In this document: piece after piece, positions 1 to 64,000 of the stretch | How positions within the stretch are numbered: the first letter of the stretch is position 1 | How the letters are laid out: each line of letters opens with the position of its first letter | NCBI GenBank assembly: GCA_030590485.1 | Contig: JAUUYL010000004.1 | Span: forward strand, 7,878 to 71,877 | Direction: 5' to 3' | Length of the DNA stretch: 64,000 nt | From: Lentisphaerota bacterium | GTDB lineage: Bacteria > Verrucomicrobiota > Kiritimatiellia > UBA8416 > JAUUYL01 | The notes under the pieces: generated by a model | Databases searched by the model: none | What the model saw: the letters and a program-made list of their open reading frames with translations, nothing else | What the model was told of the DNA's origin: nothing | Made by a program: the position numbers and the translations under genes

Positions 1-429
1 CTCACATGCTTCGGTAATGCCGGGCTTGTAGATGTTCTTGTGGACATCATCCGCCATGGCTTCCTGGAATGTAAAAGGTATAACGTCGTGAACGGTCAGA
101 ACAGTCGGAACTTTTTTGTTCTTCGGAAAGCTCCAGTTGTAGAAGTAATGAATAAGGTCGGCGCCCTCTTCGACTGCAAGGTCCTGAAAGAATCCTGCAT
201 CCAGAGCTCTGTTCTCGGCGCAGATGGCATGTGTGTCTATATCGACTGTTACGATTTTGAGTCCGTCGCGTTCACCGAGCAGATCTCTGACTTCGGCTTC
301 ACGGCTTTGCTTGCAGACGAGCACACATTCGTTACCGTCTGATGACATGTTCTTTGCTATCTGGAGCGCGCCCTGCTCTACTCCGCCGACTACGCCATCG
401 TATTTTCTTAAGTCTAATATTATTTTCAC
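1..429 (-). CDS. Glycosyltransferase family 1/4 (GT-B), partial. The N-terminus is in the window and the gene runs off the window start
   Basis: The minus-strand translation starts at GTG (complement of 427-429). It reads VKIILDLRKYDGVVGGVEQGALQIAKN...CVLVCKQS...LIHYFYNW...TVHDVIP, a GT4-like N-terminal domain with a GG-x-E motif. It is absent from the ORF track because it has no stop in the window. Confidence 0.45.
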   Translation of the reverse strand, partial: MKIILDLRKYDGVVGGVEQGALQIAKNMSSDGNECVLVCKQSREAEVRDLLGERDGLKIVTVDIDTHAICAENRALDAGFFQDLAVEEGADLIHYFYNWSFPKNKKVPTVLTVHDVIPFTFQEAMADDVHKNIYKPGITEACE

Positions 430-579
430 AATTCCCTTTCAGGGGTTTATAGGTTCAAAGTTACGGGGAGAAGGTAGCGTGTTGAGGGGCTGGAGGCAAG
501 GGAAGACTTACGCCCGAAGATTACAGGACCCCATATGACCAATAGGACATATAAGACCAATGGCGCGTGCAGGCATAGC

Positions 580-1641
580 CTACTTAAGCATCACCTGGCC
601 GCCGGTTACGGGCAAGGCCTGGCCTGTCTCGTACATTTGGTCGACGATGTAGTATATCGCGTGCATGACATCGACTGTGGTACAACCGCGGCCAACTGGA
701 ACCTGAGCCTCATAGAAGTTCCGAACATCATCAACGCTCTTCGCACCAGGCACCTTGCCTGACCGAAAGTATTGAGCAAAGAGACCATTCTCGGGATCCG
801 ACCATAGCGGGCCGTCAAGAAAGTTGCCGGGGCATACTGAGTTGACCTTTATACCGTCCGCTACGAGCTCAAGAGCAAATGACTGCGTCAATCCCATCCC
901 GCCAAATTTACTGCCGGCATAGGCACCGTTTTTGTTAGAGCCGGTCAGGCCGGACTTGCTGTTGATCTGTATGATGTCGGACCATATACCGCTGGCCTTG
1001 TTCTGCACAGACATAACCGGCGCAGCATTCCTGGCACAAAGGAAATAACCCTTGTAGTTGACGTTCGTTACCAGATCAAAATCACTCTCAGGAATTTCCT
1101 TTACGCTCCCTGCCCTGACAATGCCGGCGTTAGCCAGAAAAATGTCTATTCCACCAAAGCGCTTTACAGCTGCGGTAATTGCATCAGCGACAGAAGCGTT
1201 ATCTGTGACATTCATAGCCAGCCCTACAGCGACATCCGCACCAACGTTTTCGTTGATCTTCTCTGCCGCGGCAGTTACACCTTCAATATTGATATCGCCA
1301 AGCACCAGACCTGCCCCCTGCTCAGCCAGGCTGCATGCAATCTCAAAACCGAAACCCTGAGCACCACCTGTTACAAACGCTACTTTCCCAGCAACCCTCG
1401 CAGCTGAATCTGACACAGCTTGAACAGCAAAAGAGCCAACGCCTTCAACATTGATTACATCGCCGCTGCATGCGCTGAGTGCTTTTATGATGGCATCAAC
1501 ATCACTGTCAGCTGGAATTGTACAATCCGCTCCGCCATCAGCAGGTTTATCACTGAACTGCACCACAGGCATTTTTCCATTGTCCGCCTTGATACCGCGA
1601 AGCGCCGGCCCGATTATTTTAATCCACTCATCAATATTCAT
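580..1641 (-). CDS. Short-chain dehydrogenase/reductase (sorbitol-6-P / acetoin-reductase-like SDR) with an ~90-aa N-terminal extension
   Basis: It has the Rossmann motif VAFVTGGAQGFGFEI, NAG, and Y-x3-K (YAGSKFGG). An extra N-terminal domain (MNIDEWIKIIGPALRG...) precedes the SDR core. Confidence 0.7.
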   Translation of the reverse strand: MNIDEWIKIIGPALRGIKADNGKMPVVQFSDKPADGGADCTIPADSDVDAIIKALSACSGDVINVEGVGSFAVQAVSDSAARVAGKVAFVTGGAQGFGFEIACSLAEQGAGLVLGDINIEGVTAAAEKINENVGADVAVGLAMNVTDNASVADAITAAVKRFGGIDIFLANAGIVRAGSVKEIPESDFDLVTNVNYKGYFLCARNAAPVMSVQNKASGIWSDIIQINSKSGLTGSNKNGAYAGSKFGGMGLTQSFALELVADGIKVNSVCPGNFLDGPLWSDPENGLFAQYFRSGKVPGAKSVDDVRNFYEAQVPVGRGCTTVDVMHAIYYIVDQMYETGQALPVTGGQVMLK

Positions 1642-1650
1642 ACTGTGTCC

Positions 1651-3057
1651 TTATTTTTTTCTAGGTTTGCCTGGCTGATGAATGCAGACGCCGTGAAGGG
1701 CGTGTGCTGCTTCCATCCATGACTCAGAGAATGTTGGGTGACAATGAATGGTCTTGCCAAGTTCTTCAACGGTCAGTTCAGACCTTATAGCAACTGCGGC
1801 TTCGGATATCAACTCTGTTGCGTGCGCGCCTACTGCATGTGCGCCGAGTATCTGATCGGTTTCCGGGTCAGCCAGCAGTTTAACAAAACCAACGGTTTCG
1901 CCTGCTGCCATTGCTTTACCCAGTCCGCCAAACGCGTATTTACCGATCTTTACCTTGATGCCCTGCTCTTTGGCTTCCTGTTCGCTGATTCCAACAACTC
2001 CGCATTCAGGAACTGTGAAGATACATGCTGGAACTGATTTCTCAGCTTTCACATTCTCGCCACAAGCATTCTCAGCGGCTGTTACGCCCTGTGATGTAGC
2101 TGCGTGTGCCAACTGTGTACTTCCGGCTGTTACATCGCCAATAGCGTAGATCGTGGCTGCTTTAGTGCGGCAGTATTCGTCAATCTCAATACATCCACGT
2201 TCGTCAGTTGCCAAGCCTGCATTCTTGAGGCCCAGACCATCTGTTACCGGAGCTCTACCAATCGAGACCAGAAGCATTTCAGCTGACAATGTCTTATCAC
2301 CGACTTTGCCGGACACTTCATCTTTAGACGCCTTGATATCCTGCATCGGCTCACCCGTAAGAACAGTTATCTTCAGTTCCTTTTCCATAACCTTGCGAAT
2401 CTCGCTGCGAACATCTGCATCGAGCATGAAGAGTACATCGTCAAGCATTTCAACAATAGTTACTTTCACGCCGAGCTGAGCTGCCATGCATGCAAATTCA
2501 CATCCGATAACACCACCGCCTAGAACGAGCAGACTGTCAGGAAGCTCTTTGATGTCGAGGAACTTGCGGCTTTCAACGATATTCTTACTCTTAGGAATAA
2601 AACCAGGAACTACAGATGTTGAACCGGTAGCGATGATCGTGCTGCCCGCTTCTATCTCTTTATCCTTCGCTTTGCCCTTGCCTTTGACAACGATCTTGTT
2701 GCGGCTTTTGAACGTTGCTGTACCCTTGATGACATCAATACCGTTGCTCTGAAGAAGCATACTAACGCCGCCCTGGAGTTTGGCGACAATTTCAGCTTTC
2801 CTGTCGACCATTACTGAGTAATCATAATCAGCATTAGCTGTAACGCCCATATGCTTAGCATGTATGGAGCGATGATAGATCTCCGATGATGCTATCAGCG
2901 TCTTCGTAGGGATACAGCCCCAGTTAAGGCATGTGCCGCCCACTTGTTCGCGTTCGATTATTGCTACGCTTGCGCCAAGTTGAGCTGCTCTGATAGCTGC
3001 CGGGTATCCGCCTGGGCCTGCACCAATTACTACTACGTCATATTTCTGCATATCCAT
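1651..3057 (-). CDS. lpdA: Dihydrolipoyl dehydrogenase (E3)
   Basis: FAD motif VVVIGAGPGGYPAAIRAAQLG, redox disulfide GGTCLNWGCIPTK, and a C-terminal dimerisation HAHPTFSE-like motif. Confidence 0.9.
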   Translation of the reverse strand: MDMQKYDVVVIGAGPGGYPAAIRAAQLGASVAIIEREQVGGTCLNWGCIPTKTLIASSEIYHRSIHAKHMGVTANADYDYSVMVDRKAEIVAKLQGGVSMLLQSNGIDVIKGTATFKSRNKIVVKGKGKAKDKEIEAGSTIIATGSTSVVPGFIPKSKNIVESRKFLDIKELPDSLLVLGGGVIGCEFACMAAQLGVKVTIVEMLDDVLFMLDADVRSEIRKVMEKELKITVLTGEPMQDIKASKDEVSGKVGDKTLSAEMLLVSIGRAPVTDGLGLKNAGLATDERGCIEIDEYCRTKAATIYAIGDVTAGSTQLAHAATSQGVTAAENACGENVKAEKSVPACIFTVPECGVVGISEQEAKEQGIKVKIGKYAFGGLGKAMAAGETVGFVKLLADPETDQILGAHAVGAHATELISEAAVAIRSELTVEELGKTIHCHPTFSESWMEAAHALHGVCIHQPGKPRKK

Positions 3058-3920
3058 CTCCTTTGTTTTTCTGAATGAAATGATGATCTCACAAGTGGCG
3101 CCGACACTACAACATCGAACCCCATCTCGAGACCTTTTTCTTCGTACACGTTAAATTCTTCCGGCGTTACATAACGTTCCACAGGGAGGTGTTCTTTTGT
3201 GGGCTGAAGATACTGACCCGCATAGAATATGTTGCAGCCTGTTTTACGCGCATCGCGCATTAAACTTAATACCTCGTCTTCAGTCTCACCAAGACCCAGC
3301 ATGACGCCTGTCTTCGTTATGAGCTCCGCATCGACAGAACGTTTTAACAGTTCAAGCGAGCGTGAATAGTCAGCCTGCGGGCGAGCTGACGAATAGAGGC
3401 GTTCGACGGTTTCCAGGTTGTGCCCCAGCACTGCCGGTTTTTCATTAAGAACAATGTTCAGCAGATCTGCATCGCCCCCGAAATCGGGTATCAGCACTTC
3501 GACAATAATTCCAGGCACGGCGTATCTGACGCATTTGATAGTTTCCGCCCATATTCCTGCACCGTCATCCGGCAGATCATCGCGTGTTACGGAGGTTATA
3601 ACGACCTCATCCAGACCCATTTCGGCGACAGCTTCCGCTACCCGTACTGGTTCTTCCGTGTCGCACGCTGATGGCGTACCTTCCTTTACGTTGCAGAAGC
3701 GGCATTTGCGCGAACAGGTACTTCCTAAAATCATGAGAGTTGCCCTACCCTGCTCCCAGCATTCGCCCTTGTTCGGGCAAAGTGCTTCGTCGCAGACAGT
3801 GTGCAAGCCCTTCTCGCGAACGAGAGCTGTCATACGAGTACAGTTCGGCCCACTGCCGATCCTTCCTCGCAGCCATGCAGGCTTATTGGTAATGCTTTCC
3901 TTACTTGCTATCATATTCAA
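3033..3920 (-). CDS. lipA: Lipoyl synthase
   Basis: Radical-SAM CSRKCRFC plus the auxiliary cluster cysteines CDEALCPNKGEC. Its 3' end overlaps lpdA and its 5' end overlaps lipB. Confidence 0.9.
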   Translation of the reverse strand: MNMIASKESITNKPAWLRGRIGSGPNCTRMTALVREKGLHTVCDEALCPNKGECWEQGRATLMILGSTCSRKCRFCNVKEGTPSACDTEEPVRVAEAVAEMGLDEVVITSVTRDDLPDDGAGIWAETIKCVRYAVPGIIVEVLIPDFGGDADLLNIVLNEKPAVLGHNLETVERLYSSARPQADYSRSLELLKRSVDAELITKTGVMLGLGETEDEVLSLMRDARKTGCNIFYAGQYLQPTKEHLPVERYVTPEEFNVYEEKGLEMGFDVVVSAPLVRSSFHSEKQRRWICRNMT

Positions 3921-4563
3921 ATACTTCCATGAAACTCTCTATGACCTTTGCCTTAACGTCCTCGAATTCGACATCCGGCACAAGAAGGTCAAGAGACGTA
4001 ACGCCCTTGCCCTGTATGCCGCAGGGAATAATCCCCGCGTACTGGCCTAGATCAACTTTGACATTCAGAGCAAAACCATGCAGGGTGACGCCTCTCGATA
4101 TTCTGACGCCTATGGCAGCGATCTTATCGCTTCCTACCCATACGCCCCTGTTTTTCCTGTCGGTACCGCCAGTGACGCCGTAATGTGCCAACGTCTTGAT
4201 AAGTGTCTCCTCCAGATTTCTGACATACCGAACCACTTGCGCACGTTCCTTGCCGAGGTCGATTATCGGATACCCGACGATCTGACCTGGACCATGGTAC
4301 GTTACATCGCCACCCCTGGTGGATTGCACGACATCGATGCCCATATCCTTGAGCTGATCTTCAGATGCCGTAACATTGTCGTTATCGGCATTTGTGCCCA
4401 GCGTATATACGGCATCGTGCTCCACAAGAAGCAAGGTGTCAGGGACAAGTCCCTGTCTGCGTTCCTCGGCCGTTGCCTCCTGCAGTTCGAAAACCGGCTC
4501 GTAGGCACGTCTTCCGAGGTTCTGCACCCTTAGTTGTTTGCTTGGCATTCTGCGGTCTTCCAC
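3901..4563 (-). CDS. lipB: Octanoyl/lipoyl-(ACP) protein transferase
   Basis: LipB motifs RGGDVTYHGPGQIVGYPIIDL and IGVRISRGVTLHGFALNV. Confidence 0.8.
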   Translation of the reverse strand: MEDRRMPSKQLRVQNLGRRAYEPVFELQEATAEERRQGLVPDTLLLVEHDAVYTLGTNADNDNVTASEDQLKDMGIDVVQSTRGGDVTYHGPGQIVGYPIIDLGKERAQVVRYVRNLEETLIKTLAHYGVTGGTDRKNRGVWVGSDKIAAIGVRISRGVTLHGFALNVKVDLGQYAGIIPCGIQGKGVTSLDLLVPDVEFEDVKAKVIESFMEVFEYDSK

Positions 4564-4571
4564 TTATTCTA

Positions 4572-4650
4572 ACCCACCCCGCCCTTCGCCTTGCCAGCCC
4601 TCCCGACTGGACGGGGACAGGCTGGGGCACCCCTCCAAGGAGGGGATATT
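4572..4650 (+). repeat. GC-rich structured intergenic repeat, copy A (short form) of a 3-copy family
   Basis: cccttcgccttgccagccctcccgactggacggggacaggctggggcacccctccaaggaggggat. It holds nested hairpins ccagcc/ggctgg and cccgac/gtcggg plus cccctcc-aa-ggagggg. Near-identical copies lie at 12536-12645 (inverted) and 34585-34692. Confidence 0.7.
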
Positions 4651-4728
4651 CCCGTGGTTGCGGTTGAGGACGGCTGAATCCAATGTCCAGAACCCTCAAC
4701 AGAGCGTGTCCATAGTCCACTGCCTCTA

Positions 4729-6075
4729 CTACACAAGGGTTTCCCACAGAGCAATGTCTTCGAGTTTTTCCTTCACAGCATTGACGAACATGGCGCCTAC
4801 GGTTCCGTCGACGATACGGTGATCGACTGACAGGGTAAGTTTCATGATATCGCGAACGACGACTTTGTCATCCTTGACGACAGGAGTCTTGATCGTACTT
4901 GCGACAGCCAGGATTGCTGATTCGCCAGGGTTGATGATGGCGTTGAAGTTATCGACGCCAAACATGCCCATATTGGACACCGTAAACGTACTACCCTGCA
5001 TTTCGTCAGGCATAAGCTTGCCGGATCTTGCGCGTGTTGCCAAATCCTTGACGGTATCATGCAGTTCCTGCATGCTCAGGTTACCTGAGTCACTGATAAC
5101 AGGCACGACCAGTCCGTCATCAAGACCAACGGCGAGACCAAGATCAACGCTGCTGCTCCATGTAACGGTTGTTCCGTCTGTCATGCTGTTTACAGGCTTA
5201 AACTCTTCGAGTGTCATAATGACTGCCTCGAGAATAAAATCTGTCACGGAATACTCCCCGCCCTGACTCTTGACTTCCTGCCTGAAAGCAAGAACATCTG
5301 TCATATCAACACTTACTGTTACGTAGAAATGCGGAACATCTCTGAAGCTTTCAGTTAAGCGCTGAGATATAACCTTACGCATCTTGGTCATTGTCTTCGG
5401 CTTTTCATCTACAGCTCTACGTACATCCTCAATGACCATACGTCCACCGAGGCCTGTGGCCTTGACGGTAAGAATATCGATCTCTTCATTTACAGCCAGC
5501 TTCTTGGCTGACGGAGAGATCTTGATATCGTCATAGTTGTACGAATCGAGATAGGCAACGATGTCTTTTACGACAATTCTGCCTTCAGGACCTGTACCGG
5601 TTACGCCAGCAGGACTGATGCACTTGCTCACCGCCAATTTTTTCGCACGAGGCGAGATCTTCAGGCGAACAGGAGCAGCTACAACTGGTGCAGACACCAC
5701 TGGCGCTGCTGCTTTAGCTACAGGCGATGCTACTGGTGCAACGGCAACTTTTGGTGCAGCAGCCTTTTTCTCGCTGACCTCTGGTGCCGGCGTAGCCGGC
5801 ACGACCGCCGCAGGCGGTTGATCCGGCACATCTTCGCCGTCTTTCCCGATGTATCCCACTACGCTTAAGACGGGGAGTGTATCTCCGTCGACGGCGAATA
5901 CCTTGAGCAGTTTACCTTCGAAGAAGCTTTCCACTTCCAGAACAGCTTTATCAGTTTCGATTTCGAACAGGATGTCACCTTTGGCGACATCATCTCCTTC
6001 AGACTTGTGCCACTTGACAATCGTGGACTCTTCAACAGTCTGACCTAATTTTGGTAATATAACGGCATCAGCCAT
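4729..6075 (-). CDS. Dihydrolipoamide acyltransferase (E2) with one lipoyl domain and two tandem peripheral-subunit-binding domains
   Basis: Lipoyl-lysine motif EIETDKAVLEVES. Two PSBD-like segments: ISPRAKKLA...GTGPEGRIVVKDI and ISPSAKKLA...GLGGRMVIEDV. Catalytic DHRIVDG at the C-terminus. Confidence 0.9.
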   Translation of the reverse strand: MADAVILPKLGQTVEESTIVKWHKSEGDDVAKGDILFEIETDKAVLEVESFFEGKLLKVFAVDGDTLPVLSVVGYIGKDGEDVPDQPPAAVVPATPAPEVSEKKAAAPKVAVAPVASPVAKAAAPVVSAPVVAAPVRLKISPRAKKLAVSKCISPAGVTGTGPEGRIVVKDIVAYLDSYNYDDIKISPSAKKLAVNEEIDILTVKATGLGGRMVIEDVRRAVDEKPKTMTKMRKVISQRLTESFRDVPHFYVTVSVDMTDVLAFRQEVKSQGGEYSVTDFILEAVIMTLEEFKPVNSMTDGTTVTWSSSVDLGLAVGLDDGLVVPVISDSGNLSMQELHDTVKDLATRARSGKLMPDEMQGSTFTVSNMGMFGVDNFNAIINPGESAILAVASTIKTPVVKDDKVVVRDIMKLTLSVDHRIVDGTVGAMFVNAVKEKLEDIALWETLV

Positions 6076-6102
6076 TCTAATTCTCCTTAATCTTCTCTAA
6101 TC

Positions 6103-8394
6103 TTACATAAGGCTTTTGCAAACATTCGCGATATCATTGGCATTCGGCAAGAATGCAGCCTCAAGCACATGTGACTGAGGTGCGATACCGTTGAGGGCAC
6201 CGATTCTTGCTACAGGCGCGTCGAGGTAATCAAACACCTTTTCCATGACCTGCGATGCGATTTCGCCAGTGAAACTGGCGTTACTTATGCACTGACTTGC
6301 GACTACGCAACGGCCTGTTTTCTTGACAGAATCAAGAACCGTATCGATATCCAGCGGCACTATCGTGCGAAGGTCGATGACCTCGACGCTGACTTTTTCC
6401 GCCTGAAGTGCTTCTGCAGCCTTGAGTGCGTCGTGTACTGCCGGACCCCATGTAACCAGAGTCACATCTGTTCCAGCTCTCTTGACATCTGCAACACCAA
6501 ACGGAATTGTGTATTCTTCTTCTGGAACTACGCCCTTGAATCCGTAAAGCATCTGAGACTCAACGAACATCACCGGGTTATTATCCCTGATAGCTGTCTT
6601 AAGCATACCTTTAGCGTCGTAAGGTGTGGAAGGATAAGCAACGATCATTCCAGGCATATGAGCAAACATTGTTTCCAATGTCTGTGAATGCTGACCGCCA
6701 TAGCCTTTTCCGCCACCGACTGCAGCTCTGTATACTACCGGTACTTCGACGCTGGCGCCGGTCATGTAGTGCCATTTTGCGGCCTGGTTACTGATCTGGT
6801 CAGAAGCCATGAGCGCGAAATCCATGTACATCAACTCAACGACTGGCCTCAGACCTACCATTGCGGCACCAACAGCTGTTCCGCATATTGCGGCTTCAGA
6901 TATTGGTGAGTTGAATACGCGGTCGCGGCCGAATGCTTCGAGCAGTCCTTTAGTGACCTTGAACGCGCCGCCGTAATCAGCGACATCTTCGCCGTAGATC
7001 ATGACACGTCCGTCACGCTTCATCTCTTCGAGAAGTGCTTCCTTGATAGCGTCCTTATAAGAAAGCTGACCTTCGGCGTCTCTTTCGATAACCGGCTCTT
7101 CCTTGACGATCTTGACCTTCTGATGCTTCGCAGGAACTTCTTCAGAATTCCCGTCGGTGTACATGTACTTGATTACATCAATAGCTTCCGGATCCGGAGA
7201 CTTGGCTGCCCTACCCGCGGCAACAGCGTTACGTTCCTCGACCTGCATCTTCAGTGACTCATACCTGGCTGCAGACATCACTTTGTTTTTGATCAGCTTA
7301 TTAGCGAATGTGTCGATAGGATCGACAGCTTTCCAGTTCGCTTCCTCTTCGCGCATTCTGTATTCATTACGCGGATCACTGAGTGAGTGACCATAGTAGC
7401 GATAAGAATCGATCTCCATAAGGTAAGGGCCTTTACCCTTGCGGCAGCCTTCTGCAGCGGTCTGAACGGCGTCACGAACAGCCATGACATCCATGCCGTT
7501 TACAACCTGCGCATGCATATTGTTATCTGCAAATCCGACAGCGCGTCGTGCGAGACAGCCAACACCAGCGACCTCATCATCAGCTCTACCGGTCATACCG
7601 TAATGGTTATTGATCAGAAGATAGATAACAGGCAGGCCAAACTTGTTGCCCTTTGCCAGATGGTTAGTAAACTGGTGCATTGCTGCCCAGTTGAGGGATT
7701 CGAGAACAACGCCATTCGCGTACGCACCGTCACCGGCGAAACATGCTGTGACTGTCTTTTCTTTCTTATATCTTGCGGCCATAGCGGCACCAGTTGCTAT
7801 AGGAACACCGCCACCAACGATAGCGTTAGCGCCCAGATGCCCTACTGAGAAATCGGCAATATGCATACCACCACCGCGACCTTTGCAATAGCCCGCTTCT
7901 TTACCGAAAAGTTCTGCGCAAGTCTTGAAGATATGATCTTCCAGAACGGCTTCGAGTAGATCCTTGCGGCCCTTTGCTTTAGACTTAGGTACGCGCTTCT
8001 TCAATTCGTCAGTCGACATTGCGCGAATAGCAGCACAGCCCTTCGCGATACTGTCACCGTGTCCACGGTGTGTGGATGTGATCTGATCATCAGCGGCGAT
8101 ACCTATGCATCCGCCAACGGCACTGGCTTCCTGACCGATCGACACGTGAGTCGGGCCACGATAATCAAAGCCTGCGCAAGATGGGTATGCACCCGAGCGC
8201 AGCTTGATGATCATTTCCTCAAACTCGCGAATCATCATCATATCCTCGAGCATATCGATACACTCTTGTTTTCCGACTTTTTTCGAGCTGAGTTCACTTT
8301 TCAGCGTTTTTTTATAGCTGAAAGCTTTGATTTCCCCGCAATCTACTGTGTACGGCTTGAAATCCGGCTTACTGTTACTTAGATAATTCGGCAT
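6103..8394 (-). CDS. Fused E1 alpha-beta subunit of a TPP-dependent 2-oxoacid (pyruvate/acetoin) dehydrogenase
   Basis: The N-terminal half is E1-alpha-like (TPP-binding GDGA...NNxYG...) and the C-terminal half is E1-beta-like (RVMIYGEDVADYGGAFKVTKGL...). It is a single 763-aa ORF with no internal stop. Confidence 0.85.
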   Translation of the reverse strand: MPNYLSNSKPDFKPYTVDCGEIKAFSYKKTLKSELSSKKVGKQECIDMLEDMMMIREFEEMIIKLRSGAYPSCAGFDYRGPTHVSIGQEASAVGGCIGIAADDQITSTHRGHGDSIAKGCAAIRAMSTDELKKRVPKSKAKGRKDLLEAVLEDHIFKTCAELFGKEAGYCKGRGGGMHIADFSVGHLGANAIVGGGVPIATGAAMAARYKKEKTVTACFAGDGAYANGVVLESLNWAAMHQFTNHLAKGNKFGLPVIYLLINNHYGMTGRADDEVAGVGCLARRAVGFADNNMHAQVVNGMDVMAVRDAVQTAAEGCRKGKGPYLMEIDSYRYYGHSLSDPRNEYRMREEEANWKAVDPIDTFANKLIKNKVMSAARYESLKMQVEERNAVAAGRAAKSPDPEAIDVIKYMYTDGNSEEVPAKHQKVKIVKEEPVIERDAEGQLSYKDAIKEALLEEMKRDGRVMIYGEDVADYGGAFKVTKGLLEAFGRDRVFNSPISEAAICGTAVGAAMVGLRPVVELMYMDFALMASDQISNQAAKWHYMTGASVEVPVVYRAAVGGGKGYGGQHSQTLETMFAHMPGMIVAYPSTPYDAKGMLKTAIRDNNPVMFVESQMLYGFKGVVPEEEYTIPFGVADVKRAGTDVTLVTWGPAVHDALKAAEALQAEKVSVEVIDLRTIVPLDIDTVLDSVKKTGRCVVASQCISNASFTGEIASQVMEKVFDYLDAPVARIGALNGIAPQSHVLEAAFLPNANDIANVCKSLM

Positions 8395-8397
8395 ATT

Positions 8398-9225
8398 CTA
8401 CTTCCCTTTCTTTTCTTGTTTACTCTTTGTTATAACTTTCGTTCCTTTTTCCTTCAAAAGCTTCATCTGCTTTGAGCTGATACCCGAATCCGTTATTAAC
8501 GAATTCGATGCATTCAATTCTCCGCACTTTACAAACGACACCTTTTCCAGCTTTGAACTGTCCGCCATGAGATAAACATCCCTCGCCTGCTCCATAACCA
8601 TCTCCTTGGTCATAGCCTCCGCGGGGTCCGTCGTCGTCATCACACCGTCCTTCAGTCCGATTGTTCCCATAAACGCCTTATCCACATTCAGCTGTTTGAT
8701 AGTCGGCTTGGTTAAAGGTCCGACAAACGTCTGGCTGATCCTTCTGAGTTCTCCACCTACAATGATCATTCTCGGCCCGGCTGAGGCCAGAAGACCCGCC
8801 ACACGCAAAGAATTTGTAACTACTGTGAGTTTTCGCATATCAGTCAGCAAGCGCGCCAGCGCCAGTACCGAACTGCCTCCATCCAAAAAAATCGTATCAT
8901 TAGGCGCAACCAGCTTGAATGCTAATTCAGCTATTACATGCTTCTCATCTGCGGCAATCTTCGCCTTATCATCGAATACCGGTTCATCAAGCTGCGACTC
9001 AGTGCAAACCGCGCCACCATGCACTCTGCGAACATGCCCGCGCGCATCGAGCTCAGCCAAATCACGCCTTATAGTAGCGCCGGAAACAGCAACTACCTCA
9101 CAAAGTTCATCAACAGAAACCACCCCCCGCTCCTTCAGACAAGCCCTGATTTTCCGGAACCGTTCCTCCGCTAACCCTGTATTTGCTGTGTTCATACTTG
9201 CACACTCTTGCTCATTAATAATCAA
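8398..9225 (-). CDS. DeoR-family transcriptional regulator
   Basis: N-terminal HTH VSGATIRRDLAELDARGHVRRVHGGA plus a DeoR C-terminal sugar-phosphate-binding domain. It lies immediately upstream of the E1 gene on the same strand. Confidence 0.8.
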   Translation of the reverse strand: MIINEQECASMNTANTGLAEERFRKIRACLKERGVVSVDELCEVVAVSGATIRRDLAELDARGHVRRVHGGAVCTESQLDEPVFDDKAKIAADEKHVIAELAFKLVAPNDTIFLDGGSSVLALARLLTDMRKLTVVTNSLRVAGLLASAGPRMIIVGGELRRISQTFVGPLTKPTIKQLNVDKAFMGTIGLKDGVMTTTDPAEAMTKEMVMEQARDVYLMADSSKLEKVSFVKCGELNASNSLITDSGISSKQMKLLKEKGTKVITKSKQEKKGK

Positions 9226-9391
9226 ATATAATCATATTTGAGCAGAGGCGTCAAGAGGAAAGGGAAGAAAAGAATGATAAATGCTGAGTACTGAATCATG
9301 AGTGGGAGAATTATGGGCTATGTGGGCTCCGCGGCTCGCGGGGACCATGCCTTTAGCTTGGCAACTGCTCCACCGCTTACTGCTCACTTCT

Positions 9392-10315
9392 CTATTCCTT
9401 CCACTCATTCCAGGTTTTGAGGAGATCGTCGTCTGTCATCACACCCTCTTTGACTAGCAATAAATATTTGAGGGTAAATTCTGCATTGGGCTTCAGAATG
9501 AGCGGTGCAGCATAAAGTATCGCAGGGCTGAAGTAGGGCATTTTTTCGGATATGTACCAACACGTTGGATGCCTTGGATTTGAGGGGTGGTCGAAAATGA
9601 CTATAGTTGCCGTCTTACCATCGACGGTCTTTCCCGAAAACGTCATCCATCGCGCGGGTTGGCCATGCCCGCGTTTGCCGTCTAAGTCTGAGCTGCTTTT
9701 AAACTTCCAACCTAAAGTTTCCCTGGCTGCGCGAAAAGAGAACCCCGCATATCCGCCATAGTCCTTCTCGCCCTGCTCACCGGGTATCGCGGTCCGATCG
9801 AGAGAAATGTCTTTTTCACCGACCTTGAATGCGCTTTCCCACTCCATAGAATAACCGTCTTGCTTGGGCTTACTGAACTCTATACTTCGGGTTTCGGTTA
9901 TGAGCGCAGGTTGTTGCGGCATATGATACGAGAGAGCCATCTTGATTCTTGCACTATGCTTCAAAAGGCCTGTCCGAACTTTAACTGACAACACCTCCGT
10001 TATGCCCTGGGACTGGCCGTCATGCCGTTCCTCCCAAAAATTAGCGCCTCTGATATACTTCCACGCAAACCATACGCCCCGGTGCCACGGATGATCGGCG
10101 GGCCGAAAGGCGGTGAGAGCGGTCCCGTCAACGAGACTCAACGGATGTATTGATGGCTTTCCGGCTCCAATGGCGTGATTTGAGCACCACACGATCTTGC
10201 CGTCATTCAGAAGTGCAAGGCTATCATTCCTCTTTTCCCAGCGGAGCTGCCCGCCATACGCAGAAGCAATTTGCGTCAAAAAGATACACAACAGATGTAC
10301 ATATTGTTTTCTCAT
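9392..10315 (-). CDS. Hypothetical exported protein (possibly PmoA-like/DUF6807)
   Basis: Signal-peptide-like N-terminus MRKQYVHLLCIFLTQIASAYGG. The longer ORF track call (to 10606) overlaps ychF and is rejected. The family assignment is tentative. Confidence 0.4.
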   Translation of the reverse strand: MRKQYVHLLCIFLTQIASAYGGQLRWEKRNDSLALLNDGKIVWCSNHAIGAGKPSIHPLSLVDGTALTAFRPADHPWHRGVWFAWKYIRGANFWEERHDGQSQGITEVLSVKVRTGLLKHSARIKMALSYHMPQQPALITETRSIEFSKPKQDGYSMEWESAFKVGEKDISLDRTAIPGEQGEKDYGGYAGFSFRAARETLGWKFKSSSDLDGKRGHGQPARWMTFSGKTVDGKTATIVIFDHPSNPRHPTCWYISEKMPYFSPAILYAAPLILKPNAEFTLKYLLLVKEGVMTDDDLLKTWNEWKE

Positions 10316-10367
10316 ATTTCGGGACATATTACAGCTTTCAGGTTGTCCGGCCGCAGGCCGTCTCGTC

Positions 10368-11393
10368 TTACACGTTAAACAAATAATGGCAGATGTCGCC
10401 GTCCTGGAGAATGTAATCTTTGCCGTTTGTCTGGAGCTTGCCCTGCTCTTTTGCTTTCTGTTCTGAGCCGGCCTCCATGAGGTCATCGTACCCGATGACT
10501 TCCACACGTATAAATCCGCGTTGTATGTCGGTATGAATCTTGCCGGCAGCTTCGGGCGCTGAGGCACCTTTGATGATTGTCCAGGCGCGACATTCGTCTT
10601 TACCAACCGTATAGAATGACATCAGGCCCAGTGCTTCATATGCTGCGGCGTTGACCCGAACCAGCCCGGATGACTCGATGTCGAGCGAGCCCATAAACTC
10701 CTCGCGTTCGGCAAGATCTTCAATATCCATAATCTCTTTTTCGATACTGCAGGAAACTTTCAGCCTATCGTCTGCGGCGCCCAAATCGTCTTCCGAAACA
10801 TTATAGACGCAGAGCACTGTAATACCGGTGAGCAGCGGAAGGCTTTTTATTGATGTCTCTTCATGTTCCGCCAGTTCTATATCACAGATCTTTTTCTCCG
10901 ATTCCAGGGCCTCCATACATTTCAAGAGGGTCGCTTCTTCCAATGCCTGCTCAGGGCTCAACCCAGCCTTCTTCTCCTTCTCGACTTTCTGGAGTCGCTT
11001 CTCAATTACCTGCATATCGGCAAGAAGAAGTTCTGATTCAAGAAGATCGCGATCGCGATCGGGGTCAACGCTTCCTTTTGGATGATAAACTTCATCACCC
11101 TCAAACGCTCTCAGCACCAGGCATATCAGGTCAGATTTTCGGACAGCATCCATCCACTCCGCATTCCCGGTCCCCTCGACAACATCCGGACAAAGTGCGT
11201 AATTGTTCTCAGCATAGACCTTCGTTTCCGGCTGGAACATCTCGGCCAGCTTATCAACGCGTTCGTCCTGCACAGGCGCGACCCCTTCAAGGACATCACC
11301 AGGCTTACGCCCTTCCTGCACTTCTCTTCCTGTTAACAGAGTAAATAATGTTTTCTTACCTGCCTGAGGCAGGCCTAATAACGCAATCTTCAT
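10368..11393 (-). CDS. ychF: Obg-like ATPase YchF (divergent P-loop)
   Basis: N-terminal P-loop GLPQAGKKTLF. C-terminal TGS domain GFIRVEVIGYDDL...GKDYILQDGDICHYLFNV matches YchF. Confidence 0.7.
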   Translation of the reverse strand: MKIALLGLPQAGKKTLFTLLTGREVQEGRKPGDVLEGVAPVQDERVDKLAEMFQPETKVYAENNYALCPDVVEGTGNAEWMDAVRKSDLICLVLRAFEGDEVYHPKGSVDPDRDRDLLESELLLADMQVIEKRLQKVEKEKKAGLSPEQALEEATLLKCMEALESEKKICDIELAEHEETSIKSLPLLTGITVLCVYNVSEDDLGAADDRLKVSCSIEKEIMDIEDLAEREEFMGSLDIESSGLVRVNAAAYEALGLMSFYTVGKDECRAWTIIKGASAPEAAGKIHTDIQRGFIRVEVIGYDDLMEAGSEQKAKEQGKLQTNGKDYILQDGDICHYLFNV

Positions 11394-11580
11394 AATATAT
11401 TCTCAATCCTAATCCCTGCCAAGCCGCAGGCATGGTTAACCCCATTTCGCATATCATCCCTGCCAAGCCGCAAGCGACGCTGGATAAGTCCCTATCTGCT
11501 TTATCCTGAGCCTCTGGCGACGGGGAGAGCGGGCGGGTAAGTTTTTTACACTCCACAATTCACCTCCCACTGCTCACTGC

Positions 11581-12477
11581 TCACTTCACCTTCTTTCTTA
11601 TACTAAAATCACTCAACTTCCCAGGCATATACTTGTAACTATAAAATTTATCAAAGACTTTATCTCCTTTTACATGGACGATTCTAAGTCCTGATGGATG
11701 ACTTTGCGAATGACAGGCTGATGCTGTAGAAATCAGTTCCATTTCCTCGTACTTAGCATACATATTGGCATGAAGGTGTCCGGAAAAGACGATTTCGACC
11801 TTATATTTCTCAAACATCGTCAAAAGCTTATTCCTCAGCTCATGCGGCATATTATTATAAGCGTCAAGCTCATCAACCTTTTTGACATATGGCGGATGGT
11901 GCAGAAAGACTGTACGATGCTGATAATTCTTCTTTGCAGATTTCTTCAAAAGCTTCTCGATCCATTCCATCTGCTCCCGCGCCTGATCCTTAACATTAGC
12001 AGGTTGGATCAAGGTGTTGGATTCCATGATAATAAACAGGCTGTTCTTGTGCTCAAACGAATACCAGGGTTTACCAAAGCGTTCTTCGTACCATTCGAGA
12101 GTCGCCTTCGTGGGGTATTGACAAACGTCATGATTGCCTGCGGCATGATAGATCGAGATTTTCTTATCCAGCTTTTCAAGCGCACCGAAATACGCTTCTG
12201 ACATTTTCTCCGCGCGTTTCATATCGAGAGCCTTGGGATCATTTGGCAAGGCAAGCATATCACCACACACTACCAGAAAGTCCGGCTTCAGTTCATTCAC
12301 TACCGACACAGCATTTATCCAAGCCTTGTCATCGTCCTCTTTCCACCATAGTTGAGGATCCGCGGCGACCATATAGTAATAACCCTTATTGCCCCACGCC
12401 ATTGCCGGGGTGGTGGATAGCGCGACACCCGCCACAGCCAGCGACCTGATAAAATTACGTCTATTCATGTATCTCAT
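11581..12477 (-). CDS. Tat-exported calcineurin-like metallophosphoesterase
   Basis: Twin-arginine signal MNRRNFIRSLAVAGVALS...AMA. Metallophosphoesterase motifs GDM...D, AAGNHD, HHPPY, GHLHAN. Confidence 0.75.
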   Translation of the reverse strand: MRYMNRRNFIRSLAVAGVALSTTPAMAWGNKGYYYMVAADPQLWWKEDDDKAWINAVSVVNELKPDFLVVCGDMLALPNDPKALDMKRAEKMSEAYFGALEKLDKKISIYHAAGNHDVCQYPTKATLEWYEERFGKPWYSFEHKNSLFIIMESNTLIQPANVKDQAREQMEWIEKLLKKSAKKNYQHRTVFLHHPPYVKKVDELDAYNNMPHELRNKLLTMFEKYKVEIVFSGHLHANMYAKYEEMELISTASACHSQSHPSGLRIVHVKGDKVFDKFYSYKYMPGKLSDFSIRKKVK

Positions 12478-12535
12478 AATTTACTCCGAAACATCTTACC
12501 CGCCCCGTCTTGGCCTCGCTTGAAGCTCGTCAAAT

Positions 12536-12645
12536 CCACCCCTCCAAGGAGGGGATCTTTAGTCTTTTCATCCCCTCCTCCGGAGGGGTGCCCCAGCCTG
12601 TCCCCGACCAGTCGGGAGGGCTGGCAAGGCGAAGGGTGGGATGGG
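12536..12645 (-). repeat. GC-rich structured intergenic repeat, copy B (long form, inverted orientation)
   Basis: The reverse complement reads cccttcgccttgccagccctcccgactggtcggggacaggctggggcacccctccggaggagggga...agatcccctccttggaggggt. It holds 3 hairpins. Confidence 0.7.
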
Positions 12646-12652
12646 TTTATTT

Positions 12653-14128
12653 TTACCGCCAACCTGCCAATATCATCATTACTGTCTCATTCATTTCGAC
12701 AGCTCTTTCCTCGCTGTCGGCTTCCGTATAGCAACGAAGTTCCGGTGCATTGCCGGATGGGCGAAGGTGAACGACCTCGTCGTTATCAAACGTTATTCTC
12801 AACCCATCGATATTGTTCACATCCTTAAACGTACCAAACACTCCGAGTACGGCCTCGATGGCAGCTGAGCCGCCTTCGGACAGTTCCACGATCTTCGCGT
12901 TGCTGATTTCCGTCGGAAACTCCTGCAGGCGATCGCTGGCCGTGACGCGCTGCGGCAATGCCGCGAGAAGCTCTGATATTGGAACGCCCTTTTTAATCGA
13001 CAGCCCAATGATACCTAGATGTATGATAGCGGCATCACGTGTAGGCAAAGCGGCGAGGATCTTGCCTTCAATCTCAATATCGGATGCAGTAAGGAATCCG
13101 CCATTAGCCTCGTAGCCTACGACGCACTTACTTCCGGCATCAACAGCTGCTGCCATTTCAGCAACAACATATGGTGAGCCTATTCTGGTCCGTCTTACAT
13201 CTTTAAACGCGCCGCATTTTTCGACAGCGGTGTTACAGCTTACTGGTGTTACGACGGCGTCGGCACCAAAATGTTCCGCGCAGAGGATGCCTGCAACGTC
13301 GCCTCTGAGCCATTTGCCGTTTTCATCGCTGACCAGGGGGCGATCGCTATCGCCATCGGTAGAGACAATAGTATCGAACGAGCCGTCGCTCGCCCATTCC
13401 CTGGCGAGCTCTACATCTTCCGGGCGTATGGCTTCGGTATCCACAGAAATAAACTTGTCTGAATGACCGAGCTTTACAACCTCGGCGCCCAGGCTGGAAT
13501 ATATATCGCACAGAATATCGCGTCCTACGGCTGAGTGCTGGTAGAATCCGATTTTCTTTCCTTGAAGATAATCTGCCGGGAAGAAGGCGGACCAGCGCTT
13601 GAGATATGCTTCTTTGGCACCATTATCCTTTTCTGTAATTGTATATGGTATCGTTAGCATTCCACCATCGTCAAATATGTCAGGGGTCTCGATTTCCTGG
13701 CTCATCATGCCTGCCTCATCATCCTTGAGCACTTCGCCTTCCGGCTTATTGTATTTCAAGCCATTGCGGTCGTCAGGAATATGGCTGCCTGTGACCATTA
13801 TGGCGGGGCATTTCTGCATTATTCCGTAGAGTGCGATTGCCGGTGATGGTATTTTGCCGCAATCGACGGGGATATAACCTTTGTCGTCGCATGCCTTGGC
13901 GGCGGCGGCCATGATGCGGTCTGTACTTGATCTCAGATCGCCGGCGATGACGACGCGTTCGCCTGAAGATGTCAGGGCGCCTATTTGCTCCAGATACTGG
14001 ATAAAGCCCAATGTGTATGAATAGCAAACCACGTCAGTCATATCGACAACAAGTCCTCGTGCACCACTGGTACCGAATTTGACGCCGCAGGTTTCCATTA
14101 ACTCAGATATTTTCATTCTTCCGCTCAT
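12653..14128 (-). CDS. Alpha-D-phosphohexomutase (phosphoglucomutase/phosphomannomutase family)
   Basis: Active-site serine loop TGSHIP, metal-binding DGDSDR, and a sugar-binding GEANGG-like motif (EANGGF). Confidence 0.8.
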   Translation of the reverse strand: MSGRMKISELMETCGVKFGTSGARGLVVDMTDVVCYSYTLGFIQYLEQIGALTSSGERVVIAGDLRSSTDRIMAAAAKACDDKGYIPVDCGKIPSPAIALYGIMQKCPAIMVTGSHIPDDRNGLKYNKPEGEVLKDDEAGMMSQEIETPDIFDDGGMLTIPYTITEKDNGAKEAYLKRWSAFFPADYLQGKKIGFYQHSAVGRDILCDIYSSLGAEVVKLGHSDKFISVDTEAIRPEDVELAREWASDGSFDTIVSTDGDSDRPLVSDENGKWLRGDVAGILCAEHFGADAVVTPVSCNTAVEKCGAFKDVRRTRIGSPYVVAEMAAAVDAGSKCVVGYEANGGFLTASDIEIEGKILAALPTRDAAIIHLGIIGLSIKKGVPISELLAALPQRVTASDRLQEFPTEISNAKIVELSEGGSAAIEAVLGVFGTFKDVNNIDGLRITFDNDEVVHLRPSGNAPELRCYTEADSEERAVEMNETVMMILAGWR

Positions 14129-14322
14129 CTTTAAAATCCTCTCATTTGACCTGCAGTAAACTAGAAAAGGCGGATTCAGTCAACGTAAAGCGGGAAGAAA
14201 CAGGCATTTTCCAGAGCTTCGGGTTAAGGCATTCATTAGTGCTTGGGTATTTAGTCATTCGTCATTATTGGCAAGTCTCTCCATTTTAGACAGCTAGCGC
14301 TATGGAGATATTGACCCTGGGG

Positions 14323-15249
14323 TCAGTTCCCCGCAAGAGACATTAATTCAAGCATATCAGGCCATAGCGGAGCCTCAAATTCAACCATCCGCCCATCTGA
14401 AGGGTGCGATAATGCAAGAAACTGCGCATGGAGCATCTGCCTCGGCGGCTTTAGAGAAAGCACATTGTCGCGCTTAGCCGAACCATATTGCTTATCCCCC
14501 ACAACAGAATGCCCCAAATGTGCCATATGGACACGAATCTGATGTGTTCTGCCCGTGGCAATTCGAACCCTCACAAGACTTGTTTCATCATAACGCTCTT
14601 CCACCTCGTACTCAGTTATGGCATCTCGTCCGGAAACAGGATTCACCGACATCTTCTTTCGATCATGACTGCTTCTACCGATCATAGTGCGAATCTCTCC
14701 CGACTCCGGGCTCGGCGTCCCATAGACAATCGCAAGATACTCTTTGCGCACCAATCGATCCTTAAACTGTTGCTGTAAAGCTTCCATTGCCTGATCATTC
14801 TTCGCCGCCACCAATACGCCAGACGTATCCTTATCCAGACGATGAACTATCCCCGGCCGCATTTCACCGCCAATCCCCTTTAGATCCTTACAGTGAAACA
14901 AAAGTGCGTTTACGAGCGTCCCCGACCAATGTCCTGGCGCAGGATGCACTACCAGACCAGCAGGTTTATTGACGACGATGATATCGTTGTCCTCATAAAT
15001 GACTTCCAGCGGTATATCCTCAGCCTCAAGATCGACATCTATTGCTGGCGGAATATCAACATTTACATCCATTCCCTCTCGAATCTTCTGGTGGGCTCGA
15101 ACACGTTTCCCGTCCACAAGGATGCTTCCGGACTTTATGAGCGCCTGAATACGCGCGCGCGACAGCTCCGGCATTTGTTCTGAAAGCCAAACGTCAAGTC
15201 TGACGGCAGATTTGCATTCGGGAACTCTAAAGACAAATTGATCATTCAT
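14323..15249 (-). CDS. rluD: 23S rRNA pseudouridine synthase RluD (RluA family)
   Basis: N-terminal S4 domain (RLDVWLSEQMPELSRARIQALIKSG) and catalytic HRLDKDTSGVLVAAK. Confidence 0.85.
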   Translation of the reverse strand: MNDQFVFRVPECKSAVRLDVWLSEQMPELSRARIQALIKSGSILVDGKRVRAHQKIREGMDVNVDIPPAIDVDLEAEDIPLEVIYEDNDIIVVNKPAGLVVHPAPGHWSGTLVNALLFHCKDLKGIGGEMRPGIVHRLDKDTSGVLVAAKNDQAMEALQQQFKDRLVRKEYLAIVYGTPSPESGEIRTMIGRSSHDRKKMSVNPVSGRDAITEYEVEERYDETSLVRVRIATGRTHQIRVHMAHLGHSVVGDKQYGSAKRDNVLSLKPPRQMLHAQFLALSHPSDGRMVEFEAPLWPDMLELMSLAGN

Positions 15250-15261
15250 AACGCAAAAAAG

Positions 15262-16017
15262 TCATTCACTTTTAGACACAGGTTTCCTGAGAAAGAACAC
15301 AAACATCACAATGCCCGAAAAAGCAATTGTGAGGCTGATTATCTGAGCTACTGACAAAGCGGCAACACGCGTCCTGTCATCCCCCCTGAGCAATTCCAGG
15401 AAAAACCGTCCCAATGGATAAATAATCAGGTAAACCGAAGAGACAATACCATCACGTTTTCTGCGCCTGAACAAGAGTACGATAAGCATATAGATGGCAA
15501 TATTATAACCTGCCTCTACCAACTGCAAGGGGAACAGCTTTCCTTCCCCTCCGGCGAGCGGCGTCCCATGACAACACCCATTTAAATAACATCCCACCCG
15601 TCCCAGCGCATGAGAAAGACCCACTGATGTCGCAGCAAAATCATACAGCGCTACGATTGGTTGATTTTTAGCCCTGGCAAATAGCGCTATTGCCATAAGA
15701 GAACCGATGAGACCTCCATAAAAGATCAAGCCTCCCTGATCCAGTCTTGGTATCAGGAATGGATCCTGCGCAAAAATGTCCCAGTTAGCCATGACATATG
15801 CCACCCGGGCCCCGAGAATTCCCGATACCATTATCCAAAAAAGTAAATCCGAACAAAACGTTACATCTCGACCATCTTTTTTCCCCAATACGGACCAGTT
15901 CACAAGCGCAGCAATAAAGCCCATCGCCATCATCACCCCATACCACCTGATTGTCACAGGCCCCAATTCCACAAATACAGGATCAATCAAAACGTGTCTC
16001 CTTAAAAAAATAATCAA
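15262..16017 (-). CDS. lgt: Prolipoprotein diacylglyceryl transferase
   Basis: Lgt signature; the N-terminus reads PVFVELGPVTIRWYGVMMAMGF, and the protein is a multi-pass membrane protein. Confidence 0.85.
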   Translation of the reverse strand: MIIFLRRHVLIDPVFVELGPVTIRWYGVMMAMGFIAALVNWSVLGKKDGRDVTFCSDLLFWIMVSGILGARVAYVMANWDIFAQDPFLIPRLDQGGLIFYGGLIGSLMAIALFARAKNQPIVALYDFAATSVGLSHALGRVGCYLNGCCHGTPLAGGEGKLFPLQLVEAGYNIAIYMLIVLLFRRRKRDGIVSSVYLIIYPLGRFFLELLRGDDRTRVAALSVAQIISLTIAFSGIVMFVFFLRKPVSKSE

Positions 16018-16096
16018 ATAATGTTAATTTCATATGGACAAGGTTCATACAGTGCTTATGATGACTAATGACACGTAGTTTAAGCAAGGAAAATGT

Positions 16097-18721
16097 ATGA
16101 GCGCTGAAGACAAGACCCCGGATATTATCTTCGATAGAGTCAATGTTGCGATCTGCAGTCTATGCGGTTGCGACATAGATGTTGCGGGTATAGACCCTTT
16201 TCTGCAGATGGAATGTCCCGACTGCGGCAGTCTTGAGCCTGTCCCAGGTAAACTGGGCCCATTCCTTCTCCTCGAACTTCTTGGTACAGGCGGCATGGGC
16301 GGAGTATACAAAGCTCGGGACACTGCACTTGGCAGGCTCGTAGGTATCAAGGTAATGCTGTCATCCGTGGGCGAGGACGCACAGTTCATTGAGACATTCA
16401 GGCGTGAAGCACAGGCGGCAGCCAAACTCAATCATCCAAACATTGCTCAGATTTATTCATTCGGGCAAGAAAAAGGTCAACCATACATAGTGATGGAACT
16501 TGTTTCCGGACAACATTTCGACAAAATGGTTGATGAAGAAGCATCTCTGGACCAGGGTCTTATAATGCAGGTCGGCTATGACATTGCTCTCGGACTTCAG
16601 GCCGCGGACGAGATCCACCTCATACATGGCGACATCAAACCTGAGAACATTCTTCTCGACGAAAAGATGAGCGCCAAACTCGTAGACTTCGGAATTGCAA
16701 GTTTTGCGCACCAGGGTGCACAGGAAGGTATATGGGGAACGCCTTATTATATTTGTCCTGAAAAAATAAGGAAACAGCCAGTAGATGCGCGCTCCGATAT
16801 CTACAGCTTAGGTGCAACTCTTTACCATGCAATCACAAAGCATCCTCCATTTGACGGTAAAACGCCAATAGAAGTGGTTAAAGCGCGCCTCAATAGACCG
16901 CCGTTGCCGATGGGCCGCTACCGAAAAGACATTAATCCACGTGTCAACCAAATCATCAATCGCATGCTTCAACTGGAACCATCTCGCAGATATCCAAATT
17001 ATAGCTCCCTCCTCAGCGATATACGGAAAGCCACAATGGAGCTGGGCTCGGGCTCACGTTCGCGTTCAAAAATGAGCAAAAAGGGAAGAAAGGTGATAAT
17101 CTCCAAACACTCTACGGCGGAACAAAGGCCCTCGTCTGAGCGACGGCCTGCGGTTAAAACAAAACGAACAATTAAAGCACCTCCGTCCAGCAGTCGCTCC
17201 TCGCTCAAGACCACTCACAGCGCCACTACATCCGACCCGGCCGAGGGAGAATCGGATTCCGCAATCAAGAAATACAAAAACCAATCTACTCAGGTCGTCA
17301 AACCCGAAAAGAAAGGCAAAGGCGGCCTCATAGCTCTTATGGTCGTACTGGTCGTACTGTTGGCAGGAACCGGTCTTGGTCTCTTTCTCTATATAAAAGA
17401 CAAAAATATAAAAGCATATAACGTCTATGTTGAGATGACAACGCTTGCTGCGCACAAACAAACAGGTGAAAATACATATGCACAGATATTGACTGTTGCA
17501 AGCAATGTATCCGCCATAGCCGAGTCTGCCCTGGAACACAATGCAACAGGCAAAGCAGCAGTCCTACTCATACTCGGCGACCCCCTTCAACCTGAAGAAC
17601 CCGTGGCCCCGTTTCCTGGACCAAAACAAGAATCCACGCCGCAAAGAGAAGGCGATTCATCCGCCATTGAGAAAAAAGCTGACGGAACAGAGATGCCGGC
17701 AGGCATGCTGACTCGTGCACAGCTTGATGCAGGACGCAATAAAACGATGGCCCCACCTCCAGCAGCCCCAAGACCCGGGCCAGAGCCAGAAGATGCTGTT
17801 GAGACAGTTCACCCCATCAAAGTGCTTGCAAAAAGGATCGCAGCCATAGCTGCTGAGCTACAAAGCAACTCCGAAGAGGTAGAGCAGATAGCGGTCACCT
17901 GCTTCGCAAATAAAAGCAAAGTAGATACATCGAGAACATCTAAGGACGCAGCCGGAAACCTGGCAACTCTTACTGCCGACCTGACATCTGTCAGCGCTCT
18001 CCACGAGAACTCAACCACTATATTCGCGGCCCTACAGACGCTCTCGAAAGAAGCTGGAAAAATGAAGGACGAGAAAGATACTGAAGAAGCAGCGCGACTC
18101 AAAGCCATCAAAGAGGAAGAAGACAGGCGCAACGCCGAGATTGAAGCCCAGCGCAAGGCTGAAGAATACGCCGAGCTTGTGAAAAACGAGATGGAACTTG
18201 CCGAAGCCGCAAGGAAGATGAACGAGCCCTTTATAGCGCAGCTCAATTTCGAAGAAGCAGCCACTACTGTTAGAAGCCAAGTCTCGGATTACAAGAGCAA
18301 GGAAGGGCGAGAGTCCATAGCCGTACTACTCGACAAATACGAACGCCTTGCAAAGTTCAAACTGTTTCTAATCGAAAGCATCAACAAGACTCCATACAAA
18401 TGGGGCTATGGCAGGGGCACTTCAACAAGAGATATAGCATCTGCAAATGATGAAGGCTTACAAATATCAGGTATTCCCCAAACTCTTCCATGGGACAGCG
18501 TCAGCCCAAAACTATTCCTGAAGATAACTAATCACTATCTCGCCAATAAAAGAACAAGAATCCGTGTACTCGGCGAAGGAAATCTAGGTGCAGCCATTTA
18601 CTGCAAAGAGATTGCTAATGGCAACGACGCCGCGCTGTTAGCCGCCAGGAAATACGCAGAAACCGCCACTGAGTTTTGCGAAGATCTTCAGGAGCATGTC
18701 GAAAGACTCCTGCAATTCTAA
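16097..18721 (+). CDS. Membrane Ser/Thr protein kinase: N-terminal zinc ribbon, kinase domain, low-complexity linker, one TM helix, ~430-aa extracytoplasmic coiled-coil domain
   Basis: Zinc ribbon CSLCGC...CPDCGS. Kinase motifs GTGGMGGVYKA, HGDIKPENILLD, and DFG (KLVDFGIASF). TM helix LIALMVVLVVLLAGTGLGLFLYI. RBS aaggaaaatgtATG. Confidence 0.8.
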   Translation: MSAEDKTPDIIFDRVNVAICSLCGCDIDVAGIDPFLQMECPDCGSLEPVPGKLGPFLLLELLGTGGMGGVYKARDTALGRLVGIKVMLSSVGEDAQFIETFRREAQAAAKLNHPNIAQIYSFGQEKGQPYIVMELVSGQHFDKMVDEEASLDQGLIMQVGYDIALGLQAADEIHLIHGDIKPENILLDEKMSAKLVDFGIASFAHQGAQEGIWGTPYYICPEKIRKQPVDARSDIYSLGATLYHAITKHPPFDGKTPIEVVKARLNRPPLPMGRYRKDINPRVNQIINRMLQLEPSRRYPNYSSLLSDIRKATMELGSGSRSRSKMSKKGRKVIISKHSTAEQRPSSERRPAVKTKRTIKAPPSSSRSSLKTTHSATTSDPAEGESDSAIKKYKNQSTQVVKPEKKGKGGLIALMVVLVVLLAGTGLGLFLYIKDKNIKAYNVYVEMTTLAAHKQTGENTYAQILTVASNVSAIAESALEHNATGKAAVLLILGDPLQPEEPVAPFPGPKQESTPQREGDSSAIEKKADGTEMPAGMLTRAQLDAGRNKTMAPPPAAPRPGPEPEDAVETVHPIKVLAKRIAAIAAELQSNSEEVEQIAVTCFANKSKVDTSRTSKDAAGNLATLTADLTSVSALHENSTTIFAALQTLSKEAGKMKDEKDTEEAARLKAIKEEEDRRNAEIEAQRKAEEYAELVKNEMELAEAARKMNEPFIAQLNFEEAATTVRSQVSDYKSKEGRESIAVLLDKYERLAKFKLFLIESINKTPYKWGYGRGTSTRDIASANDEGLQISGIPQTLPWDSVSPKLFLKITNHYLANKRTRIRVLGEGNLGAAIYCKEIANGNDAALLAARKYAETATEFCEDLQEHVERLLQF

Positions 18722-18782
18722 GGGTCTTCCGCAGAATTTGCGGGTAGGTAATGAGACAAAATACGGGGGAGATTAAGCCGTT

Positions 18783-18898
18783 GGACTAAGGGTATGCGGA
18801 CTAAGTGTGGCGACTAAGAACGGGACTAAGTGTTTGGATATACGATCCCTACACTTCAGCGTACACTTACGCCCACACTTCGTCGCACACTTACTTGG
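18783..18898. repeat. Two inverted arrays of short tandem repeats: 4x GACTAAG units, ~10-nt spacer, then 4x 12-bp ACACTT units
   Basis: Left arm ggactaagggtatgcggactaagtgtggcgactaagaacgggactaagtgtttgg. Right arm tacacttcagcg|tacacttacgcc|cacacttcgtcg|cacacttacttgg with exact 12-bp periodicity. The arms are imperfect reverse complements (AAGTGT/ACACTT). Confidence 0.6.
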
Positions 18899-19188
18899 TT
18901 ACGCTTAAACGACTCGCTTTATCGGTCTCAACTGCCCCAATAATCTCGCTACCTGCCCGCAGTGCTACATAGCAGGCGGGCAAGATAATTCCGCCCATTC
19001 TACGCAGCAATTGCACTCTATACCTCCACCGAAAGACCAGATCCTATTCGGTTGGCAATTCCATCTACCCACAGATTATTCATAAGACCCTCTTTTCAAC
19101 TTCCAACAACCAATTATTCAAGTATTTTCTCTTCTTCGGGTGTTGGAAGTTGACTGTTGGCTGTTGAATTAATTTGTTCCTTCTTTAA

Positions 19189-19473
19189 TTAAGAATCGGG
19201 ATCCAGCCTGAATCCTATTGTCTTAACACGTTTTGGTCCGAAACGCGCCTGAAGATTACCAAGCATCGTACCCTTGCCGTGCCGGGACAACTCGCTCATC
19301 CACACCGAGCTATCAACAAACACCGTTAAATTGCTATCTTTAACCATGCCAGGCCTACTGTGTTTAGAAACAGCATCCCCGACGATAGCGGGCCATTCAT
19401 CTTCAAGGACAGCGAGCCAATGCTGATCTTCCATTCCGAGTTTCTTCATAATACCCGGCATCACGTTTGACAT
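19189..19473 (-). CDS. DUF721/DciA-like protein (start uncertain; the ORF extends to 19632)
   Basis: WPAIVGDAVSKHSRPGMV...LTVFVDSSVWMSELSRHGKGTMLGNLQARFG...VKTIGFRL matches the DUF721 pattern. The 19632 start would leave only 17 bp before the divergent pfk, so a start at MSNVM is preferred. Confidence 0.5.
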   Translation of the reverse strand: MSNVMPGIMKKLGMEDQHWLAVLEDEWPAIVGDAVSKHSRPGMVKDSNLTVFVDSSVWMSELSRHGKGTMLGNLQARFGPKRVKTIGFRLDPDS

Positions 19474-19649
19474 GGGAACAGGATTACGCAACCCCTGCGA
19501 CGGCTCCGACCCATCCAGGCGACAACGCTCCCGCTGTATTTGTTTGATGCGTGATTTCTTTTTTCTCGGTCTCATATCTTTTTCTCTTGATTCCAACACG
19601 AAAATGATGTCAACTTCCCTACTTTCAAACAACTAAAAAAGGATAAATA

Positions 19650-20855
19650 ATGAAACATTCTAAAAATGGGAATATGCTTATTGCGCAAAGTGGCGGCCCT
19701 TCGATGGTCATCAACCAGAGTCTGGTTGGCGCTATTCAAGAGGCAAAGAAACACAAAAACATCAAGAAGATATACGGCGCCATACACGGCATAGAAGGTG
19801 TTCTCAACGAGAATTTCATCAATCTTCGCAAAGAGACATACAAGACGCTCGAAGCAGTAGCGTCATCACCATCTTCCGCACTCGGAACAGTTAGAATGAA
19901 ACCTACGCCCGCTGATTGTCATAAGATCTTTGAGGTACTGCACAAGCATGGTATACGCTACTTCTTCTATATTGGCGGAAACGATACGGCCGAAACGGTT
20001 CATATTATTAACAACGAAGCTAACAATTCCGGTTATCCTATCCACTGCTTTCACATTCCCAAAACAATAGACAATGATCTCCGTTCAAACGATCACACGC
20101 CAGGCTTCGGCAGTGCGGCTAAATTTGTAGCTTGCGCTCTGATGGGCATAAATCTGGACAACCGGGCTCTCCCAGGTGTTCACATCTCAGTGATCATGGG
20201 ACGTCACGCCGGGTTCCTTACTGCTGCATCGGCCCTTGCAAGGGTATACCCTGATGACGGCCCGCATCTCATTTATCTCCCTGAAAAGCCTTTCACAATC
20301 ACGCAGTTCGTGAAAGACGTCAAGGCTGTTTACAAGAAGTACGGACGTTGCCTTATAGCGGTATCCGAAGGCATTGCCGACAGAAACGGCGTGGCTATTG
20401 CTGCTAAATTCTCAAAAGAAGTCGATTCACACGGTAATGTTCAGCTTAGCGGGACAGGCGCACTTGGCGACCTCCTGGCAAAGGAAATAAAAGCCAGAAC
20501 AAGTATTTCCAGGGTTAGAGCCGACACATTTGGATACCTGCAACGGTCGTTTCCTGCAATGATCTCCGACGTTGATGCAAAAGAAGCACGTATCGCCGGC
20601 ACCAAAGCCGTGCAGGCTGCCTGCAAGGGTAGCAGCAGTGGTTCTATTGCGATCAAAAGAGCACCAGGTAAGACATACAAGGCGTATTACGAACGTGTTG
20701 ACCTGAAAGATGTCGCAAGGCATTCAAAGGAAATGCCAAGTAAATTCATCAACAAGGCTGGCAACGATGTCACAAAAGCGTTCATCGAATACGCAAAGCC
20801 GCTTGTTGGAAAACTCCCTGCTCCAGGCCGCTTCAAAGAAATTAAAATGAAGTAA
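19650..20855 (+). CDS. pfk: 6-phosphofructokinase (PFK-A family, long type; PPi- or ATP-dependent)
   Basis: YIGGNDT (variant of GGDGS), IPKTIDNDL, MGRHAGFL. Confidence 0.85.
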   Translation: MKHSKNGNMLIAQSGGPSMVINQSLVGAIQEAKKHKNIKKIYGAIHGIEGVLNENFINLRKETYKTLEAVASSPSSALGTVRMKPTPADCHKIFEVLHKHGIRYFFYIGGNDTAETVHIINNEANNSGYPIHCFHIPKTIDNDLRSNDHTPGFGSAAKFVACALMGINLDNRALPGVHISVIMGRHAGFLTAASALARVYPDDGPHLIYLPEKPFTITQFVKDVKAVYKKYGRCLIAVSEGIADRNGVAIAAKFSKEVDSHGNVQLSGTGALGDLLAKEIKARTSISRVRADTFGYLQRSFPAMISDVDAKEARIAGTKAVQAACKGSSSGSIAIKRAPGKTYKAYYERVDLKDVARHSKEMPSKFINKAGNDVTKAFIEYAKPLVGKLPAPGRFKEIKMK

Positions 20856-21156
20856 TAAGAGTGGACGGCGGACGGCTTGCCACGGCGGAGTGCTTGCATC
20901 CCGAACTCCTTTCGGTGTTCCAGGAAGAAGCCGGGTGGACTGTAAGGCTTCTATCACGCCTGTGGCGTGACAAGTCTTAATCCCTGGAGGGCGAGCCGCT
21001 AAGCCTATAAGTCTTAACCAGAGGGCAGGCGGGAATCAGCCTGCGGCTGATCAATATCGAATACTGAATATCGAATGTCGAATGTCGAAGGATCGAGGTA
21101 GCTCAAGCAGTGAGCATAAATCTCCCATTCATCACTCACTAATCATTACTCATCAT

Positions 21157-22860
21157 TTAACTCTCCCAGCTCACAACGGGAACAGACGAGTACTGCGACC
21201 TCATTTCGAGAACTTTTGCTCTGGTTTCCAAAATGATGTTCTCGTCATCCATGTTAGACAGCAGATTGTCTATCATAGAGACAATGATTTCCATTTGCGG
21301 CTCTTTCATGCCAATACTGGTAATGGTTGGCGTGCCTATTCTGATTCCTGAGGTAACAAAAGGACTCTGTTCATCAAAAGGAATGGAGTTCTTGTTGACG
21401 ATCATACCTGCTCTATCAAGAACCAATGCCGCATCTTTACCCGTCAGTCCCATGGGCGATAAATCCAACAACATCAAATGATTATCTGTACCGCCAGATA
21501 CAATCGTATATCCAGCTGCTTTAAAACACTCCTCCATGCGGGCGGCATTCTTCACAACCTGCTCACCGTATTCCTTGAAATACGGCTGAAGTGCTTCCTT
21601 AAAACATACAGCCTTAGCCGCTATTTCATTCATCAACGGGCCACCTTGAATGCCAGGAAAGATTTGCTTGTCGATATCATTCGCAAACTCATCGCGGCAT
21701 AATATCAATCCGCCACGCGGTCCTCTCAACGTTTTATGCGTGGTTGTCGTTACAAACTCAGCAAATGGAACCGGACTGGGGTGACATCCAGCAGCAACCA
21801 ATCCGGCGATATGAGCCATATCCACCATAAGGTATGCCCCTACTGAATCGGCAATCTCACGAAACTTATCAAACTCCAAGGTTCTGGAATATGCACTGGC
21901 ACCTGCCACAATCATTCCGGGCTTTGTCTCTTCGGCAATTCTGGCGACATTGTCATAATCAATGCATCCGGTTTCTTTCTCAACGCCATAGGAAACAAAA
22001 TCGAATAACCTTCCGGAAAAATTAATGTCATGCCCATGCGTCAAATGACCTCCATGCGCAAGATCCATGGCAAGAACGGTATCCCCAGGCTCTAATGCCG
22101 CGAAATATACCGCCATATTTGCAGAACTGCCGCAATGCGGTTGAACATTCGCATGATCTGCTCCGAAAAGTTGTTTTGCCCGCTCTATCGCGAGACTCTC
22201 CGCGTCATCAATGTATTTACAGCCATTGTACCATCTCTTGCCGGGATAACCTTCTGCGTACTTGTTCGTCAGCACAGAACCTTGCGCCTCAGCCACAGCT
22301 CGGCTCACGACATTCTCTGACGCAATCATGTTAATAGTCGTGTTCTGACGGTGTACTTCCTCGCCAATAGCCAAGCAAACCTCAGTATCCGATTTCTGAA
22401 GCATCGTCAAATCGCGAAAGTTCAATCCTTCGGTATCCATTTTGGAAACTCGTCTTGCGTGACGCTCTTCATCAGAAAAGGAACAACTCAGCCACGCATC
22501 AAGAATTTCCCCGACCTCATCGACTGGAATATATTTGGATGCAAGAACCAGGACATTGGCGTTATTATGCTCGCGAGCATAGAACACCATATCAGCATTC
22601 ATGCAAAGCGCAGCTCGCACACCCGGGAACCTGTTTGCCGCCATACTCATTCCTATTCCGGTTGTACATACAAGCACACCTTCAATATCCGGATTCACAG
22701 AAACCTTCTGAGCAACTTCGACGGCATAATCAGTATAATCGACAGAATTCAAACCGTGACACCCGAAATCCTTCAGATCCATATCACGGGCAACGAGAAG
22801 CTCCTTTACTCGCTCCTTCAGTTCAAAACCACCATGGTCTGCGCCCAACAATACTTTCAT
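21157..22860 (-). CDS. glyA: Fusion protein: ribose-5-phosphate isomerase B (N-terminal) plus serine hydroxymethyltransferase (C-terminal)
   Basis: Residues 1-140 are RpiB/LacAB-like ([15 protein letters not shown]...[14 protein letters not shown]). Residues ~150-567 are GlyA ([10 protein letters not shown]...[21 protein letters not shown]...[10 protein letters not shown]). One uninterrupted ORF. Confidence 0.85.
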
Positions 22861-22878
22861 TATACTCTTCCCTTTATA

Positions 22879-23340
22879 TCAACCTAGTTCTCTTAAAAAA
22901 GCAATAAGGCCGGGCATTGCTTTCAAAATATCATCTCTCACAGTGCGATAAACATCTATCGTCGCACCTATTGGATCAGCAATGTCTCTATTCACAGCAT
23001 TTTCATCAAATGATGTAAGAAGAAACACCTTCTCTCTTGCTTCCGGAAACAAATGCTCGATCTGCTCCGCGTGACCACCCGTCATTACCACGAGTACAGA
23101 AGCCAAGTCAATCAGATCTGAACTCAAAGGCATGCTTCTATGCTTATGCATGTCGACACCCTCCTCCTCCATTACCTGGACAGCATGCACACTGGCAGGC
23201 GCACCCATTCCTGACATGACACCGGCAGAAGACACCGTCCACCCGCTATCTTCACCCATATGATCCCTGAGCATATACTCAGCTATAGGGCTCCTGCATA
23301 TATTGCCAGTACAAACAAAAACAACATGTCGATTATCCAT
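22879..23340 (-). CDS. Low-molecular-weight protein-tyrosine phosphatase
   Basis: P-loop VFVCTGNICRSPIAEYM (C-x5-R) and a C-terminal DP motif. Confidence 0.8.
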   Translation of the reverse strand: MDNRHVVFVCTGNICRSPIAEYMLRDHMGEDSGWTVSSAGVMSGMGAPASVHAVQVMEEEGVDMHKHRSMPLSSDLIDLASVLVVMTGGHAEQIEHLFPEAREKVFLLTSFDENAVNRDIADPIGATIDVYRTVRDDILKAMPGLIAFLRELG

Positions 23341-23968
23341 TTAAAACACTCTCCAACTCGGCCCTACTCAGAACGCCATCTCTGAGGATATTTAACTTCC
23401 AGGCTTCTTCATCTCCTTCAATCGCAACAACCGTGCTTGGTGTGGCGCCCGGCGTTCTACCAGCGTCCACAACAGCATCTACACCATCTCCGAGACTTTC
23501 CACGGCATCTTCAGCTGTCAATGCCGGTAGTTCTCCGCTGAGGTTGGCACTGGTGACACGAAGCGTACCCCCCGCAGCTCTAATCAACTCTACTGCAACA
23601 GGATGGTCAGGGACCCTGAACCCCTCTGTCCGCTCCTCTACCTTAAGAATAATCGTCAGAGGCCCCGGCCAGAATCTATCTGCAAGCCTTTTCTCAAGCG
23701 GGCCTATCTTCGCCCCATACTCCTGCACCGCGCCCACATCTGCAGCGAGCAATGGTAATGGCTTACTTCTATCCCTACCCTTTATCTGATATATCCGCGC
23801 CTCTGCTTCTGATATATCTGAACGCGCTGCGACACCGTATACGGTATCGGTCGGAATAATGACTATACCGCCATCATGAAGCACTCTAACGGCATTTTCT
23901 ATACTGATCACAGTCTTATCAACTACCCTCTCAGGCAAGATCCTTCTGAACTCTTGCATCACCAGCAT
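23333..23968 (-). CDS. tsaC: L-threonylcarbamoyladenylate synthase (YrdC/TsaC)
   Basis: YrdC-domain motifs GGIVIIPTDTVYGVAA and K-x-R. Confidence 0.8.
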   Translation of the reverse strand: MLVMQEFRRILPERVVDKTVISIENAVRVLHDGGIVIIPTDTVYGVAARSDISEAEARIYQIKGRDRSKPLPLLAADVGAVQEYGAKIGPLEKRLADRFWPGPLTIILKVEERTEGFRVPDHPVAVELIRAAGGTLRVTSANLSGELPALTAEDAVESLGDGVDAVVDAGRTPGATPSTVVAIEGDEEAWKLNILRDGVLSRAELESVLNG

Positions 23969-24440
23969 ACACCTTCTTCTTCATACGACTCTTATGCTGG
24001 GCCAACTTCTTCTGGAGTCCCGGCTTCCCTAACGCCAGAATCTGCACTGCAAATAAAGCCGCGTTGACAGGCCCTGCGCTTCCTAAAGTGACGGTGGCAA
24101 CCGGTATTCCCGAAGGCATCTGCAAGGTCGCCAAAAGAGAGTCCAGACCATTGAGAGCGCCGCCCTTGATCGGGATACCTATCACCGGCAGACTTGTGTG
24201 CCCGGCAAGAACTCCACCCAAATGCGCAGCTCCACCCGCCGCCGCTATAATTACCTTAATTCCGCGTCTCGCAGCACTCTTTGCATAAGTCGAAGCCACC
24301 TCAGGCGTGCGATGCGCCGAAATCACTCTCACTTCATACGAGACATTAAATTGCGCCAGAGTCTCTGTCGCAGGTTTTACAATACTCCAATCTGAATCGC
24401 TACCCATTACAATTGCCACTTCTGGTTTCTTCATAAACAT
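23931..24440 (-). CDS. purE: N5-carboxyaminoimidazole ribonucleotide mutase
   Basis: PurE signature IVMGSDSDW and GGAAHLGGVLA. Confidence 0.9.
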   Translation of the reverse strand: MFMKKPEVAIVMGSDSDWSIVKPATETLAQFNVSYEVRVISAHRTPEVASTYAKSAARRGIKVIIAAAGGAAHLGGVLAGHTSLPVIGIPIKGGALNGLDSLLATLQMPSGIPVATVTLGSAGPVNAALFAVQILALGKPGLQKKLAQHKSRMKKKVYAGDARVQKDLA

Positions 24441-24451
24441 TCCTTTTTGAC

Positions 24452-25726
24452 TTAAAGTCGTTTAAGAGCCTTGGCTCCAATATCCGTCCTATACTGTGCC
24501 TGATCAAATCTTATCTTAGTGATTGCGAGATATGCGCGCTTAATAGCAGCGGGAAGTTCATCTCCCAACGCAGTGACTCCTAGAACACGTCCTCCGGCGG
24601 TCGCAAGATCACAACCGACAAGCTTCGTTCCGGCGTGAAACACTATAACATTCTCCTGATCTTTCACCTTATCCAGACCTTCGATGACCTTCCCGTTCTC
24701 GTATGAGCCAGGATACCCTCCCGAGGCCATCACAACACACACGCAAGCTTCATCCTTCCATTTAATCATACTCTCGCTCAAGCATCCGTCAATACAAGCC
24801 TCCATAGCCGGAATAATATCGCCCTCTATCCTGGGGATAATCGCCTGCGTCTCCGGATCACCGAATCTGCAATTAAACTCCAGTACTTTCAAGCCTGAGT
24901 CGGTCAGCATAAGCCCCGCATACAGCACACCCTTATAAACGATTCCCCGCTTTTTGAGTTCCGTCAGCATCCGCTCAAACACTTGCTCCTTTATGATCGG
25001 CCACAAATCATCGGTCACGACAGGAGCAGGAGAATAGGCACCCATTCCGCCCGTGTTAGGACCTTCATCATTATTATACACCCTCTTATGGTCCTGTGAC
25101 GATGCAAGCATCACCACATTCTCCCCGTCGACCAAAGCAAGTATCGAGGCTTCCTCGCCCACAAGACATTCTTCGACAATAAGCAATTCGCCTGACTCGC
25201 CAAACGACTTATCCACCATTACCGTATTAACAGCCTGCACCGCTTCTTCGGTATCAGCACATACAAAGACCCCCTTGCCCGCAGCGAGCCCGTCAGCTTT
25301 TACGACCAGAGCACCTGGTTGCTGTTGAATGTATTTTATTGCCTCATCAGCATCACTGAAACTTTCGGAGTAGGCGGTAGGAACTCCTGCGGCGGACATA
25401 ACCTCTTTTGCAAAATTCTTACTACCCTCAAGACGTGCGCCATCTTTTGAAGGCCCAAAAACCCTCAATCCTTCTTTCTGGAAGACATCGGTCAGGCCTG
25501 CGCACAAAGGCACTTCGGGGCCAACAACGGTCAAATCAGGTCTGTTCTCAACTGCCCAGGCAAGGAGTCCAGTAACATCTTCCCCTCCAATATCAATATT
25601 GGTCGCGACGTCAGCCGTCCCCGCGTTCCCCGGAGCACAAAACACCTTTGGCCTGCAACTGTCACTAACCAATTTCCATGCCAACGTGTGTTCCCGGCCT
25701 CCACTTCCTATTACAAGTATTTTCAT
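24452..25726 (-). CDS. purD: Phosphoribosylamine-glycine ligase
   Basis: MKILVIGSGGREHTLAWKL and an ATP-grasp domain. The 51-aa upstream extension in the ORF track is rejected. Confidence 0.9.
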   Translation of the reverse strand: MKILVIGSGGREHTLAWKLVSDSCRPKVFCAPGNAGTADVATNIDIGGEDVTGLLAWAVENRPDLTVVGPEVPLCAGLTDVFQKEGLRVFGPSKDGARLEGSKNFAKEVMSAAGVPTAYSESFSDADEAIKYIQQQPGALVVKADGLAAGKGVFVCADTEEAVQAVNTVMVDKSFGESGELLIVEECLVGEEASILALVDGENVVMLASSQDHKRVYNNDEGPNTGGMGAYSPAPVVTDDLWPIIKEQVFERMLTELKKRGIVYKGVLYAGLMLTDSGLKVLEFNCRFGDPETQAIIPRIEGDIIPAMEACIDGCLSESMIKWKDEACVCVVMASGGYPGSYENGKVIEGLDKVKDQENVIVFHAGTKLVGCDLATAGGRVLGVTALGDELPAAIKRAYLAITKIRFDQAQYRTDIGAKALKRL

Positions 25727-25972
25727 AACATCTGAGAATATCGAATTCACCGTATTAGTCAATAACGCACTTAATACACAATAAGATAAATCGGGCATAC
25801 CCTGATATATGTATTCTAAAGACCCTAGTCGCCCCCAACCGTAATCAGCCCCACTCAGTCCCTTCCGCATCTGAATCATCAGTTCTTTATAACGAAGCCG
25901 GACTATTCACGTGCATCGTCCTCCGTCATGTCACGGCGTATCCGTCAGCTGATGGCGAGAACGGAGCATTCA

Positions 25973-27517
25973 TCACGTCCCATCTTCTCTCTCTATGATT
26001 CGCATTGCCGCCTTAATGCCATCAGCAGCACTGGAGACAATGCCTCCGGCATGACCACTTCCCTCGCCCACGACAAACAGATTCTCGAAGCCAGAGCAAA
26101 CACCGCTTTTTTCACGTACGATTTGTATGGGTGCTGATGTCTTACTTTCCAATCCAAGGAGATTACCTTTGCTGTATCCCTTGATCTTTCTGTCGAAATC
26201 CATCAATCCAGCACGCAAAGATGCCACAATATTCGCAGGTAACATCGCCCACAAAGGTGCAGGCTTCAATCCCAACGGGTAAGAAGTATCCGCTGTATCA
26301 TCCGGCATTTTCCCTTTAATAAAATCATCGATACTGCAGAAAGGAGCTGCATAGCCTTGGGAGTAATCATAGAAAGACACTTCAAGACTCTCAATCCAGT
26401 CCAGGGCCTCAAGCGGCGTAAGAACTTTCCCGGCGAGCTGGTCAGGATGTACCCCGACAACACAGGCGGCATTGGCAAACTGTCCGCCTCGTTGATAACA
26501 ACTCATTCCATTCACAATGTTTGTGTGTTCAGAGGTTGCAGCAGGTACTATAGAACCCCCGGGACACATGCAGAATGAATAAACGGAGTGATTCCCATCG
26601 GCATTGGAGGTCAGACGATACTCCGCGGCTTTCACCCCGGGCAAACGTTTAACGCCCCATTGTGCTTCGTTGATAGCTTCCTGCCTGTGCTCGGCCCTAC
26701 ATCCCATCGCAAAATTCTTTGTTCTGAATCCCACCCCTCGATTAATCAACATGCGATACGTTTCATACGCTGAGTGACCGGTTGCCAAGACAAAATGGTC
26801 AGCATGAATCGCATCGGCATCAGTAATGGCAATCTTTACCTTATCGCCCTCGATCTCAAGATCTTTCAGTTGGGTTTCAAAACGAATAGTTCCTCCCAAT
26901 TTCTGATATTGATCACGGAGATTTCTTACAATTTGTTTCAGATTATCGCTGCCCACATGAGGATGGGTCATATAGCGGATTTCCTCAGGAGCACCAGCAT
27001 CCACGTAACTATCCAGAAAGAATGCCCTTTCCAGCGCGATTCGCTTAGAGCGCGATGTTAATTTCCCATCCGAAAAAGTACCAGCTCCGCCCTCTCCAAA
27101 AGAATAATTGGCAATCGCGCTGAATTCCGATGTTGTTTCAAAATGCTTTATTCCCTTGTCGCGCTTGGCTACCTCGGCTCCCCTTTCGAGCATTATCGTT
27201 TCAAATCCGGCCTTTCGTAAAACAAAGGCAGCAAAGAATCCTGCAGGCCCGCTTCCAACAATAACAACCTTCTTATTCCTTTTCCTGTAAGGAATCTTCA
27301 GTGTTTCCTTCTTCGGGTCGTCGGTACTTCTTATTTCGGGAGAATGGACTCCAATACGCATTACCCAGTGGATATTATTTTTCTTGCGCGCATCCAGACT
27401 TTTGGTTTCGATGGAGTAAGAAAACTCTTTTATGCGAAGTTTCTTACCAATTGAAGATTCAAGCAATGCTTCCAAATAGTCGGTTGGTAGTTTTAGCTCA
27501 ATTAATTTATATCCCAT
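25973..27517 (-). CDS. FAD-dependent dehydrogenase (COG2509-like)
   Basis: FAD motif VVIVGSGPAGFFAAFVL. Start is taken at MGYKLIELKL; the upstream basic extension is rejected. Confidence 0.65.
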   Translation of the reverse strand: MGYKLIELKLPTDYLEALLESSIGKKLRIKEFSYSIETKSLDARKKNNIHWVMRIGVHSPEIRSTDDPKKETLKIPYRKRNKKVVIVGSGPAGFFAAFVLRKAGFETIMLERGAEVAKRDKGIKHFETTSEFSAIANYSFGEGGAGTFSDGKLTSRSKRIALERAFFLDSYVDAGAPEEIRYMTHPHVGSDNLKQIVRNLRDQYQKLGGTIRFETQLKDLEIEGDKVKIAITDADAIHADHFVLATGHSAYETYRMLINRGVGFRTKNFAMGCRAEHRQEAINEAQWGVKRLPGVKAAEYRLTSNADGNHSVYSFCMCPGGSIVPAATSEHTNIVNGMSCYQRGGQFANAACVVGVHPDQLAGKVLTPLEALDWIESLEVSFYDYSQGYAAPFCSIDDFIKGKMPDDTADTSYPLGLKPAPLWAMLPANIVASLRAGLMDFDRKIKGYSKGNLLGLESKTSAPIQIVREKSGVCSGFENLFVVGEGSGHAGGIVSSAADGIKAAMRIIEREDGT

Positions 27518-27590
27518 GGTTAGAGTATAAGAGCTTGGAGGTTCATGGACAAGCCGTAATAGTCCAGAGGCAACGACGCTAGCCTGCTCG

Positions 27591-28370
27591 TTACAAGGTC
27601 GAGTTTCTGGAAGGCTTAAGGATGATATTAGTGATCTTGTTGGCAGTGTTCTTGTACTGACCGTCTGCCTTGAGCTTTTTCCAACCGTCTGAATCAACAA
27701 ATTTCCTCCATGCCTTCTTTTTCTCTTCCGGCGTCTCAAAAGAAAGCATGTATGTCAGATTGGGCAACTTGTCACCGCTGACGGCATGACCGAAGAAAAC
27801 CGGAGGCATACCTGCGTCGCGAAAGAGTTGTATCTCGCCCCCATCATCAAACATCGAGATCTTCTTGGCGTTTCTTTCGATCGTGTAACTGTTGTAGATG
27901 CGAATCTGCACGATCCTGTCGGGCGACTTTGCAACTTGCACGACTTCCGGGCTTTTGTCAAACGTCTGCAGCAGCGAGCTTTTGCATGTGTCGTAAAGCG
28001 GATTCTTCATAGACGCATTGAACAGAGCCTTCACTTTCTTAATATACGTCTTATCACCCAGCAGTTTGTTCTCAGATGCTGCATAACTTTCCAGATCCTT
28101 ATAGACCGCTACAGTAAAAAGCTGCTTATCATAGATCTCCATGCCCTTATTCTGCCCGGAACTTGCCGAATAAACACCGAGTTTGGATACACCCTGACGC
28201 TGTAGAGCCGGAATTAGAGCCCCGTCAAACATCTCCATCAATGCATCACGCTTCTCTTGCGATGAACATGTAAACGTGCGCAACTCCACAAACGAGCGGG
28301 CTTGCGCAAATACTGATACTGCCGCCAAAAACACAAAAATGATCGAATGATGAACAAGATTCTTCTTCAT
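27591..28370 (-). CDS. Hypothetical secreted protein
   Basis: Signal peptide MKKNLVHHSIIFVFLAAVSVFAQA. No recognisable domain. Confidence 0.4.
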   Translation of the reverse strand: MKKNLVHHSIIFVFLAAVSVFAQARSFVELRTFTCSSQEKRDALMEMFDGALIPALQRQGVSKLGVYSASSGQNKGMEIYDKQLFTVAVYKDLESYAASENKLLGDKTYIKKVKALFNASMKNPLYDTCKSSLLQTFDKSPEVVQVAKSPDRIVQIRIYNSYTIERNAKKISMFDDGGEIQLFRDAGMPPVFFGHAVSGDKLPNLTYMLSFETPEEKKKAWRKFVDSDGWKKLKADGQYKNTANKITNIILKPSRNSTL

Positions 28371-28500
28371 ACACATACTCCAGTTAACTGCAGAAATCCT
28401 ACACAAGAAACCCCACCGACTCAAGAGCCAATAGAAAGGGTGCAGGACAGGAAGAAACATGGGCCCTGACATGGCGAACGTTTCACTCGCGGTGGCTCGC

Positions 28501-28708
28501 TTATCGACTACAGTGGTGTTTTGACCCCTCGCAGGGTCATCAGACCTTGATTATTAGCATTTAGCCGCCATCTTGCTCTTTAACTTGGTCATACATGCAT
28601 TTAGTTTGTTATCTTCATTCAGGCGTTTACGAATGTTTTTCCTTTGTCGCGAGACGACAGCATCTCAACTATCCTAAAGCCTGTCAATATCTAAATGCTA
28701 ATAATCAA
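28501..28708. mobile_element. MITE-like element: ~38-bp imperfect terminal inverted repeats flanking a ~126-bp AT-richer core
   Basis: Left arm ttgacccctcgcagggtcatcagaccttgattattagcatttag. Right arm ctaaatgctaataatcaaggtctgaccctgtaggggcc. The arms are reverse complements with a 3-nt indel. Confidence 0.4.
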
Positions 28709-28775
28709 GGTCTGACCCTGTAGGGGCCCATATTGGGACTATTCAGCTGTCACCAATACCAATATTCCTCAGGAA

Positions 28776-29936
28776 CTAGTCGCCAATCTCTTCAGCGTCT
28801 GTATACGGCTCACTGCGACGACCTGCAGCAGCAAGCATCTTGCCTACAACGAATCCCGTCGCAATCGCGATAAGAATAGTAACAATAATACCTTTTGCCT
28901 GGGATACCTTCGATATATCTTCAACAAGGAACAGGGCTGCAACACCACCGAGCAGTCCCGGCAAGCCGTGAAGATGTAAAACACCGCATGTGTCGGCTTT
29001 TTTGAGCAGGCCTTCGAGCTTTGGCTGTATCACTGCGAAACTAAATGTGGATAGTGCGCCAGCGAGAATACCAATGGTGAACGCAGCCACTGGACCAACC
29101 TTGTCACAGGTGGAACCAATTGCCACACCACCAGCCAAAGCTGCATTGGCAATATCTGCAATAGAGAATTTCTTGCGGAGTGTTACGGATGCAAAGTAAG
29201 TTGCAAGAGTCGAACCGCAAAGTGCCAGGATCACATTAACCGCAGTGGCAGGAACATCTGCAGGTGCTACAAGCGCGCCACAGAAACTCGGCCAGAAAAC
29301 CCAAAGAACCATACTACCAAGCAAGGAGAACCGGTCGCTGGTCTCGTCTGATTCAATCTCAGTCTCAAACTCTTTCTTTGTGGTCATCGTCATGATCACA
29401 CCAAGCCCAAACAAAGCACCAAACGCATGAATTACGATAGAACCGCCTGTATCAACAAAGTTACCTTTTGTGATCAAACCAAGTCCACCGTCCAGAACCA
29501 ACCATTCATTAAACGCGTAACATGGAACAAAAAGAAGCCCCAGCAAGATATACTGTATCATCTTGAGCCGGCCCAAAGCCGCCCCGGCGCATATCAACAA
29601 ACTCGCCGCCGCAAATTCAGCAAGGATAACTCGATCAATCGCCGCCTCAGCACCACCCAGTATATGCAGTGAAGCTTTAAGGAAGTATAATGGCAGAGCC
29701 ACGCTCACGAGGAGGTATGTTGCAGTAACAGCAGAACGTCCGTACTTCTTTACGAACACCATCAGGAAGCCAAAACCCACGAGCAACATCGCCATGATGT
29801 GAATCGCCCTGTTGTATTTCTGGACGTCCGCCAGTGCGGAGATATCATCTTCCATCGCGGCGTAAGCCGGCGTGCAAAAACTCATTACAACTACAAATGC
29901 TATTCCCAACATCCACATAAACCGACTTACTCGCAT
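28776..29936 (-). CDS. Rh-type ammonium/gas channel (Amt/MEP/Rh superfamily)
   Basis: It has ~11 TM segments and the Rh-like motif GGSIVIHAFGALFGLGV. Length is 386 aa. Confidence 0.6.
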   Translation of the reverse strand: MRVSRFMWMLGIAFVVVMSFCTPAYAAMEDDISALADVQKYNRAIHIMAMLLVGFGFLMVFVKKYGRSAVTATYLLVSVALPLYFLKASLHILGGAEAAIDRVILAEFAAASLLICAGAALGRLKMIQYILLGLLFVPCYAFNEWLVLDGGLGLITKGNFVDTGGSIVIHAFGALFGLGVIMTMTTKKEFETEIESDETSDRFSLLGSMVLWVFWPSFCGALVAPADVPATAVNVILALCGSTLATYFASVTLRKKFSIADIANAALAGGVAIGSTCDKVGPVAAFTIGILAGALSTFSFAVIQPKLEGLLKKADTCGVLHLHGLPGLLGGVAALFLVEDISKVSQAKGIIVTILIAIATGFVVGKMLAAAGRRSEPYTDAEEIGD

Positions 29937-30091
29937 ACCTTCTGCCTTTCTTGGTTAATTATTTGCAAGGCATATTGCACAAACATTTGCGAGAGTACAA
30001 GCGTGAACGCGCAATGGGAACCTAAAGGAAAGAGATTTTCACCATCCGGCGTCCCCGCCTCAAGGGCCCGGAGGAAAGCTAAGGAGAGAAG

Positions 30092-30138
30092 AGAGCCTCA
30101 GATTGCTGAGTTTTTCAAACAGCGCAGCAATCTGAGGC
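30092..30138 (-). terminator. Intrinsic terminator-like hairpin downstream of the porin gene
   Basis: Perfect 16-bp inverted repeat gagcctcagattgctg...cagcaatctgaggctc. On the minus transcript it is followed by ucuucucuccuu. Confidence 0.5.
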
Positions 30139-30165
30139 TCCAGCCACACAAGGTGGCAGGGGCAA

Positions 30166-30873
30166 TTAAAACCCGACTTTAACACCGAGAGAGCCATATA
30201 CTTTTGTGTCGTACATTCCGCCGTCTTTGAGATCAGGCAAAACATCATCCTCGAGCTGGGCGACATACGTCACCGTAGCGCTGACGGCTTTGTAACTTAA
30301 GCCAGCCGATATATCAGCATGCGAGAAGCCGCTCTCACCTTCATCCGCCTCCAGATAGCCAACTGCAACAGAAACCGCAGCACCTACGTTTTTAGAGAGT
30401 TCAAGCTCATGCCCGAGACCAAGCTCTACGTAGATGGAGTCTTCTATGCCTCCGTATAGGCCGTAATTTACCGATAATGATGGTGCTAGCACTACATCCA
30501 GACCAGCGGCTAATGTTACCTCGTGATCGGAGTCCACACCGTCATTCGGATACGTATAAGCCGTATACCCAACAGACAAGTCAGCGGCCTCACAAGGAAT
30601 GTTGTATCCTGCGATTATATCCACCTCATTGAACTTATGCTGCTTCAGCGTGCCATTGTAATCGTCTATATCCAGGTTACCCCACACCCCCAGATCAAAG
30701 TCTGAAAGATGAAACATGCCACCATGCTGAAACACAAGCCCGTCATTCAAGGTAGCACCCCTGAACACATACGCGCTCGCGAGGTCAAATGTAGCGCTCG
30801 CCGTTATATCCTCCGCCATCCCTACGGAGGTAAAAACCCAAACCGCCATTATTAATATTGATACTTTTCTCAT
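30166..30873 (-). CDS. Putative outer-membrane beta-barrel porin encoded in the amtB-glnK operon
   Basis: Signal peptide MRKVSILIMAVWVFTSVGMA, alternating amphipathic beta-strand pattern, C-terminal F. Start is taken at M26 of the ORF. Confidence 0.5.
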   Translation of the reverse strand: MRKVSILIMAVWVFTSVGMAEDITASATFDLASAYVFRGATLNDGLVFQHGGMFHLSDFDLGVWGNLDIDDYNGTLKQHKFNEVDIIAGYNIPCEAADLSVGYTAYTYPNDGVDSDHEVTLAAGLDVVLAPSLSVNYGLYGGIEDSIYVELGLGHELELSKNVGAAVSVAVGYLEADEGESGFSHADISAGLSYKAVSATVTYVAQLEDDVLPDLKDGGMYDTKVYGSLGVKVGF

Positions 30874-30948
30874 TTCTATATTTCCTTCATTTTCCCGTCC
30901 AACCATTAGCCATTTAACCATCAACCATGGATGATTGGCGAGCGCCAA

Positions 30949-31290
30949 TCATCCTATGGAGTCATACCCTGTTTCACCCGTTCTGATTCTAACGCATTCC
31001 ACCAGATCCATGACAAATATTTTTCCGTCACCGATCTTTCCCGTCTTAGCCCCTTCGCAAATTGCGCCAATTGTCTTCTTGACGTACTCCTTGTTTACCG
31101 CGATTTCAAGCCTCACCTTCTTAAGCAGGTTCACCTCTATGTCTGTCCCGCGGTAACTCTCGTGATATCCCATCTGTTCTCCGCAACCTAATGCGTTTGT
31201 AACCGACATCTTATGTACATCATTCTCAAACAACGCCTTCTTTACTGCATTCAGTTTTTCCGGCTGTATATATGCTACTATCAATTTCAT
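30949..31290 (-). CDS. glnK: Nitrogen regulatory protein P-II
   Basis: [20 protein letters not shown]...T-loop [16 protein letters not shown]...[11 protein letters not shown]. The T-loop lacks the canonical Tyr51 (RGTDI). Confidence 0.85.
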
Positions 31291-31374
31291 CTCTTCTCCT
31301 CCCATTCTTGATCTTACTCTTAGTCCCCGAATCAAGTTCGGGATCACTGCTACGTAGCGACTTAATCCTCTACC

Positions 31375-32745
31375 TTACTGACTTGTAAAGATCTGAAATC
31401 CTGAATATGCTTCCATTCCATGTTCACCAATATCCAGCCCTTTAAGTTCTTCATCTTCACTGACCCTTATGCCAACTGTAGATTTGAGACCTTTGAAGAT
31501 AAGAAATGCCACAGGGAAACACACAACAGCATAACTGGCGATTCCGACAAGTTGAACGCCCAGAGATATTGTATAAGCATCTGCACCCTCTCCAACAACT
31601 GTTCCGTTTGCGAAGACACCAACAAACAATGTGCCTAAAATTCCACAGACAAGGTGCACAGTCGTCGCACCAACAGGATCATCTATCCTGATTCGGTCAA
31701 AAGTCATAACGGAAACCACTGCTATTGCACCGCAAATTAGACCTACGAGAACCGCGACTCTTACCGACAATATATCCGCACCTGCAGTGATTCCGACTAA
31801 GCCAGCAAGACAGCCATTCAGAACCATACTTAAGTCAGGCTTCTTCTGTATGGTCCAGGACGCGATCATTGCACCCATGATTCCGGCAGCCGCAGCAAGC
31901 GAGGTCGTGGTCAGCACGTACGGTACTGCAGTCGGATCAGCCGACAACACAGAGCCGCCATTAAAACCAAACCATCCCAACCAAAGCAGAAACGCTCCGA
32001 TGGTCAACAGAGGCATATTGTGCCCCATGATCGGCTTAACCGTGCCGTTGACATACTTTCCAAGCCTTGGACCCAGCAAGATAATACCGGCCAACGCCGC
32101 CCATCCGCCTACAGAGTGAACAAGAGTCGAGCCAGCAAAGTCATGAAAACCCATCTCGGCCAACCAACCGCCGCCCCACTTCCATGAACCCACAAATGGA
32201 TACACGAGCATTACGTATATAGCCGAGAAGATCAGAAATGGTCCCAATTTTATTCTTTCAGCAACCGCACCCGAAACGATTGTTGCCGAAGTGGCAGCAA
32301 ACATCCCCTGAAACAGGAAATCCGTCCAGTAACTGTAATTACCCCCTGCATAGGCAATTCCGCCCGCGGCACCTTCAGGGCAACTAAGTCCCATGCCTGC
32401 AAAACCAAGCACTTTGCCAAACAACCAACTGTCGCCCGGATACATCAAGTTGAAACCTATTAACGTATAAGTCAGCAACCCTATAGAGACAATTGCAGTA
32501 TTCTTAAAAAGAATATTCACCGTATTTTTCGCTCTGGTCAACCCTGACTCTACAGTGGCAAACCCGAGATGCATAATAAATACGAGAAAGATGGAAACCA
32601 TCATCCAAATATTATTAGCCGTATACAACGCAATATCTGCGGTCGAATACTCAACCGCCGCCTCTTCCGCCATCACTTCACCTGCCCCCGCAAGGAATGC
32701 CAAAGCAACCCCCGCCACTATCATGTACTTGAACCAAGTTTTCAT
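31375..32745 (-). CDS. amtB: Ammonium transporter
   Basis: Signal peptide MKTWFKYMIVAGVALAFLAGAGEVMA, Amt motif DFAGSTLVHSVGGWAALAG, and 11 TM segments. RBS aaggagtagg precedes ATG at 32745; the upstream 11 codons in the ORF track are rejected. Confidence 0.9.
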   Translation of the reverse strand: MKTWFKYMIVAGVALAFLAGAGEVMAEEAAVEYSTADIALYTANNIWMMVSIFLVFIMHLGFATVESGLTRAKNTVNILFKNTAIVSIGLLTYTLIGFNLMYPGDSWLFGKVLGFAGMGLSCPEGAAGGIAYAGGNYSYWTDFLFQGMFAATSATIVSGAVAERIKLGPFLIFSAIYVMLVYPFVGSWKWGGGWLAEMGFHDFAGSTLVHSVGGWAALAGIILLGPRLGKYVNGTVKPIMGHNMPLLTIGAFLLWLGWFGFNGGSVLSADPTAVPYVLTTTSLAAAAGIMGAMIASWTIQKKPDLSMVLNGCLAGLVGITAGADILSVRVAVLVGLICGAIAVVSVMTFDRIRIDDPVGATTVHLVCGILGTLFVGVFANGTVVGEGADAYTISLGVQLVGIASYAVVCFPVAFLIFKGLKSTVGIRVSEDEELKGLDIGEHGMEAYSGFQIFTSQ

Positions 32746-32792
32746 ACCTACTCCTTCCATTTGAGTGTTAAGGTTCATTGACAGGGGTTATC

Positions 32793-32808
32793 GCAACAAG
32801 CGTGCCAA
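32793..32808 (-). promoter_or_regulatory. Sigma-54 (-24/-12) promoter for amtB
   Basis: The minus strand reads TTGGCACGCTTGTTGC, which matches the TGGCAC-N5-TTGC consensus exactly. It sits ~45 bp upstream of the amtB start. Confidence 0.6.
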
Positions 32809-32957
32809 CTTTACATGAAAATTACGCCAATTTTTTAACACTCTGCATTCAAAGGTCTTACATCGAAAAAGATGGAGAGCGAGGACTCTTTGCGCTATAA
32901 ATTTTATACATTTTTGTAGTTGACATCTAAACGTAATACATTATTGTAAGTGGCGTT

Positions 32958-34520
32958 ATGAGCTCATCTCAAGATAAAGCCAAGAGTAATTCAAAGCGGT
33001 CGAAGCTGGAGCTGGATATCTTCTATAAGATATCGCAGGCGATGGCGCATCAGCATGAGATCCCCACTCTCCTTAATGAAGTGCTGGATATTATGGAGAC
33101 GGAGCTTGGCCTTTCACGGGGTACTCTAGCCTTAAGACAGCCGGACTCGGACATCTTTGAGATCAAGGCATCGCGAGGCCTCACATCTGCCGAAAGAAAG
33201 CGTGGTCAATACAATCTTGGTGAAGGAGTCACCGGCATAGTGGCGAAGACAGGCAAGCCCGCCACCATAGCTGACATCTCAAAGGATCCTAATTTTCTCG
33301 ATCGCACCAAATCAAGAAAGGATGCCCGCGTCGCGTTTCTTTGCGTACCCATCACCCATCTGCGCCAGGTTATAGGCACGATAAGCATTGATCGCCCAAT
33401 TACCAGTGATGACGAACTTAAGCGGGACATTAAATTTCTCAAACTCGTAGCTGACCTCCTTGCCGAATCGGTATCAAGCATCAGAGAGCAAATGGAGGAG
33501 AAGGAAAGCCTTACAGCGGAGAACCGCCTGCTCAGACAACAGCTTGGCGACAGATATCACCCGAGCAACATAATTGGTAACTGCGGTAGCATGCGCCAGG
33601 TTTACGAGCATATCGCGCAAGTCGCCGACAGCGCGGCAACGGTACTGATTCGAGGTGAGTCAGGAACAGGCAAAGAACTTGTGGCGCGCGCCATCCAGGC
33701 AATAAGCCCCCGAAAGAACAACGCATTCATCTGCGTCAACTGCGCTGCCCTTCCTGAAAACCTTATAGAAAGCGAACTTTTCGGCCACGAAAAAGGCGCG
33801 TTTACAGGCGCAATGAACCAGCGAAAAGGCCGATTCGAAATGGCCAACGGCGGGACACTGTTCCTTGACGAAATAGGCGACATCTCCCCAAGCGTTCAAG
33901 TGCGCCTTCTACGCGTTCTCCAGGAGCAGACTTTTGAGCGAGTCGGAAGCGACAAGACAACGACCGTTAACGTACGAGTGATTACGGCCACAAGTAGCAA
34001 TTTGGAAGAAGCCATCAGGGACGGCAAGTTCAGAGAGGATCTGTACTACAGGCTCAACGTGTTTCCTATCCACATCCCTTCGCTACGCGAAAGACGAGCC
34101 GACATAATGATGTTGGCCGATTACTTCATTCAGAAATATAACGAGCTTTACAATAAGAATATCAAGAGGATTTCGACTGCAGCAATCAATATGATGATGG
34201 CATATCACTGGCCGGGAAACGTCAGAGAGCTTGAGAACTGCATTGAGAGAGCTGTCCTTACATGTACGGATAATGTCATCCATGGCTACGCGCTACCACC
34301 TTCTCTACAGACAAGCGATGAGACAAATACTGAAGTCATGTCCGCAGAAGGTGCTAGTTTAAAAGCACTACTTGAATCATACGAGCGAGAGATAATTATC
34401 GATGCGTTGAAAAAGCATCGCGGTAATGCTACCGCCGTAGCAAAGGAACTGCATGCAACGCAGCGAGTGATCAATTACAGTATCAAGCTGCTTGCCATCA
34501 CCCCGCATAACTATAAATAG
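32958..34520 (+). CDS. Sigma-54-dependent transcriptional activator with N-terminal GAF domain (NifA-like architecture)
   Basis: GAF domain (residues ~20-180), AAA+ sigma-54 interaction module [15 protein letters not shown]...[16 protein letters not shown]-terminal Fis-type HTH. Confidence 0.85.
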
Positions 34521-34521
34521 T

Positions 34522-34547
34522 CTTTACGCTACCGCGTAAAGACTGGT
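34522..34547 (+). terminator. Hairpin immediately after the activator stop codon
   Basis: agtctttacgc-tacc-gcgtaaagact is an 11-bp perfect stem followed by T-rich sequence. Confidence 0.5.
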
Positions 34548-34584
34548 TATTAGTTATTGGGCTTAAGAATCAAAGACTTCACCA

Positions 34585-34692
34585 CCACACCGCCCTTCGC
34601 CTTGCCAGCCCTCCCGACTGGTCGGGGGCAGGCTGGGGCACCCCTCCGGAGGAGAGGAACAAGATTTAGAAGATCCCATCCTTGGAGGGGTC
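34585..34692 (+). repeat. GC-rich structured intergenic repeat, copy C (long form)
   Basis: cgcccttcgccttgccagccctcccgactggtcgggggcaggctggggcacccctccggaggagaggaa...agatcccatccttggaggggt. Confidence 0.7.
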
Positions 34693-34718
34693 CGCGCAGC
34701 GGGGGGTTGGTTGATACC

Positions 34719-35723
34719 CTACCGGAACTTACGAAGCACTTCTCGCGCGCTGATGAACGAGGCATAATCCTCGAGACCTGCCAGAGAATAAAATGACAGC
34801 CGAATTCCCAATTCCTTAGCTGCGGCCACAGCGTTCAAGCCGCCCGCGACAACCATGCCGCAATGCCCTTCCGAGACATTTATACCAAACAGCGGCTGAT
34901 TCGGCCGTCCGATAGCAAGAACTCCGCCAAGATTAAATTTTTTGATTCCTTTCACTATAGTCTTGATCTGATCAACCGCAGCAGTCGGGACCTCGCGAAA
35001 ACTGGCACATATTATTCCCGACCCCCGCAAAACAACATTTCTTACTCTGGTCATGTCGGCCCTGATAAAGATTTCAAGCGGGTCAAGCGTCGATCCACCA
35101 TACTCTATCATATTGACAAATCGAGTCATTCGTCGTTCCTTGATTTCCAGTAACCCTCCGAAGCGCGAAACAACAGGCACTCCCGCCTTCTGCAAAATAC
35201 CATTTAGCGTAAGACTACAAACAGTTCCAATGGCAGTAAACCCCTCAGGCACAATCATCCCTCCGAGCTCCTCGCCCGACTCCGCGACAGCCATCATATT
35301 CCCCATAACCAGATCCTGCGCAGCAACAAGCTGTATTTCCCTCACAATCCTTCCAACCTCAGCCGGATCGACCAAAGCTATATTGACAATTACGCTTCCC
35401 TCACCTTTCTCAGCATCCAGGGTCATTCGATATGCAAGCGTATCAACCTTTGCAGAGACTATTCCTACACGCGACACATGATCATCCGACGTCAACAGCT
35501 CCTGACGCCCCTTCTCCGTTATCTCTCTCCCCATTCTCCGACTGACAAGGCGCGTAAACCCACCGTCATCCAACTGCATAAGATAATGGCGAACCGTCCG
35601 AGGCTGAAGATCTACGCCCTCAGCCAAAAGCAAAGCCGCAATCTGCGATGCCCCAATCGGCCTCATCGTATCATTCAACGCCCTCAGAATCCCCATACGC
35701 GCACGATCAGCTCTCTCCGCCAT
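34719..35723 (-). CDS. Winged-helix regulator, possibly an NrpR-like (archaeal-type nitrogen repressor, DUF128) protein
   Basis: N-terminal wHTH (GILRALNDTMRPIGASQIAALLLAEG...RTVRHYLMQLDDGGFT...GREITEKG) plus a ~230-aa C-terminal domain. It sits between the nitrogen activator and gdhA. The family assignment is from memory. Confidence 0.35.
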   Translation of the reverse strand: MAERADRARMGILRALNDTMRPIGASQIAALLLAEGVDLQPRTVRHYLMQLDDGGFTRLVSRRMGREITEKGRQELLTSDDHVSRVGIVSAKVDTLAYRMTLDAEKGEGSVIVNIALVDPAEVGRIVREIQLVAAQDLVMGNMMAVAESGEELGGMIVPEGFTAIGTVCSLTLNGILQKAGVPVVSRFGGLLEIKERRMTRFVNMIEYGGSTLDPLEIFIRADMTRVRNVVLRGSGIICASFREVPTAAVDQIKTIVKGIKKFNLGGVLAIGRPNQPLFGINVSEGHCGMVVAGGLNAVAAAKELGIRLSFYSLAGLEDYASFISAREVLRKFR

Positions 35724-35894
35724 TTCTAAAACCTCCGCTTTATCTTACCGCTTCAATGAAAAGAAAACACCATTTCTACCGCATTCAACCGAATCAATGA
35801 TAAGTCTTGGACAAAACTATTAACGGCAATATTGCCGTTTAAATGTGCCTCTATATTGCATCATTGCGGTTGCATGTCAACGTTATTGGGGTAG

Positions 35895-37292
<1,398 letters not shown>

Positions 37293-37316
37293 GGCTGTTT
37301 AAAAGCAATTAGAAAG

Positions 37317-37353
37317 CGGCCCTGTATCACTACGATCAGGGCCGTTTTTCTTT
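37317..37353 (+). terminator. Rho-independent terminator of gdhA
   Basis: cggccctg-tatcactacgat-cagggccg followed by tttttcttt. Confidence 0.6.
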
Positions 37354-37482
37354 ATAGACTTCAAATTTAACATTAATCTGTTCAAGACGCTTGCATAGCG
37401 GCAACAATTTTGACAGATTGACTCTGCTGTCAGCAAATTACTGACATCCACTACAAATATTCTTAACCTTAAGGAGAACAAA

Positions 37483-38895
37483 ATGGGCGGTTTCTTCGGC
37501 GTAACTTCAAAAGACGACTGTGTTAATGATTTATTTTTCGGCACAGACTACCAGTCACATCTGGGCACGCAACGTGGTGGGCTTGCTGTAATCGACGGCG
37601 ACGAATTCACTCGGTTCATTCACGACATCCGCAACGCACAATTTCGTTCAAAGTTTGATGATGACATCAAAAAAATGAACGGCCCATCAGGAATCGGCGT
37701 CATCAGCGATTTCGAAGATCAACCCATTATGGTCAATTCACATCTTGGCCAGTATGCCATCGTCACAGTGGGCGTCATACAAAACGCCGAAGAGCTTGTC
37801 GCAAAGGCTTTCAAGAGAAAACATACACATTTCGCGGAAATGGGCGGCGGCTACGTCAACCCGACAGAAATAGTTTCCACCCTTATAAACGAAGAAAACT
37901 CTTTCGAAGCAGGTCTTGAAAGCGCTCAGGAACAGATCGAGGGCTCATGCTCCATCCTCCTCTTATGCAAAGACGGCATATATGCCGCTCGCGACAGATT
38001 GGGACGTACCCCTATCGTTATTGGCCGAAAAGAGGATTCTTATTGCGCCGCTACGGAAAACTGCTCGTTCCCAAATCTTGATTACGAAATAGAGAAGGAT
38101 CTTGGGCCTGGCGAAATAGTCCTGATGACCTCGCAAGGAATCGAGCAAAAGAAAGCTCCAAACGAAAAAATGCAGATATGCTCCTTCCTTTGGGTTTACT
38201 ACGGATATCCATCATCATCCTATGAAGGCATAAACGTTGAAAACGTCAGATATAGATGTGGAGCCGCACTCGCCAAGAACGACGCTCACACGGTCGACAA
38301 GGTGGCCGGCATACCAGATTCGGGAACAGCACATGCTATCGGATATGCCAACGAAGCAAAAGTTCCATACATGAGACCTTTCGTTAAGTACACACCAACA
38401 TGGCCTCGTAGTTTCATGCCGCAAAATCAGGAAATAAGAAATCTAGTCGCACGCATGAAGCTTATCCCAATCAAGGAATTGATCAAGGGTCACAGCATTG
38501 CATTCTGCGAAGACTCGATTGTACGCGGTACTCAGCTACAGGATATCGTGCAGAGGGTATTCGATTACGGAGCGAAAGAATTTCATATGCGCCCCGCCTG
38601 CCCGCCCCTGGTCTACGGTTGCAAATACCTGAATTTCTCAAGATCTAGATCAATACTGGATCTAGCAACAAGAAAAGCCATGAAGGAAATCGAAGGGACA
38701 GAGTATCCTGACAATCATGCGGAATACGCTGATTTCAATTCAGACAAATATGCGGAGATGATAGAAAGTATCCGCAAGCGCCTGAAACTGTCTTCTCTGC
38801 AATTCCAAAAACTTCCTGACCTTGTTGAGGCTATTGGCCTGCCAAAAGAAAAGCTCTGTACATACTGCTGGGACGGATGCGATGGCTGTAATTAG
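37483..38895 (+). CDS. Amidophosphoribosyltransferase (PurF) paralog lacking the N-terminal catalytic cysteine
   Basis: The Ntn class-II amidotransferase fold aligns with PurF (LFFGTDYQSHLGTQRGGLAVIDG) but begins MGGFFGV instead of MCG. PRPP-binding motif CEDSIVRGTQ. Strong RBS aaggagaacaaaATG. Confidence 0.65.
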   Translation: MGGFFGVTSKDDCVNDLFFGTDYQSHLGTQRGGLAVIDGDEFTRFIHDIRNAQFRSKFDDDIKKMNGPSGIGVISDFEDQPIMVNSHLGQYAIVTVGVIQNAEELVAKAFKRKHTHFAEMGGGYVNPTEIVSTLINEENSFEAGLESAQEQIEGSCSILLLCKDGIYAARDRLGRTPIVIGRKEDSYCAATENCSFPNLDYEIEKDLGPGEIVLMTSQGIEQKKAPNEKMQICSFLWVYYGYPSSSYEGINVENVRYRCGAALAKNDAHTVDKVAGIPDSGTAHAIGYANEAKVPYMRPFVKYTPTWPRSFMPQNQEIRNLVARMKLIPIKELIKGHSIAFCEDSIVRGTQLQDIVQRVFDYGAKEFHMRPACPPLVYGCKYLNFSRSRSILDLATRKAMKEIEGTEYPDNHAEYADFNSDKYAEMIESIRKRLKLSSLQFQKLPDLVEAIGLPKEKLCTYCWDGCDGCN

Positions 38896-38898
38896 ACG

Positions 38899-39753
38899 AT
38901 GAATAGAATTATAGAGACAACTCAGCTTTCGGACGATGTTTTTAAACTCATAGTTGACGCTCCCCTCATCGCGGAGGAGCGCAAACCTGGTCAGTTCATC
39001 ATCCTTCAAATCCATGACGATGGTGAGCGTATTCCGCTTACAATCGCGGATGGCAACAGCAAAAAAGGTACCATCACCCTGATATTCCAGGCTGTTGGCA
39101 GATCCACTCATATGCTCGCAAACTTTAAAGTGGGAGATGAGATTGCTCATCTACTCGGACCGCTCGGGACGCCCACACATATTGAGAAATTCGGACATGT
39201 AGTCTGCGTCGGCGGCGGGATTGGTGTCGCGCCAATGCATCCCATCGCTCAAGGAATGAAAGTGGCAGGAAACAAGGTGACAATCATCATGGGTGCCAGG
39301 AACAAGGAACTGATGGTTCTCGAGGACGAAATGCGTACCATAGCAGATGACCTGATTATCTGCACGGACGACGGCTCGCACGGCCGCAAATGTCTGGTCA
39401 CGGAACCGCTGAAGGAACTCTGCGAAAACGATCCGAAGCCCGATCTGGCTGTTGCCATAGGACCACCTATCATGATGAAGTTCTGCGCCGAGACGACCAG
39501 ACCTTACGAGGTCCACACGCTCGTATCACTAAACACTATAATGATAGACGGAACAGGAATGTGCGGCGGATGCAGAGTCTCTGTTGGCGGAAAAACTAAG
39601 TTCGTATGCGTAGACGGTCCGGAATTCGACGGACACAAAGTGGATTTTGATAACATGATGCTTCGACTCGGTGCTTACAAAAAGCGCGAAGCGGACGATC
39701 ATCACAAATGCCACATAGAGCTTGGAATAGATTGGACTGCGGACAAAGGATAG
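38899..39753 (+). CDS. nfnA: PyrK/NfnA-like FAD/NAD(P)-binding ferredoxin reductase subunit with C-terminal [2Fe-2S]
   Basis: FNR-like fold and C-terminal cluster motif GTGMCGGCRV...C. It is translationally coupled to the downstream GltD-like gene. Confidence 0.65.
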   Translation: MNRIIETTQLSDDVFKLIVDAPLIAEERKPGQFIILQIHDDGERIPLTIADGNSKKGTITLIFQAVGRSTHMLANFKVGDEIAHLLGPLGTPTHIEKFGHVVCVGGGIGVAPMHPIAQGMKVAGNKVTIIMGARNKELMVLEDEMRTIADDLIICTDDGSHGRKCLVTEPLKELCENDPKPDLAVAIGPPIMMKFCAETTRPYEVHTLVSLNTIMIDGTGMCGGCRVSVGGKTKFVCVDGPEFDGHKVDFDNMMLRLGAYKKREADDHHKCHIELGIDWTADKG

Positions 39754-41229
39754 ATGGATTATCACTTAATGAACGACGAAGCAAAGAAACAACTTGCCAA
39801 TATTGATTCACGCGAAGAACCGCTGAAGCCCAAAGACCGCATTGCGATTCCAACGCAGGAAATGCCAACGCAAGACCCGATTGAGCGAGGTAAAGATTTC
39901 ACCGAGGTTGCCACTGGCTACACTGCAGAACAGGCACAACTGGAGTCTATCCGATGCCTGCAATGTAAAACGGCACCATGTATAGCTGGCTGCCCGGTCG
40001 GAATCAACATCCCCGGCTTTCTCAAGGCTGCATCCGAAGGCAATTTCGAAAAATCTGTCCAAATCATAAAAGAAAGCAGTCTCCTTCCCGCAATATGCGG
40101 CAGAGTCTGTCCGCAGGAAACCCAGTGCCAGGAGCCATGCACAGTAGGTAAAGCACTTAAAGACGTCGAGCAGGCTGTCTCCATAGGACGCGTTGAACGA
40201 TATGTAGCTGACCTCGAACGTGACAATGGTATCGTAACCCCTGCCGTGAAATCGAAAACAGGCAAAAAAGTAGCTGTAATAGGAAGCGGTCCAGCGGGAC
40301 TCGTGGTGGCAGCAGACGTCCGACGAGAAGGTCATGACGTAACAATCCTGGAAGCATTCCACAAACCCGGTGGTGTCATGGTTTATGGCATTCCTGAATT
40401 CAGATTACCCAAGGCTATTGTTCAGACAGAAATCGACACCCTCATAGCTATGGGCGTGGAACTTAAAACCGATTTCGTAGTCGGACGCACCCGCAAACTC
40501 AAGGACCTGATCGAAAAAGACGGTTACGATGCTGTCTTCGTCGCAACAGGTGCAGGGTTGCCAAGATTCATGAATATCGAAGGCGAGAATCTTGTCGGAG
40601 TCTTTTCCGCAAATGAATATCTGACACGCGCAAATCTTATGAAAGCATACGACCGTGAAAACGCAGATACACCCATCATACAATCACGGAAGGTTGCTGT
40701 CCTGGGAGGCGGAAATGTTGCCATGGATTCTGCTCGCACCGCATTACGTCTTGGCGCAGAAGAAGTTCATATCGTTTACAGGCGCACGGAAAAAGAAATG
40801 CCCGCGCGAGTCGAAGAAGTTCACCACGCACAAGAGGAAGGCATCGTTTTCCATCTTCTAGAGAACGCAAAAAGCATACTTGGGGACGATCAGGGCCTCG
40901 TGACCGGCATGGAATGTCTGCGTTACGAGCTGGGCGCGCCGGACGAGTCCGGGCGACGCCGCCCCGTTGTTATCGAAGGAAGCGAATTTATTATGGATGT
41001 TGATACAGTAATTGTCGCTATCGGCAACGACTCGAATCCGCTCATCAAGCAGACCACCCCAGAAATCGAATGCAATAAATGGGGGAACATCATTGTCGAC
41101 GACACCGGAAAGACATCCATGGATTGCGTCTACGCAGGTGGCGACATCGTTCTGGGGGCGGCAACTGTAATCCTCGCTATGGGCGAAGGACGCAGAGCCG
41201 CAGCATCGATCAACGCATTGCTTGCGTAA
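39754..41229 (+). CDS. nfnB: GltD-like NADPH-dependent oxidoreductase (NfnB / glutamate synthase small-subunit family)
   Basis: N-terminal 2x[4Fe-4S] CLQCKTAPCIAGCP...CPQETQCQEPC, FAD/NADPH Rossmann motifs VAVIGSGPAGL and VAVLGGGNVAMD. Confidence 0.75.
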   Translation: MDYHLMNDEAKKQLANIDSREEPLKPKDRIAIPTQEMPTQDPIERGKDFTEVATGYTAEQAQLESIRCLQCKTAPCIAGCPVGINIPGFLKAASEGNFEKSVQIIKESSLLPAICGRVCPQETQCQEPCTVGKALKDVEQAVSIGRVERYVADLERDNGIVTPAVKSKTGKKVAVIGSGPAGLVVAADVRREGHDVTILEAFHKPGGVMVYGIPEFRLPKAIVQTEIDTLIAMGVELKTDFVVGRTRKLKDLIEKDGYDAVFVATGAGLPRFMNIEGENLVGVFSANEYLTRANLMKAYDRENADTPIIQSRKVAVLGGGNVAMDSARTALRLGAEEVHIVYRRTEKEMPARVEEVHHAQEEGIVFHLLENAKSILGDDQGLVTGMECLRYELGAPDESGRRRPVVIEGSEFIMDVDTVIVAIGNDSNPLIKQTTPEIECNKWGNIIVDDTGKTSMDCVYAGGDIVLGAATVILAMGEGRRAAASINALLA

Positions 41230-41346
41230 GAACAAACACCATTCCTTGCACTCAGCCATAAGCCATTCTAATCCGAAGGATCGTGCCGTATCAAAAACCT
41301 CTTTTGACACGCGGATCAATAACTACTGCTTTTGTTAGAAGCAGGC

Positions 41347-41718
41347 TTACCTGGCAATATCTTTATCGCCTTCCCACTTATCTTTAAATCTGATGCCTAC
41401 AGCATCTACCTGTGTTAGCGTCCTGGTAAAAAGAATGAAGAACTGTGTGCAATTTTCCACGGTTATCTCTATTAACGCATCCGCCCCGACATTTTCTTTG
41501 GCCTTTTTAATAGCATCTCTTGTTGAGTTACCTTTTGTAACTGGAATAAGGCCTAAAATTGCGAATCGACTGTCCGCAGCCGATGTAGGGCCAATCACAT
41601 TATACGATTTAGCATGTAGCGGTGTATTTGACGCGGCTATACCACCCGGATAAGAAGCGCATCCGGCCAACATAGCACTCATTATGATCACTAATAACAA
41701 ACCAATGTATTTGCTCAT
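41347..41718 (-). CDS. Small lipoprotein (TRL-like family candidate)
   Basis: Signal peptide with lipobox MSKYIGLLLVIIMSAMLAGC. ~100-aa mature domain. Confidence 0.4.
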   Translation of the reverse strand: MSKYIGLLLVIIMSAMLAGCASYPGGIAASNTPLHAKSYNVIGPTSAADSRFAILGLIPVTKGNSTRDAIKKAKENVGADALIEITVENCTQFFILFTRTLTQVDAVGIRFKDKWEGDKDIAR

Positions 41719-41837
41719 AACATATCCTCCTTTATAAGAACTTTAGATAATCAATAAATACTATAACATCTAAAAAATAGCAATTAAGAACTGAAGTGTT
41801 TATTAACTGACAGGAATTTGCCTGCCATGTAGCGTGT

Positions 41838-41938
41838 TTCGCAGGCGGCGACATAGTATTAGGCACCTCAACGGTGATTCTCGCTATGGGCGAAGGCCGC
41901 AGAGCAACAGCCTCGATCAACACATTACTTGCGGAATA
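41838..41938 (+). pseudogene. Remnant 3' fragment of a gltD/nfnB-like gene
   Basis: It translates to FAGGDIVLGTSTVILAMGEGRRATASINTLLAE*, against the real NfnB C-terminus YAGGDIVLGAATVILAMGEGRRAAASINALLA* at 41140-41229. Identity is ~85% at the nucleotide level, and the fragment lacks the upstream body. Confidence 0.55.
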
Positions 41939-42002
41939 GCAAACTGAAATCGTTTTCAGTACAGCCGCCATGTAATGGCGGCTATACTTTTGGACAGCGC
42001 GA

Positions 42003-44120
42003 CTACATCATAAACATCATTTCTGAATACGACGGCAATGGCCGGAGTTCGTCAGAAAGCATGCCTTCAATATTATCAGCGGCTTCGCGCAGCACTAACA
42101 TAGCCTTAAGCTTGTCGGAAGGCTTGCCCTTCTTGATTACAGCTTCAAGCTTGCTTGTGGCTTTCAACAGCTTTTCTGTTTCGGCTACAACCGCAGTGAA
42201 CAGCTTTTTACTCTCAGGTATATTCTTTACACCAACAGCCTTTACCGCGCCTAGGATGTCAGCAAGCTCACCCTGGTACTCTAACACAGCTGGAGCTATC
42301 ATTGTCTTTGCGATTCTGACAGCACATTGAGCTTCGATAGCAATAGTCTCCTCGTAAATCTCGCTGTAAATCTCATAGCGCGCTTCAAGCTCTCTCTTGC
42401 TCAGCACGTTGAATTTCTCAAAAAGCGTTATGGTTTTTTTAGATATTATCTGCTTCAAGGCTTCATCTGTTGTTTTCAGGTTAGGTAGCCCCCTACGTTC
42501 CGCTTCTTTATGCCAGTCTTGCGAATAATTATCGCCCTCAAACAACACTCTTTTGTGCTTCTTAACGATACCTTGCAGAACCTTCTGCAACGCATCGTTA
42601 AACTTTACCTTCTTCGACAACATCCCCTCTACCGCCGTGCAAATATCATCCAGTGCCTCGGTAACAATTGTGTTCAGCACTACGTTTGCGCCAGCGCAAC
42701 TCTGACTGGAGCCCACTGCCCGGAACTCAAACTTGTTTCCTGTAAAAGCAAATGGTGATGTTCTGTTGCGGTCAGTAGCATCGCGAGGCAGGGAAGGAAG
42801 AGATGACACACCGATTTCGATTGTTCCTCCATTCTTAGAGCTTTTAGCCCCACCCTTTTCTACCTGCCGTATCACGTCATGCAGCTGTTCCCCAAGAAAT
42901 ATCGACATAATCGCTGGAGGCGCCTCATTAGCGCCTAGCCTGTGATCATTGCCTGCGGTCGCTACAGACGCACGAAGCAATCCAGCATGAGTATCAACAG
43001 CCTTAATGACCGCACATATTACTGTAAGGAATCGTGCGTTATCATGAGGATTATCTCCAGGCTTGAGCCAATTCTTACCATCCGGGCCATTCACATTCCA
43101 GTTGTTGTGTTTACCGGATCCATTTACGCCCGCGAATGGTTTTTCATGAAGCAGGCAGGCAAAGTTATGTCTCTCGGCTACATCTTCAATAACCTCCATC
43201 ATTAGCATGTTGTGATCTACGGCCAGGTTAAGCTCCTCATATACGGGCGCCAACTCAAATTGCCCCGGACAGACTTCGTTATGCCTGGTCTTCGCCGGCA
43301 CGCCAAGACGCCACATCTCCCTATCGAGCTCACACATGAACGCTACTACCCTGCTCTTTATCACCCCGAAATAATGATCATCCATCTGTTGGTGCTTAGC
43401 AGGAATCTTTCCGAACAAAGTCCGCCCAGTCTGAAGCAGATCGGGCCGCATCTCATACAATTCTCTATCAATGAGGAAATACTCCTGTTCAGCGCCAAGC
43501 GAGGCCGTTGTCTTCCGCCCATTGACTTTGACACCAAACAATTTTGCTAACCGGCAGAACTGCTCTGACAGAGCATCGCCTGAACGCAACAATGGCGTCT
43601 TTTTATCCAAAGCTTCTCCATTGTATCCGCAGAACACAGTTGGTATGCACAGTGTTGCGCCATTTTCACCTTCACGAATGAATGCCGGACTGGTTGGATC
43701 CCACGCTGTATACCCGCGCGCCTCAAAAGTTGCGCGCAAACCGCCTGATGGGAAACTCGACGCATCCGGCTCACCCTGGATCAATTCCTTCCCCGAAAAC
43801 TTATAGACTGCGCCATCATTCCCATCCGGAGTCACAAAGGAGTCATGCTTTTCAGCTGTAGAGCCTGTCAACGGCTGAAACCAGTGTGTGAAATGCGTAG
43901 CGCCCTTCTCCAACGCCCAAGTCTTCATAGCCTCTGCCACGTCATCAGCAATCTCCGGATTTAGGGTTTTCCCTTTGCGGACTGTTGACACTAAAGACTT
44001 GTAAACCGTTGCCGACAGATACTTCCGCATCGTCTTTATGCTGAAAACATTCTCGCCAAAGAATTTAACAATATCATCAGTCTTTTTCTTTTTAGTATTT
44101 CCTGAAGTCTTTCGAGGCAT
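42003..44120 (-). CDS. glnN: Glutamine synthetase type III
   Basis: 705 aa with GS catalytic-domain motifs and the characteristic GSIII N- and C-terminal extensions. Confidence 0.85.
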
Positions 44121-44267
44121 TGCATTTCTCCGTTATTGATAAACCATATTCAGGTCATACTATACATCAAAACCTTCAACTGCAAGTGACGAGAACATAA
44201 AAGGCCGCTTTTTTGTAATGCCAGAAGCCAATTTAACACCTGCCTCGCACATTTTAGACAGTAAGTC

Positions 44268-44295
44268 TTGACTGAAATATTTATTGCTTTATTAT
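44268..44295 (+). promoter_or_regulatory. Sigma-70-like promoter upstream of the hdrL operon
   Basis: TTGACT-16 nt-TATTAT, ~40 bp upstream of the TTG start, with RBS gcaaggagtgg. Confidence 0.35.
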
Positions 44296-44333
44296 GTTTG
44301 TCCTAGTAGTGCAATCGCAAGGAGTGGTTCGTC

Positions 44334-47300
44334 TTGGTTGAGAATAGTAAAAATGGTTCGGTACTCATTTTGGGTGCAGGTATCGCTGGAATACAGGCGG
44401 CGCTGGATCTTGCCGACTCCGGCTATAAGGTATACCTGGTCGAATCCAAAACCGCTATCGGCGGTCATATGGCACAGCTTGATAAGACATTCCCCACTAA
44501 CGACTGCGCAATGTGCACAATCTCACCTCGTCTCGTAACCGCTGGCCTGCATAGAAACATTGAGATTATCACAAACGCCGAACTGCAAGAACTCAAGGGT
44601 GAAGCTGGTAATTTCGAAGCAACAATACGTCTCAACCCTAATTTTGTAGATCTCGACAAATGTACAGGCTGCGGTCTCTGTGCAGAGGAATGTCCTATTA
44701 ATATCCCTGACGAATACAACCAGGGACTGAACAACAGAAAAGCCATTTACAAATTATACCCGCAAGCCGTACCAAACAAATTCACTATCAGCAAACTGGG
44801 CGAAGCACCATGCTACGACGCGTGCCCTCTTCACGGAGACCCCAGCGGCTATGTCGCACTGACCGCTGAAGGCCGCTATCAGGAAGCTCTGGATCTTGTC
44901 AGAGAAAAGAACCCCTTCCCCGCTATCTGCGGCAGAATATGTCAACATCCATGCGAAACAGAATGCAGCCGATGCAAAGTCGATGAGCCCGTTTCCATCG
45001 CATACATAAAACGATTTCTGGCTGACTGGGAAATGGGTCATGGCGAAGAGAAAACACCCGCCGCTGAAATAATTGAAAATGGAAAGAAAGTCGCCATCAT
45101 CGGGTCAGGTCCCGCAGGACTTACCGCCGCACGCGAGCTTAGGAAAATGGGCTATTCTCCCGCAATTTACGAGTCTCGCGCAAAAGCCGGCGGCATGATG
45201 ACTCTCGGCATCCCCTCGTACCGCCTACCGCACGAGATTATAGAAAAGGAAATAAAAGACATTACCGATCTGGGTGTAACCCTTAAAATCAATTCACCGA
45301 TTAATTCCGAAGAAGACATCGAAGCTCTCTTTAAGGATGGATGCGAAGCCGTCTTCCTCAGTGTAGGCTCCCACCAAAGCAGAAGCATGGATATTGAGGG
45401 CGAAGACCTTGAAAACGTTACGGACGGTGTTACCTTTCTGCGCGAACTAAGCCTTGGATCAATAACTTCAGTCAAAGAACGAGTTATTGTTGTAGGAGGA
45501 GGCAACGTAGCACTCGACTGCGCGCGCTCCGCCCTGCGTCTTGGTGCCAAGGCTGTAAATATCGTTTGCCTGGAAGCTTACGAGAACATGCCTGCGCACC
45601 GCAACGAGATTGACTGGGCGGAAGAAGAAGGCATCGTCGTCAACGCCGCAAAGGCGACACAAAGCATTACAGATAAAAACAACGCCTTTGCCGGGTTGGC
45701 ATTGATGGATGTAAAGAAAATGGCGTTCGTAGAAGGAAAACTCGAGCTAGAGACTGAGCCGGGTTCAGAATCAACAATTGAAGCCGACCAGATGATTGTA
45801 GCCATCGGCCAGGCACCTGACCTCTACTTCCTCTCCGATGACAGCAAAATCAACACCACCCCACGGGGTACTCTGGATGTGGACAGCAAAAGCTTTATGA
45901 CATCCTGGAAAGGCGTATTCTCAGGAGGCGATGTAGTGCGTGGAGCGGCAAGCGTTATCGAGGCCGTTGCAGACGGCAGAAATGCAGCCATGTCGATAGA
46001 CGCCTATATCAAGGGCGAAGAATTTACTCCAGACGCAAGCAATCAGCCGATTGTAACGCTATCAGACGAAGAAATTAGAGCAAAACTGAAAAGTAAGGAA
46101 ATACAAAAGACGCCTCGTCACATCATGCCAGAACGCCCAGTCGAAGAACGTATTTCAAACTTTAGCGAAGTAGATCTCGGGTTGAGCGAGGAAGCCGCAA
46201 AGAAGGAAGCCGAACGCTGTCTCTATTGCTCTATCTGCTCCAACTGCCGAAGATGCGAAACAGTATGCGAAGCTAACGCGCTCATCTATGATGACGTTCC
46301 TAAGAACAGAACAATCAATCCGGGCGCAGTTATCCTCGCCCCTGGTTTCGAACTGTTTGATTCGGGCAAAAAAGGAGAATTTGGCTACAAACGATTTCCA
46401 AATGTCATTTCCGCTCTGGATTATGAACGCATACTCAGTGCGTCCGGCCCTACACTTGGTCATATACAGAGAATCTCCGACAGCAAGACGCCTCGGAACA
46501 TAGCCTTCATTCAGTGTGTGGGATCAAGAGACGAAGACAACCCATATTGTTCATCCGTTTGCTGCACCTTTGCAATAAAACAATCCATCATTACAAGAGA
46601 GCATGCGAAGGACACACAATGCACCATTTTCGCGATGGACATCCGTGCCTTTGGTAAGGGCTTTGATGAGTATTTCGAGCGTGCAAAAAACAACTACGGC
46701 GTCAAAGTTGTATACACACGCCCATCGTCGATTAAACAGGATTTCAAAACCCACAATCTTCAGCTGCAATTCACCGAAGATGGTCAAGACTGGATCGAAC
46801 AGGAATTCGATCTGGTCGTTCTCTCAGCTGGCTTATGCCAGAATGACAAGGCCAAAGAAATCGCAAATGTCTGTGAAATCGACCTGAACGACTACTCGTT
46901 CGCCAATTCACCCGTCTTTTCGCCAACATCGACCAACCGCGAAGGTGTATATCTCGCCGGAACATTTGAGGAGCCGAAAGACATTCCGGAATCAGTGACC
47001 CACGCAAGTGCAGCCGCAGCGAGGGCAATGGAACTGCTTGCCGATGTCAGAGGCACTGAAGTAGAAGAAAAAGTTTATCCAAAAGAAAGAGACGTATCAC
47101 AGGAAGAACAACGCATAGGCGTCTTTGTATGTCACTGTGGATCAAACATCGAGGGATTCATCAGTTGCAAAGAAGTAGCCGAGTACGCTCAAAGCCTCAA
47201 AAACGTAGTATACACAGACCATCTTCTCTACAGTTGCTCTCCAGACGGACTGCAAACCATTAAAGATATGGTGATAGAGCATAACCTCAACCGTGTGGTT

Positions 47301-48794
47301 GTAGCATCCTGCACACCGCGCACACACGAGCCACTATTTCAAGAAAACATCAGAGAAGCAGGACTAAACCCCTACCTCTTCGAGATGGCCAACATACGCG
47401 ACCAATGCACATGGGTACATGCAGATATGGGCGAAGCGACCCAAGAAAAGGCCAATGACCTAGTGCGAATGGCCGTCGGCAGAGCACGAACGATTGAATC
47501 GCTATCTTCAAAGACGTATGTACCAAAGCGCAGCGCGCTGGTCGTCGGAGGAGGAATCTCAGGCATGAGCTCCGCACTCTCCGTAGCCAACCAGGGCCAC
47601 GAAGTATACCTGGTCGAAAAATCGGACAAACTTGGCGGCAGTGCATTGAAGATCAAGAAAACCATAGACGGCAGCAACCCAGCCGAACTAGTACAAAGTC
47701 TCGAGGAAAGCGTGCTTGAACATGACAAGATCACGGTAATGATGAACGCTGAAGTCGCAGAAACCAGCGGTTTCATCGGCGATTTCCACACTCAGATCAA
47801 AAGCAAAGCAAAAGACGTATCCTTTGAACATGGCGCAACAATTATTGCGACAGGCGCGGAGGAGCTCAAGCCTTCCGAATATCTTTTCGGAGAGAACGAG
47901 CATATTGTAACTCAACAGACTTTCGAAGAAACGATCGAAAACAGCCCCGAAACCATTAAGAGCATTAAAGAAATTGTGATGATCCAATGTGTCGGCTCTA
48001 GAGAGCCTGATAGAATGGTCTGCAGCAGAGTGTGCTGTACCGAGGCCATAAAAAACGCCATTGCTGTAAAAAATGCTAATCCTGAAGCATCTGTTTCCAT
48101 TCTTTATCGAGACATACGCACATATGGGTTCCTTGAGAAATACTACACCGAAGCACGCGAGATGGGCATCTTGTTTTTTAGGTACGATCTGGAAAACAAG
48201 CCTGAGGTGACTTCCGGCAATGACGGTAAACTCAGAGTACGGACAAAGGATCTCAATTCCGGCCTCGAAATAAGTTTCGACCCTGACTGCCTGGTTTTAA
48301 GCGCAGGAATGGTGACCCCTGAGGGGACGCAAAAGGTAGGAACAGCCTTCAAAATCCCATTAAACCTCGAAGGCTTTTTCCAAGAGGCCCACATGAAACT
48401 GCGTCCTGTAGACTTTGCCTCTGACGGCATATTCCTTTGCGGCACCTGCCACAGCCCTAAGTTCATCAGAGAAAGCATTATACAGGCGCAAGGTGCGGCA
48501 GCTAGAGCGATTGGCATACTTTCAAAACCAGAAATGGAAATAAGCTGCATCATTTCAAAGGTTGACGAGGACAAGTGCGTTGCCTGCCTTACCTGCGTAA
48601 GGACATGTCCATACGATGTCCCAAAGATAAATAAGGATGGTATTGCCGAGATTGAACCTGCGATGTGCCATGGATGCGGTATCTGCGCTGCCGAATGCCC
48701 GGCAAAAGCCATAAGCATGATGCATTACAAGGATAGACAGATTATTTCCAAGACCCAGGCCCTGTACAACGAGAAAGGCGAGCTGCAAAAATAA
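44334..48794 (+). CDS. hdrL: Giant HdrA-like flavoprotein with an inserted GltD-like NAD(P)H-binding module and a second HdrA-like module (HdrL-type), 1486 aa
   Basis: HdrA N-terminus VLILGAGIAGIQAALDLADSGYKVYLVE...CTGCGLCAEECP. A GltD-like insert follows (PFPAICGRICQHPCETEC; VAIIGSGPAGLTAARE; VIVVGGGNVALDCARSA). HdrA continues (FIQCVGSRDEDNPYCSSVCC). A second module follows (ALVVGGGISGMSSAL...IQCVGSREPDRMVCSRVCC) and a C-terminal 2x[4Fe-4S] CVACLTCVRTCP...CHGCGICAAECP. It starts at TTG. Confidence 0.75.
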   Translation: MVENSKNGSVLILGAGIAGIQAALDLADSGYKVYLVESKTAIGGHMAQLDKTFPTNDCAMCTISPRLVTAGLHRNIEIITNAELQELKGEAGNFEATIRLNPNFVDLDKCTGCGLCAEECPINIPDEYNQGLNNRKAIYKLYPQAVPNKFTISKLGEAPCYDACPLHGDPSGYVALTAEGRYQEALDLVREKNPFPAICGRICQHPCETECSRCKVDEPVSIAYIKRFLADWEMGHGEEKTPAAEIIENGKKVAIIGSGPAGLTAARELRKMGYSPAIYESRAKAGGMMTLGIPSYRLPHEIIEKEIKDITDLGVTLKINSPINSEEDIEALFKDGCEAVFLSVGSHQSRSMDIEGEDLENVTDGVTFLRELSLGSITSVKERVIVVGGGNVALDCARSALRLGAKAVNIVCLEAYENMPAHRNEIDWAEEEGIVVNAAKATQSITDKNNAFAGLALMDVKKMAFVEGKLELETEPGSESTIEADQMIVAIGQAPDLYFLSDDSKINTTPRGTLDVDSKSFMTSWKGVFSGGDVVRGAASVIEAVADGRNAAMSIDAYIKGEEFTPDASNQPIVTLSDEEIRAKLKSKEIQKTPRHIMPERPVEERISNFSEVDLGLSEEAAKKEAERCLYCSICSNCRRCETVCEANALIYDDVPKNRTINPGAVILAPGFELFDSGKKGEFGYKRFPNVISALDYERILSASGPTLGHIQRISDSKTPRNIAFIQCVGSRDEDNPYCSSVCCTFAIKQSIITREHAKDTQCTIFAMDIRAFGKGFDEYFERAKNNYGVKVVYTRPSSIKQDFKTHNLQLQFTEDGQDWIEQEFDLVVLSAGLCQNDKAKEIANVCEIDLNDYSFANSPVFSPTSTNREGVYLAGTFEEPKDIPESVTHASAAAARAMELLADVRGTEVEEKVYPKERDVSQEEQRIGVFVCHCGSNIEGFISCKEVAEYAQSLKNVVYTDHLLYSCSPDGLQTIKDMVIEHNLNRVVVASCTPRTHEPLFQENIREAGLNPYLFEMANIRDQCTWVHADMGEATQEKANDLVRMAVGRARTIESLSSKTYVPKRSALVVGGGISGMSSALSVANQGHEVYLVEKSDKLGGSALKIKKTIDGSNPAELVQSLEESVLEHDKITVMMNAEVAETSGFIGDFHTQIKSKAKDVSFEHGATIIATGAEELKPSEYLFGENEHIVTQQTFEETIENSPETIKSIKEIVMIQCVGSREPDRMVCSRVCCTEAIKNAIAVKNANPEASVSILYRDIRTYGFLEKYYTEAREMGILFFRYDLENKPEVTSGNDGKLRVRTKDLNSGLEISFDPDCLVLSAGMVTPEGTQKVGTAFKIPLNLEGFFQEAHMKLRPVDFASDGIFLCGTCHSPKFIRESIIQAQGAAARAIGILSKPEMEISCIISKVDEDKCVACLTCVRTCPYDVPKINKDGIAEIEPAMCHGCGICAAECPAKAISMMHYKDRQIISKTQALYNEKGELQK

Positions 48795-49240
48795 TGAATA
48801 ACTTTGAACCGAAAATAACTGCGTTTTGCTGCACCTTCTGCGCGTTCAGTGCGGCGGACCTTGCGGGATCAATGCGATTGCAGTACCCACCGAACGTAAG
48901 GATTGTAAAACTGCCATGCACAGGCAAAGTAGATGTCCTTTACATCCTCAAGGCCTTTGAAGACGGCGCAGATGGTGTGTTTGTTGCAGGTTGCCTCGAG
49001 GGCGAGTGTCATTACCTTGAGGGTAATTTCCGAGCAAGAAAACGGGTCGAATATGCGAAAATGCTTCTTGAGGAAGTTGGGATCGAAGGTGAGCGCGTCG
49101 AAATGTACAACCTATCCTCGGCTATGGGTGCCCGGTTCGCTGAAATCGTTGAGGAGATGACGGCAAAAATCAAGGAACTTGGACCGAGAGGAAATGGCTA
49201 TAGGTCAGAGGAAGAATGTGAAGAGGGAAAACGTGACTGA
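48794..49240 (+). CDS. mvhD: MvhD-like [2Fe-2S] electron-transfer protein
   Basis: KITAFCCTFCAFSAADLAG...VKLPCTGKVD...FVAGCLEGECHY is the MvhD signature. Confidence 0.8.
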   Translation: MNNFEPKITAFCCTFCAFSAADLAGSMRLQYPPNVRIVKLPCTGKVDVLYILKAFEDGADGVFVAGCLEGECHYLEGNFRARKRVEYAKMLLEEVGIEGERVEMYNLSSAMGARFAEIVEEMTAKIKELGPRGNGYRSEEECEEGKRD

Positions 49241-49288
49241 TGGGCTTAGGGGGAAGAGACTTGAAGCATAGATACTTGTGGATTTAAG

Positions 49289-49843
49289 ATGAGAATTGAA
49301 GAGAACAACGTAAATATAGACAGTTCCTTCGCGCTGGAAGTGCAGAAGCGAAGCGGAGAGAATGTCTTTTTGTGTTACCAATGCAGAAAATGTGCTTCTG
49401 GTTGTCCGCTAAGAGAAATGATGGACAGCAGTCCCACCGAATTTATGCGCTTTGTTCAGCTTGGCATGAAAGATAAGGCAATGACAGACAGTACAGTTTG
49501 GCGTTGCACATCCTGCCAGACCTGCACTACGCGCTGTCCGCAAGGTATCGACATAGCACATGTCATCGACACAGTTAAGATGATGGCACAGGACGAGAGA
49601 ATCAAGGTAGACAGCAAGAATGTAAAAGCTTTTAACGTCATATGGATGAATATGCTCAAACATATGGGCAGGATTTACGAACTCGGACTTGTCGCCCTTC
49701 TTAACATGGCCATGAAACAACCGCTCAAGGGCGCTGAACTGGCCGTCGAAATGGTTAAGAAAGGTAAGCTGAAGTTCATACCAACGATTAAACGTTCTGC
49801 ATCGATGCGAAGAATGTTTAAAAGAGCTAAGGGGTTAAAATAA
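49289..49843 (+). CDS. hdrC: Heterodisulfide reductase subunit C-like (2x[4Fe-4S])
   Basis: CYQCRKCASGCP and CTSCQTCTTRCP. Confidence 0.8.
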   Translation: MRIEENNVNIDSSFALEVQKRSGENVFLCYQCRKCASGCPLREMMDSSPTEFMRFVQLGMKDKAMTDSTVWRCTSCQTCTTRCPQGIDIAHVIDTVKMMAQDERIKVDSKNVKAFNVIWMNMLKHMGRIYELGLVALLNMAMKQPLKGAELAVEMVKKGKLKFIPTIKRSASMRRMFKRAKGLK

Positions 49844-50703
49844 TGAAAGTATCATATTATCCGGGTTGCTCACTGCATTCAACAGCAATAGAATACGATA
49901 TGTCTACCAGAAAAGTCCTCGAGGCACTTGGTGTTGAATATGTTGAGGTGAAAGACTGGATATGCTGCGGGTCAACACCGGCGCATCAAGCTGATGAACT
50001 GATGTCGGTGGCTCTACCAGTCAAAAACCTGGCAATAATGGCTGAGAACGATAATCTTACTGATATGTGCGTACCATGTGCGTCCTGCTATTCACGCCTG
50101 AGAGTTGCGCAGGAAAAGATGAAAAACCCCGAAACACGGAAGAAGGTCGAAGATGTCATAGAGGCACCCTACCCCGAAAACGTAAATGTCATGCATGCTC
50201 TCGACCTTATAATCGAGAAAGTTGGCATCCCCGCTATCAAAGAAAAGATTATCAGCAAGCTGAACGGCATGAAGGTTGTCTGCTATTATGGATGCCTGAT
50301 GACTCGCCCTCCAAAAGCTACGGGCAAGAAGGAGTGCGAGAACCCGATGGAGATGGAAGAGCTAATGGAAGAGCTTGGTGCAAAGCCCCTGGACTGGAAT
50401 ATGAAAACGTTCTGCTGCGGAGCGGCATCCGCATTGACCCAGACGGAAATAGTTCTCGATCTCACCAGAGAAATCCTGGATGACGCTGTTAGCGTAGGCG
50501 CAGAAGCCATTGTCGTAGGATGCCCCCTCTGTCACGCCAACACCGACGGTCGCCAGAAGGAGATCAACGCTAAATATAAAACAGACTTCGATATACCCGT
50601 ATTTTATTTTACCGAACTGCTCGGGCTCTGCCTCGGCATCGACCCTAAAGAACTTGGCATAGACAAACACCTGACCGAGGCCATGGATTTGATTAAGAAA
50701 TAA
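49843..50703 (+). CDS. hdrB: Heterodisulfide reductase subunit B-like (two CCG domains)
   Basis: Cys-rich CCG motifs WICCGSTPA and FCCGAAS plus CPLCHAN. Confidence 0.85.
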   Translation: MKVSYYPGCSLHSTAIEYDMSTRKVLEALGVEYVEVKDWICCGSTPAHQADELMSVALPVKNLAIMAENDNLTDMCVPCASCYSRLRVAQEKMKNPETRKKVEDVIEAPYPENVNVMHALDLIIEKVGIPAIKEKIISKLNGMKVVCYYGCLMTRPPKATGKKECENPMEMEELMEELGAKPLDWNMKTFCCGAASALTQTEIVLDLTREILDDAVSVGAEAIVVGCPLCHANTDGRQKEINAKYKTDFDIPVFYFTELLGLCLGIDPKELGIDKHLTEAMDLIKK

Positions 50704-50773
50704 CGGAGAATAAACACAATGAAGAAATATTATACGCTTCACGTTTCACGTTTCACGGGGCAAAGGGGATCTC

Positions 50774-51442
50774 ATGATCGTAGGTGACAGAAAACCATTA
50801 GAAGAAATCCTTGAATCGATTAAGGACTTCAAGAAGATACTGCTACTTGGATGCGGCGGATGCGTTACTATCTGCTTTTCCGGCGGCGAAAAGGCTGCAG
50901 GCCTGCTTGCGTCTCAGATATCCATTGCACGAAAAGATGCGGGCAATCCGATAGAAATCGACGAAGCAACTCCTACACGAGTCTGCGAGCATGAATTCAT
51001 CGATGAGCTGAAGGATAAAATTGATTCGGTAGATGCTGTACTTTCCTTATCTTGCGGTGTCGGAGTACAAACGCTAGCCGAACAATACGAAGACAAGATC
51101 ATCATCCCCGCGCTTAACACTACGTTTATGGGTTATCCTGTTGAGCATGCTGTATGGGAAGAAAGATGTGCCGGATGCGGTGACTGCGTTCTTGGATGGA
51201 CTGGTGGACTTTGCCCAATTTCCAGATGCGCAAAGAAACTCCTGAACGGCCCATGCGGCGGGTCGGTAGACGGCGTATGCGAAGTCGATTCAGAGAAGGA
51301 ATGCATATGGCACTCGATTTATGATCGTCTAAAGAGAATTGGCAAACTCGAGAACCTTGAAAAGGTTAGAGATCCTAAAGACTGGCGAACAAGCACAAAC
51401 GCGGGCCAGAGGAAATCTGAATTTAAGGAAGCACAACTATGA
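50774..51442 (+). CDS. metV: MetV-like Cys-rich subunit of methylene-THF reductase (MTHFR C-terminal-domain family)
   Basis: ~220-aa Cys-rich protein (CGGCVTIC, CAGCGDC, CPISRC, CGGSVDGVC). It overlaps the metF start by 4 nt. Confidence 0.6.
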   Translation: MIVGDRKPLEEILESIKDFKKILLLGCGGCVTICFSGGEKAAGLLASQISIARKDAGNPIEIDEATPTRVCEHEFIDELKDKIDSVDAVLSLSCGVGVQTLAEQYEDKIIIPALNTTFMGYPVEHAVWEERCAGCGDCVLGWTGGLCPISRCAKKLLNGPCGGSVDGVCEVDSEKECIWHSIYDRLKRIGKLENLEKVRDPKDWRTSTNAGQRKSEFKEAQL

Positions 51443-52353
51443 AATCTGACAGCAAGCTGGAAAAAGTATTAAGCGAGGGTAAGTTTGGTGTCACATGTGA
51501 GCTTGGGCCACCCCAGCACGCAGACCCGGATAATATAAGCAAGAAAGCGGAGCACTTAAAAGGCAACGCTGATGCTGTTAATATTACAGATAATCAGACT
51601 GCAATTGTAAGAATGTCCAGCATTGCGGCATCAAAACTTGCCATTGATGCAGGACTGGAACCGGTGGCGCAGATGGTTTGTAGAGATAGAAACCGCATTG
51701 CTATGCAAAGTGACATTCTGGGCGCTGCCGCGCTGGGAATAAAGAACATCCTTCTGCTTTCAGGTGACCACCAGACTTTTGGCAACCATCCAGAGGCAAG
51801 CAATGTCTACGATTTGGACTCCATCAACCTAATTCAAATGGTAAAGAACATGAGGGACGAAAAGATATTCCAGTCAGGAGACCCGATTAAAGAACATGAA
51901 CCACGAATGTTTATCGGCGCTGTAGAAAATCCATTCGCAGACCCCTTCGAGTTCAGAGTCGCACGTCTAGCCAAGAAGGCCAATGCCGGTGCAGACTTCA
52001 TCCAGACCCAGTGCATCTTTGATATGAATAGATTCAAAGAGTGGATGAAGATGGTTGTAGATCGCGGAATTCACGAAAGACTCTATATTCTGGCAGGAAT
52101 CACACCTGTACGGTCTCACAAAGCACTTGTTTACATGAACAAGAACGTTGCGGGGATTACGGTTCCAGAAGAACTCATCAAACGGATGGAAGACGCTGAC
52201 GAACCGAAGGAAGAAGGCGTTAAGGTAGCCATCGAGCAGATTCAGGAAATCCAGGCAATTGAAGGCGTGGCAGGATTGCATTTAATGCCCATCGGCTGGG
52301 AATCCATCACATCTGTTATCATGGAAAAGACAGGACTCCTGCCAAGACCATAG
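51439..52353 (+). CDS. metF: 5,10-methylenetetrahydrofolate reductase
   Basis: MetF TIM-barrel family: GKFGVTCELGPP...NITDN...LSGDH. Confidence 0.85.
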   Translation: MKSDSKLEKVLSEGKFGVTCELGPPQHADPDNISKKAEHLKGNADAVNITDNQTAIVRMSSIAASKLAIDAGLEPVAQMVCRDRNRIAMQSDILGAAALGIKNILLLSGDHQTFGNHPEASNVYDLDSINLIQMVKNMRDEKIFQSGDPIKEHEPRMFIGAVENPFADPFEFRVARLAKKANAGADFIQTQCIFDMNRFKEWMKMVVDRGIHERLYILAGITPVRSHKALVYMNKNVAGITVPEELIKRMEDADEPKEEGVKVAIEQIQEIQAIEGVAGLHLMPIGWESITSVIMEKTGLLPRP

Positions 52354-52465
52354 TAACGGACGCTGGACCCCGCCTTTGGCGTGGCAGGCAGTGGACGGCG
52401 GACAGGCGTATAGAGGGTAGAACGTACATCTTGACTCGTGAGATGAGTTTGCCTATTATTTCTGC

Positions 52466-53242
52466 ATGAAAAAACACATCTTAGCCTTTGCATTACTCAC
52501 CCTTGCTTTCGGATGCGGTAAACAGGTGGAAGTTCCCGAAGCATCATCCGTAATGGACCAGATAGACAGGATGGCTGCATTGGAAGCCCGCATCAAGGAG
52601 CTCGAGTCCACCGTAAAAACCCTACGCATCGAACAGCTTCATGCAGAACCTAATGCTGCGCATAAAGCCATAGCCATCTCAACTGACGACAACAAGACGA
52701 CGGAACTATCATTTAAGGCTTTAGAACAGATGGTTTCAGTGGCCGTAGAACAAAGAATTGGAACCCCGCAGCAAATCGAATCTATATTTGCTGAGACAGT
52801 AGAGGAACAGATGACCTCTTATGAAGTCCGCAAAGCACAGGAAGAGGTCCTGGAAAAAGAGACGAAGCAGGAAGAAGCAAAGGAACGTCGAGCCGAATGG
52901 GAAGAACGCCGCAAAGTCGAGAGGGAGAAGCAGGAGGCAAGCCGATTCGAAACCTATACAACTGCACTGAATATTAATGAAGAACAGTATCAAACATTGA
53001 GAGTCCTCGAGGACGCAGCATGGAAGACCACATGGGAGACCATGAGCAAGATGAGGAAAGATGGAGGATACACCCCAAAGAATTACAGCGAAGCTATAAC
53101 GCACATCAAAACCCAACATACTGAGTCCGTTAAAGAGATTCTGGACGAGAACCAATTTCAGACTTACAAGGAACAGTACGTGGATCCCATGAGCCAACAA
53201 GGCGGGTTCCGAGGGTTCGGCGGAAGCCGATACCACAGATAA
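52466..53242 (+). CDS. Hypothetical lipoprotein with coiled-coil and charged E/K/R-rich region
   Basis: Signal and lipobox-like MKKHILAFALLTLAFGC, then charged repeats (EEAKERRAEWEERRKVEREKQE). Confidence 0.4.
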   Translation: MKKHILAFALLTLAFGCGKQVEVPEASSVMDQIDRMAALEARIKELESTVKTLRIEQLHAEPNAAHKAIAISTDDNKTTELSFKALEQMVSVAVEQRIGTPQQIESIFAETVEEQMTSYEVRKAQEEVLEKETKQEEAKERRAEWEERRKVEREKQEASRFETYTTALNINEEQYQTLRVLEDAAWKTTWETMSKMRKDGGYTPKNYSEAITHIKTQHTESVKEILDENQFQTYKEQYVDPMSQQGGFRGFGGSRYHR

Positions 53243-53398
53243 CCGTTGCGACGAATCACGGTTACAGCAGCACCCTTCCAATTATCCAGAATGGCCGCCC
53301 ACAATACCGTTAGTAATCGGCGCATCATGCAACCAGAAGACCACAAAGAGATAATCCCAATTCCAGCAAAGTGGGGTATAAAGGACTCATGGATGAAG

Positions 53399-53720
53399 TC
53401 AGATTATAGCCAAGTCATATTCATACTTCTCATGCCACTTATTCAGCACAGGAATCATTTTTCTGCAGGGCGGACAATATGCGCCCCAGAACTTTATAAG
53501 GATGTACTTCCCTTCGGTGTCAGGCTTCTCAGCGAGCCATGGCTCAACCTCGAGCTTTGGCGCTTCAGCGTAAAGCCATGAGTCGGCCCACATGACAACT
53601 CTTTGATCGGCTTAGGATTGTATTACTATCCTGAAGCTCTTTGTCACTCAGAGTGGATTTATTGAGATTCGAAGTCGAACATCCAGCCGCCAGTACAACA
53701 ATTGCAAATAATATATTCAT
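53399..53720 (-). pseudogene. Disrupted TlpA/ResA-like thiol-disulfide oxidoreductase lipoprotein (frameshift plus truncation)
   Basis: ORF 53565-53720 carries the lipoprotein signal MNILFAIVVLAAGCS. The overlapping, out-of-frame ORF 53399-53593 carries the thioredoxin CxxC FWGAYCPPCRKMIPVL, then stops after ~25 more aa with no remaining Trx fold. Confidence 0.4.
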
Positions 53721-53768
53721 GAGACTAATAACAGGCAGAAAGCCGAGCATATCAAGGGCTGCATAGAC

Positions 53769-53826
53769 AAAAAAAAACGCACGATGTAAAAGAGAAGTAA
53801 TACACCTCATCAATTACAATCGTGCG
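53769..53826 (-). terminator. Rho-independent terminator of the RRM-protein gene
   Basis: The minus-strand RNA forms cgcacgat(u)guaa...uuacaucgugcg, a stem of ~12 bp, followed by U9. Confidence 0.6.
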
Positions 53827-53849
53827 CTAATTTGCAGTTTAAACGCTGT

Positions 53850-54146
53850 TTACCAGCGTCCGCCGCCGCCACCGCCGCCACCACCGCCGCCGCGATTATC
53901 TCTTGGCTTAGGCTGAGACTCGTTGACGCGAAGAGCACGGCCATCACTATCAGTACCGTTCAAAGCATCAATTGCTTTTTCTGCTTCACTATTGTCCGGC
54001 ATTTCAACAAAGCCGAATCCTTTTGAGCGACCCGACATTCTGTCAATGATTACACGGGCCGAAGTCACTGAACCATGGCTCGCGAAGAGCTGGTTCAGTT
54101 CGTCATCTCCTACCGAGTACGGCAGGTTTCCTACATAGATATCCAT
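53850..54146 (-). CDS. RRM-type RNA-binding protein with C-terminal Gly-rich tail
   Basis: RNP-2 IYVGNLPY, RNP-1 KGFGFVEM, and a G11 tail encoded by a (GCC/GGC)n stretch. Confidence 0.8.
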   Translation of the reverse strand: MDIYVGNLPYSVGDDELNQLFASHGSVTSARVIIDRMSGRSKGFGFVEMPDNSEAEKAIDALNGTDSDGRALRVNESQPKPRDNRGGGGGGGGGGGRW

Positions 54147-54298
54147 GATATCCCTCACATGCGCCATTCTTAACACTCACCAAGCTCTCTGTGACACACA
54201 AATAAACTTGGTTTGGTCCTTGGACCGAAGAAAGGATGACAGAGTAAAAAAGGAAAGAAAAGGACTAATTTGCTTTTTTTTAATGTTTTTTAGATTTA

Positions 54299-54727
54299 TT
54301 ACAAATGCTTCTCTACAAATTCAGCAGCAAAAGCCACACAATCTTTACAACTCATTATTTTTTTCTTTCGAATCGGCTTACACGTAGATGCACCTGCGGA
54401 TCCATTAAACTGACTTGCAAGCTGAAACGTCAACTGGTCATCATCCAATAAAACTTGCGCCGCATACAACGCTCCGCAAACTCCCCCCGGTGCCTTGCCG
54501 CCACCAGCGTTAGCATAACCGGCTATATCCTCATCTGTCATTCCAGATATATATTGGAACGTCTTAAAAATTGCCTGCGCGCAATGCAGCTTATCCTTAC
54601 CACGAAACAAATCCTTCGCCCTGTCACCGATCTCGCTCACCTTGTAATCTCCTCTCTTCCTCGTCACTATACACGACAACAACCACTTTGAAGATATTAA
54701 TTCTTCCAAACAGACACAAAATATCAT
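54299..54727 (-). CDS. C_GCAxxG_C_C-family putative redox protein (start uncertain)
   Basis: Cys pattern HCAQAIF...GGVCGALYAAQ...SCKDC. Confidence 0.4.
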   Translation of the reverse strand: MIFCVCLEELISSKWLLSCIVTRKRGDYKVSEIGDRAKDLFRGKDKLHCAQAIFKTFQYISGMTDEDIAGYANAGGGKAPGGVCGALYAAQVLLDDDQLTFQLASQFNGSAGASTCKPIRKKKIMSCKDCVAFAAEFVEKHL

Positions 54728-54763
54728 ATATATTCAAGCGATAACAATATCACTGGAGATCAA

Positions 54764-55177
54764 ATGGCGACAAAGAAAAATACGCATAAAGGGCTGACAC
54801 TTCTTAAGAAAAACGAAAAAAAGTACCCTACCTCACCAAACAAGGCCAAGCTGGAGACATTTAAGAACTCCCACCCCAAGCGCGATTACTGGATTGAGTT
54901 CGATTGCCCTGAATTCACATCTATATGCCCCATCACCGGGCAACCGGATTTCGGATACATATCAATCCAGTACATACCCGACAAACTTTGCCTGGAAAGC
55001 AAATCACTAAAGCTGTACATGTTTGCGTTCCGTAACCACGGCGCGTTCCACGAAGAAGTCGTCAACAGAATACTGGACGACCTGGTAAAGGCAATCAGCC
55101 CACGCGAAGCAATCGTACTAGGTGAGTTCAACCCACGCGGCGGCATATCAATCAATGTCGAAGCAACTCACCCGTAG
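54764..55177 (+). CDS. queF: NADPH-dependent 7-cyano-7-deazaguanine reductase
   Basis: Type I QueF: catalytic Cys in FTSICPITGQPDF and the E-S-K-S-L-K-L-Y motif. Confidence 0.85.
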   Translation: MATKKNTHKGLTLLKKNEKKYPTSPNKAKLETFKNSHPKRDYWIEFDCPEFTSICPITGQPDFGYISIQYIPDKLCLESKSLKLYMFAFRNHGAFHEEVVNRILDDLVKAISPREAIVLGEFNPRGGISINVEATHP

Positions 55178-55224
55178 AGTTGACAAATGACATCTATCGT
55201 GGTATCTCATTCAACCTTAATCAT

Positions 55225-55300
55225 GGGGGTGTAGCTCAGTTGGTAGAGTACTTGAATGGCATTCAAGGAGTCGGGGGTTCGAATCCCCCTACCTCCACCA
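55225..55300 (+). tRNA. tRNA-Ala (anticodon GGC)
   Basis: It folds as a manual cloverleaf: acceptor GGGGGTG/TACCTCC with G3:U70, anticodon loop ATGGCAT, T-arm GGGGGTTCGAATCCCCC, encoded CCA. Confidence 0.85.
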
Positions 55301-55332
55301 AGAACACAAGTCCTGCGAAGGATTCTTCCAGC

Positions 55333-55602
55333 AAGCTTTTCTTCACATACATCATTCAAAGCGCAACCACAGGCCAATTTTATGTCGGTTCATGCTCAAA
55401 TATCCTCAAAAGGTTTGATAACCATCAATCAGGCTACTGTAAAGCAACAAGAGGTCGAGGGCCATGGTGGATGCCCTATTATGAAATTTACACATCACGT
55501 TCAGAGGCAATGAAGCGTGAATACGAAATCAAAAGAAAAAAAAGCAGTAAGCACATTAAAAGAATAATTTATGATGCATACCCGTTTATTGAACTCTATT
55601 AA
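55333..55602 (+). CDS. GIY-YIG nuclease-family protein (YhbQ-like) with no canonical start codon
   Basis: FFTYIIQSATTGQFYVGSCSNILKRFDNHQSG...R...EYEIK is the GIY-YIG motif. No ATG/GTG/TTG lies between the tRNA and the motif. The ORF is open in-frame back through the tRNA to TTG at 55180. Confidence 0.55.
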   Translation, partial: KLFFTYIIQSATTGQFYVGSCSNILKRFDNHQSGYCKATRGRGPWWMPYYEIYTSRSEAMKREYEIKRKKSSKHIKRIIYDAYPFIELY

Positions 55603-55626
55603 ACTCAGTTGGTAGAGCGATCCGAA

Positions 55627-57186
55627 TTACTCGCCACCTCTAGTCTTCATGAATGCGGCCCACAGATCCGAACGTATATAGAGAGCCAGCGGGACTTCAT
55701 GGCGGAGACCCCAGTATTCTGACTGATACGCATCTTCCGTCCTGCCGCGCAATGCGTCCTGCATTTCAATGGACGCTACTATGATTGGTGGTTTTACTTC
55801 GTCGGGAAGCAGCGATACATCATAACTGTAACCAACATTCTCATACCCCCTCAAGTACCAGGGGAGAGGCCAGGCATCCTGCGGATTTGTGATAACCATT
55901 ATTCTCATGGCTTTGCCATCATCTGAGACCGCAGCGATATCATCCACCCTCTTGACCAAATTAAGAAAGTCGCAGACTGTATGCGAATATGCATACGGGT
56001 TGCGGGCATCAGCACTATATCTGAAATTAGCCATAAAGGTCTGGACCGAGAGCGTAAACGCCATATAGCTCACAATCAGACACCATAATATCTGCAATGG
56101 AAGATTACCCAGCATATTGAACATGCCTGCCGCACCAATGCCCGCCAACAATATCCATCCGTGCAGAAACGACATCATACACCAAGGCGTCTTATACGGT
56201 ATCAGAGAATACACCAACGTCATCAGGAGGGTGTAAAAAAGAAGAAAAGATCTCAAGCCTACATCGACCTTATCAATACAGCGGGCCTTAATGGCGATCA
56301 TGACCACACCTGCCAGCCCCAGGAGCAGTATCCCAGCCTCGCTCCATTCAAGCCCGCCGGATTTGTGACAAACGAGCATCTGTAGATAATAATAGAAGGG
56401 ATGTACATGATCTGTGTTTGCTCCTGCCCCCCTCTCAAAATACACAAGATATGTCGCAATTGAATCCCACACTCCAGACGGGTTCGTAAAGAACGACGAG
56501 AAGAGGACTGCAGATACGATCATCGATGTGAGCGACATATAAAGAACATGTATTGGCAGTACGATAAATTGCACCCGCTTAAACTTCAGGCCAGTGCGCC
56601 AAATGACGGTCAATAGAAATGCTACAAGGATAACCCCGTACGCGATTATACAAGTCTCTTTAGTGGCATGCATAAGCCCGAGAAAGACACCTGCCGCCAC
56701 AGCCCACGGTGCCGTCTCTCTCCTGAAATATTGCCACCCGCAAGCTATAGCGCCAAAAGTAAAAAAGACAAGGAGCGTTTCCTGTATGTAAAATCGACTG
56801 TAATAAACCATGCAGGTTGAAACAGCAGTAAAGAGTGCTGCAACAAGTGTCGCCCCCCAGCCCAACCCTGTCCGAATAAGAAGAATGAGCAAAATCAGAC
56901 CTACCCCGAAAAGAACAGGTACCATCCTGAATACGGTGATGTTTGTTTCTGAGAAGTCCCTGCCAGCTATCAATGCAGCCAGAGGCATCGAGAGATAATA
57001 CAATGTAGGACCATGATGCTCCTGAGGGTCGTACTCGTATTCACCCTTCTCCAAAAGGATACCCGCACGCACCATCTGATTGGCCTCATCGTTGTGCAAC
57101 ACCCTCTTCTCAAGCTGCACAGTCCTGAAAGCCAATGCCAAGACCACTAACGCTGCAAACAACACCCAGTTGACGACCTTCTTCAT
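55627..57186 (-). CDS. Integral-membrane glycosyltransferase, family 39/83-like (ArnT/PMT fold)
   Basis: N-terminal loop motif HNDEAN, then DPQEHHGPTLYY, and >10 TM helices. Start at MKKVVNWVLF. Confidence 0.6.
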   Translation of the reverse strand: MKKVVNWVLFAALVVLALAFRTVQLEKRVLHNDEANQMVRAGILLEKGEYEYDPQEHHGPTLYYLSMPLAALIAGRDFSETNITVFRMVPVLFGVGLILLILLIRTGLGWGATLVAALFTAVSTCMVYYSRFYIQETLLVFFTFGAIACGWQYFRRETAPWAVAAGVFLGLMHATKETCIIAYGVILVAFLLTVIWRTGLKFKRVQFIVLPIHVLYMSLTSMIVSAVLFSSFFTNPSGVWDSIATYLVYFERGAGANTDHVHPFYYYLQMLVCHKSGGLEWSEAGILLLGLAGVVMIAIKARCIDKVDVGLRSFLLFYTLLMTLVYSLIPYKTPWCMMSFLHGWILLAGIGAAGMFNMLGNLPLQILWCLIVSYMAFTLSVQTFMANFRYSADARNPYAYSHTVCDFLNLVKRVDDIAAVSDDGKAMRIMVITNPQDAWPLPWYLRGYENVGYSYDVSLLPDEVKPPIIVASIEMQDALRGRTEDAYQSEYWGLRHEVPLALYIRSDLWAAFMKTRGGE

Positions 57187-57300
57187 AAACGTATCATAGT
57201 TGATTCGGGCAACAAGAAAAATACAAAAACACAAAAAAGGCCGACAACCGCCTTCGGCCGGAGAGATTAGAGATTGGAGAGAAGAGAAGAGAGAAAACCG

Positions 57301-57370
57301 ATATTACTGCCGGTCTTGTAGTCCGTGGTCCGTAGTGTAGTCCACGGAAAATAATCTCCGATTATTTTCC
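57301..57370 (-). terminator. Tandem hairpins at the 3' end of the discoidin-protein gene, overlapping its stop
   Basis: ggaaaataatc-tcc-gattattttcc is an 11-bp perfect stem. ccgtgg...ccacgg forms a second stem. On the minus transcript, U-rich and GA-rich (agagaagagaagagag) sequence follows. Confidence 0.4.
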
Positions 57371-58018
57371 GTATACCTCCACTTCAATATAATGGTTCAT
57401 CTCGCTGGATGTACTGCCATTGCTATACAAGCGGACATACTGCGCCTTCTCGCCTTTTACAGGAATAGGCCTGCCGAAATTCGTCTCGATCCACTCCTTA
57501 TCCTTACCAATGCCCAGCCCTATGGAGTTGTCATGGTCGTTGTTAAAGACTGTACGGACGTTCGTAATAAAATCAGAATCATCTGCGACCTGGACGACAA
57601 CATCCCTGTAAACGCGTGCCTGGCTATGAAAATGCCATAAAACAATAGCGTAGATCGTATAAGCTTCTTCCAGATCGATCTGAACATGCTGCTTCATCGG
57701 GCCAAGCTCGACATAGCTGCCGTCCGAGCCCTCCTTGTCACCATCAGTAATAAGCTCCAACTCGCCTATAATCGGCATATTATCACTGCCTGTCACATCT
57801 TTATCCATAGCAACGTTCTTGACCCCTTTTGGCACCATCAATGGAGAACGTTTACCTGAATTACCTTTTCTTGCCGACTCCAGATTATCTGTTTTTATAG
57901 GCTTTGGCGTCCCGACAAACATTGCCTGAGGCAGTTCCAACTTCAAAGGAACACGGTCCTGCGCCATACATACAGCCGCAGTAGTCATCAGCATTACTAT
58001 CATCATATATTTCTTCAT
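57362..58018 (-). CDS. Secreted discoidin (F5/8 type C)-domain protein
   Basis: Signal MKKYMMIVMLMTTAAVCMAQD. C-terminal discoidin pattern QIDL...YTIYAIVLWHF...RVYRDVVVQVADDSDF...AQYVRLYSNG. Confidence 0.55.
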   Translation of the reverse strand: MKKYMMIVMLMTTAAVCMAQDRVPLKLELPQAMFVGTPKPIKTDNLESARKGNSGKRSPLMVPKGVKNVAMDKDVTGSDNMPIIGELELITDGDKEGSDGSYVELGPMKQHVQIDLEEAYTIYAIVLWHFHSQARVYRDVVVQVADDSDFITNVRTVFNNDHDNSIGLGIGKDKEWIETNFGRPIPVKGEKAQYVRLYSNGSTSSEMNHYIEVEVYGK

Positions 58019-58099
58019 ATTTCTCCTCATCATTAATACAGAAAGTAAATCACTCAATCGATTGGATATACTATAGAATACATCCTTGTATTTCAAGTC

Positions 58100-58897
58100 T
58101 CAGAATGACAAAAAATCTCCTTTTTCATTGAGCAAATGAGCATAAATACCGTCATGAGCAAGACAAAACGCTTCAACAGCTTCAGTACTCATCACCATAA
58201 ATGCAGTAGAAAGCGCGTCGGCAACCGCACCGGACGGACATATTGCCCATGCTTTCTCATGCCCTGCCGCGTTATCGCCTGTCCTTGGGTCTATTACATG
58301 CTCACCCTGGACATCCTTGCCTGATGCACTAAGCGCTTGGTCTCGCAAGCATACAGGTTCGCCGTTAACACCAATCTTCCACTCTTCACCTTCTCCGGAC
58401 CCAACGCAGAGCACGGTACTCGGCCCCGCCGCTACCAAAAAGTCTTTAAGATCCCAGTCATTGAGAATCTCTGCAGCCAGATCCAATGCATAACCCTTAC
58501 CGATACCACCAAGGTCGAGAGATAGAGAATGGTTGATGGTGGCTGTCAGATTATCAGGGTCAAGGATAAGATGCTCCAGTCCCTGCCCCTTGGAAATATC
58601 AAAAGCCCCTGCTGTCTCCTTATGAACCCACATTGCCGAAAGCAGGCAATCCATAGTCTCGGGGGTAATGAAAACCGATTCACCAGGCTTAAGCACGGCG
58701 ATTCTCCCGACATCACTGTACTCTATGAACTTGCTGAGTTTCTCTTCAAGATGATCTATCTCACGGAAAACCGCGCCGGACACCTTCCTCGCGTAATCCT
58801 CAGCGCATCCATAAATAGCCAGTTCGTATGGCGCATCCATTGCATCGTGATAAAAAGTGTACAGTTCCTCAGTCATAAATAATTTAGATTTGGTCAT
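58100..58897 (-). CDS. apbE: FAD:protein FMN transferase (ApbE family)
   Basis: The GGIGKGYALD motif (DLGGIGKGYALDLAAE) is typical of ApbE/Ftp. Confidence 0.8.
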   Translation of the reverse strand: MTKSKLFMTEELYTFYHDAMDAPYELAIYGCAEDYARKVSGAVFREIDHLEEKLSKFIEYSDVGRIAVLKPGESVFITPETMDCLLSAMWVHKETAGAFDISKGQGLEHLILDPDNLTATINHSLSLDLGGIGKGYALDLAAEILNDWDLKDFLVAAGPSTVLCVGSGEGEEWKIGVNGEPVCLRDQALSASGKDVQGEHVIDPRTGDNAAGHEKAWAICPSGAVADALSTAFMVMSTEAVEAFCLAHDGIYAHLLNEKGDFLSF

Positions 58898-58922
58898 GTG
58901 ATGCGGCTCGCAGATTGTAAAT

Positions 58923-61886
58923 TTATTTCTTCCGCTTCACAGTGTAAACAACTGCAGCTATCAGCGTCGCAGCCCCAGCATAACGATGTATCAGGATCAG
59001 CGAGTGCTGACAATGCGAAGAAACAATCGGAACCATCGAAGCTAACATAGACATCACAAGAACTATACCGCAAACAACCACCACCCAGAAACATATCTTC
59101 TGAGCAAACGAATACTTGTCAGCCTCATCACTACTGGTAAGCTTGCAGGAATCAGACCTCATAACCGACAGCACAGCAAGGCACAAGGCGTACAGAGCGC
59201 CAAACACAACATGTGCCAGAAGACCATACCCAGAGATAGTCCGGCCAATACAGGCCGCTGTGCAAAAACCAGTAATCGTGAGTATAATCGCACTAAGACA
59301 CCCTATCTTCGCTGCTGCTCCATCAATCAATGGAAACTGGAATGTGCTCGCAACCTTCTTCAAGCCTAACAAAGCATAAAGCAGGGCAACCAATGCCGCT
59401 ATACCAGCCATACCCAGCAGGAACAGTTTCAACAGAGGTCTGACAATGAACGTCAAACCGAAGAGTCGATGATATCCACCAGATATATCCATATAATCAC
59501 TCATTTTGCCAACGGTAACCTTATCTGTCCTCAGCGCCCCTTGAGGTATCACTGAAGCAAAAAAGAAATCAGAATCAGCACTATGACAATCAGTACATTT
59601 ATCGGAACCCAGAGCCTGGGATGCCGAACGTACATCATGAGCAATCGGCCAGGTGACAGGCGCCGCATCTTTGTGCTCCTCAGCCTTTAGTCCGCCTTTG
59701 CCGTCATCACTAAACATCTTACCACGACTCACATAGACATGACCGTCCCCAAGTCTACCGAGAACTATTGCAACCTGGTTCTCTGTGAAGACCACTTCGT
59801 CACCGCCAACTGTATCGACTATCAATTTTTCAGCCTCCGGCGACACAAACGGCATGAACACACCATCTTTGAGCCACCCCCAATTGGAGCCCTTGGATGG
59901 GCCAACTTCACTCGGCTCAACAAGCAGCCTCTTTGCGACATCCTTGTCAAAGGTGTTTCTATATGCCTTGTTGCCGAATATTTCCAGCAGATTGACTTTT
60001 TTCTCCGCAGATGACTGTGCACGCATAAGCAGCTTTAACTCATAAAGCTTTGGTGTCTTCTTTTTAGAAGGCGTAATCTGCTTCCTATCAACATTATTGA
60101 ATATTTTCTGACTTGTCCCCTGGACCTCTGCCGTAACGTTCAACTTCGTCGCAAGAACCTTCACTGCAGCCTTGGTGACTGCGGCATCTTTTATAAGAGT
60201 ATCAGCCTCCTCTTTGGGCACAAGTTCATATTCAACATTAACCAGTCTGTGCAAAATGCCATCAAGTTTCCATGCCGGCTCAGCCCCGGCGGGTGCCGCA
60301 GGCTTGAGCGCCTCTATTACTGCCTGCAAATGGTTCTGATCGGCCTCACCAAGCCCGTAAAAAGCATATTCCTCGCTGGCATCATACTCAAGAGTTAGAG
60401 ACTCTATCCCCTTCTCGATGATATAGCCAAAGACACGTCCTGCCTTCGGCGCCTCACCCTTGTAATCAAGTATATCCAGTCCACCATCAAAGTTGCGGAC
60501 ATAAACCTTGCCGCCGGACACATAAACAGGCTGTCCATAAGTATCGCCATCAGCATTCTTTACGCCGCCCAAAGCCCCCAGAATGTTGGCTGCAACTGAC
60601 CCTGGGTCAACAATCTCTCCAGCAATATCCATGACATCTTCAGCCTTAAGCGGCGTCAGTTCATCTCCCTCCCGCTTAGCCCAGAATGACGGCCACATAA
60701 TACGTGATGGTGCAATCTTGCCATCAGAACCTTTCACAAACACAGGTTCGAGAATAACAGGTGCTTCCGTAAACCACTGTGCAATGCCGTGAATTCCAAG
60801 TCTGTTGATTTTAGCAGTCCTGACGACCTGCAACTTCCCGTCATCAGAAATCACAGACCCTGAATGACACGTCGTACAGGCAAGCTTCTCCAGATGAACA
60901 GGAGGAAGACCCTTATGCTCTGGGTTCGGTGCGCCGTAAGTACCATCTTCATGACATCCCTCGCAGGAATACATTCCAGCGACACCACGATCGATCTTAT
61001 GGTCTAACCCGTTACGGTGACATTTGACACAGCTCATTCCTGAAGCACTGTGAATATCTCCTGTCACCTCTTTCTTCTCCTTATGCACCTGAGCAACTGA
61101 ATGACATTGCAGGCAACGAGCATCAGACGGCTTGCCAATATCCAGAAGCGCGCGATGCTTACTATCGAAAAGGCTTTTCTTGTACAATACAGATGGCGGT
61201 GCACTGAAGACCATGTCATCAGGATCATATCCATCAGAAGGCACCCAGGAATCAGGCAGCCTTTCAGCAACGCCACTTATTTCGCCAAGCCCTGATGCGG
61301 CTGTAGCCGCCCAACGGAAATTCTCGCGAGCCACCTGCTTGACCCATTCGGTCGGATCCTGACATTTGGCGCCATTATGACAGGCCATGCAGTTAATCTC
61401 CAGATCACCTGACACCGCCCAGCGCGGATTTGCACCAAGTTCAGGACGCTTGTTTTCGCCAGGCCCACCGCCCGGCATATGACGCCCGAAATTCATAATA
61501 AATGACCAGTCTGTGAGACCCAAATCGGAAGGAGACTTCAGACCCGAGGACGAACGAAGCGAGAGAGGTATCTGCGTGCCTGTCTTCTCATCAAGAAGAA
61601 CCCATGGTTCGCTGGCTCTGCCCTCCAAATCACCCTCTGAACTGAAATGCCAGCCATGTCCGATCTTTTTGTAATCATGACACTCCCCGCAAGTCGTCTT
61701 GGCAGAAAACGGCTTAGGCACCTTTTCCACAGGCAGGATCTTTAGATCATTCTCATCCTTCAGCTGAACTTTGTGAACAGGTATTGTCTGACTACCATCC
61801 CATGGCACATTCGCCTGAGCTGTTCTGGACGAGATAACAACCCCCAAAAGAAGCAGGAAACTCAGTTTAGTGTATATTGACTTCAA
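58923..61886 (-). CDS. Heptaheme c-type cytochrome fused to a C-terminal 5-TM cytochrome-b-like membrane domain
   Basis: Signal peptide. 7 CxxCH motifs: CGECH, CMACH, CLQCH, CVKCH, CEGCH, CTTCH, CTDCH. The C-terminal ~180 aa holds 5 hydrophobic helices with conserved His residues. Confidence 0.8.
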   Translation of the reverse strand: MKSIYTKLSFLLLLGVVISSRTAQANVPWDGSQTIPVHKVQLKDENDLKILPVEKVPKPFSAKTTCGECHDYKKIGHGWHFSSEGDLEGRASEPWVLLDEKTGTQIPLSLRSSSGLKSPSDLGLTDWSFIMNFGRHMPGGGPGENKRPELGANPRWAVSGDLEINCMACHNGAKCQDPTEWVKQVARENFRWAATAASGLGEISGVAERLPDSWVPSDGYDPDDMVFSAPPSVLYKKSLFDSKHRALLDIGKPSDARCLQCHSVAQVHKEKKEVTGDIHSASGMSCVKCHRNGLDHKIDRGVAGMYSCEGCHEDGTYGAPNPEHKGLPPVHLEKLACTTCHSGSVISDDGKLQVVRTAKINRLGIHGIAQWFTEAPVILEPVFVKGSDGKIAPSRIMWPSFWAKREGDELTPLKAEDVMDIAGEIVDPGSVAANILGALGGVKNADGDTYGQPVYVSGGKVYVRNFDGGLDILDYKGEAPKAGRVFGYIIEKGIESLTLEYDASEEYAFYGLGEADQNHLQAVIEALKPAAPAGAEPAWKLDGILHRLVNVEYELVPKEEADTLIKDAAVTKAAVKVLATKLNVTAEVQGTSQKIFNNVDRKQITPSKKKTPKLYELKLLMRAQSSAEKKVNLLEIFGNKAYRNTFDKDVAKRLLVEPSEVGPSKGSNWGWLKDGVFMPFVSPEAEKLIVDTVGGDEVVFTENQVAIVLGRLGDGHVYVSRGKMFSDDGKGGLKAEEHKDAAPVTWPIAHDVRSASQALGSDKCTDCHSADSDFFFASVIPQGALRTDKVTVGKMSDYMDISGGYHRLFGLTFIVRPLLKLFLLGMAGIAALVALLYALLGLKKVASTFQFPLIDGAAAKIGCLSAIILTITGFCTAACIGRTISGYGLLAHVVFGALYALCLAVLSVMRSDSCKLTSSDEADKYSFAQKICFWVVVVCGIVLVMSMLASMVPIVSSHCQHSLILIHRYAGAATLIAAVVYTVKRKK

Positions 61887-61948
61887 ATTCAGTACTCCTT
61901 TTCACGCTTTCCGCCTCAGGCGGATTTACGCGTTCGCTCCAACATGTT

Positions 61949-63298
61949 TCATACCACAAAATCGCTTTTCTTAAACTCGATTTTCTTGTTTGTTCCTATA
62001 GCTCTATTCACTGCAAGAACGGCCACCGCTGTCGCATAACCCATCTCTGCCGGGCAATTCAGCGTGCATTGACCGCGAATAGCGTCAAAGAAATTCTCCA
62101 GGTGCGGCTGATGCGGAAGTTTTGCCAACTCGATTGGAAGCGGCCACTGGGGCATTCCGGGGCTTTCCCTTGCATCGAGCTTTACATTCTTGGTCTTCAC
62201 TTTGACCATGCTCTTGCCTTCAGGCTTAAGAAGACCTTCCTGAACCATGACATTCCAGTCCGGAGCATGCTTTTCACGCTCTATGGTGTTACCCCTTTGA
62301 GCAACTTCCGAAATGAGTAATGTCCCGTTCACACCCATAAATGCTTCCGAGTTGCCACCGTGACTGCTGGTAGTAAGCGTTTCGTAAAACGCCCTGGACA
62401 CACCATGCTTTGTCTCGTACTCATATATGCACAGAGCGTTGTCATACCACTCATGATGAGTGTGATAATCAGTCCCGCCCGATGCGATCACCGACTTGGG
62501 CGTAGTATGAAAAACCCACTCGAATATATCGATCTGATGAGAGCCCAGATCCACAATAGGCCCGCCACCGTATTTCTTGTACATACGCCAGTTGAGAAAC
62601 TGTTGCATTGATGCATAGCCGTACTTTGCGAGAATATCAGGCGGAATAACATCCCTGAACGCACATCCAATATCCTGAGCAGCCGAGACCGCCCTGTTCC
62701 ACTGAGCGTTAGCATGAGTGACCTGGCCCAGTATATTAGACTCATGAACAAGCTTATCAATAGCATGAATATAGCGAGGATTACTTCTGCGCTGGTGCCC
62801 GATTTGAAGCAACTTCTTCGTACGCCGTGCGGCCAGAACCATCTGCTTCGCCTTTTCGAGAGAATTCGACATCTCTTTCTCACTGTAAACATGATGCCCC
62901 GCCTCCATCGCAGCAATAGAATGCTCTGCATGCAACCAGTCAGGCGTAGCCACTATCACCGCGTCCAAGTCCTTTTCATTCGCAAGCATTTCCTGATAAT
63001 CAATATACTCGTTTGGCTCGTGTTTATATGTCTTAAGGTAATCAACCGCTACCTTCCTGTTCTTGTCCCATATATCACATACTGCTTTAAACCTGATTCC
63101 GGGAATAGATAGGCATGAATTGATCAGAGCCTTCTTGCCCTGCTGACCGACACCTATGATGGCAACATTCAGATCATCGGTCTTCTTTACCGGCGCCGCT
63201 ACTGTAGCTAAATCTTGCGCTAATGCACGCTGAGCCATGGCAATACCAGCTCCCGCAACACTAACGGACTTTACAAATTCTCTTCTGCTAATCTGCAT
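61949..63298 (-). CDS. Tat-exported Gfo/Idh/MocA-family oxidoreductase
   Basis: Twin-arginine signal MQISRREFVKSVSVAGAGIAMAQRALA. Rossmann motif LNVAIIGVGQQGK. GFOR-like size. Confidence 0.8.
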   Translation of the reverse strand: MQISRREFVKSVSVAGAGIAMAQRALAQDLATVAAPVKKTDDLNVAIIGVGQQGKKALINSCLSIPGIRFKAVCDIWDKNRKVAVDYLKTYKHEPNEYIDYQEMLANEKDLDAVIVATPDWLHAEHSIAAMEAGHHVYSEKEMSNSLEKAKQMVLAARRTKKLLQIGHQRRSNPRYIHAIDKLVHESNILGQVTHANAQWNRAVSAAQDIGCAFRDVIPPDILAKYGYASMQQFLNWRMYKKYGGGPIVDLGSHQIDIFEWVFHTTPKSVIASGGTDYHTHHEWYDNALCIYEYETKHGVSRAFYETLTTSSHGGNSEAFMGVNGTLLISEVAQRGNTIEREKHAPDWNVMVQEGLLKPEGKSMVKVKTKNVKLDARESPGMPQWPLPIELAKLPHQPHLENFFDAIRGQCTLNCPAEMGYATAVAVLAVNRAIGTNKKIEFKKSDFVV

Positions 63299-63427
63299 TA
63301 TAGTTATCTCCTGTTATAAACTATTGATTATTAACGTCTAATAATTACACAAAAACAAGCAAAATTCTTGTACATTTCACGCATTTAGTTGTAAAAAATT
63401 CCATCGAGCAGGCGTTCATACCAGAGC

Positions 63428-64000
63428 CTAGCCATTCAAGATAGAATTCCATTTCCCATAAGAATCATCGAGAACTTGCTTTAATTCCGGATCAGGCTCT
63501 ATTGATTCCTGAGGCTCAAGGCTGGAAAACGCCTCTTTTGCGGACTTGTATATTCCTGCGCCTATGCCTGCACCGCGCGCCGCGCCAAGTGCGCCGTCAG
63601 TATTGTAGAGCTCCACAACCGCGCCAGTAACCGTAGCAAATGTTTTCTGGAATATCGGACTGATAAACATATTCGCACGTCCAGCACGGGCTGTACCAAT
63701 CGTCAGCCCCATGTCTTTCATGATGTCCATGCCATATTTAAGCGCAAAGACGATGCCCTCCTGAGCCGCCCTGAACATATGTGCCTGCGTATGGCGATTG
63801 AAATCCAACCCATGAACCGAAGCTCCAACATTCTTATTACCAAGCGTCCGTTCCGCACCGTTACCATAAGGAAGAAGCATCAAGCCGTCAGACCCGGCAG
63901 CAACTTCCCCTGCCATCCGGTCCATTTCTTTGTAATCAAGACCACCGGCAACATTATGCTTTAGCCAACTGTTAAGGATTCCTGTACCATTGAGACATAA
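63428..64000 (-). CDS. FGGY-family carbohydrate kinase (xylulokinase/glycerol-kinase-like), C-terminal part; the gene continues beyond the window end
   Basis: FGGY C-terminal domain GSDGLMLLPYGNGAERT...GGALGAARGAGIGAG-like. The in-frame translation continues upstream to position 64000 (…HNVAGGLDYKEMD). Confidence 0.7.
   Translation of the reverse strand, partial: LCLNGTGILNSWLKHNVAGGLDYKEMDRMAGEVAAGSDGLMLLPYGNGAERTLGNKNVGASVHGLDFNRHTQAHMFRAAQEGIVFALKYGMDIMKDMGLTIGTARAGRANMFISPIFQKTFATVTGAVVELYNTDGALGAARGAGIGAGIYKSAKEAFSSLEPQESIEPDPELKQVLDDSYGKWNSILNG

Follow-up and report, generated by a model that had tools for sequence, protein, structure and literature searches.

Multi-heme cytochromes c joined to a membrane cytochrome b are exemplified by CbcL of Geobacter sulfurreducens, a quinone-linked protein in which an N-terminal periplasmic multi-heme c domain is followed by a C-terminal HydC/FdnI-like b membrane domain (PMC6295460). 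CbcL carries nine c hemes and two putative b hemes along with six transmembrane (TM) helices, and its role is that of a quinol oxidase in extracellular electron transfer. FdnI itself, the cytochrome b556 of E. coli formate dehydrogenase-N (1KQF chain C), is a four-helix module that takes its electrons from a periplasmic dehydrogenase. Among sugar-oxidising systems, the Bacteroides BT2156-BT2160 3-keto-glycoside pathway includes BT2158, a Tat-exported Gfo-type disaccharide 3-dehydrogenase whose electron acceptor is stated to be unidentified, with another sugar proposed in that role, while LacABC and ThuAB are characterised simply as dehydrogenases dependent on cytochrome c (Liu et al. 2021, PMC8121099). 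The acceptor of such enzymes is thus a recognised gap.

Here we describe a gene cluster in a window of 64,000 nucleotides from a Lentisphaerota bacterium (contig JAUUYL010000004.1), in which a heptaheme cytochrome c fused to a predicted cytochrome b module is encoded beside a Tat-exported oxidoreductase of the Gfo/Idh/MocA family (GFO), an ApbE-family protein, a discoidin-like protein (DISC) and a GT-C-like membrane protein. We propose, with a probability of roughly 0.55, that the cluster encodes a membrane-bound, quinone-reducing electron-acceptor complex for periplasmic sugar oxidation. Its features, all on the minus strand, are as follows.

55627..57234, minus strand: GT-C-like membrane protein (Agl23/TIGR03663, PMT_2), from profile matches
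57362..58096, minus strand: secreted CBM32/discoidin-like protein, likely start at aa 27 (nt 58018), from Pfam and Foldseek
58100..58897, minus strand: ApbE-family protein of 265 aa, without signal peptide, from Pfam ApbE
58923..61886, minus strand: heptaheme cytochrome c and cytochrome b module fusion, 987 aa plus stop
58926..59351, minus strand: predicted FdnI/HydC-type cytochrome b module, aa 846-987, TM helices 2-5, from profile homology
59352..59651, minus strand: heme 7 (H750, C764xxCH768) and TM helix 1, aa 746-845, from conservation
59652..60851, minus strand: heme-free beta/alpha periplasmic insert, aa 346-745, from the model, without family match
60852..61811, minus strand: heme-rich periplasmic region, aa 26-345, CxxCH motifs 1-6, from motifs and Pfam
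61812..61886, minus strand: signal peptide, aa 1-25, MKSIYTKLSFLLLLGVVISSRTAQA, from sequence reading, homologue consensus and model helix
61949..63298, minus strand: Tat-exported Gfo/Idh/MocA NAD-type oxidoreductase, 449 aa, from Pfam N- and C-terminal domains and Tat motif

An earlier note on this DNA had described the cytochrome as a 987-aa heptaheme protein with a signal peptide, seven CxxCH motifs and five C-terminal helices, all of which was confirmed from the ORF and its homologues. The motifs, at aa 66, 166, 258, 286, 308, 337 and 764, are invariant in 30 homologues and likewise in a set of 116, and are therefore not a chance occurrence; the note had named their conservation in advance as a point on which its account could fail. 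Eight further His residues are invariant or nearly so (H38, H80, H136, H279, H296, H324, H331 and H750), those within aa 26-345 being invariant among homologues, and together they would provide enough candidate distal ligands for all seven c hemes. The Pfam families Cytochrom_c3_2 (33.8 bits, cut-off 25) and Cytochrome_C7 match aa 279-344, and profile comparison of the heme region with the PDB yielded local NrfA-like heme-pair matches only. The N-terminus reads as a signal peptide, and an AF2 model of the whole protein (pLDDT 89, pTM 0.81) has aa 2-22 as a helix, after which comes a linker modelled with low confidence. The database gene call for this protein, P0001 (961 aa, 100% identity, 97% coverage), falls 26 residues short of the window ORF; by its length, it would start 26 residues downstream and would thus lack the signal peptide. 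Among the aligned homologues the consensus reaches position 1, which favours the longer, TTG-initiated form. Assignment to the NapC/NirT/NrfH quinol dehydrogenases was considered and rejected, as PF03264 has no match in the window cytochrome and the anchor is C-terminal rather than N-terminal; a precomputed PF03264 match is present in a few of its homologues.

Between the sixth and seventh heme motifs lies an insert (aa 346-745) which is modelled with high confidence and varies from 270 to 410 aa across homologues, and which gave no Pfam match even at E=10 and nothing significant in a Foldseek search of the PDB. It is followed by the best-conserved C-terminal block of the protein (aa 746-845), common to short and long forms of the cytochrome and marked by conserved W746, H750, R753, C764, C767, H768, F809, F813, R816 and K820. 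Hydrophobic helices occur at about aa 806-840, 855-880, 884-908, 925-952 and 962-982. Cytochromes of a split form terminate at the heme 7/TM1 block, TM helix 1 being the C-terminal anchor that belongs to the cytochrome itself. Of the related loci, 49 encode the b module as a gene of its own downstream and 23 have it fused to the cytochrome, and it is missing from only two of the 74 loci that could be assessed. Judged by these arrangements, the window cytochrome is a gene fusion; the fusion, whose conservation among homologues the note had marked for checking, recurs in 23 loci, as the minority state.

The relationship of the fused module to known cytochromes b emerged from the family more than from the single sequence. 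The Pfam model Ni_hydr_CYTB (PF01292) matches 20 of 23 module sequences at E-values up to 1, the best being 5e-23, and gives the window module 15.4 bits (E=0.017), under its cut-off of 30.1. A profile of the b-module family matches only E. coli FdnI (1kqf_C; E=9e-7), and the alignment equates H892 with H57 of FdnI helix TM2 and H967 with H155 of TM4, the periplasmic-side heme ligands, each of which is kept in 65-70 of 72 b modules. The positions of the cytoplasmic-side ligands (FdnI H18 of TM1 and H169 of TM4; bC-type) are occupied by A and Y in the window module, and all four FdnI-type His residues persist in just three of the 72 (L010, L017 and L035). By profile homology, then, TM helices 2-5 are predicted to be a diverged FdnI/HydC-type cytochrome b with a single bis-His heme (H892/H967) on the periplasmic side. 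The conserved His pair on which the note had staked its b-type-like anchor was found, and the joining of c and b hemes in one polypeptide stands; the di-heme b wire it had envisaged does not, the ligands sufficing for one heme only.

These features set the protein apart from both of its nearest structural precedents. As in CbcL, multi-heme c and FdnI-like b domains share one polypeptide; unlike CbcL, the window protein spreads seven c hemes over about 770 aa, carries a 400-aa heme-free insert, and has five TM helices and one predicted b-heme site, and its family is usually split into two genes and neighboured by sugar dehydrogenases. It resembles FdnI in its four-helix module, but its presumed donor is a heme c chain in place of an FeS subunit, and the cytoplasmic-side ligands have disappeared from 69 of 72 family members, the window protein included. 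With that loss, the electrogenic redox loop of formate dehydrogenase-N, which runs to a quinone site on the cytoplasmic side, could not operate as such.

The most constant partner of the cytochrome, overlooked in the earlier note and adjoining the stretch which that note covered, is the GFO gene. In 62 of 65 loci an orthologue sits immediately upstream of the cytochrome gene in the same orientation, with a median identity of 56% across phyla, and a Tat motif is present in 44 of 54 orthologues. The window copy has both GFO_IDH_MocA domains, N- and C-terminal, and an RREFVK export motif with a weak TAT_signal_seq match; the GFO also retains the Rossmann GxGxxG and catalytic DLGSHQID motifs. Its nearest solved structures are DgpA, GFOR and a glucuronide 3-dehydrogenase, and in type it is closest to glycoside and C-glycoside 3-oxidoreductases and GFOR; it is not a BT2158 equivalog, scoring 94 bits against the cut-off of 750 for NCBIfam BT_2158_fam (glycoside 3-dehydrogenase). 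We propose this Tat-exported protein as the electron donor of the cytochrome.

ApbE lies downstream of the cytochrome in 56 of 64 loci, so that the linkage which the note reported is maintained across phyla. The window protein matches Pfam ApbE at 120 bits (cut-off 25.6) and PDB ApbE structures at E-values from 1.8e-13 to 1.7e-6, nearest TM1553/ApbE, and 51 orthologues share the motifs GGIGKG, SxSG (SGSG), H-x-IDPRTG and ADALSTA. In fold, catalytic and Mg/FAD motifs, and association with an extracytoplasmic redox gene cluster it is like the ApbE proteins that act with NqrC, RnfG, NosR and further extracytoplasmic flavoproteins. Unlike those, neither the window protein nor roughly 50 cluster-linked copies have a signal peptide or lipobox, and the enzyme is predicted to be cytoplasmic; a lipobox was seen only in an Akkermansia copy (L078) that is unlinked to the cluster. 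Nor does a flavinylation acceptor, D-x-x-[S/T]-G-A-[S/T], occur at a conserved position in the cytochrome, GFO, DISC, GT-C or DUF1080 proteins: the motif counts are 4/114, 9/150, 0/40, 1/43 and 3/53 for cytochrome, GFO, DISC, GT-C and DUF1080, respectively, and an [S/T]GA[S/T] acceptor is absent from the window cytochrome, discoidin, GFO and GT-C proteins. The sequence TAAS at cytochrome residues 195-198 was rejected as a site, S198 being A in 26 of 116 homologues. The view that ApbE flavinylates extracytoplasmic proteins here is accordingly borne out in family and motifs and fails in export signal and acceptor, and the search for an acceptor motif nearby, the discoidin protein included, came up empty among the cluster proteins. 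Cytosolic ApbEs that serve fumarate reductases of the cytoplasm are known (PMC12052999); in the present cluster, unlike those, the other redox proteins are exported, and a cytosolic ApbE in such a setting is not known.

The discoidin gene noted beside ApbE and the cytochrome is likewise a true cross-phylum associate, linked in 45 of 57 loci. Its product reaches the cut-off of Pfam F5_F8_type_C_2 (PF22633) at exactly 27.8 bits, and its model returned 141 PDB matches by Foldseek at E-values up to 0.001, best among them CBM32 modules (4zy9 and 4a6o, E about 1e-7); it models as a CBM32/discoidin beta-sandwich with putative sugar binding. Across 40 orthologues from several phyla, 73 positions are at least 90% conserved. 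The GT-C-like gene, which matches TIGR03663 (181 bits, cut-off 126) and PMT_2, lies downstream in 40 of 54 loci, and is followed by a Dpm1-like GT2 gene in 12 of 47.

Clustering of ORFs from 80 related loci, covering about 10 kb on each side and annotating recurrent families only, returned as recurrent GFO, ApbE, DISC, GT-C, DUF1080 and GT2 alone. DUF1080 (3-keto-disaccharide hydrolase) is near the cytochrome in 19 of 37 loci, ThuA and sugar isomerase genes are frequent around it, GFO paralogues number one to four per locus, and MFS or sugar transporters, xylA/xylB and AraC regulators are often present. In Verrucomicrobia bacterium S94 (CP036201.1) the order is MFS transporter, GFO, sugar isomerase (AP_endonuc_2), Tat-GFO, ThuA, HEAT protein, GFO, cytochrome, 3-keto-disaccharide hydrolase, ApbE, F5/8C and PMT_2, after which come sugar transporter, xylA and xylB genes. 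The same gene families serve LacABC and BT2156-BT2160, in which a periplasmic glycoside is oxidised to the 3-keto-glycoside and then hydrolysed by DUF1080; unlike the BT2158 system, a dedicated heptaheme c/b membrane complex is encoded beside the GFO genes here. LacABC is of the flavoprotein type, with a small cytochrome c subunit. The cluster is conserved across several bacterial phyla, its hosts including Kiritimatiellia and other Verrucomicrobiota, Planctomycetota, Aminicenantes, Sumerlaeota and Hydrogenedentota, among others, and at least 591 species genomes, from PVC phyla, Aminicenantes and further groups, encode a member of the cytochrome family; we found no description of it in the searchable literature.

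The constant Tat-GFO and the sugar-catabolic context argue for periplasmic sugar oxidation over extracellular electron transfer, and the cytochrome is best read as a quinone-reducing acceptor for periplasmic glycoside dehydrogenases. One or more GFO dehydrogenases, exported folded via Tat and presumably NAD-bound as in GFOR, would oxidise glycosides in the periplasm, probably to 3-keto-glycosides that DUF1080 hydrolases would then cleave. Electrons would be taken up by seven low-spin bis-His c hemes arranged as a chain and would pass from heme 7, adjacent to the membrane some 40 residues before TM1, to the single b heme, which TM3 (H892) and TM5 (H967) of the FdnI-derived four-helix module would hold between them close to the periplasmic face, and thence to (mena)quinone. 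A covalent flavin supplied by ApbE may act as adaptor between the two-electron hydride and the one-electron heme. Several observations weigh against this reading. The hydride of enzyme-bound NAD(P)H cannot directly reduce a heme, so that a flavin adaptor would be required; ApbE is predicted to be cytoplasmic and all conserved cluster proteins lack the flavinylation motif; the window b module falls under its Pfam threshold (15.4 against 30.1 bits); and a simple catabolic model leaves the constant GT-C-like protein and the very highly conserved CBM32-like protein unaccounted for.

The last two proteins are the substance of an alternative in which the cluster would serve envelope biosynthesis or modification: GT2 would make a polyprenyl-phosphate sugar, GFO, in a role analogous to that of DprE1, would oxidise or epimerise a sugar that is lipid-linked or part of the envelope, with electrons passing through the cytochrome to quinone, GT-C would transfer the sugar and the CBM32-like protein would bind the glycan. 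The linkage of GT-C (40/54) and GT2 (12/47), and a conservation of the CBM32-like protein far beyond the needs of a catabolic accessory, would be explained; we nonetheless consider this unlikely, since GT2 is found in just a quarter of loci and the one to four GFO paralogues, often accompanied by hydrolases, ThuA, isomerase, transporters, xylA/xylB and AraC, form a catabolic pattern.

The earlier note had thought of extracytoplasmic or extracellular electron transfer, or of an unknown respiratory substrate; on that view the protein would be a quinol-oxidising conduit like CbcL, ImcH or CymA, fed by the quinone pool and discharging to acceptors in the periplasm, outside the cell or of a respiratory kind. 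The note's periplasm-facing, quinone-linked module remains the best general description, whereas such a conduit is very unlikely: the constant neighbours are sugar-oxidising or -processing genes, and no outer-membrane porin, outer-membrane cytochrome or terminal reductase recurs among the 80 loci within flanks of about 10 kb, so that an MtrCAB-type porin-cytochrome conduit was rejected. Alcohol/ketone couples lie well below menaquinone, the feasible flow being from sugar to quinone, and menaquinol reduction of keto-sugars would be endergonic. A periplasmic-side b heme with a probable quinone site is typical of quinol dehydrogenases, the hosts are often anaerobes, and the order of c and b domains does recall CbcL; the published CbcL homologues of PVC bacteria, however, form a different family by heme and TM layout, with 11 hemes packed within about 380 aa and six TM helices (PMC6295460). 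That the cytochrome is instead a catalytic multi-heme enzyme of the NrfA, octaheme tetrathionate reductase or HAO type, acting on a small inorganic substrate, seems extremely improbable. In its favour are weak local profile matches to heme pairs of the NrfA type and, in NCBIfam, a weak hit (E=0.08) on the family of octaheme tetrathionate reductases; against it stand seven standard CxxCH motifs with eight conserved candidate distal His, the lack of any evident open-coordination heme, and fold and profile searches in which no catalytic multi-heme enzyme was matched significantly.

Within the reading of the cytochrome as acceptor for periplasmic sugar oxidation, a more specific and rather doubtful version would have NAD-bound Tat-GFO re-oxidised by the heptaheme c/mono-heme b quinone reductase, with the signal-less ApbE flavinating a non-canonical site as the adaptor. 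ApbE might act on a Tat substrate in the cytoplasm before export, or hitch-hike through Tat with GFO, or the flavin might be lipid-linked by way of the conserved GT-C-like protein, with the CBM32-like protein as carrier. The proposed link between such a cytochrome and sugar dehydrogenases has no description in the searchable literature. If the specific version were true, the cluster would represent a new mode of flavinylation, would supply the missing electron acceptor of periplasmic Gfo-type sugar dehydrogenases, and would constitute a widespread and hitherto undescribed respiratory complex.

The heptaheme cytochrome singled out in the earlier note lies in a cluster of genes on the minus strand, comprising:

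61949-63298, minus strand, Gfo/Idh/MocA oxidoreductase (GFO)
58923-61886, minus strand, cytochrome, 987 aa
58100-58897, minus strand, ApbE-family protein
57362-58096, minus strand, discoidin-like protein (DISC)
55627-57234, minus strand, Agl23/PMT_2-like membrane protein (GT-C-like)

A fragment of an FGGY kinase lies immediately upstream of the cluster; scans for promoters and terminators returned background levels only. ORF clustering of 80 related loci, followed by a tblastn check, revealed a shared gene order: [DUF1080] - GFO (1-4 copies) - cytochrome - (b module) - ApbE - DISC - GT-C-like - [GT2], where DUF1080 denotes a 3-keto-disaccharide hydrolase and the b module is the membrane module at aa 846-987 of the window cytochrome. 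The adjacency of ApbE and DISC, on which the earlier note had remarked, is conserved in most of these relatives.

Linkage of cluster genes to the cytochrome; denominators are loci with enough flanking sequence
GFO, upstream of the cytochrome on the same strand: 62/65 loci
ApbE, downstream of the cytochrome: 56/64 loci
DISC, downstream of the cytochrome: 45/57 loci
GT-C-like, downstream of the cytochrome: 40/54 loci
DUF1080, <=6 kb from the cytochrome: 19/37 loci
GT2, downstream of the cytochrome: 12/47 loci

A scan limited to one genome for each species detected relatives in at least 591 species, spanning Kiritimatiellia and other Verrucomicrobiota, Planctomycetota/Phycisphaerae, Aminicenantes (Acidobacteriota), Sumerlaeota, Hydrogenedentota and others, with cultured Pontiella strains among the hosts. 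Exhaustive profile search of 1.84 billion representatives found 495 clusters of the cytochrome family at 50% identity (E<=1e-30). Database names for such proteins are "hypothetical" or "cytochrome c3 family". The cluster of Verrucomicrobia bacterium S94 (CP036201.1) is surrounded by genes for an MFS transporter, a sugar isomerase, ThuA, 3-keto-disaccharide hydrolase, xylA, xylB and AraC regulators; in this locus (L081), the genes for the ThuA-family protein and for a HEAT-repeat protein of 657 aa lie between copies of GFO a short way upstream of the cytochrome (5523-8389).

Elsewhere in the window, other features were recorded. A 567-aa single ORF (21157-22860, minus strand) combines a LacAB_rpiB ribose-5-phosphate isomerase B domain at aa 3-141 with a complete serine hydroxymethyltransferase at aa 154-530. 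A nitrogen-assimilation island (28776-44120) encodes two Amt transporters, an NrpR-like repressor (34719-35723), a sigma-54 activator with a GAF domain, glutamate dehydrogenase, glutamate-synthase-like subunits and a type III glutamine synthetase. Another gene cluster (44334-52353, plus strand) resembles the MetFV-Hdr-type methylene-tetrahydrofolate reductase clusters of acetogens, here in a PVC-type bacterium; it contains a 1486-aa fused flavin/FeS oxidoreductase with two Pyr_redox_2/GltD-like units and ferredoxin domains, followed by a 4Fe-4S protein, a CCG-domain (HdrB-like) protein, a DUF5981/MetV-like protein and MetF (MTHFR). A tRNA-Ala(GGC) gene (55225-55300, within 55225-55602, plus strand) is overlapped by a 140-aa ORF (55180-55602), which is partly tRNA translation and whose C-terminal half has, by eye, a GIY-YIG-type look.

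The cytochrome begins with a typical signal peptide and carries CxxCH motifs at aa 66, 166, 258, 286, 308, 337 and 764 and five hydrophobic helices within aa 806-982, which agrees with the features first noted. Alignments of 30 and of 116 homologues show no variation in any of the seven motifs, and eight further histidines (H38, H80, H136, H279, H296, H324, H331 and H750) are invariant or nearly so; this conservation indicates that the heptaheme pattern is real rather than fortuitous, and the number of conserved histidines would be enough for bis-His ligation of every c heme. The TTG start of the window ORF is supported by the consensus of homologues, and the database call P0001 (961 aa), shorter by 26 residues, appears to start 26 codons late and thus to lack the signal peptide. 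Pfam and NCBIfam returned only generic multi-heme models (aa 250-345), with no Pfam match in the middle insert. An AlphaFold2 model built with the 116-sequence alignment (pLDDT 89, pTM 0.81) yielded no Foldseek match in the PDB for the periplasmic 780 aa at E<=0.001; the sole suggestive match was of the transmembrane bundle to hydrogenase cytochrome b HyaC (probability 0.51), and profile search of PDB sequences with the periplasmic part gave local NrfA-like heme-pair matches only.

About half of the 120 closest cytochrome homologues stop after a single transmembrane helix, and the next gene then encodes a membrane protein of 160-240 aa that aligns with aa 850-987 of the window protein. By this comparison, the window protein is a heptaheme cytochrome with its own C-terminal anchor helix, fused to a small membrane subunit. 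A census of 81 loci by profile search located the b module in a separate downstream gene in 49 and fused in 23, with six loci cut by a contig end and two in which none was found. The one-polypeptide arrangement is thus the minority state; occurrence of both split and fused forms argues that the cytochrome and the module act together.

The module is assigned by profile to the Ni_hydr_CYTB/FdnI family, as a putative diverged member. Of 23 module sequences, 20 are hit by PF01292 at E<=1 (best 5e-23), the window copy reaching a sub-threshold 15.4 bits, and the family profile matches one solved protein, E. coli FdnI (1kqf_C, E=9e-7). In the FdnI alignment, H892 and H967 correspond to H57 and H155 and, from topology, are the likely ligands near the periplasmic face; FdnI H18 and H169, ligands of the cytoplasmic-side heme, are replaced by Ala and Tyr, and H806 and H961 of the cytochrome vary among homologues. 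The module is closest to FdnI, with half of the FdnI heme sites lost. The earlier description of a b-type-like anchor stands in this diverged form, but the di-heme site it envisaged in the bundle is ruled out, only two of the four FdnI-type histidines being conserved; the single conserved pair could hold one b heme, near heme 7 of the c chain, and leaves no transmembrane di-heme wire. All four histidines are kept in only 3 of 72 modules, those of loci L010, L017 and L035 (e.g. L010:3043-3762), which also share a C-terminal "WAxxHH" tail. These probably represent the ancestral di-heme state and, unlike the mono-heme majority, could run an FdnI-like electrogenic redox loop.

Copies of GFO adjoining the cytochrome make up one orthologous group: across phyla their median identity is 56%, their Rossmann and catalytic motifs are intact, and 44 of 54 have a twin-arginine signal. 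DISC, which models as a CBM32/discoidin beta-sandwich, is better conserved than either the cytochrome (~40-45%) or GFO: its closest database relatives are 56-81% identical, and 73 positions are >=90% identical among 40 orthologues from different phyla. Conserved features include an extended N-terminal segment (LPKPMFVGTP), the motifs WHxHSQARVYRD, NNDHDN and NHYxEVEVYG, and a Ca-loop-like segment (TDGDKEGxDGSYVE) where model confidence is low; the database call P0122 (218 aa) starts at M27 of the window ORF, the conserved start. Conservation this strong suggests that DISC is a core subunit, structural or for docking, and not a loose accessory for sugar binding. Four Planctomycetota-type relatives (P0123, P0127, P0131 and P0174) have a tandemly duplicated discoidin module in which the near-invariant NNDHDN reads NNDIDN, so that the motif histidine is not universally required.

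ApbE is a clear family member with conserved canonical motifs, and a signal peptide or lipobox is absent from it and from ~50 orthologues; these proteins start about ten residues ahead of the first strand of the fold. The earlier note had proposed looking for a flavinylation target nearby, DISC included, but the [S/T]GA[S/T] acceptor motif occurs in no conserved cluster protein. A degenerate site in the cytochrome, TAAS (aa 195-198), was considered since a G-to-A change in the motif still yields ~50% flavinylation; it was rejected, as S198 is Ala in 26 of 116 homologues and "TAAA" is common in the loci. The DISC loop TDGDKEGSDGS is a misfit to the motif and may instead be a Ca-binding loop. 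Among ApbE and discoidin relatives, the only fusions that could have served as clues were tandem discoidin duplications, and the long ApbE ORFs come from over-extended gene calls where the DNA is high in GC. Cytosolic ApbEs do occur, serving cytoplasmic fumarate reductases, whereas here all other redox components are exported. GFO, with its Tat signal, is alone among the cluster proteins in folding before it leaves the cytoplasm, and is therefore a candidate substrate or hitch-hiking partner of ApbE.

The best-supported reading, to which we assign a probability of roughly 0.55, is that the cluster encodes an electron-acceptor complex for periplasmic sugar oxidation. Tat-exported GFO, presumably with bound NAD as in GFOR, would oxidise glycosides, likely to 3-keto products, as the DUF1080, ThuA and isomerase genes in the neighbourhood suggest; electrons would pass through the seven c hemes, putatively all bis-His, to the lone b heme and thence to quinone bound towards the periplasmic face. 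Thermodynamics, together with the catabolic context, argues for the sugar-to-quinone direction. The model is vulnerable at the hydride-to-electron step: this would require a flavin or equivalent, and ApbE is an obvious hint of such an adaptor. Three components are not accounted for by the model: ApbE with its missing signal, the strongly conserved CBM32-like DISC, and the GT-C-like protein. A biosynthetic role centred on the GT-C and GT2 genes accounts better for these glycosyltransferase-like components and worse for the multiple GFO paralogues and catabolic neighbours, and we consider it unlikely. A role in quinol oxidation or in extracellular electron transfer, the latter suggested as a possibility in the earlier note, fits the gene context poorly, and ORF clustering of the 80 loci disclosed no recurrent partner gene, at the outer membrane in particular, leaving that role improbable; a catalytic function for the cytochrome itself is very improbable.

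The acceptor complex would be of a known kind, a periplasmic dehydrogenase wired to the quinone pool by cytochromes, in an apparently undescribed cluster: the searchable literature contained no description of it and no paper pairing "Gfo Idh MocA" with a multi-heme term, and two ApbE surveys made no mention of it. The closest architecture is that of Geobacter CbcL, with nine c hemes and a six-TM, di-heme FdnI-like domain, but its c domain is different from that of the window cytochrome, and the PVC proteins that have been listed as CbcL homologues form a separate 11-heme family. For the Tat-exported Gfo-type disaccharide 3-dehydrogenase BT2158 of Bacteroides, the electron acceptor was stated to be unidentified (Liu et al., PMC8121099), a recognised gap that the proposal addresses.

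For flavinylation biology, a conserved and apparently competent ApbE with neither export signal nor recognisable substrate poses a clean puzzle. Glycan degraders, PVC bacteria and Bacteroidota among them, have abundant Tat-exported Gfo/Idh/MocA sugar dehydrogenases, so that re-oxidation of the bound cofactor is a question of wide reach; cultured Pontiella strains among the hosts make the idea directly testable. If true, a dedicated heme c/b membrane partner would couple sugar oxidation in the periplasm of fermentative glycan degraders to a quinone-linked chain, and models of energy yield and carbon flow for these groups would change.
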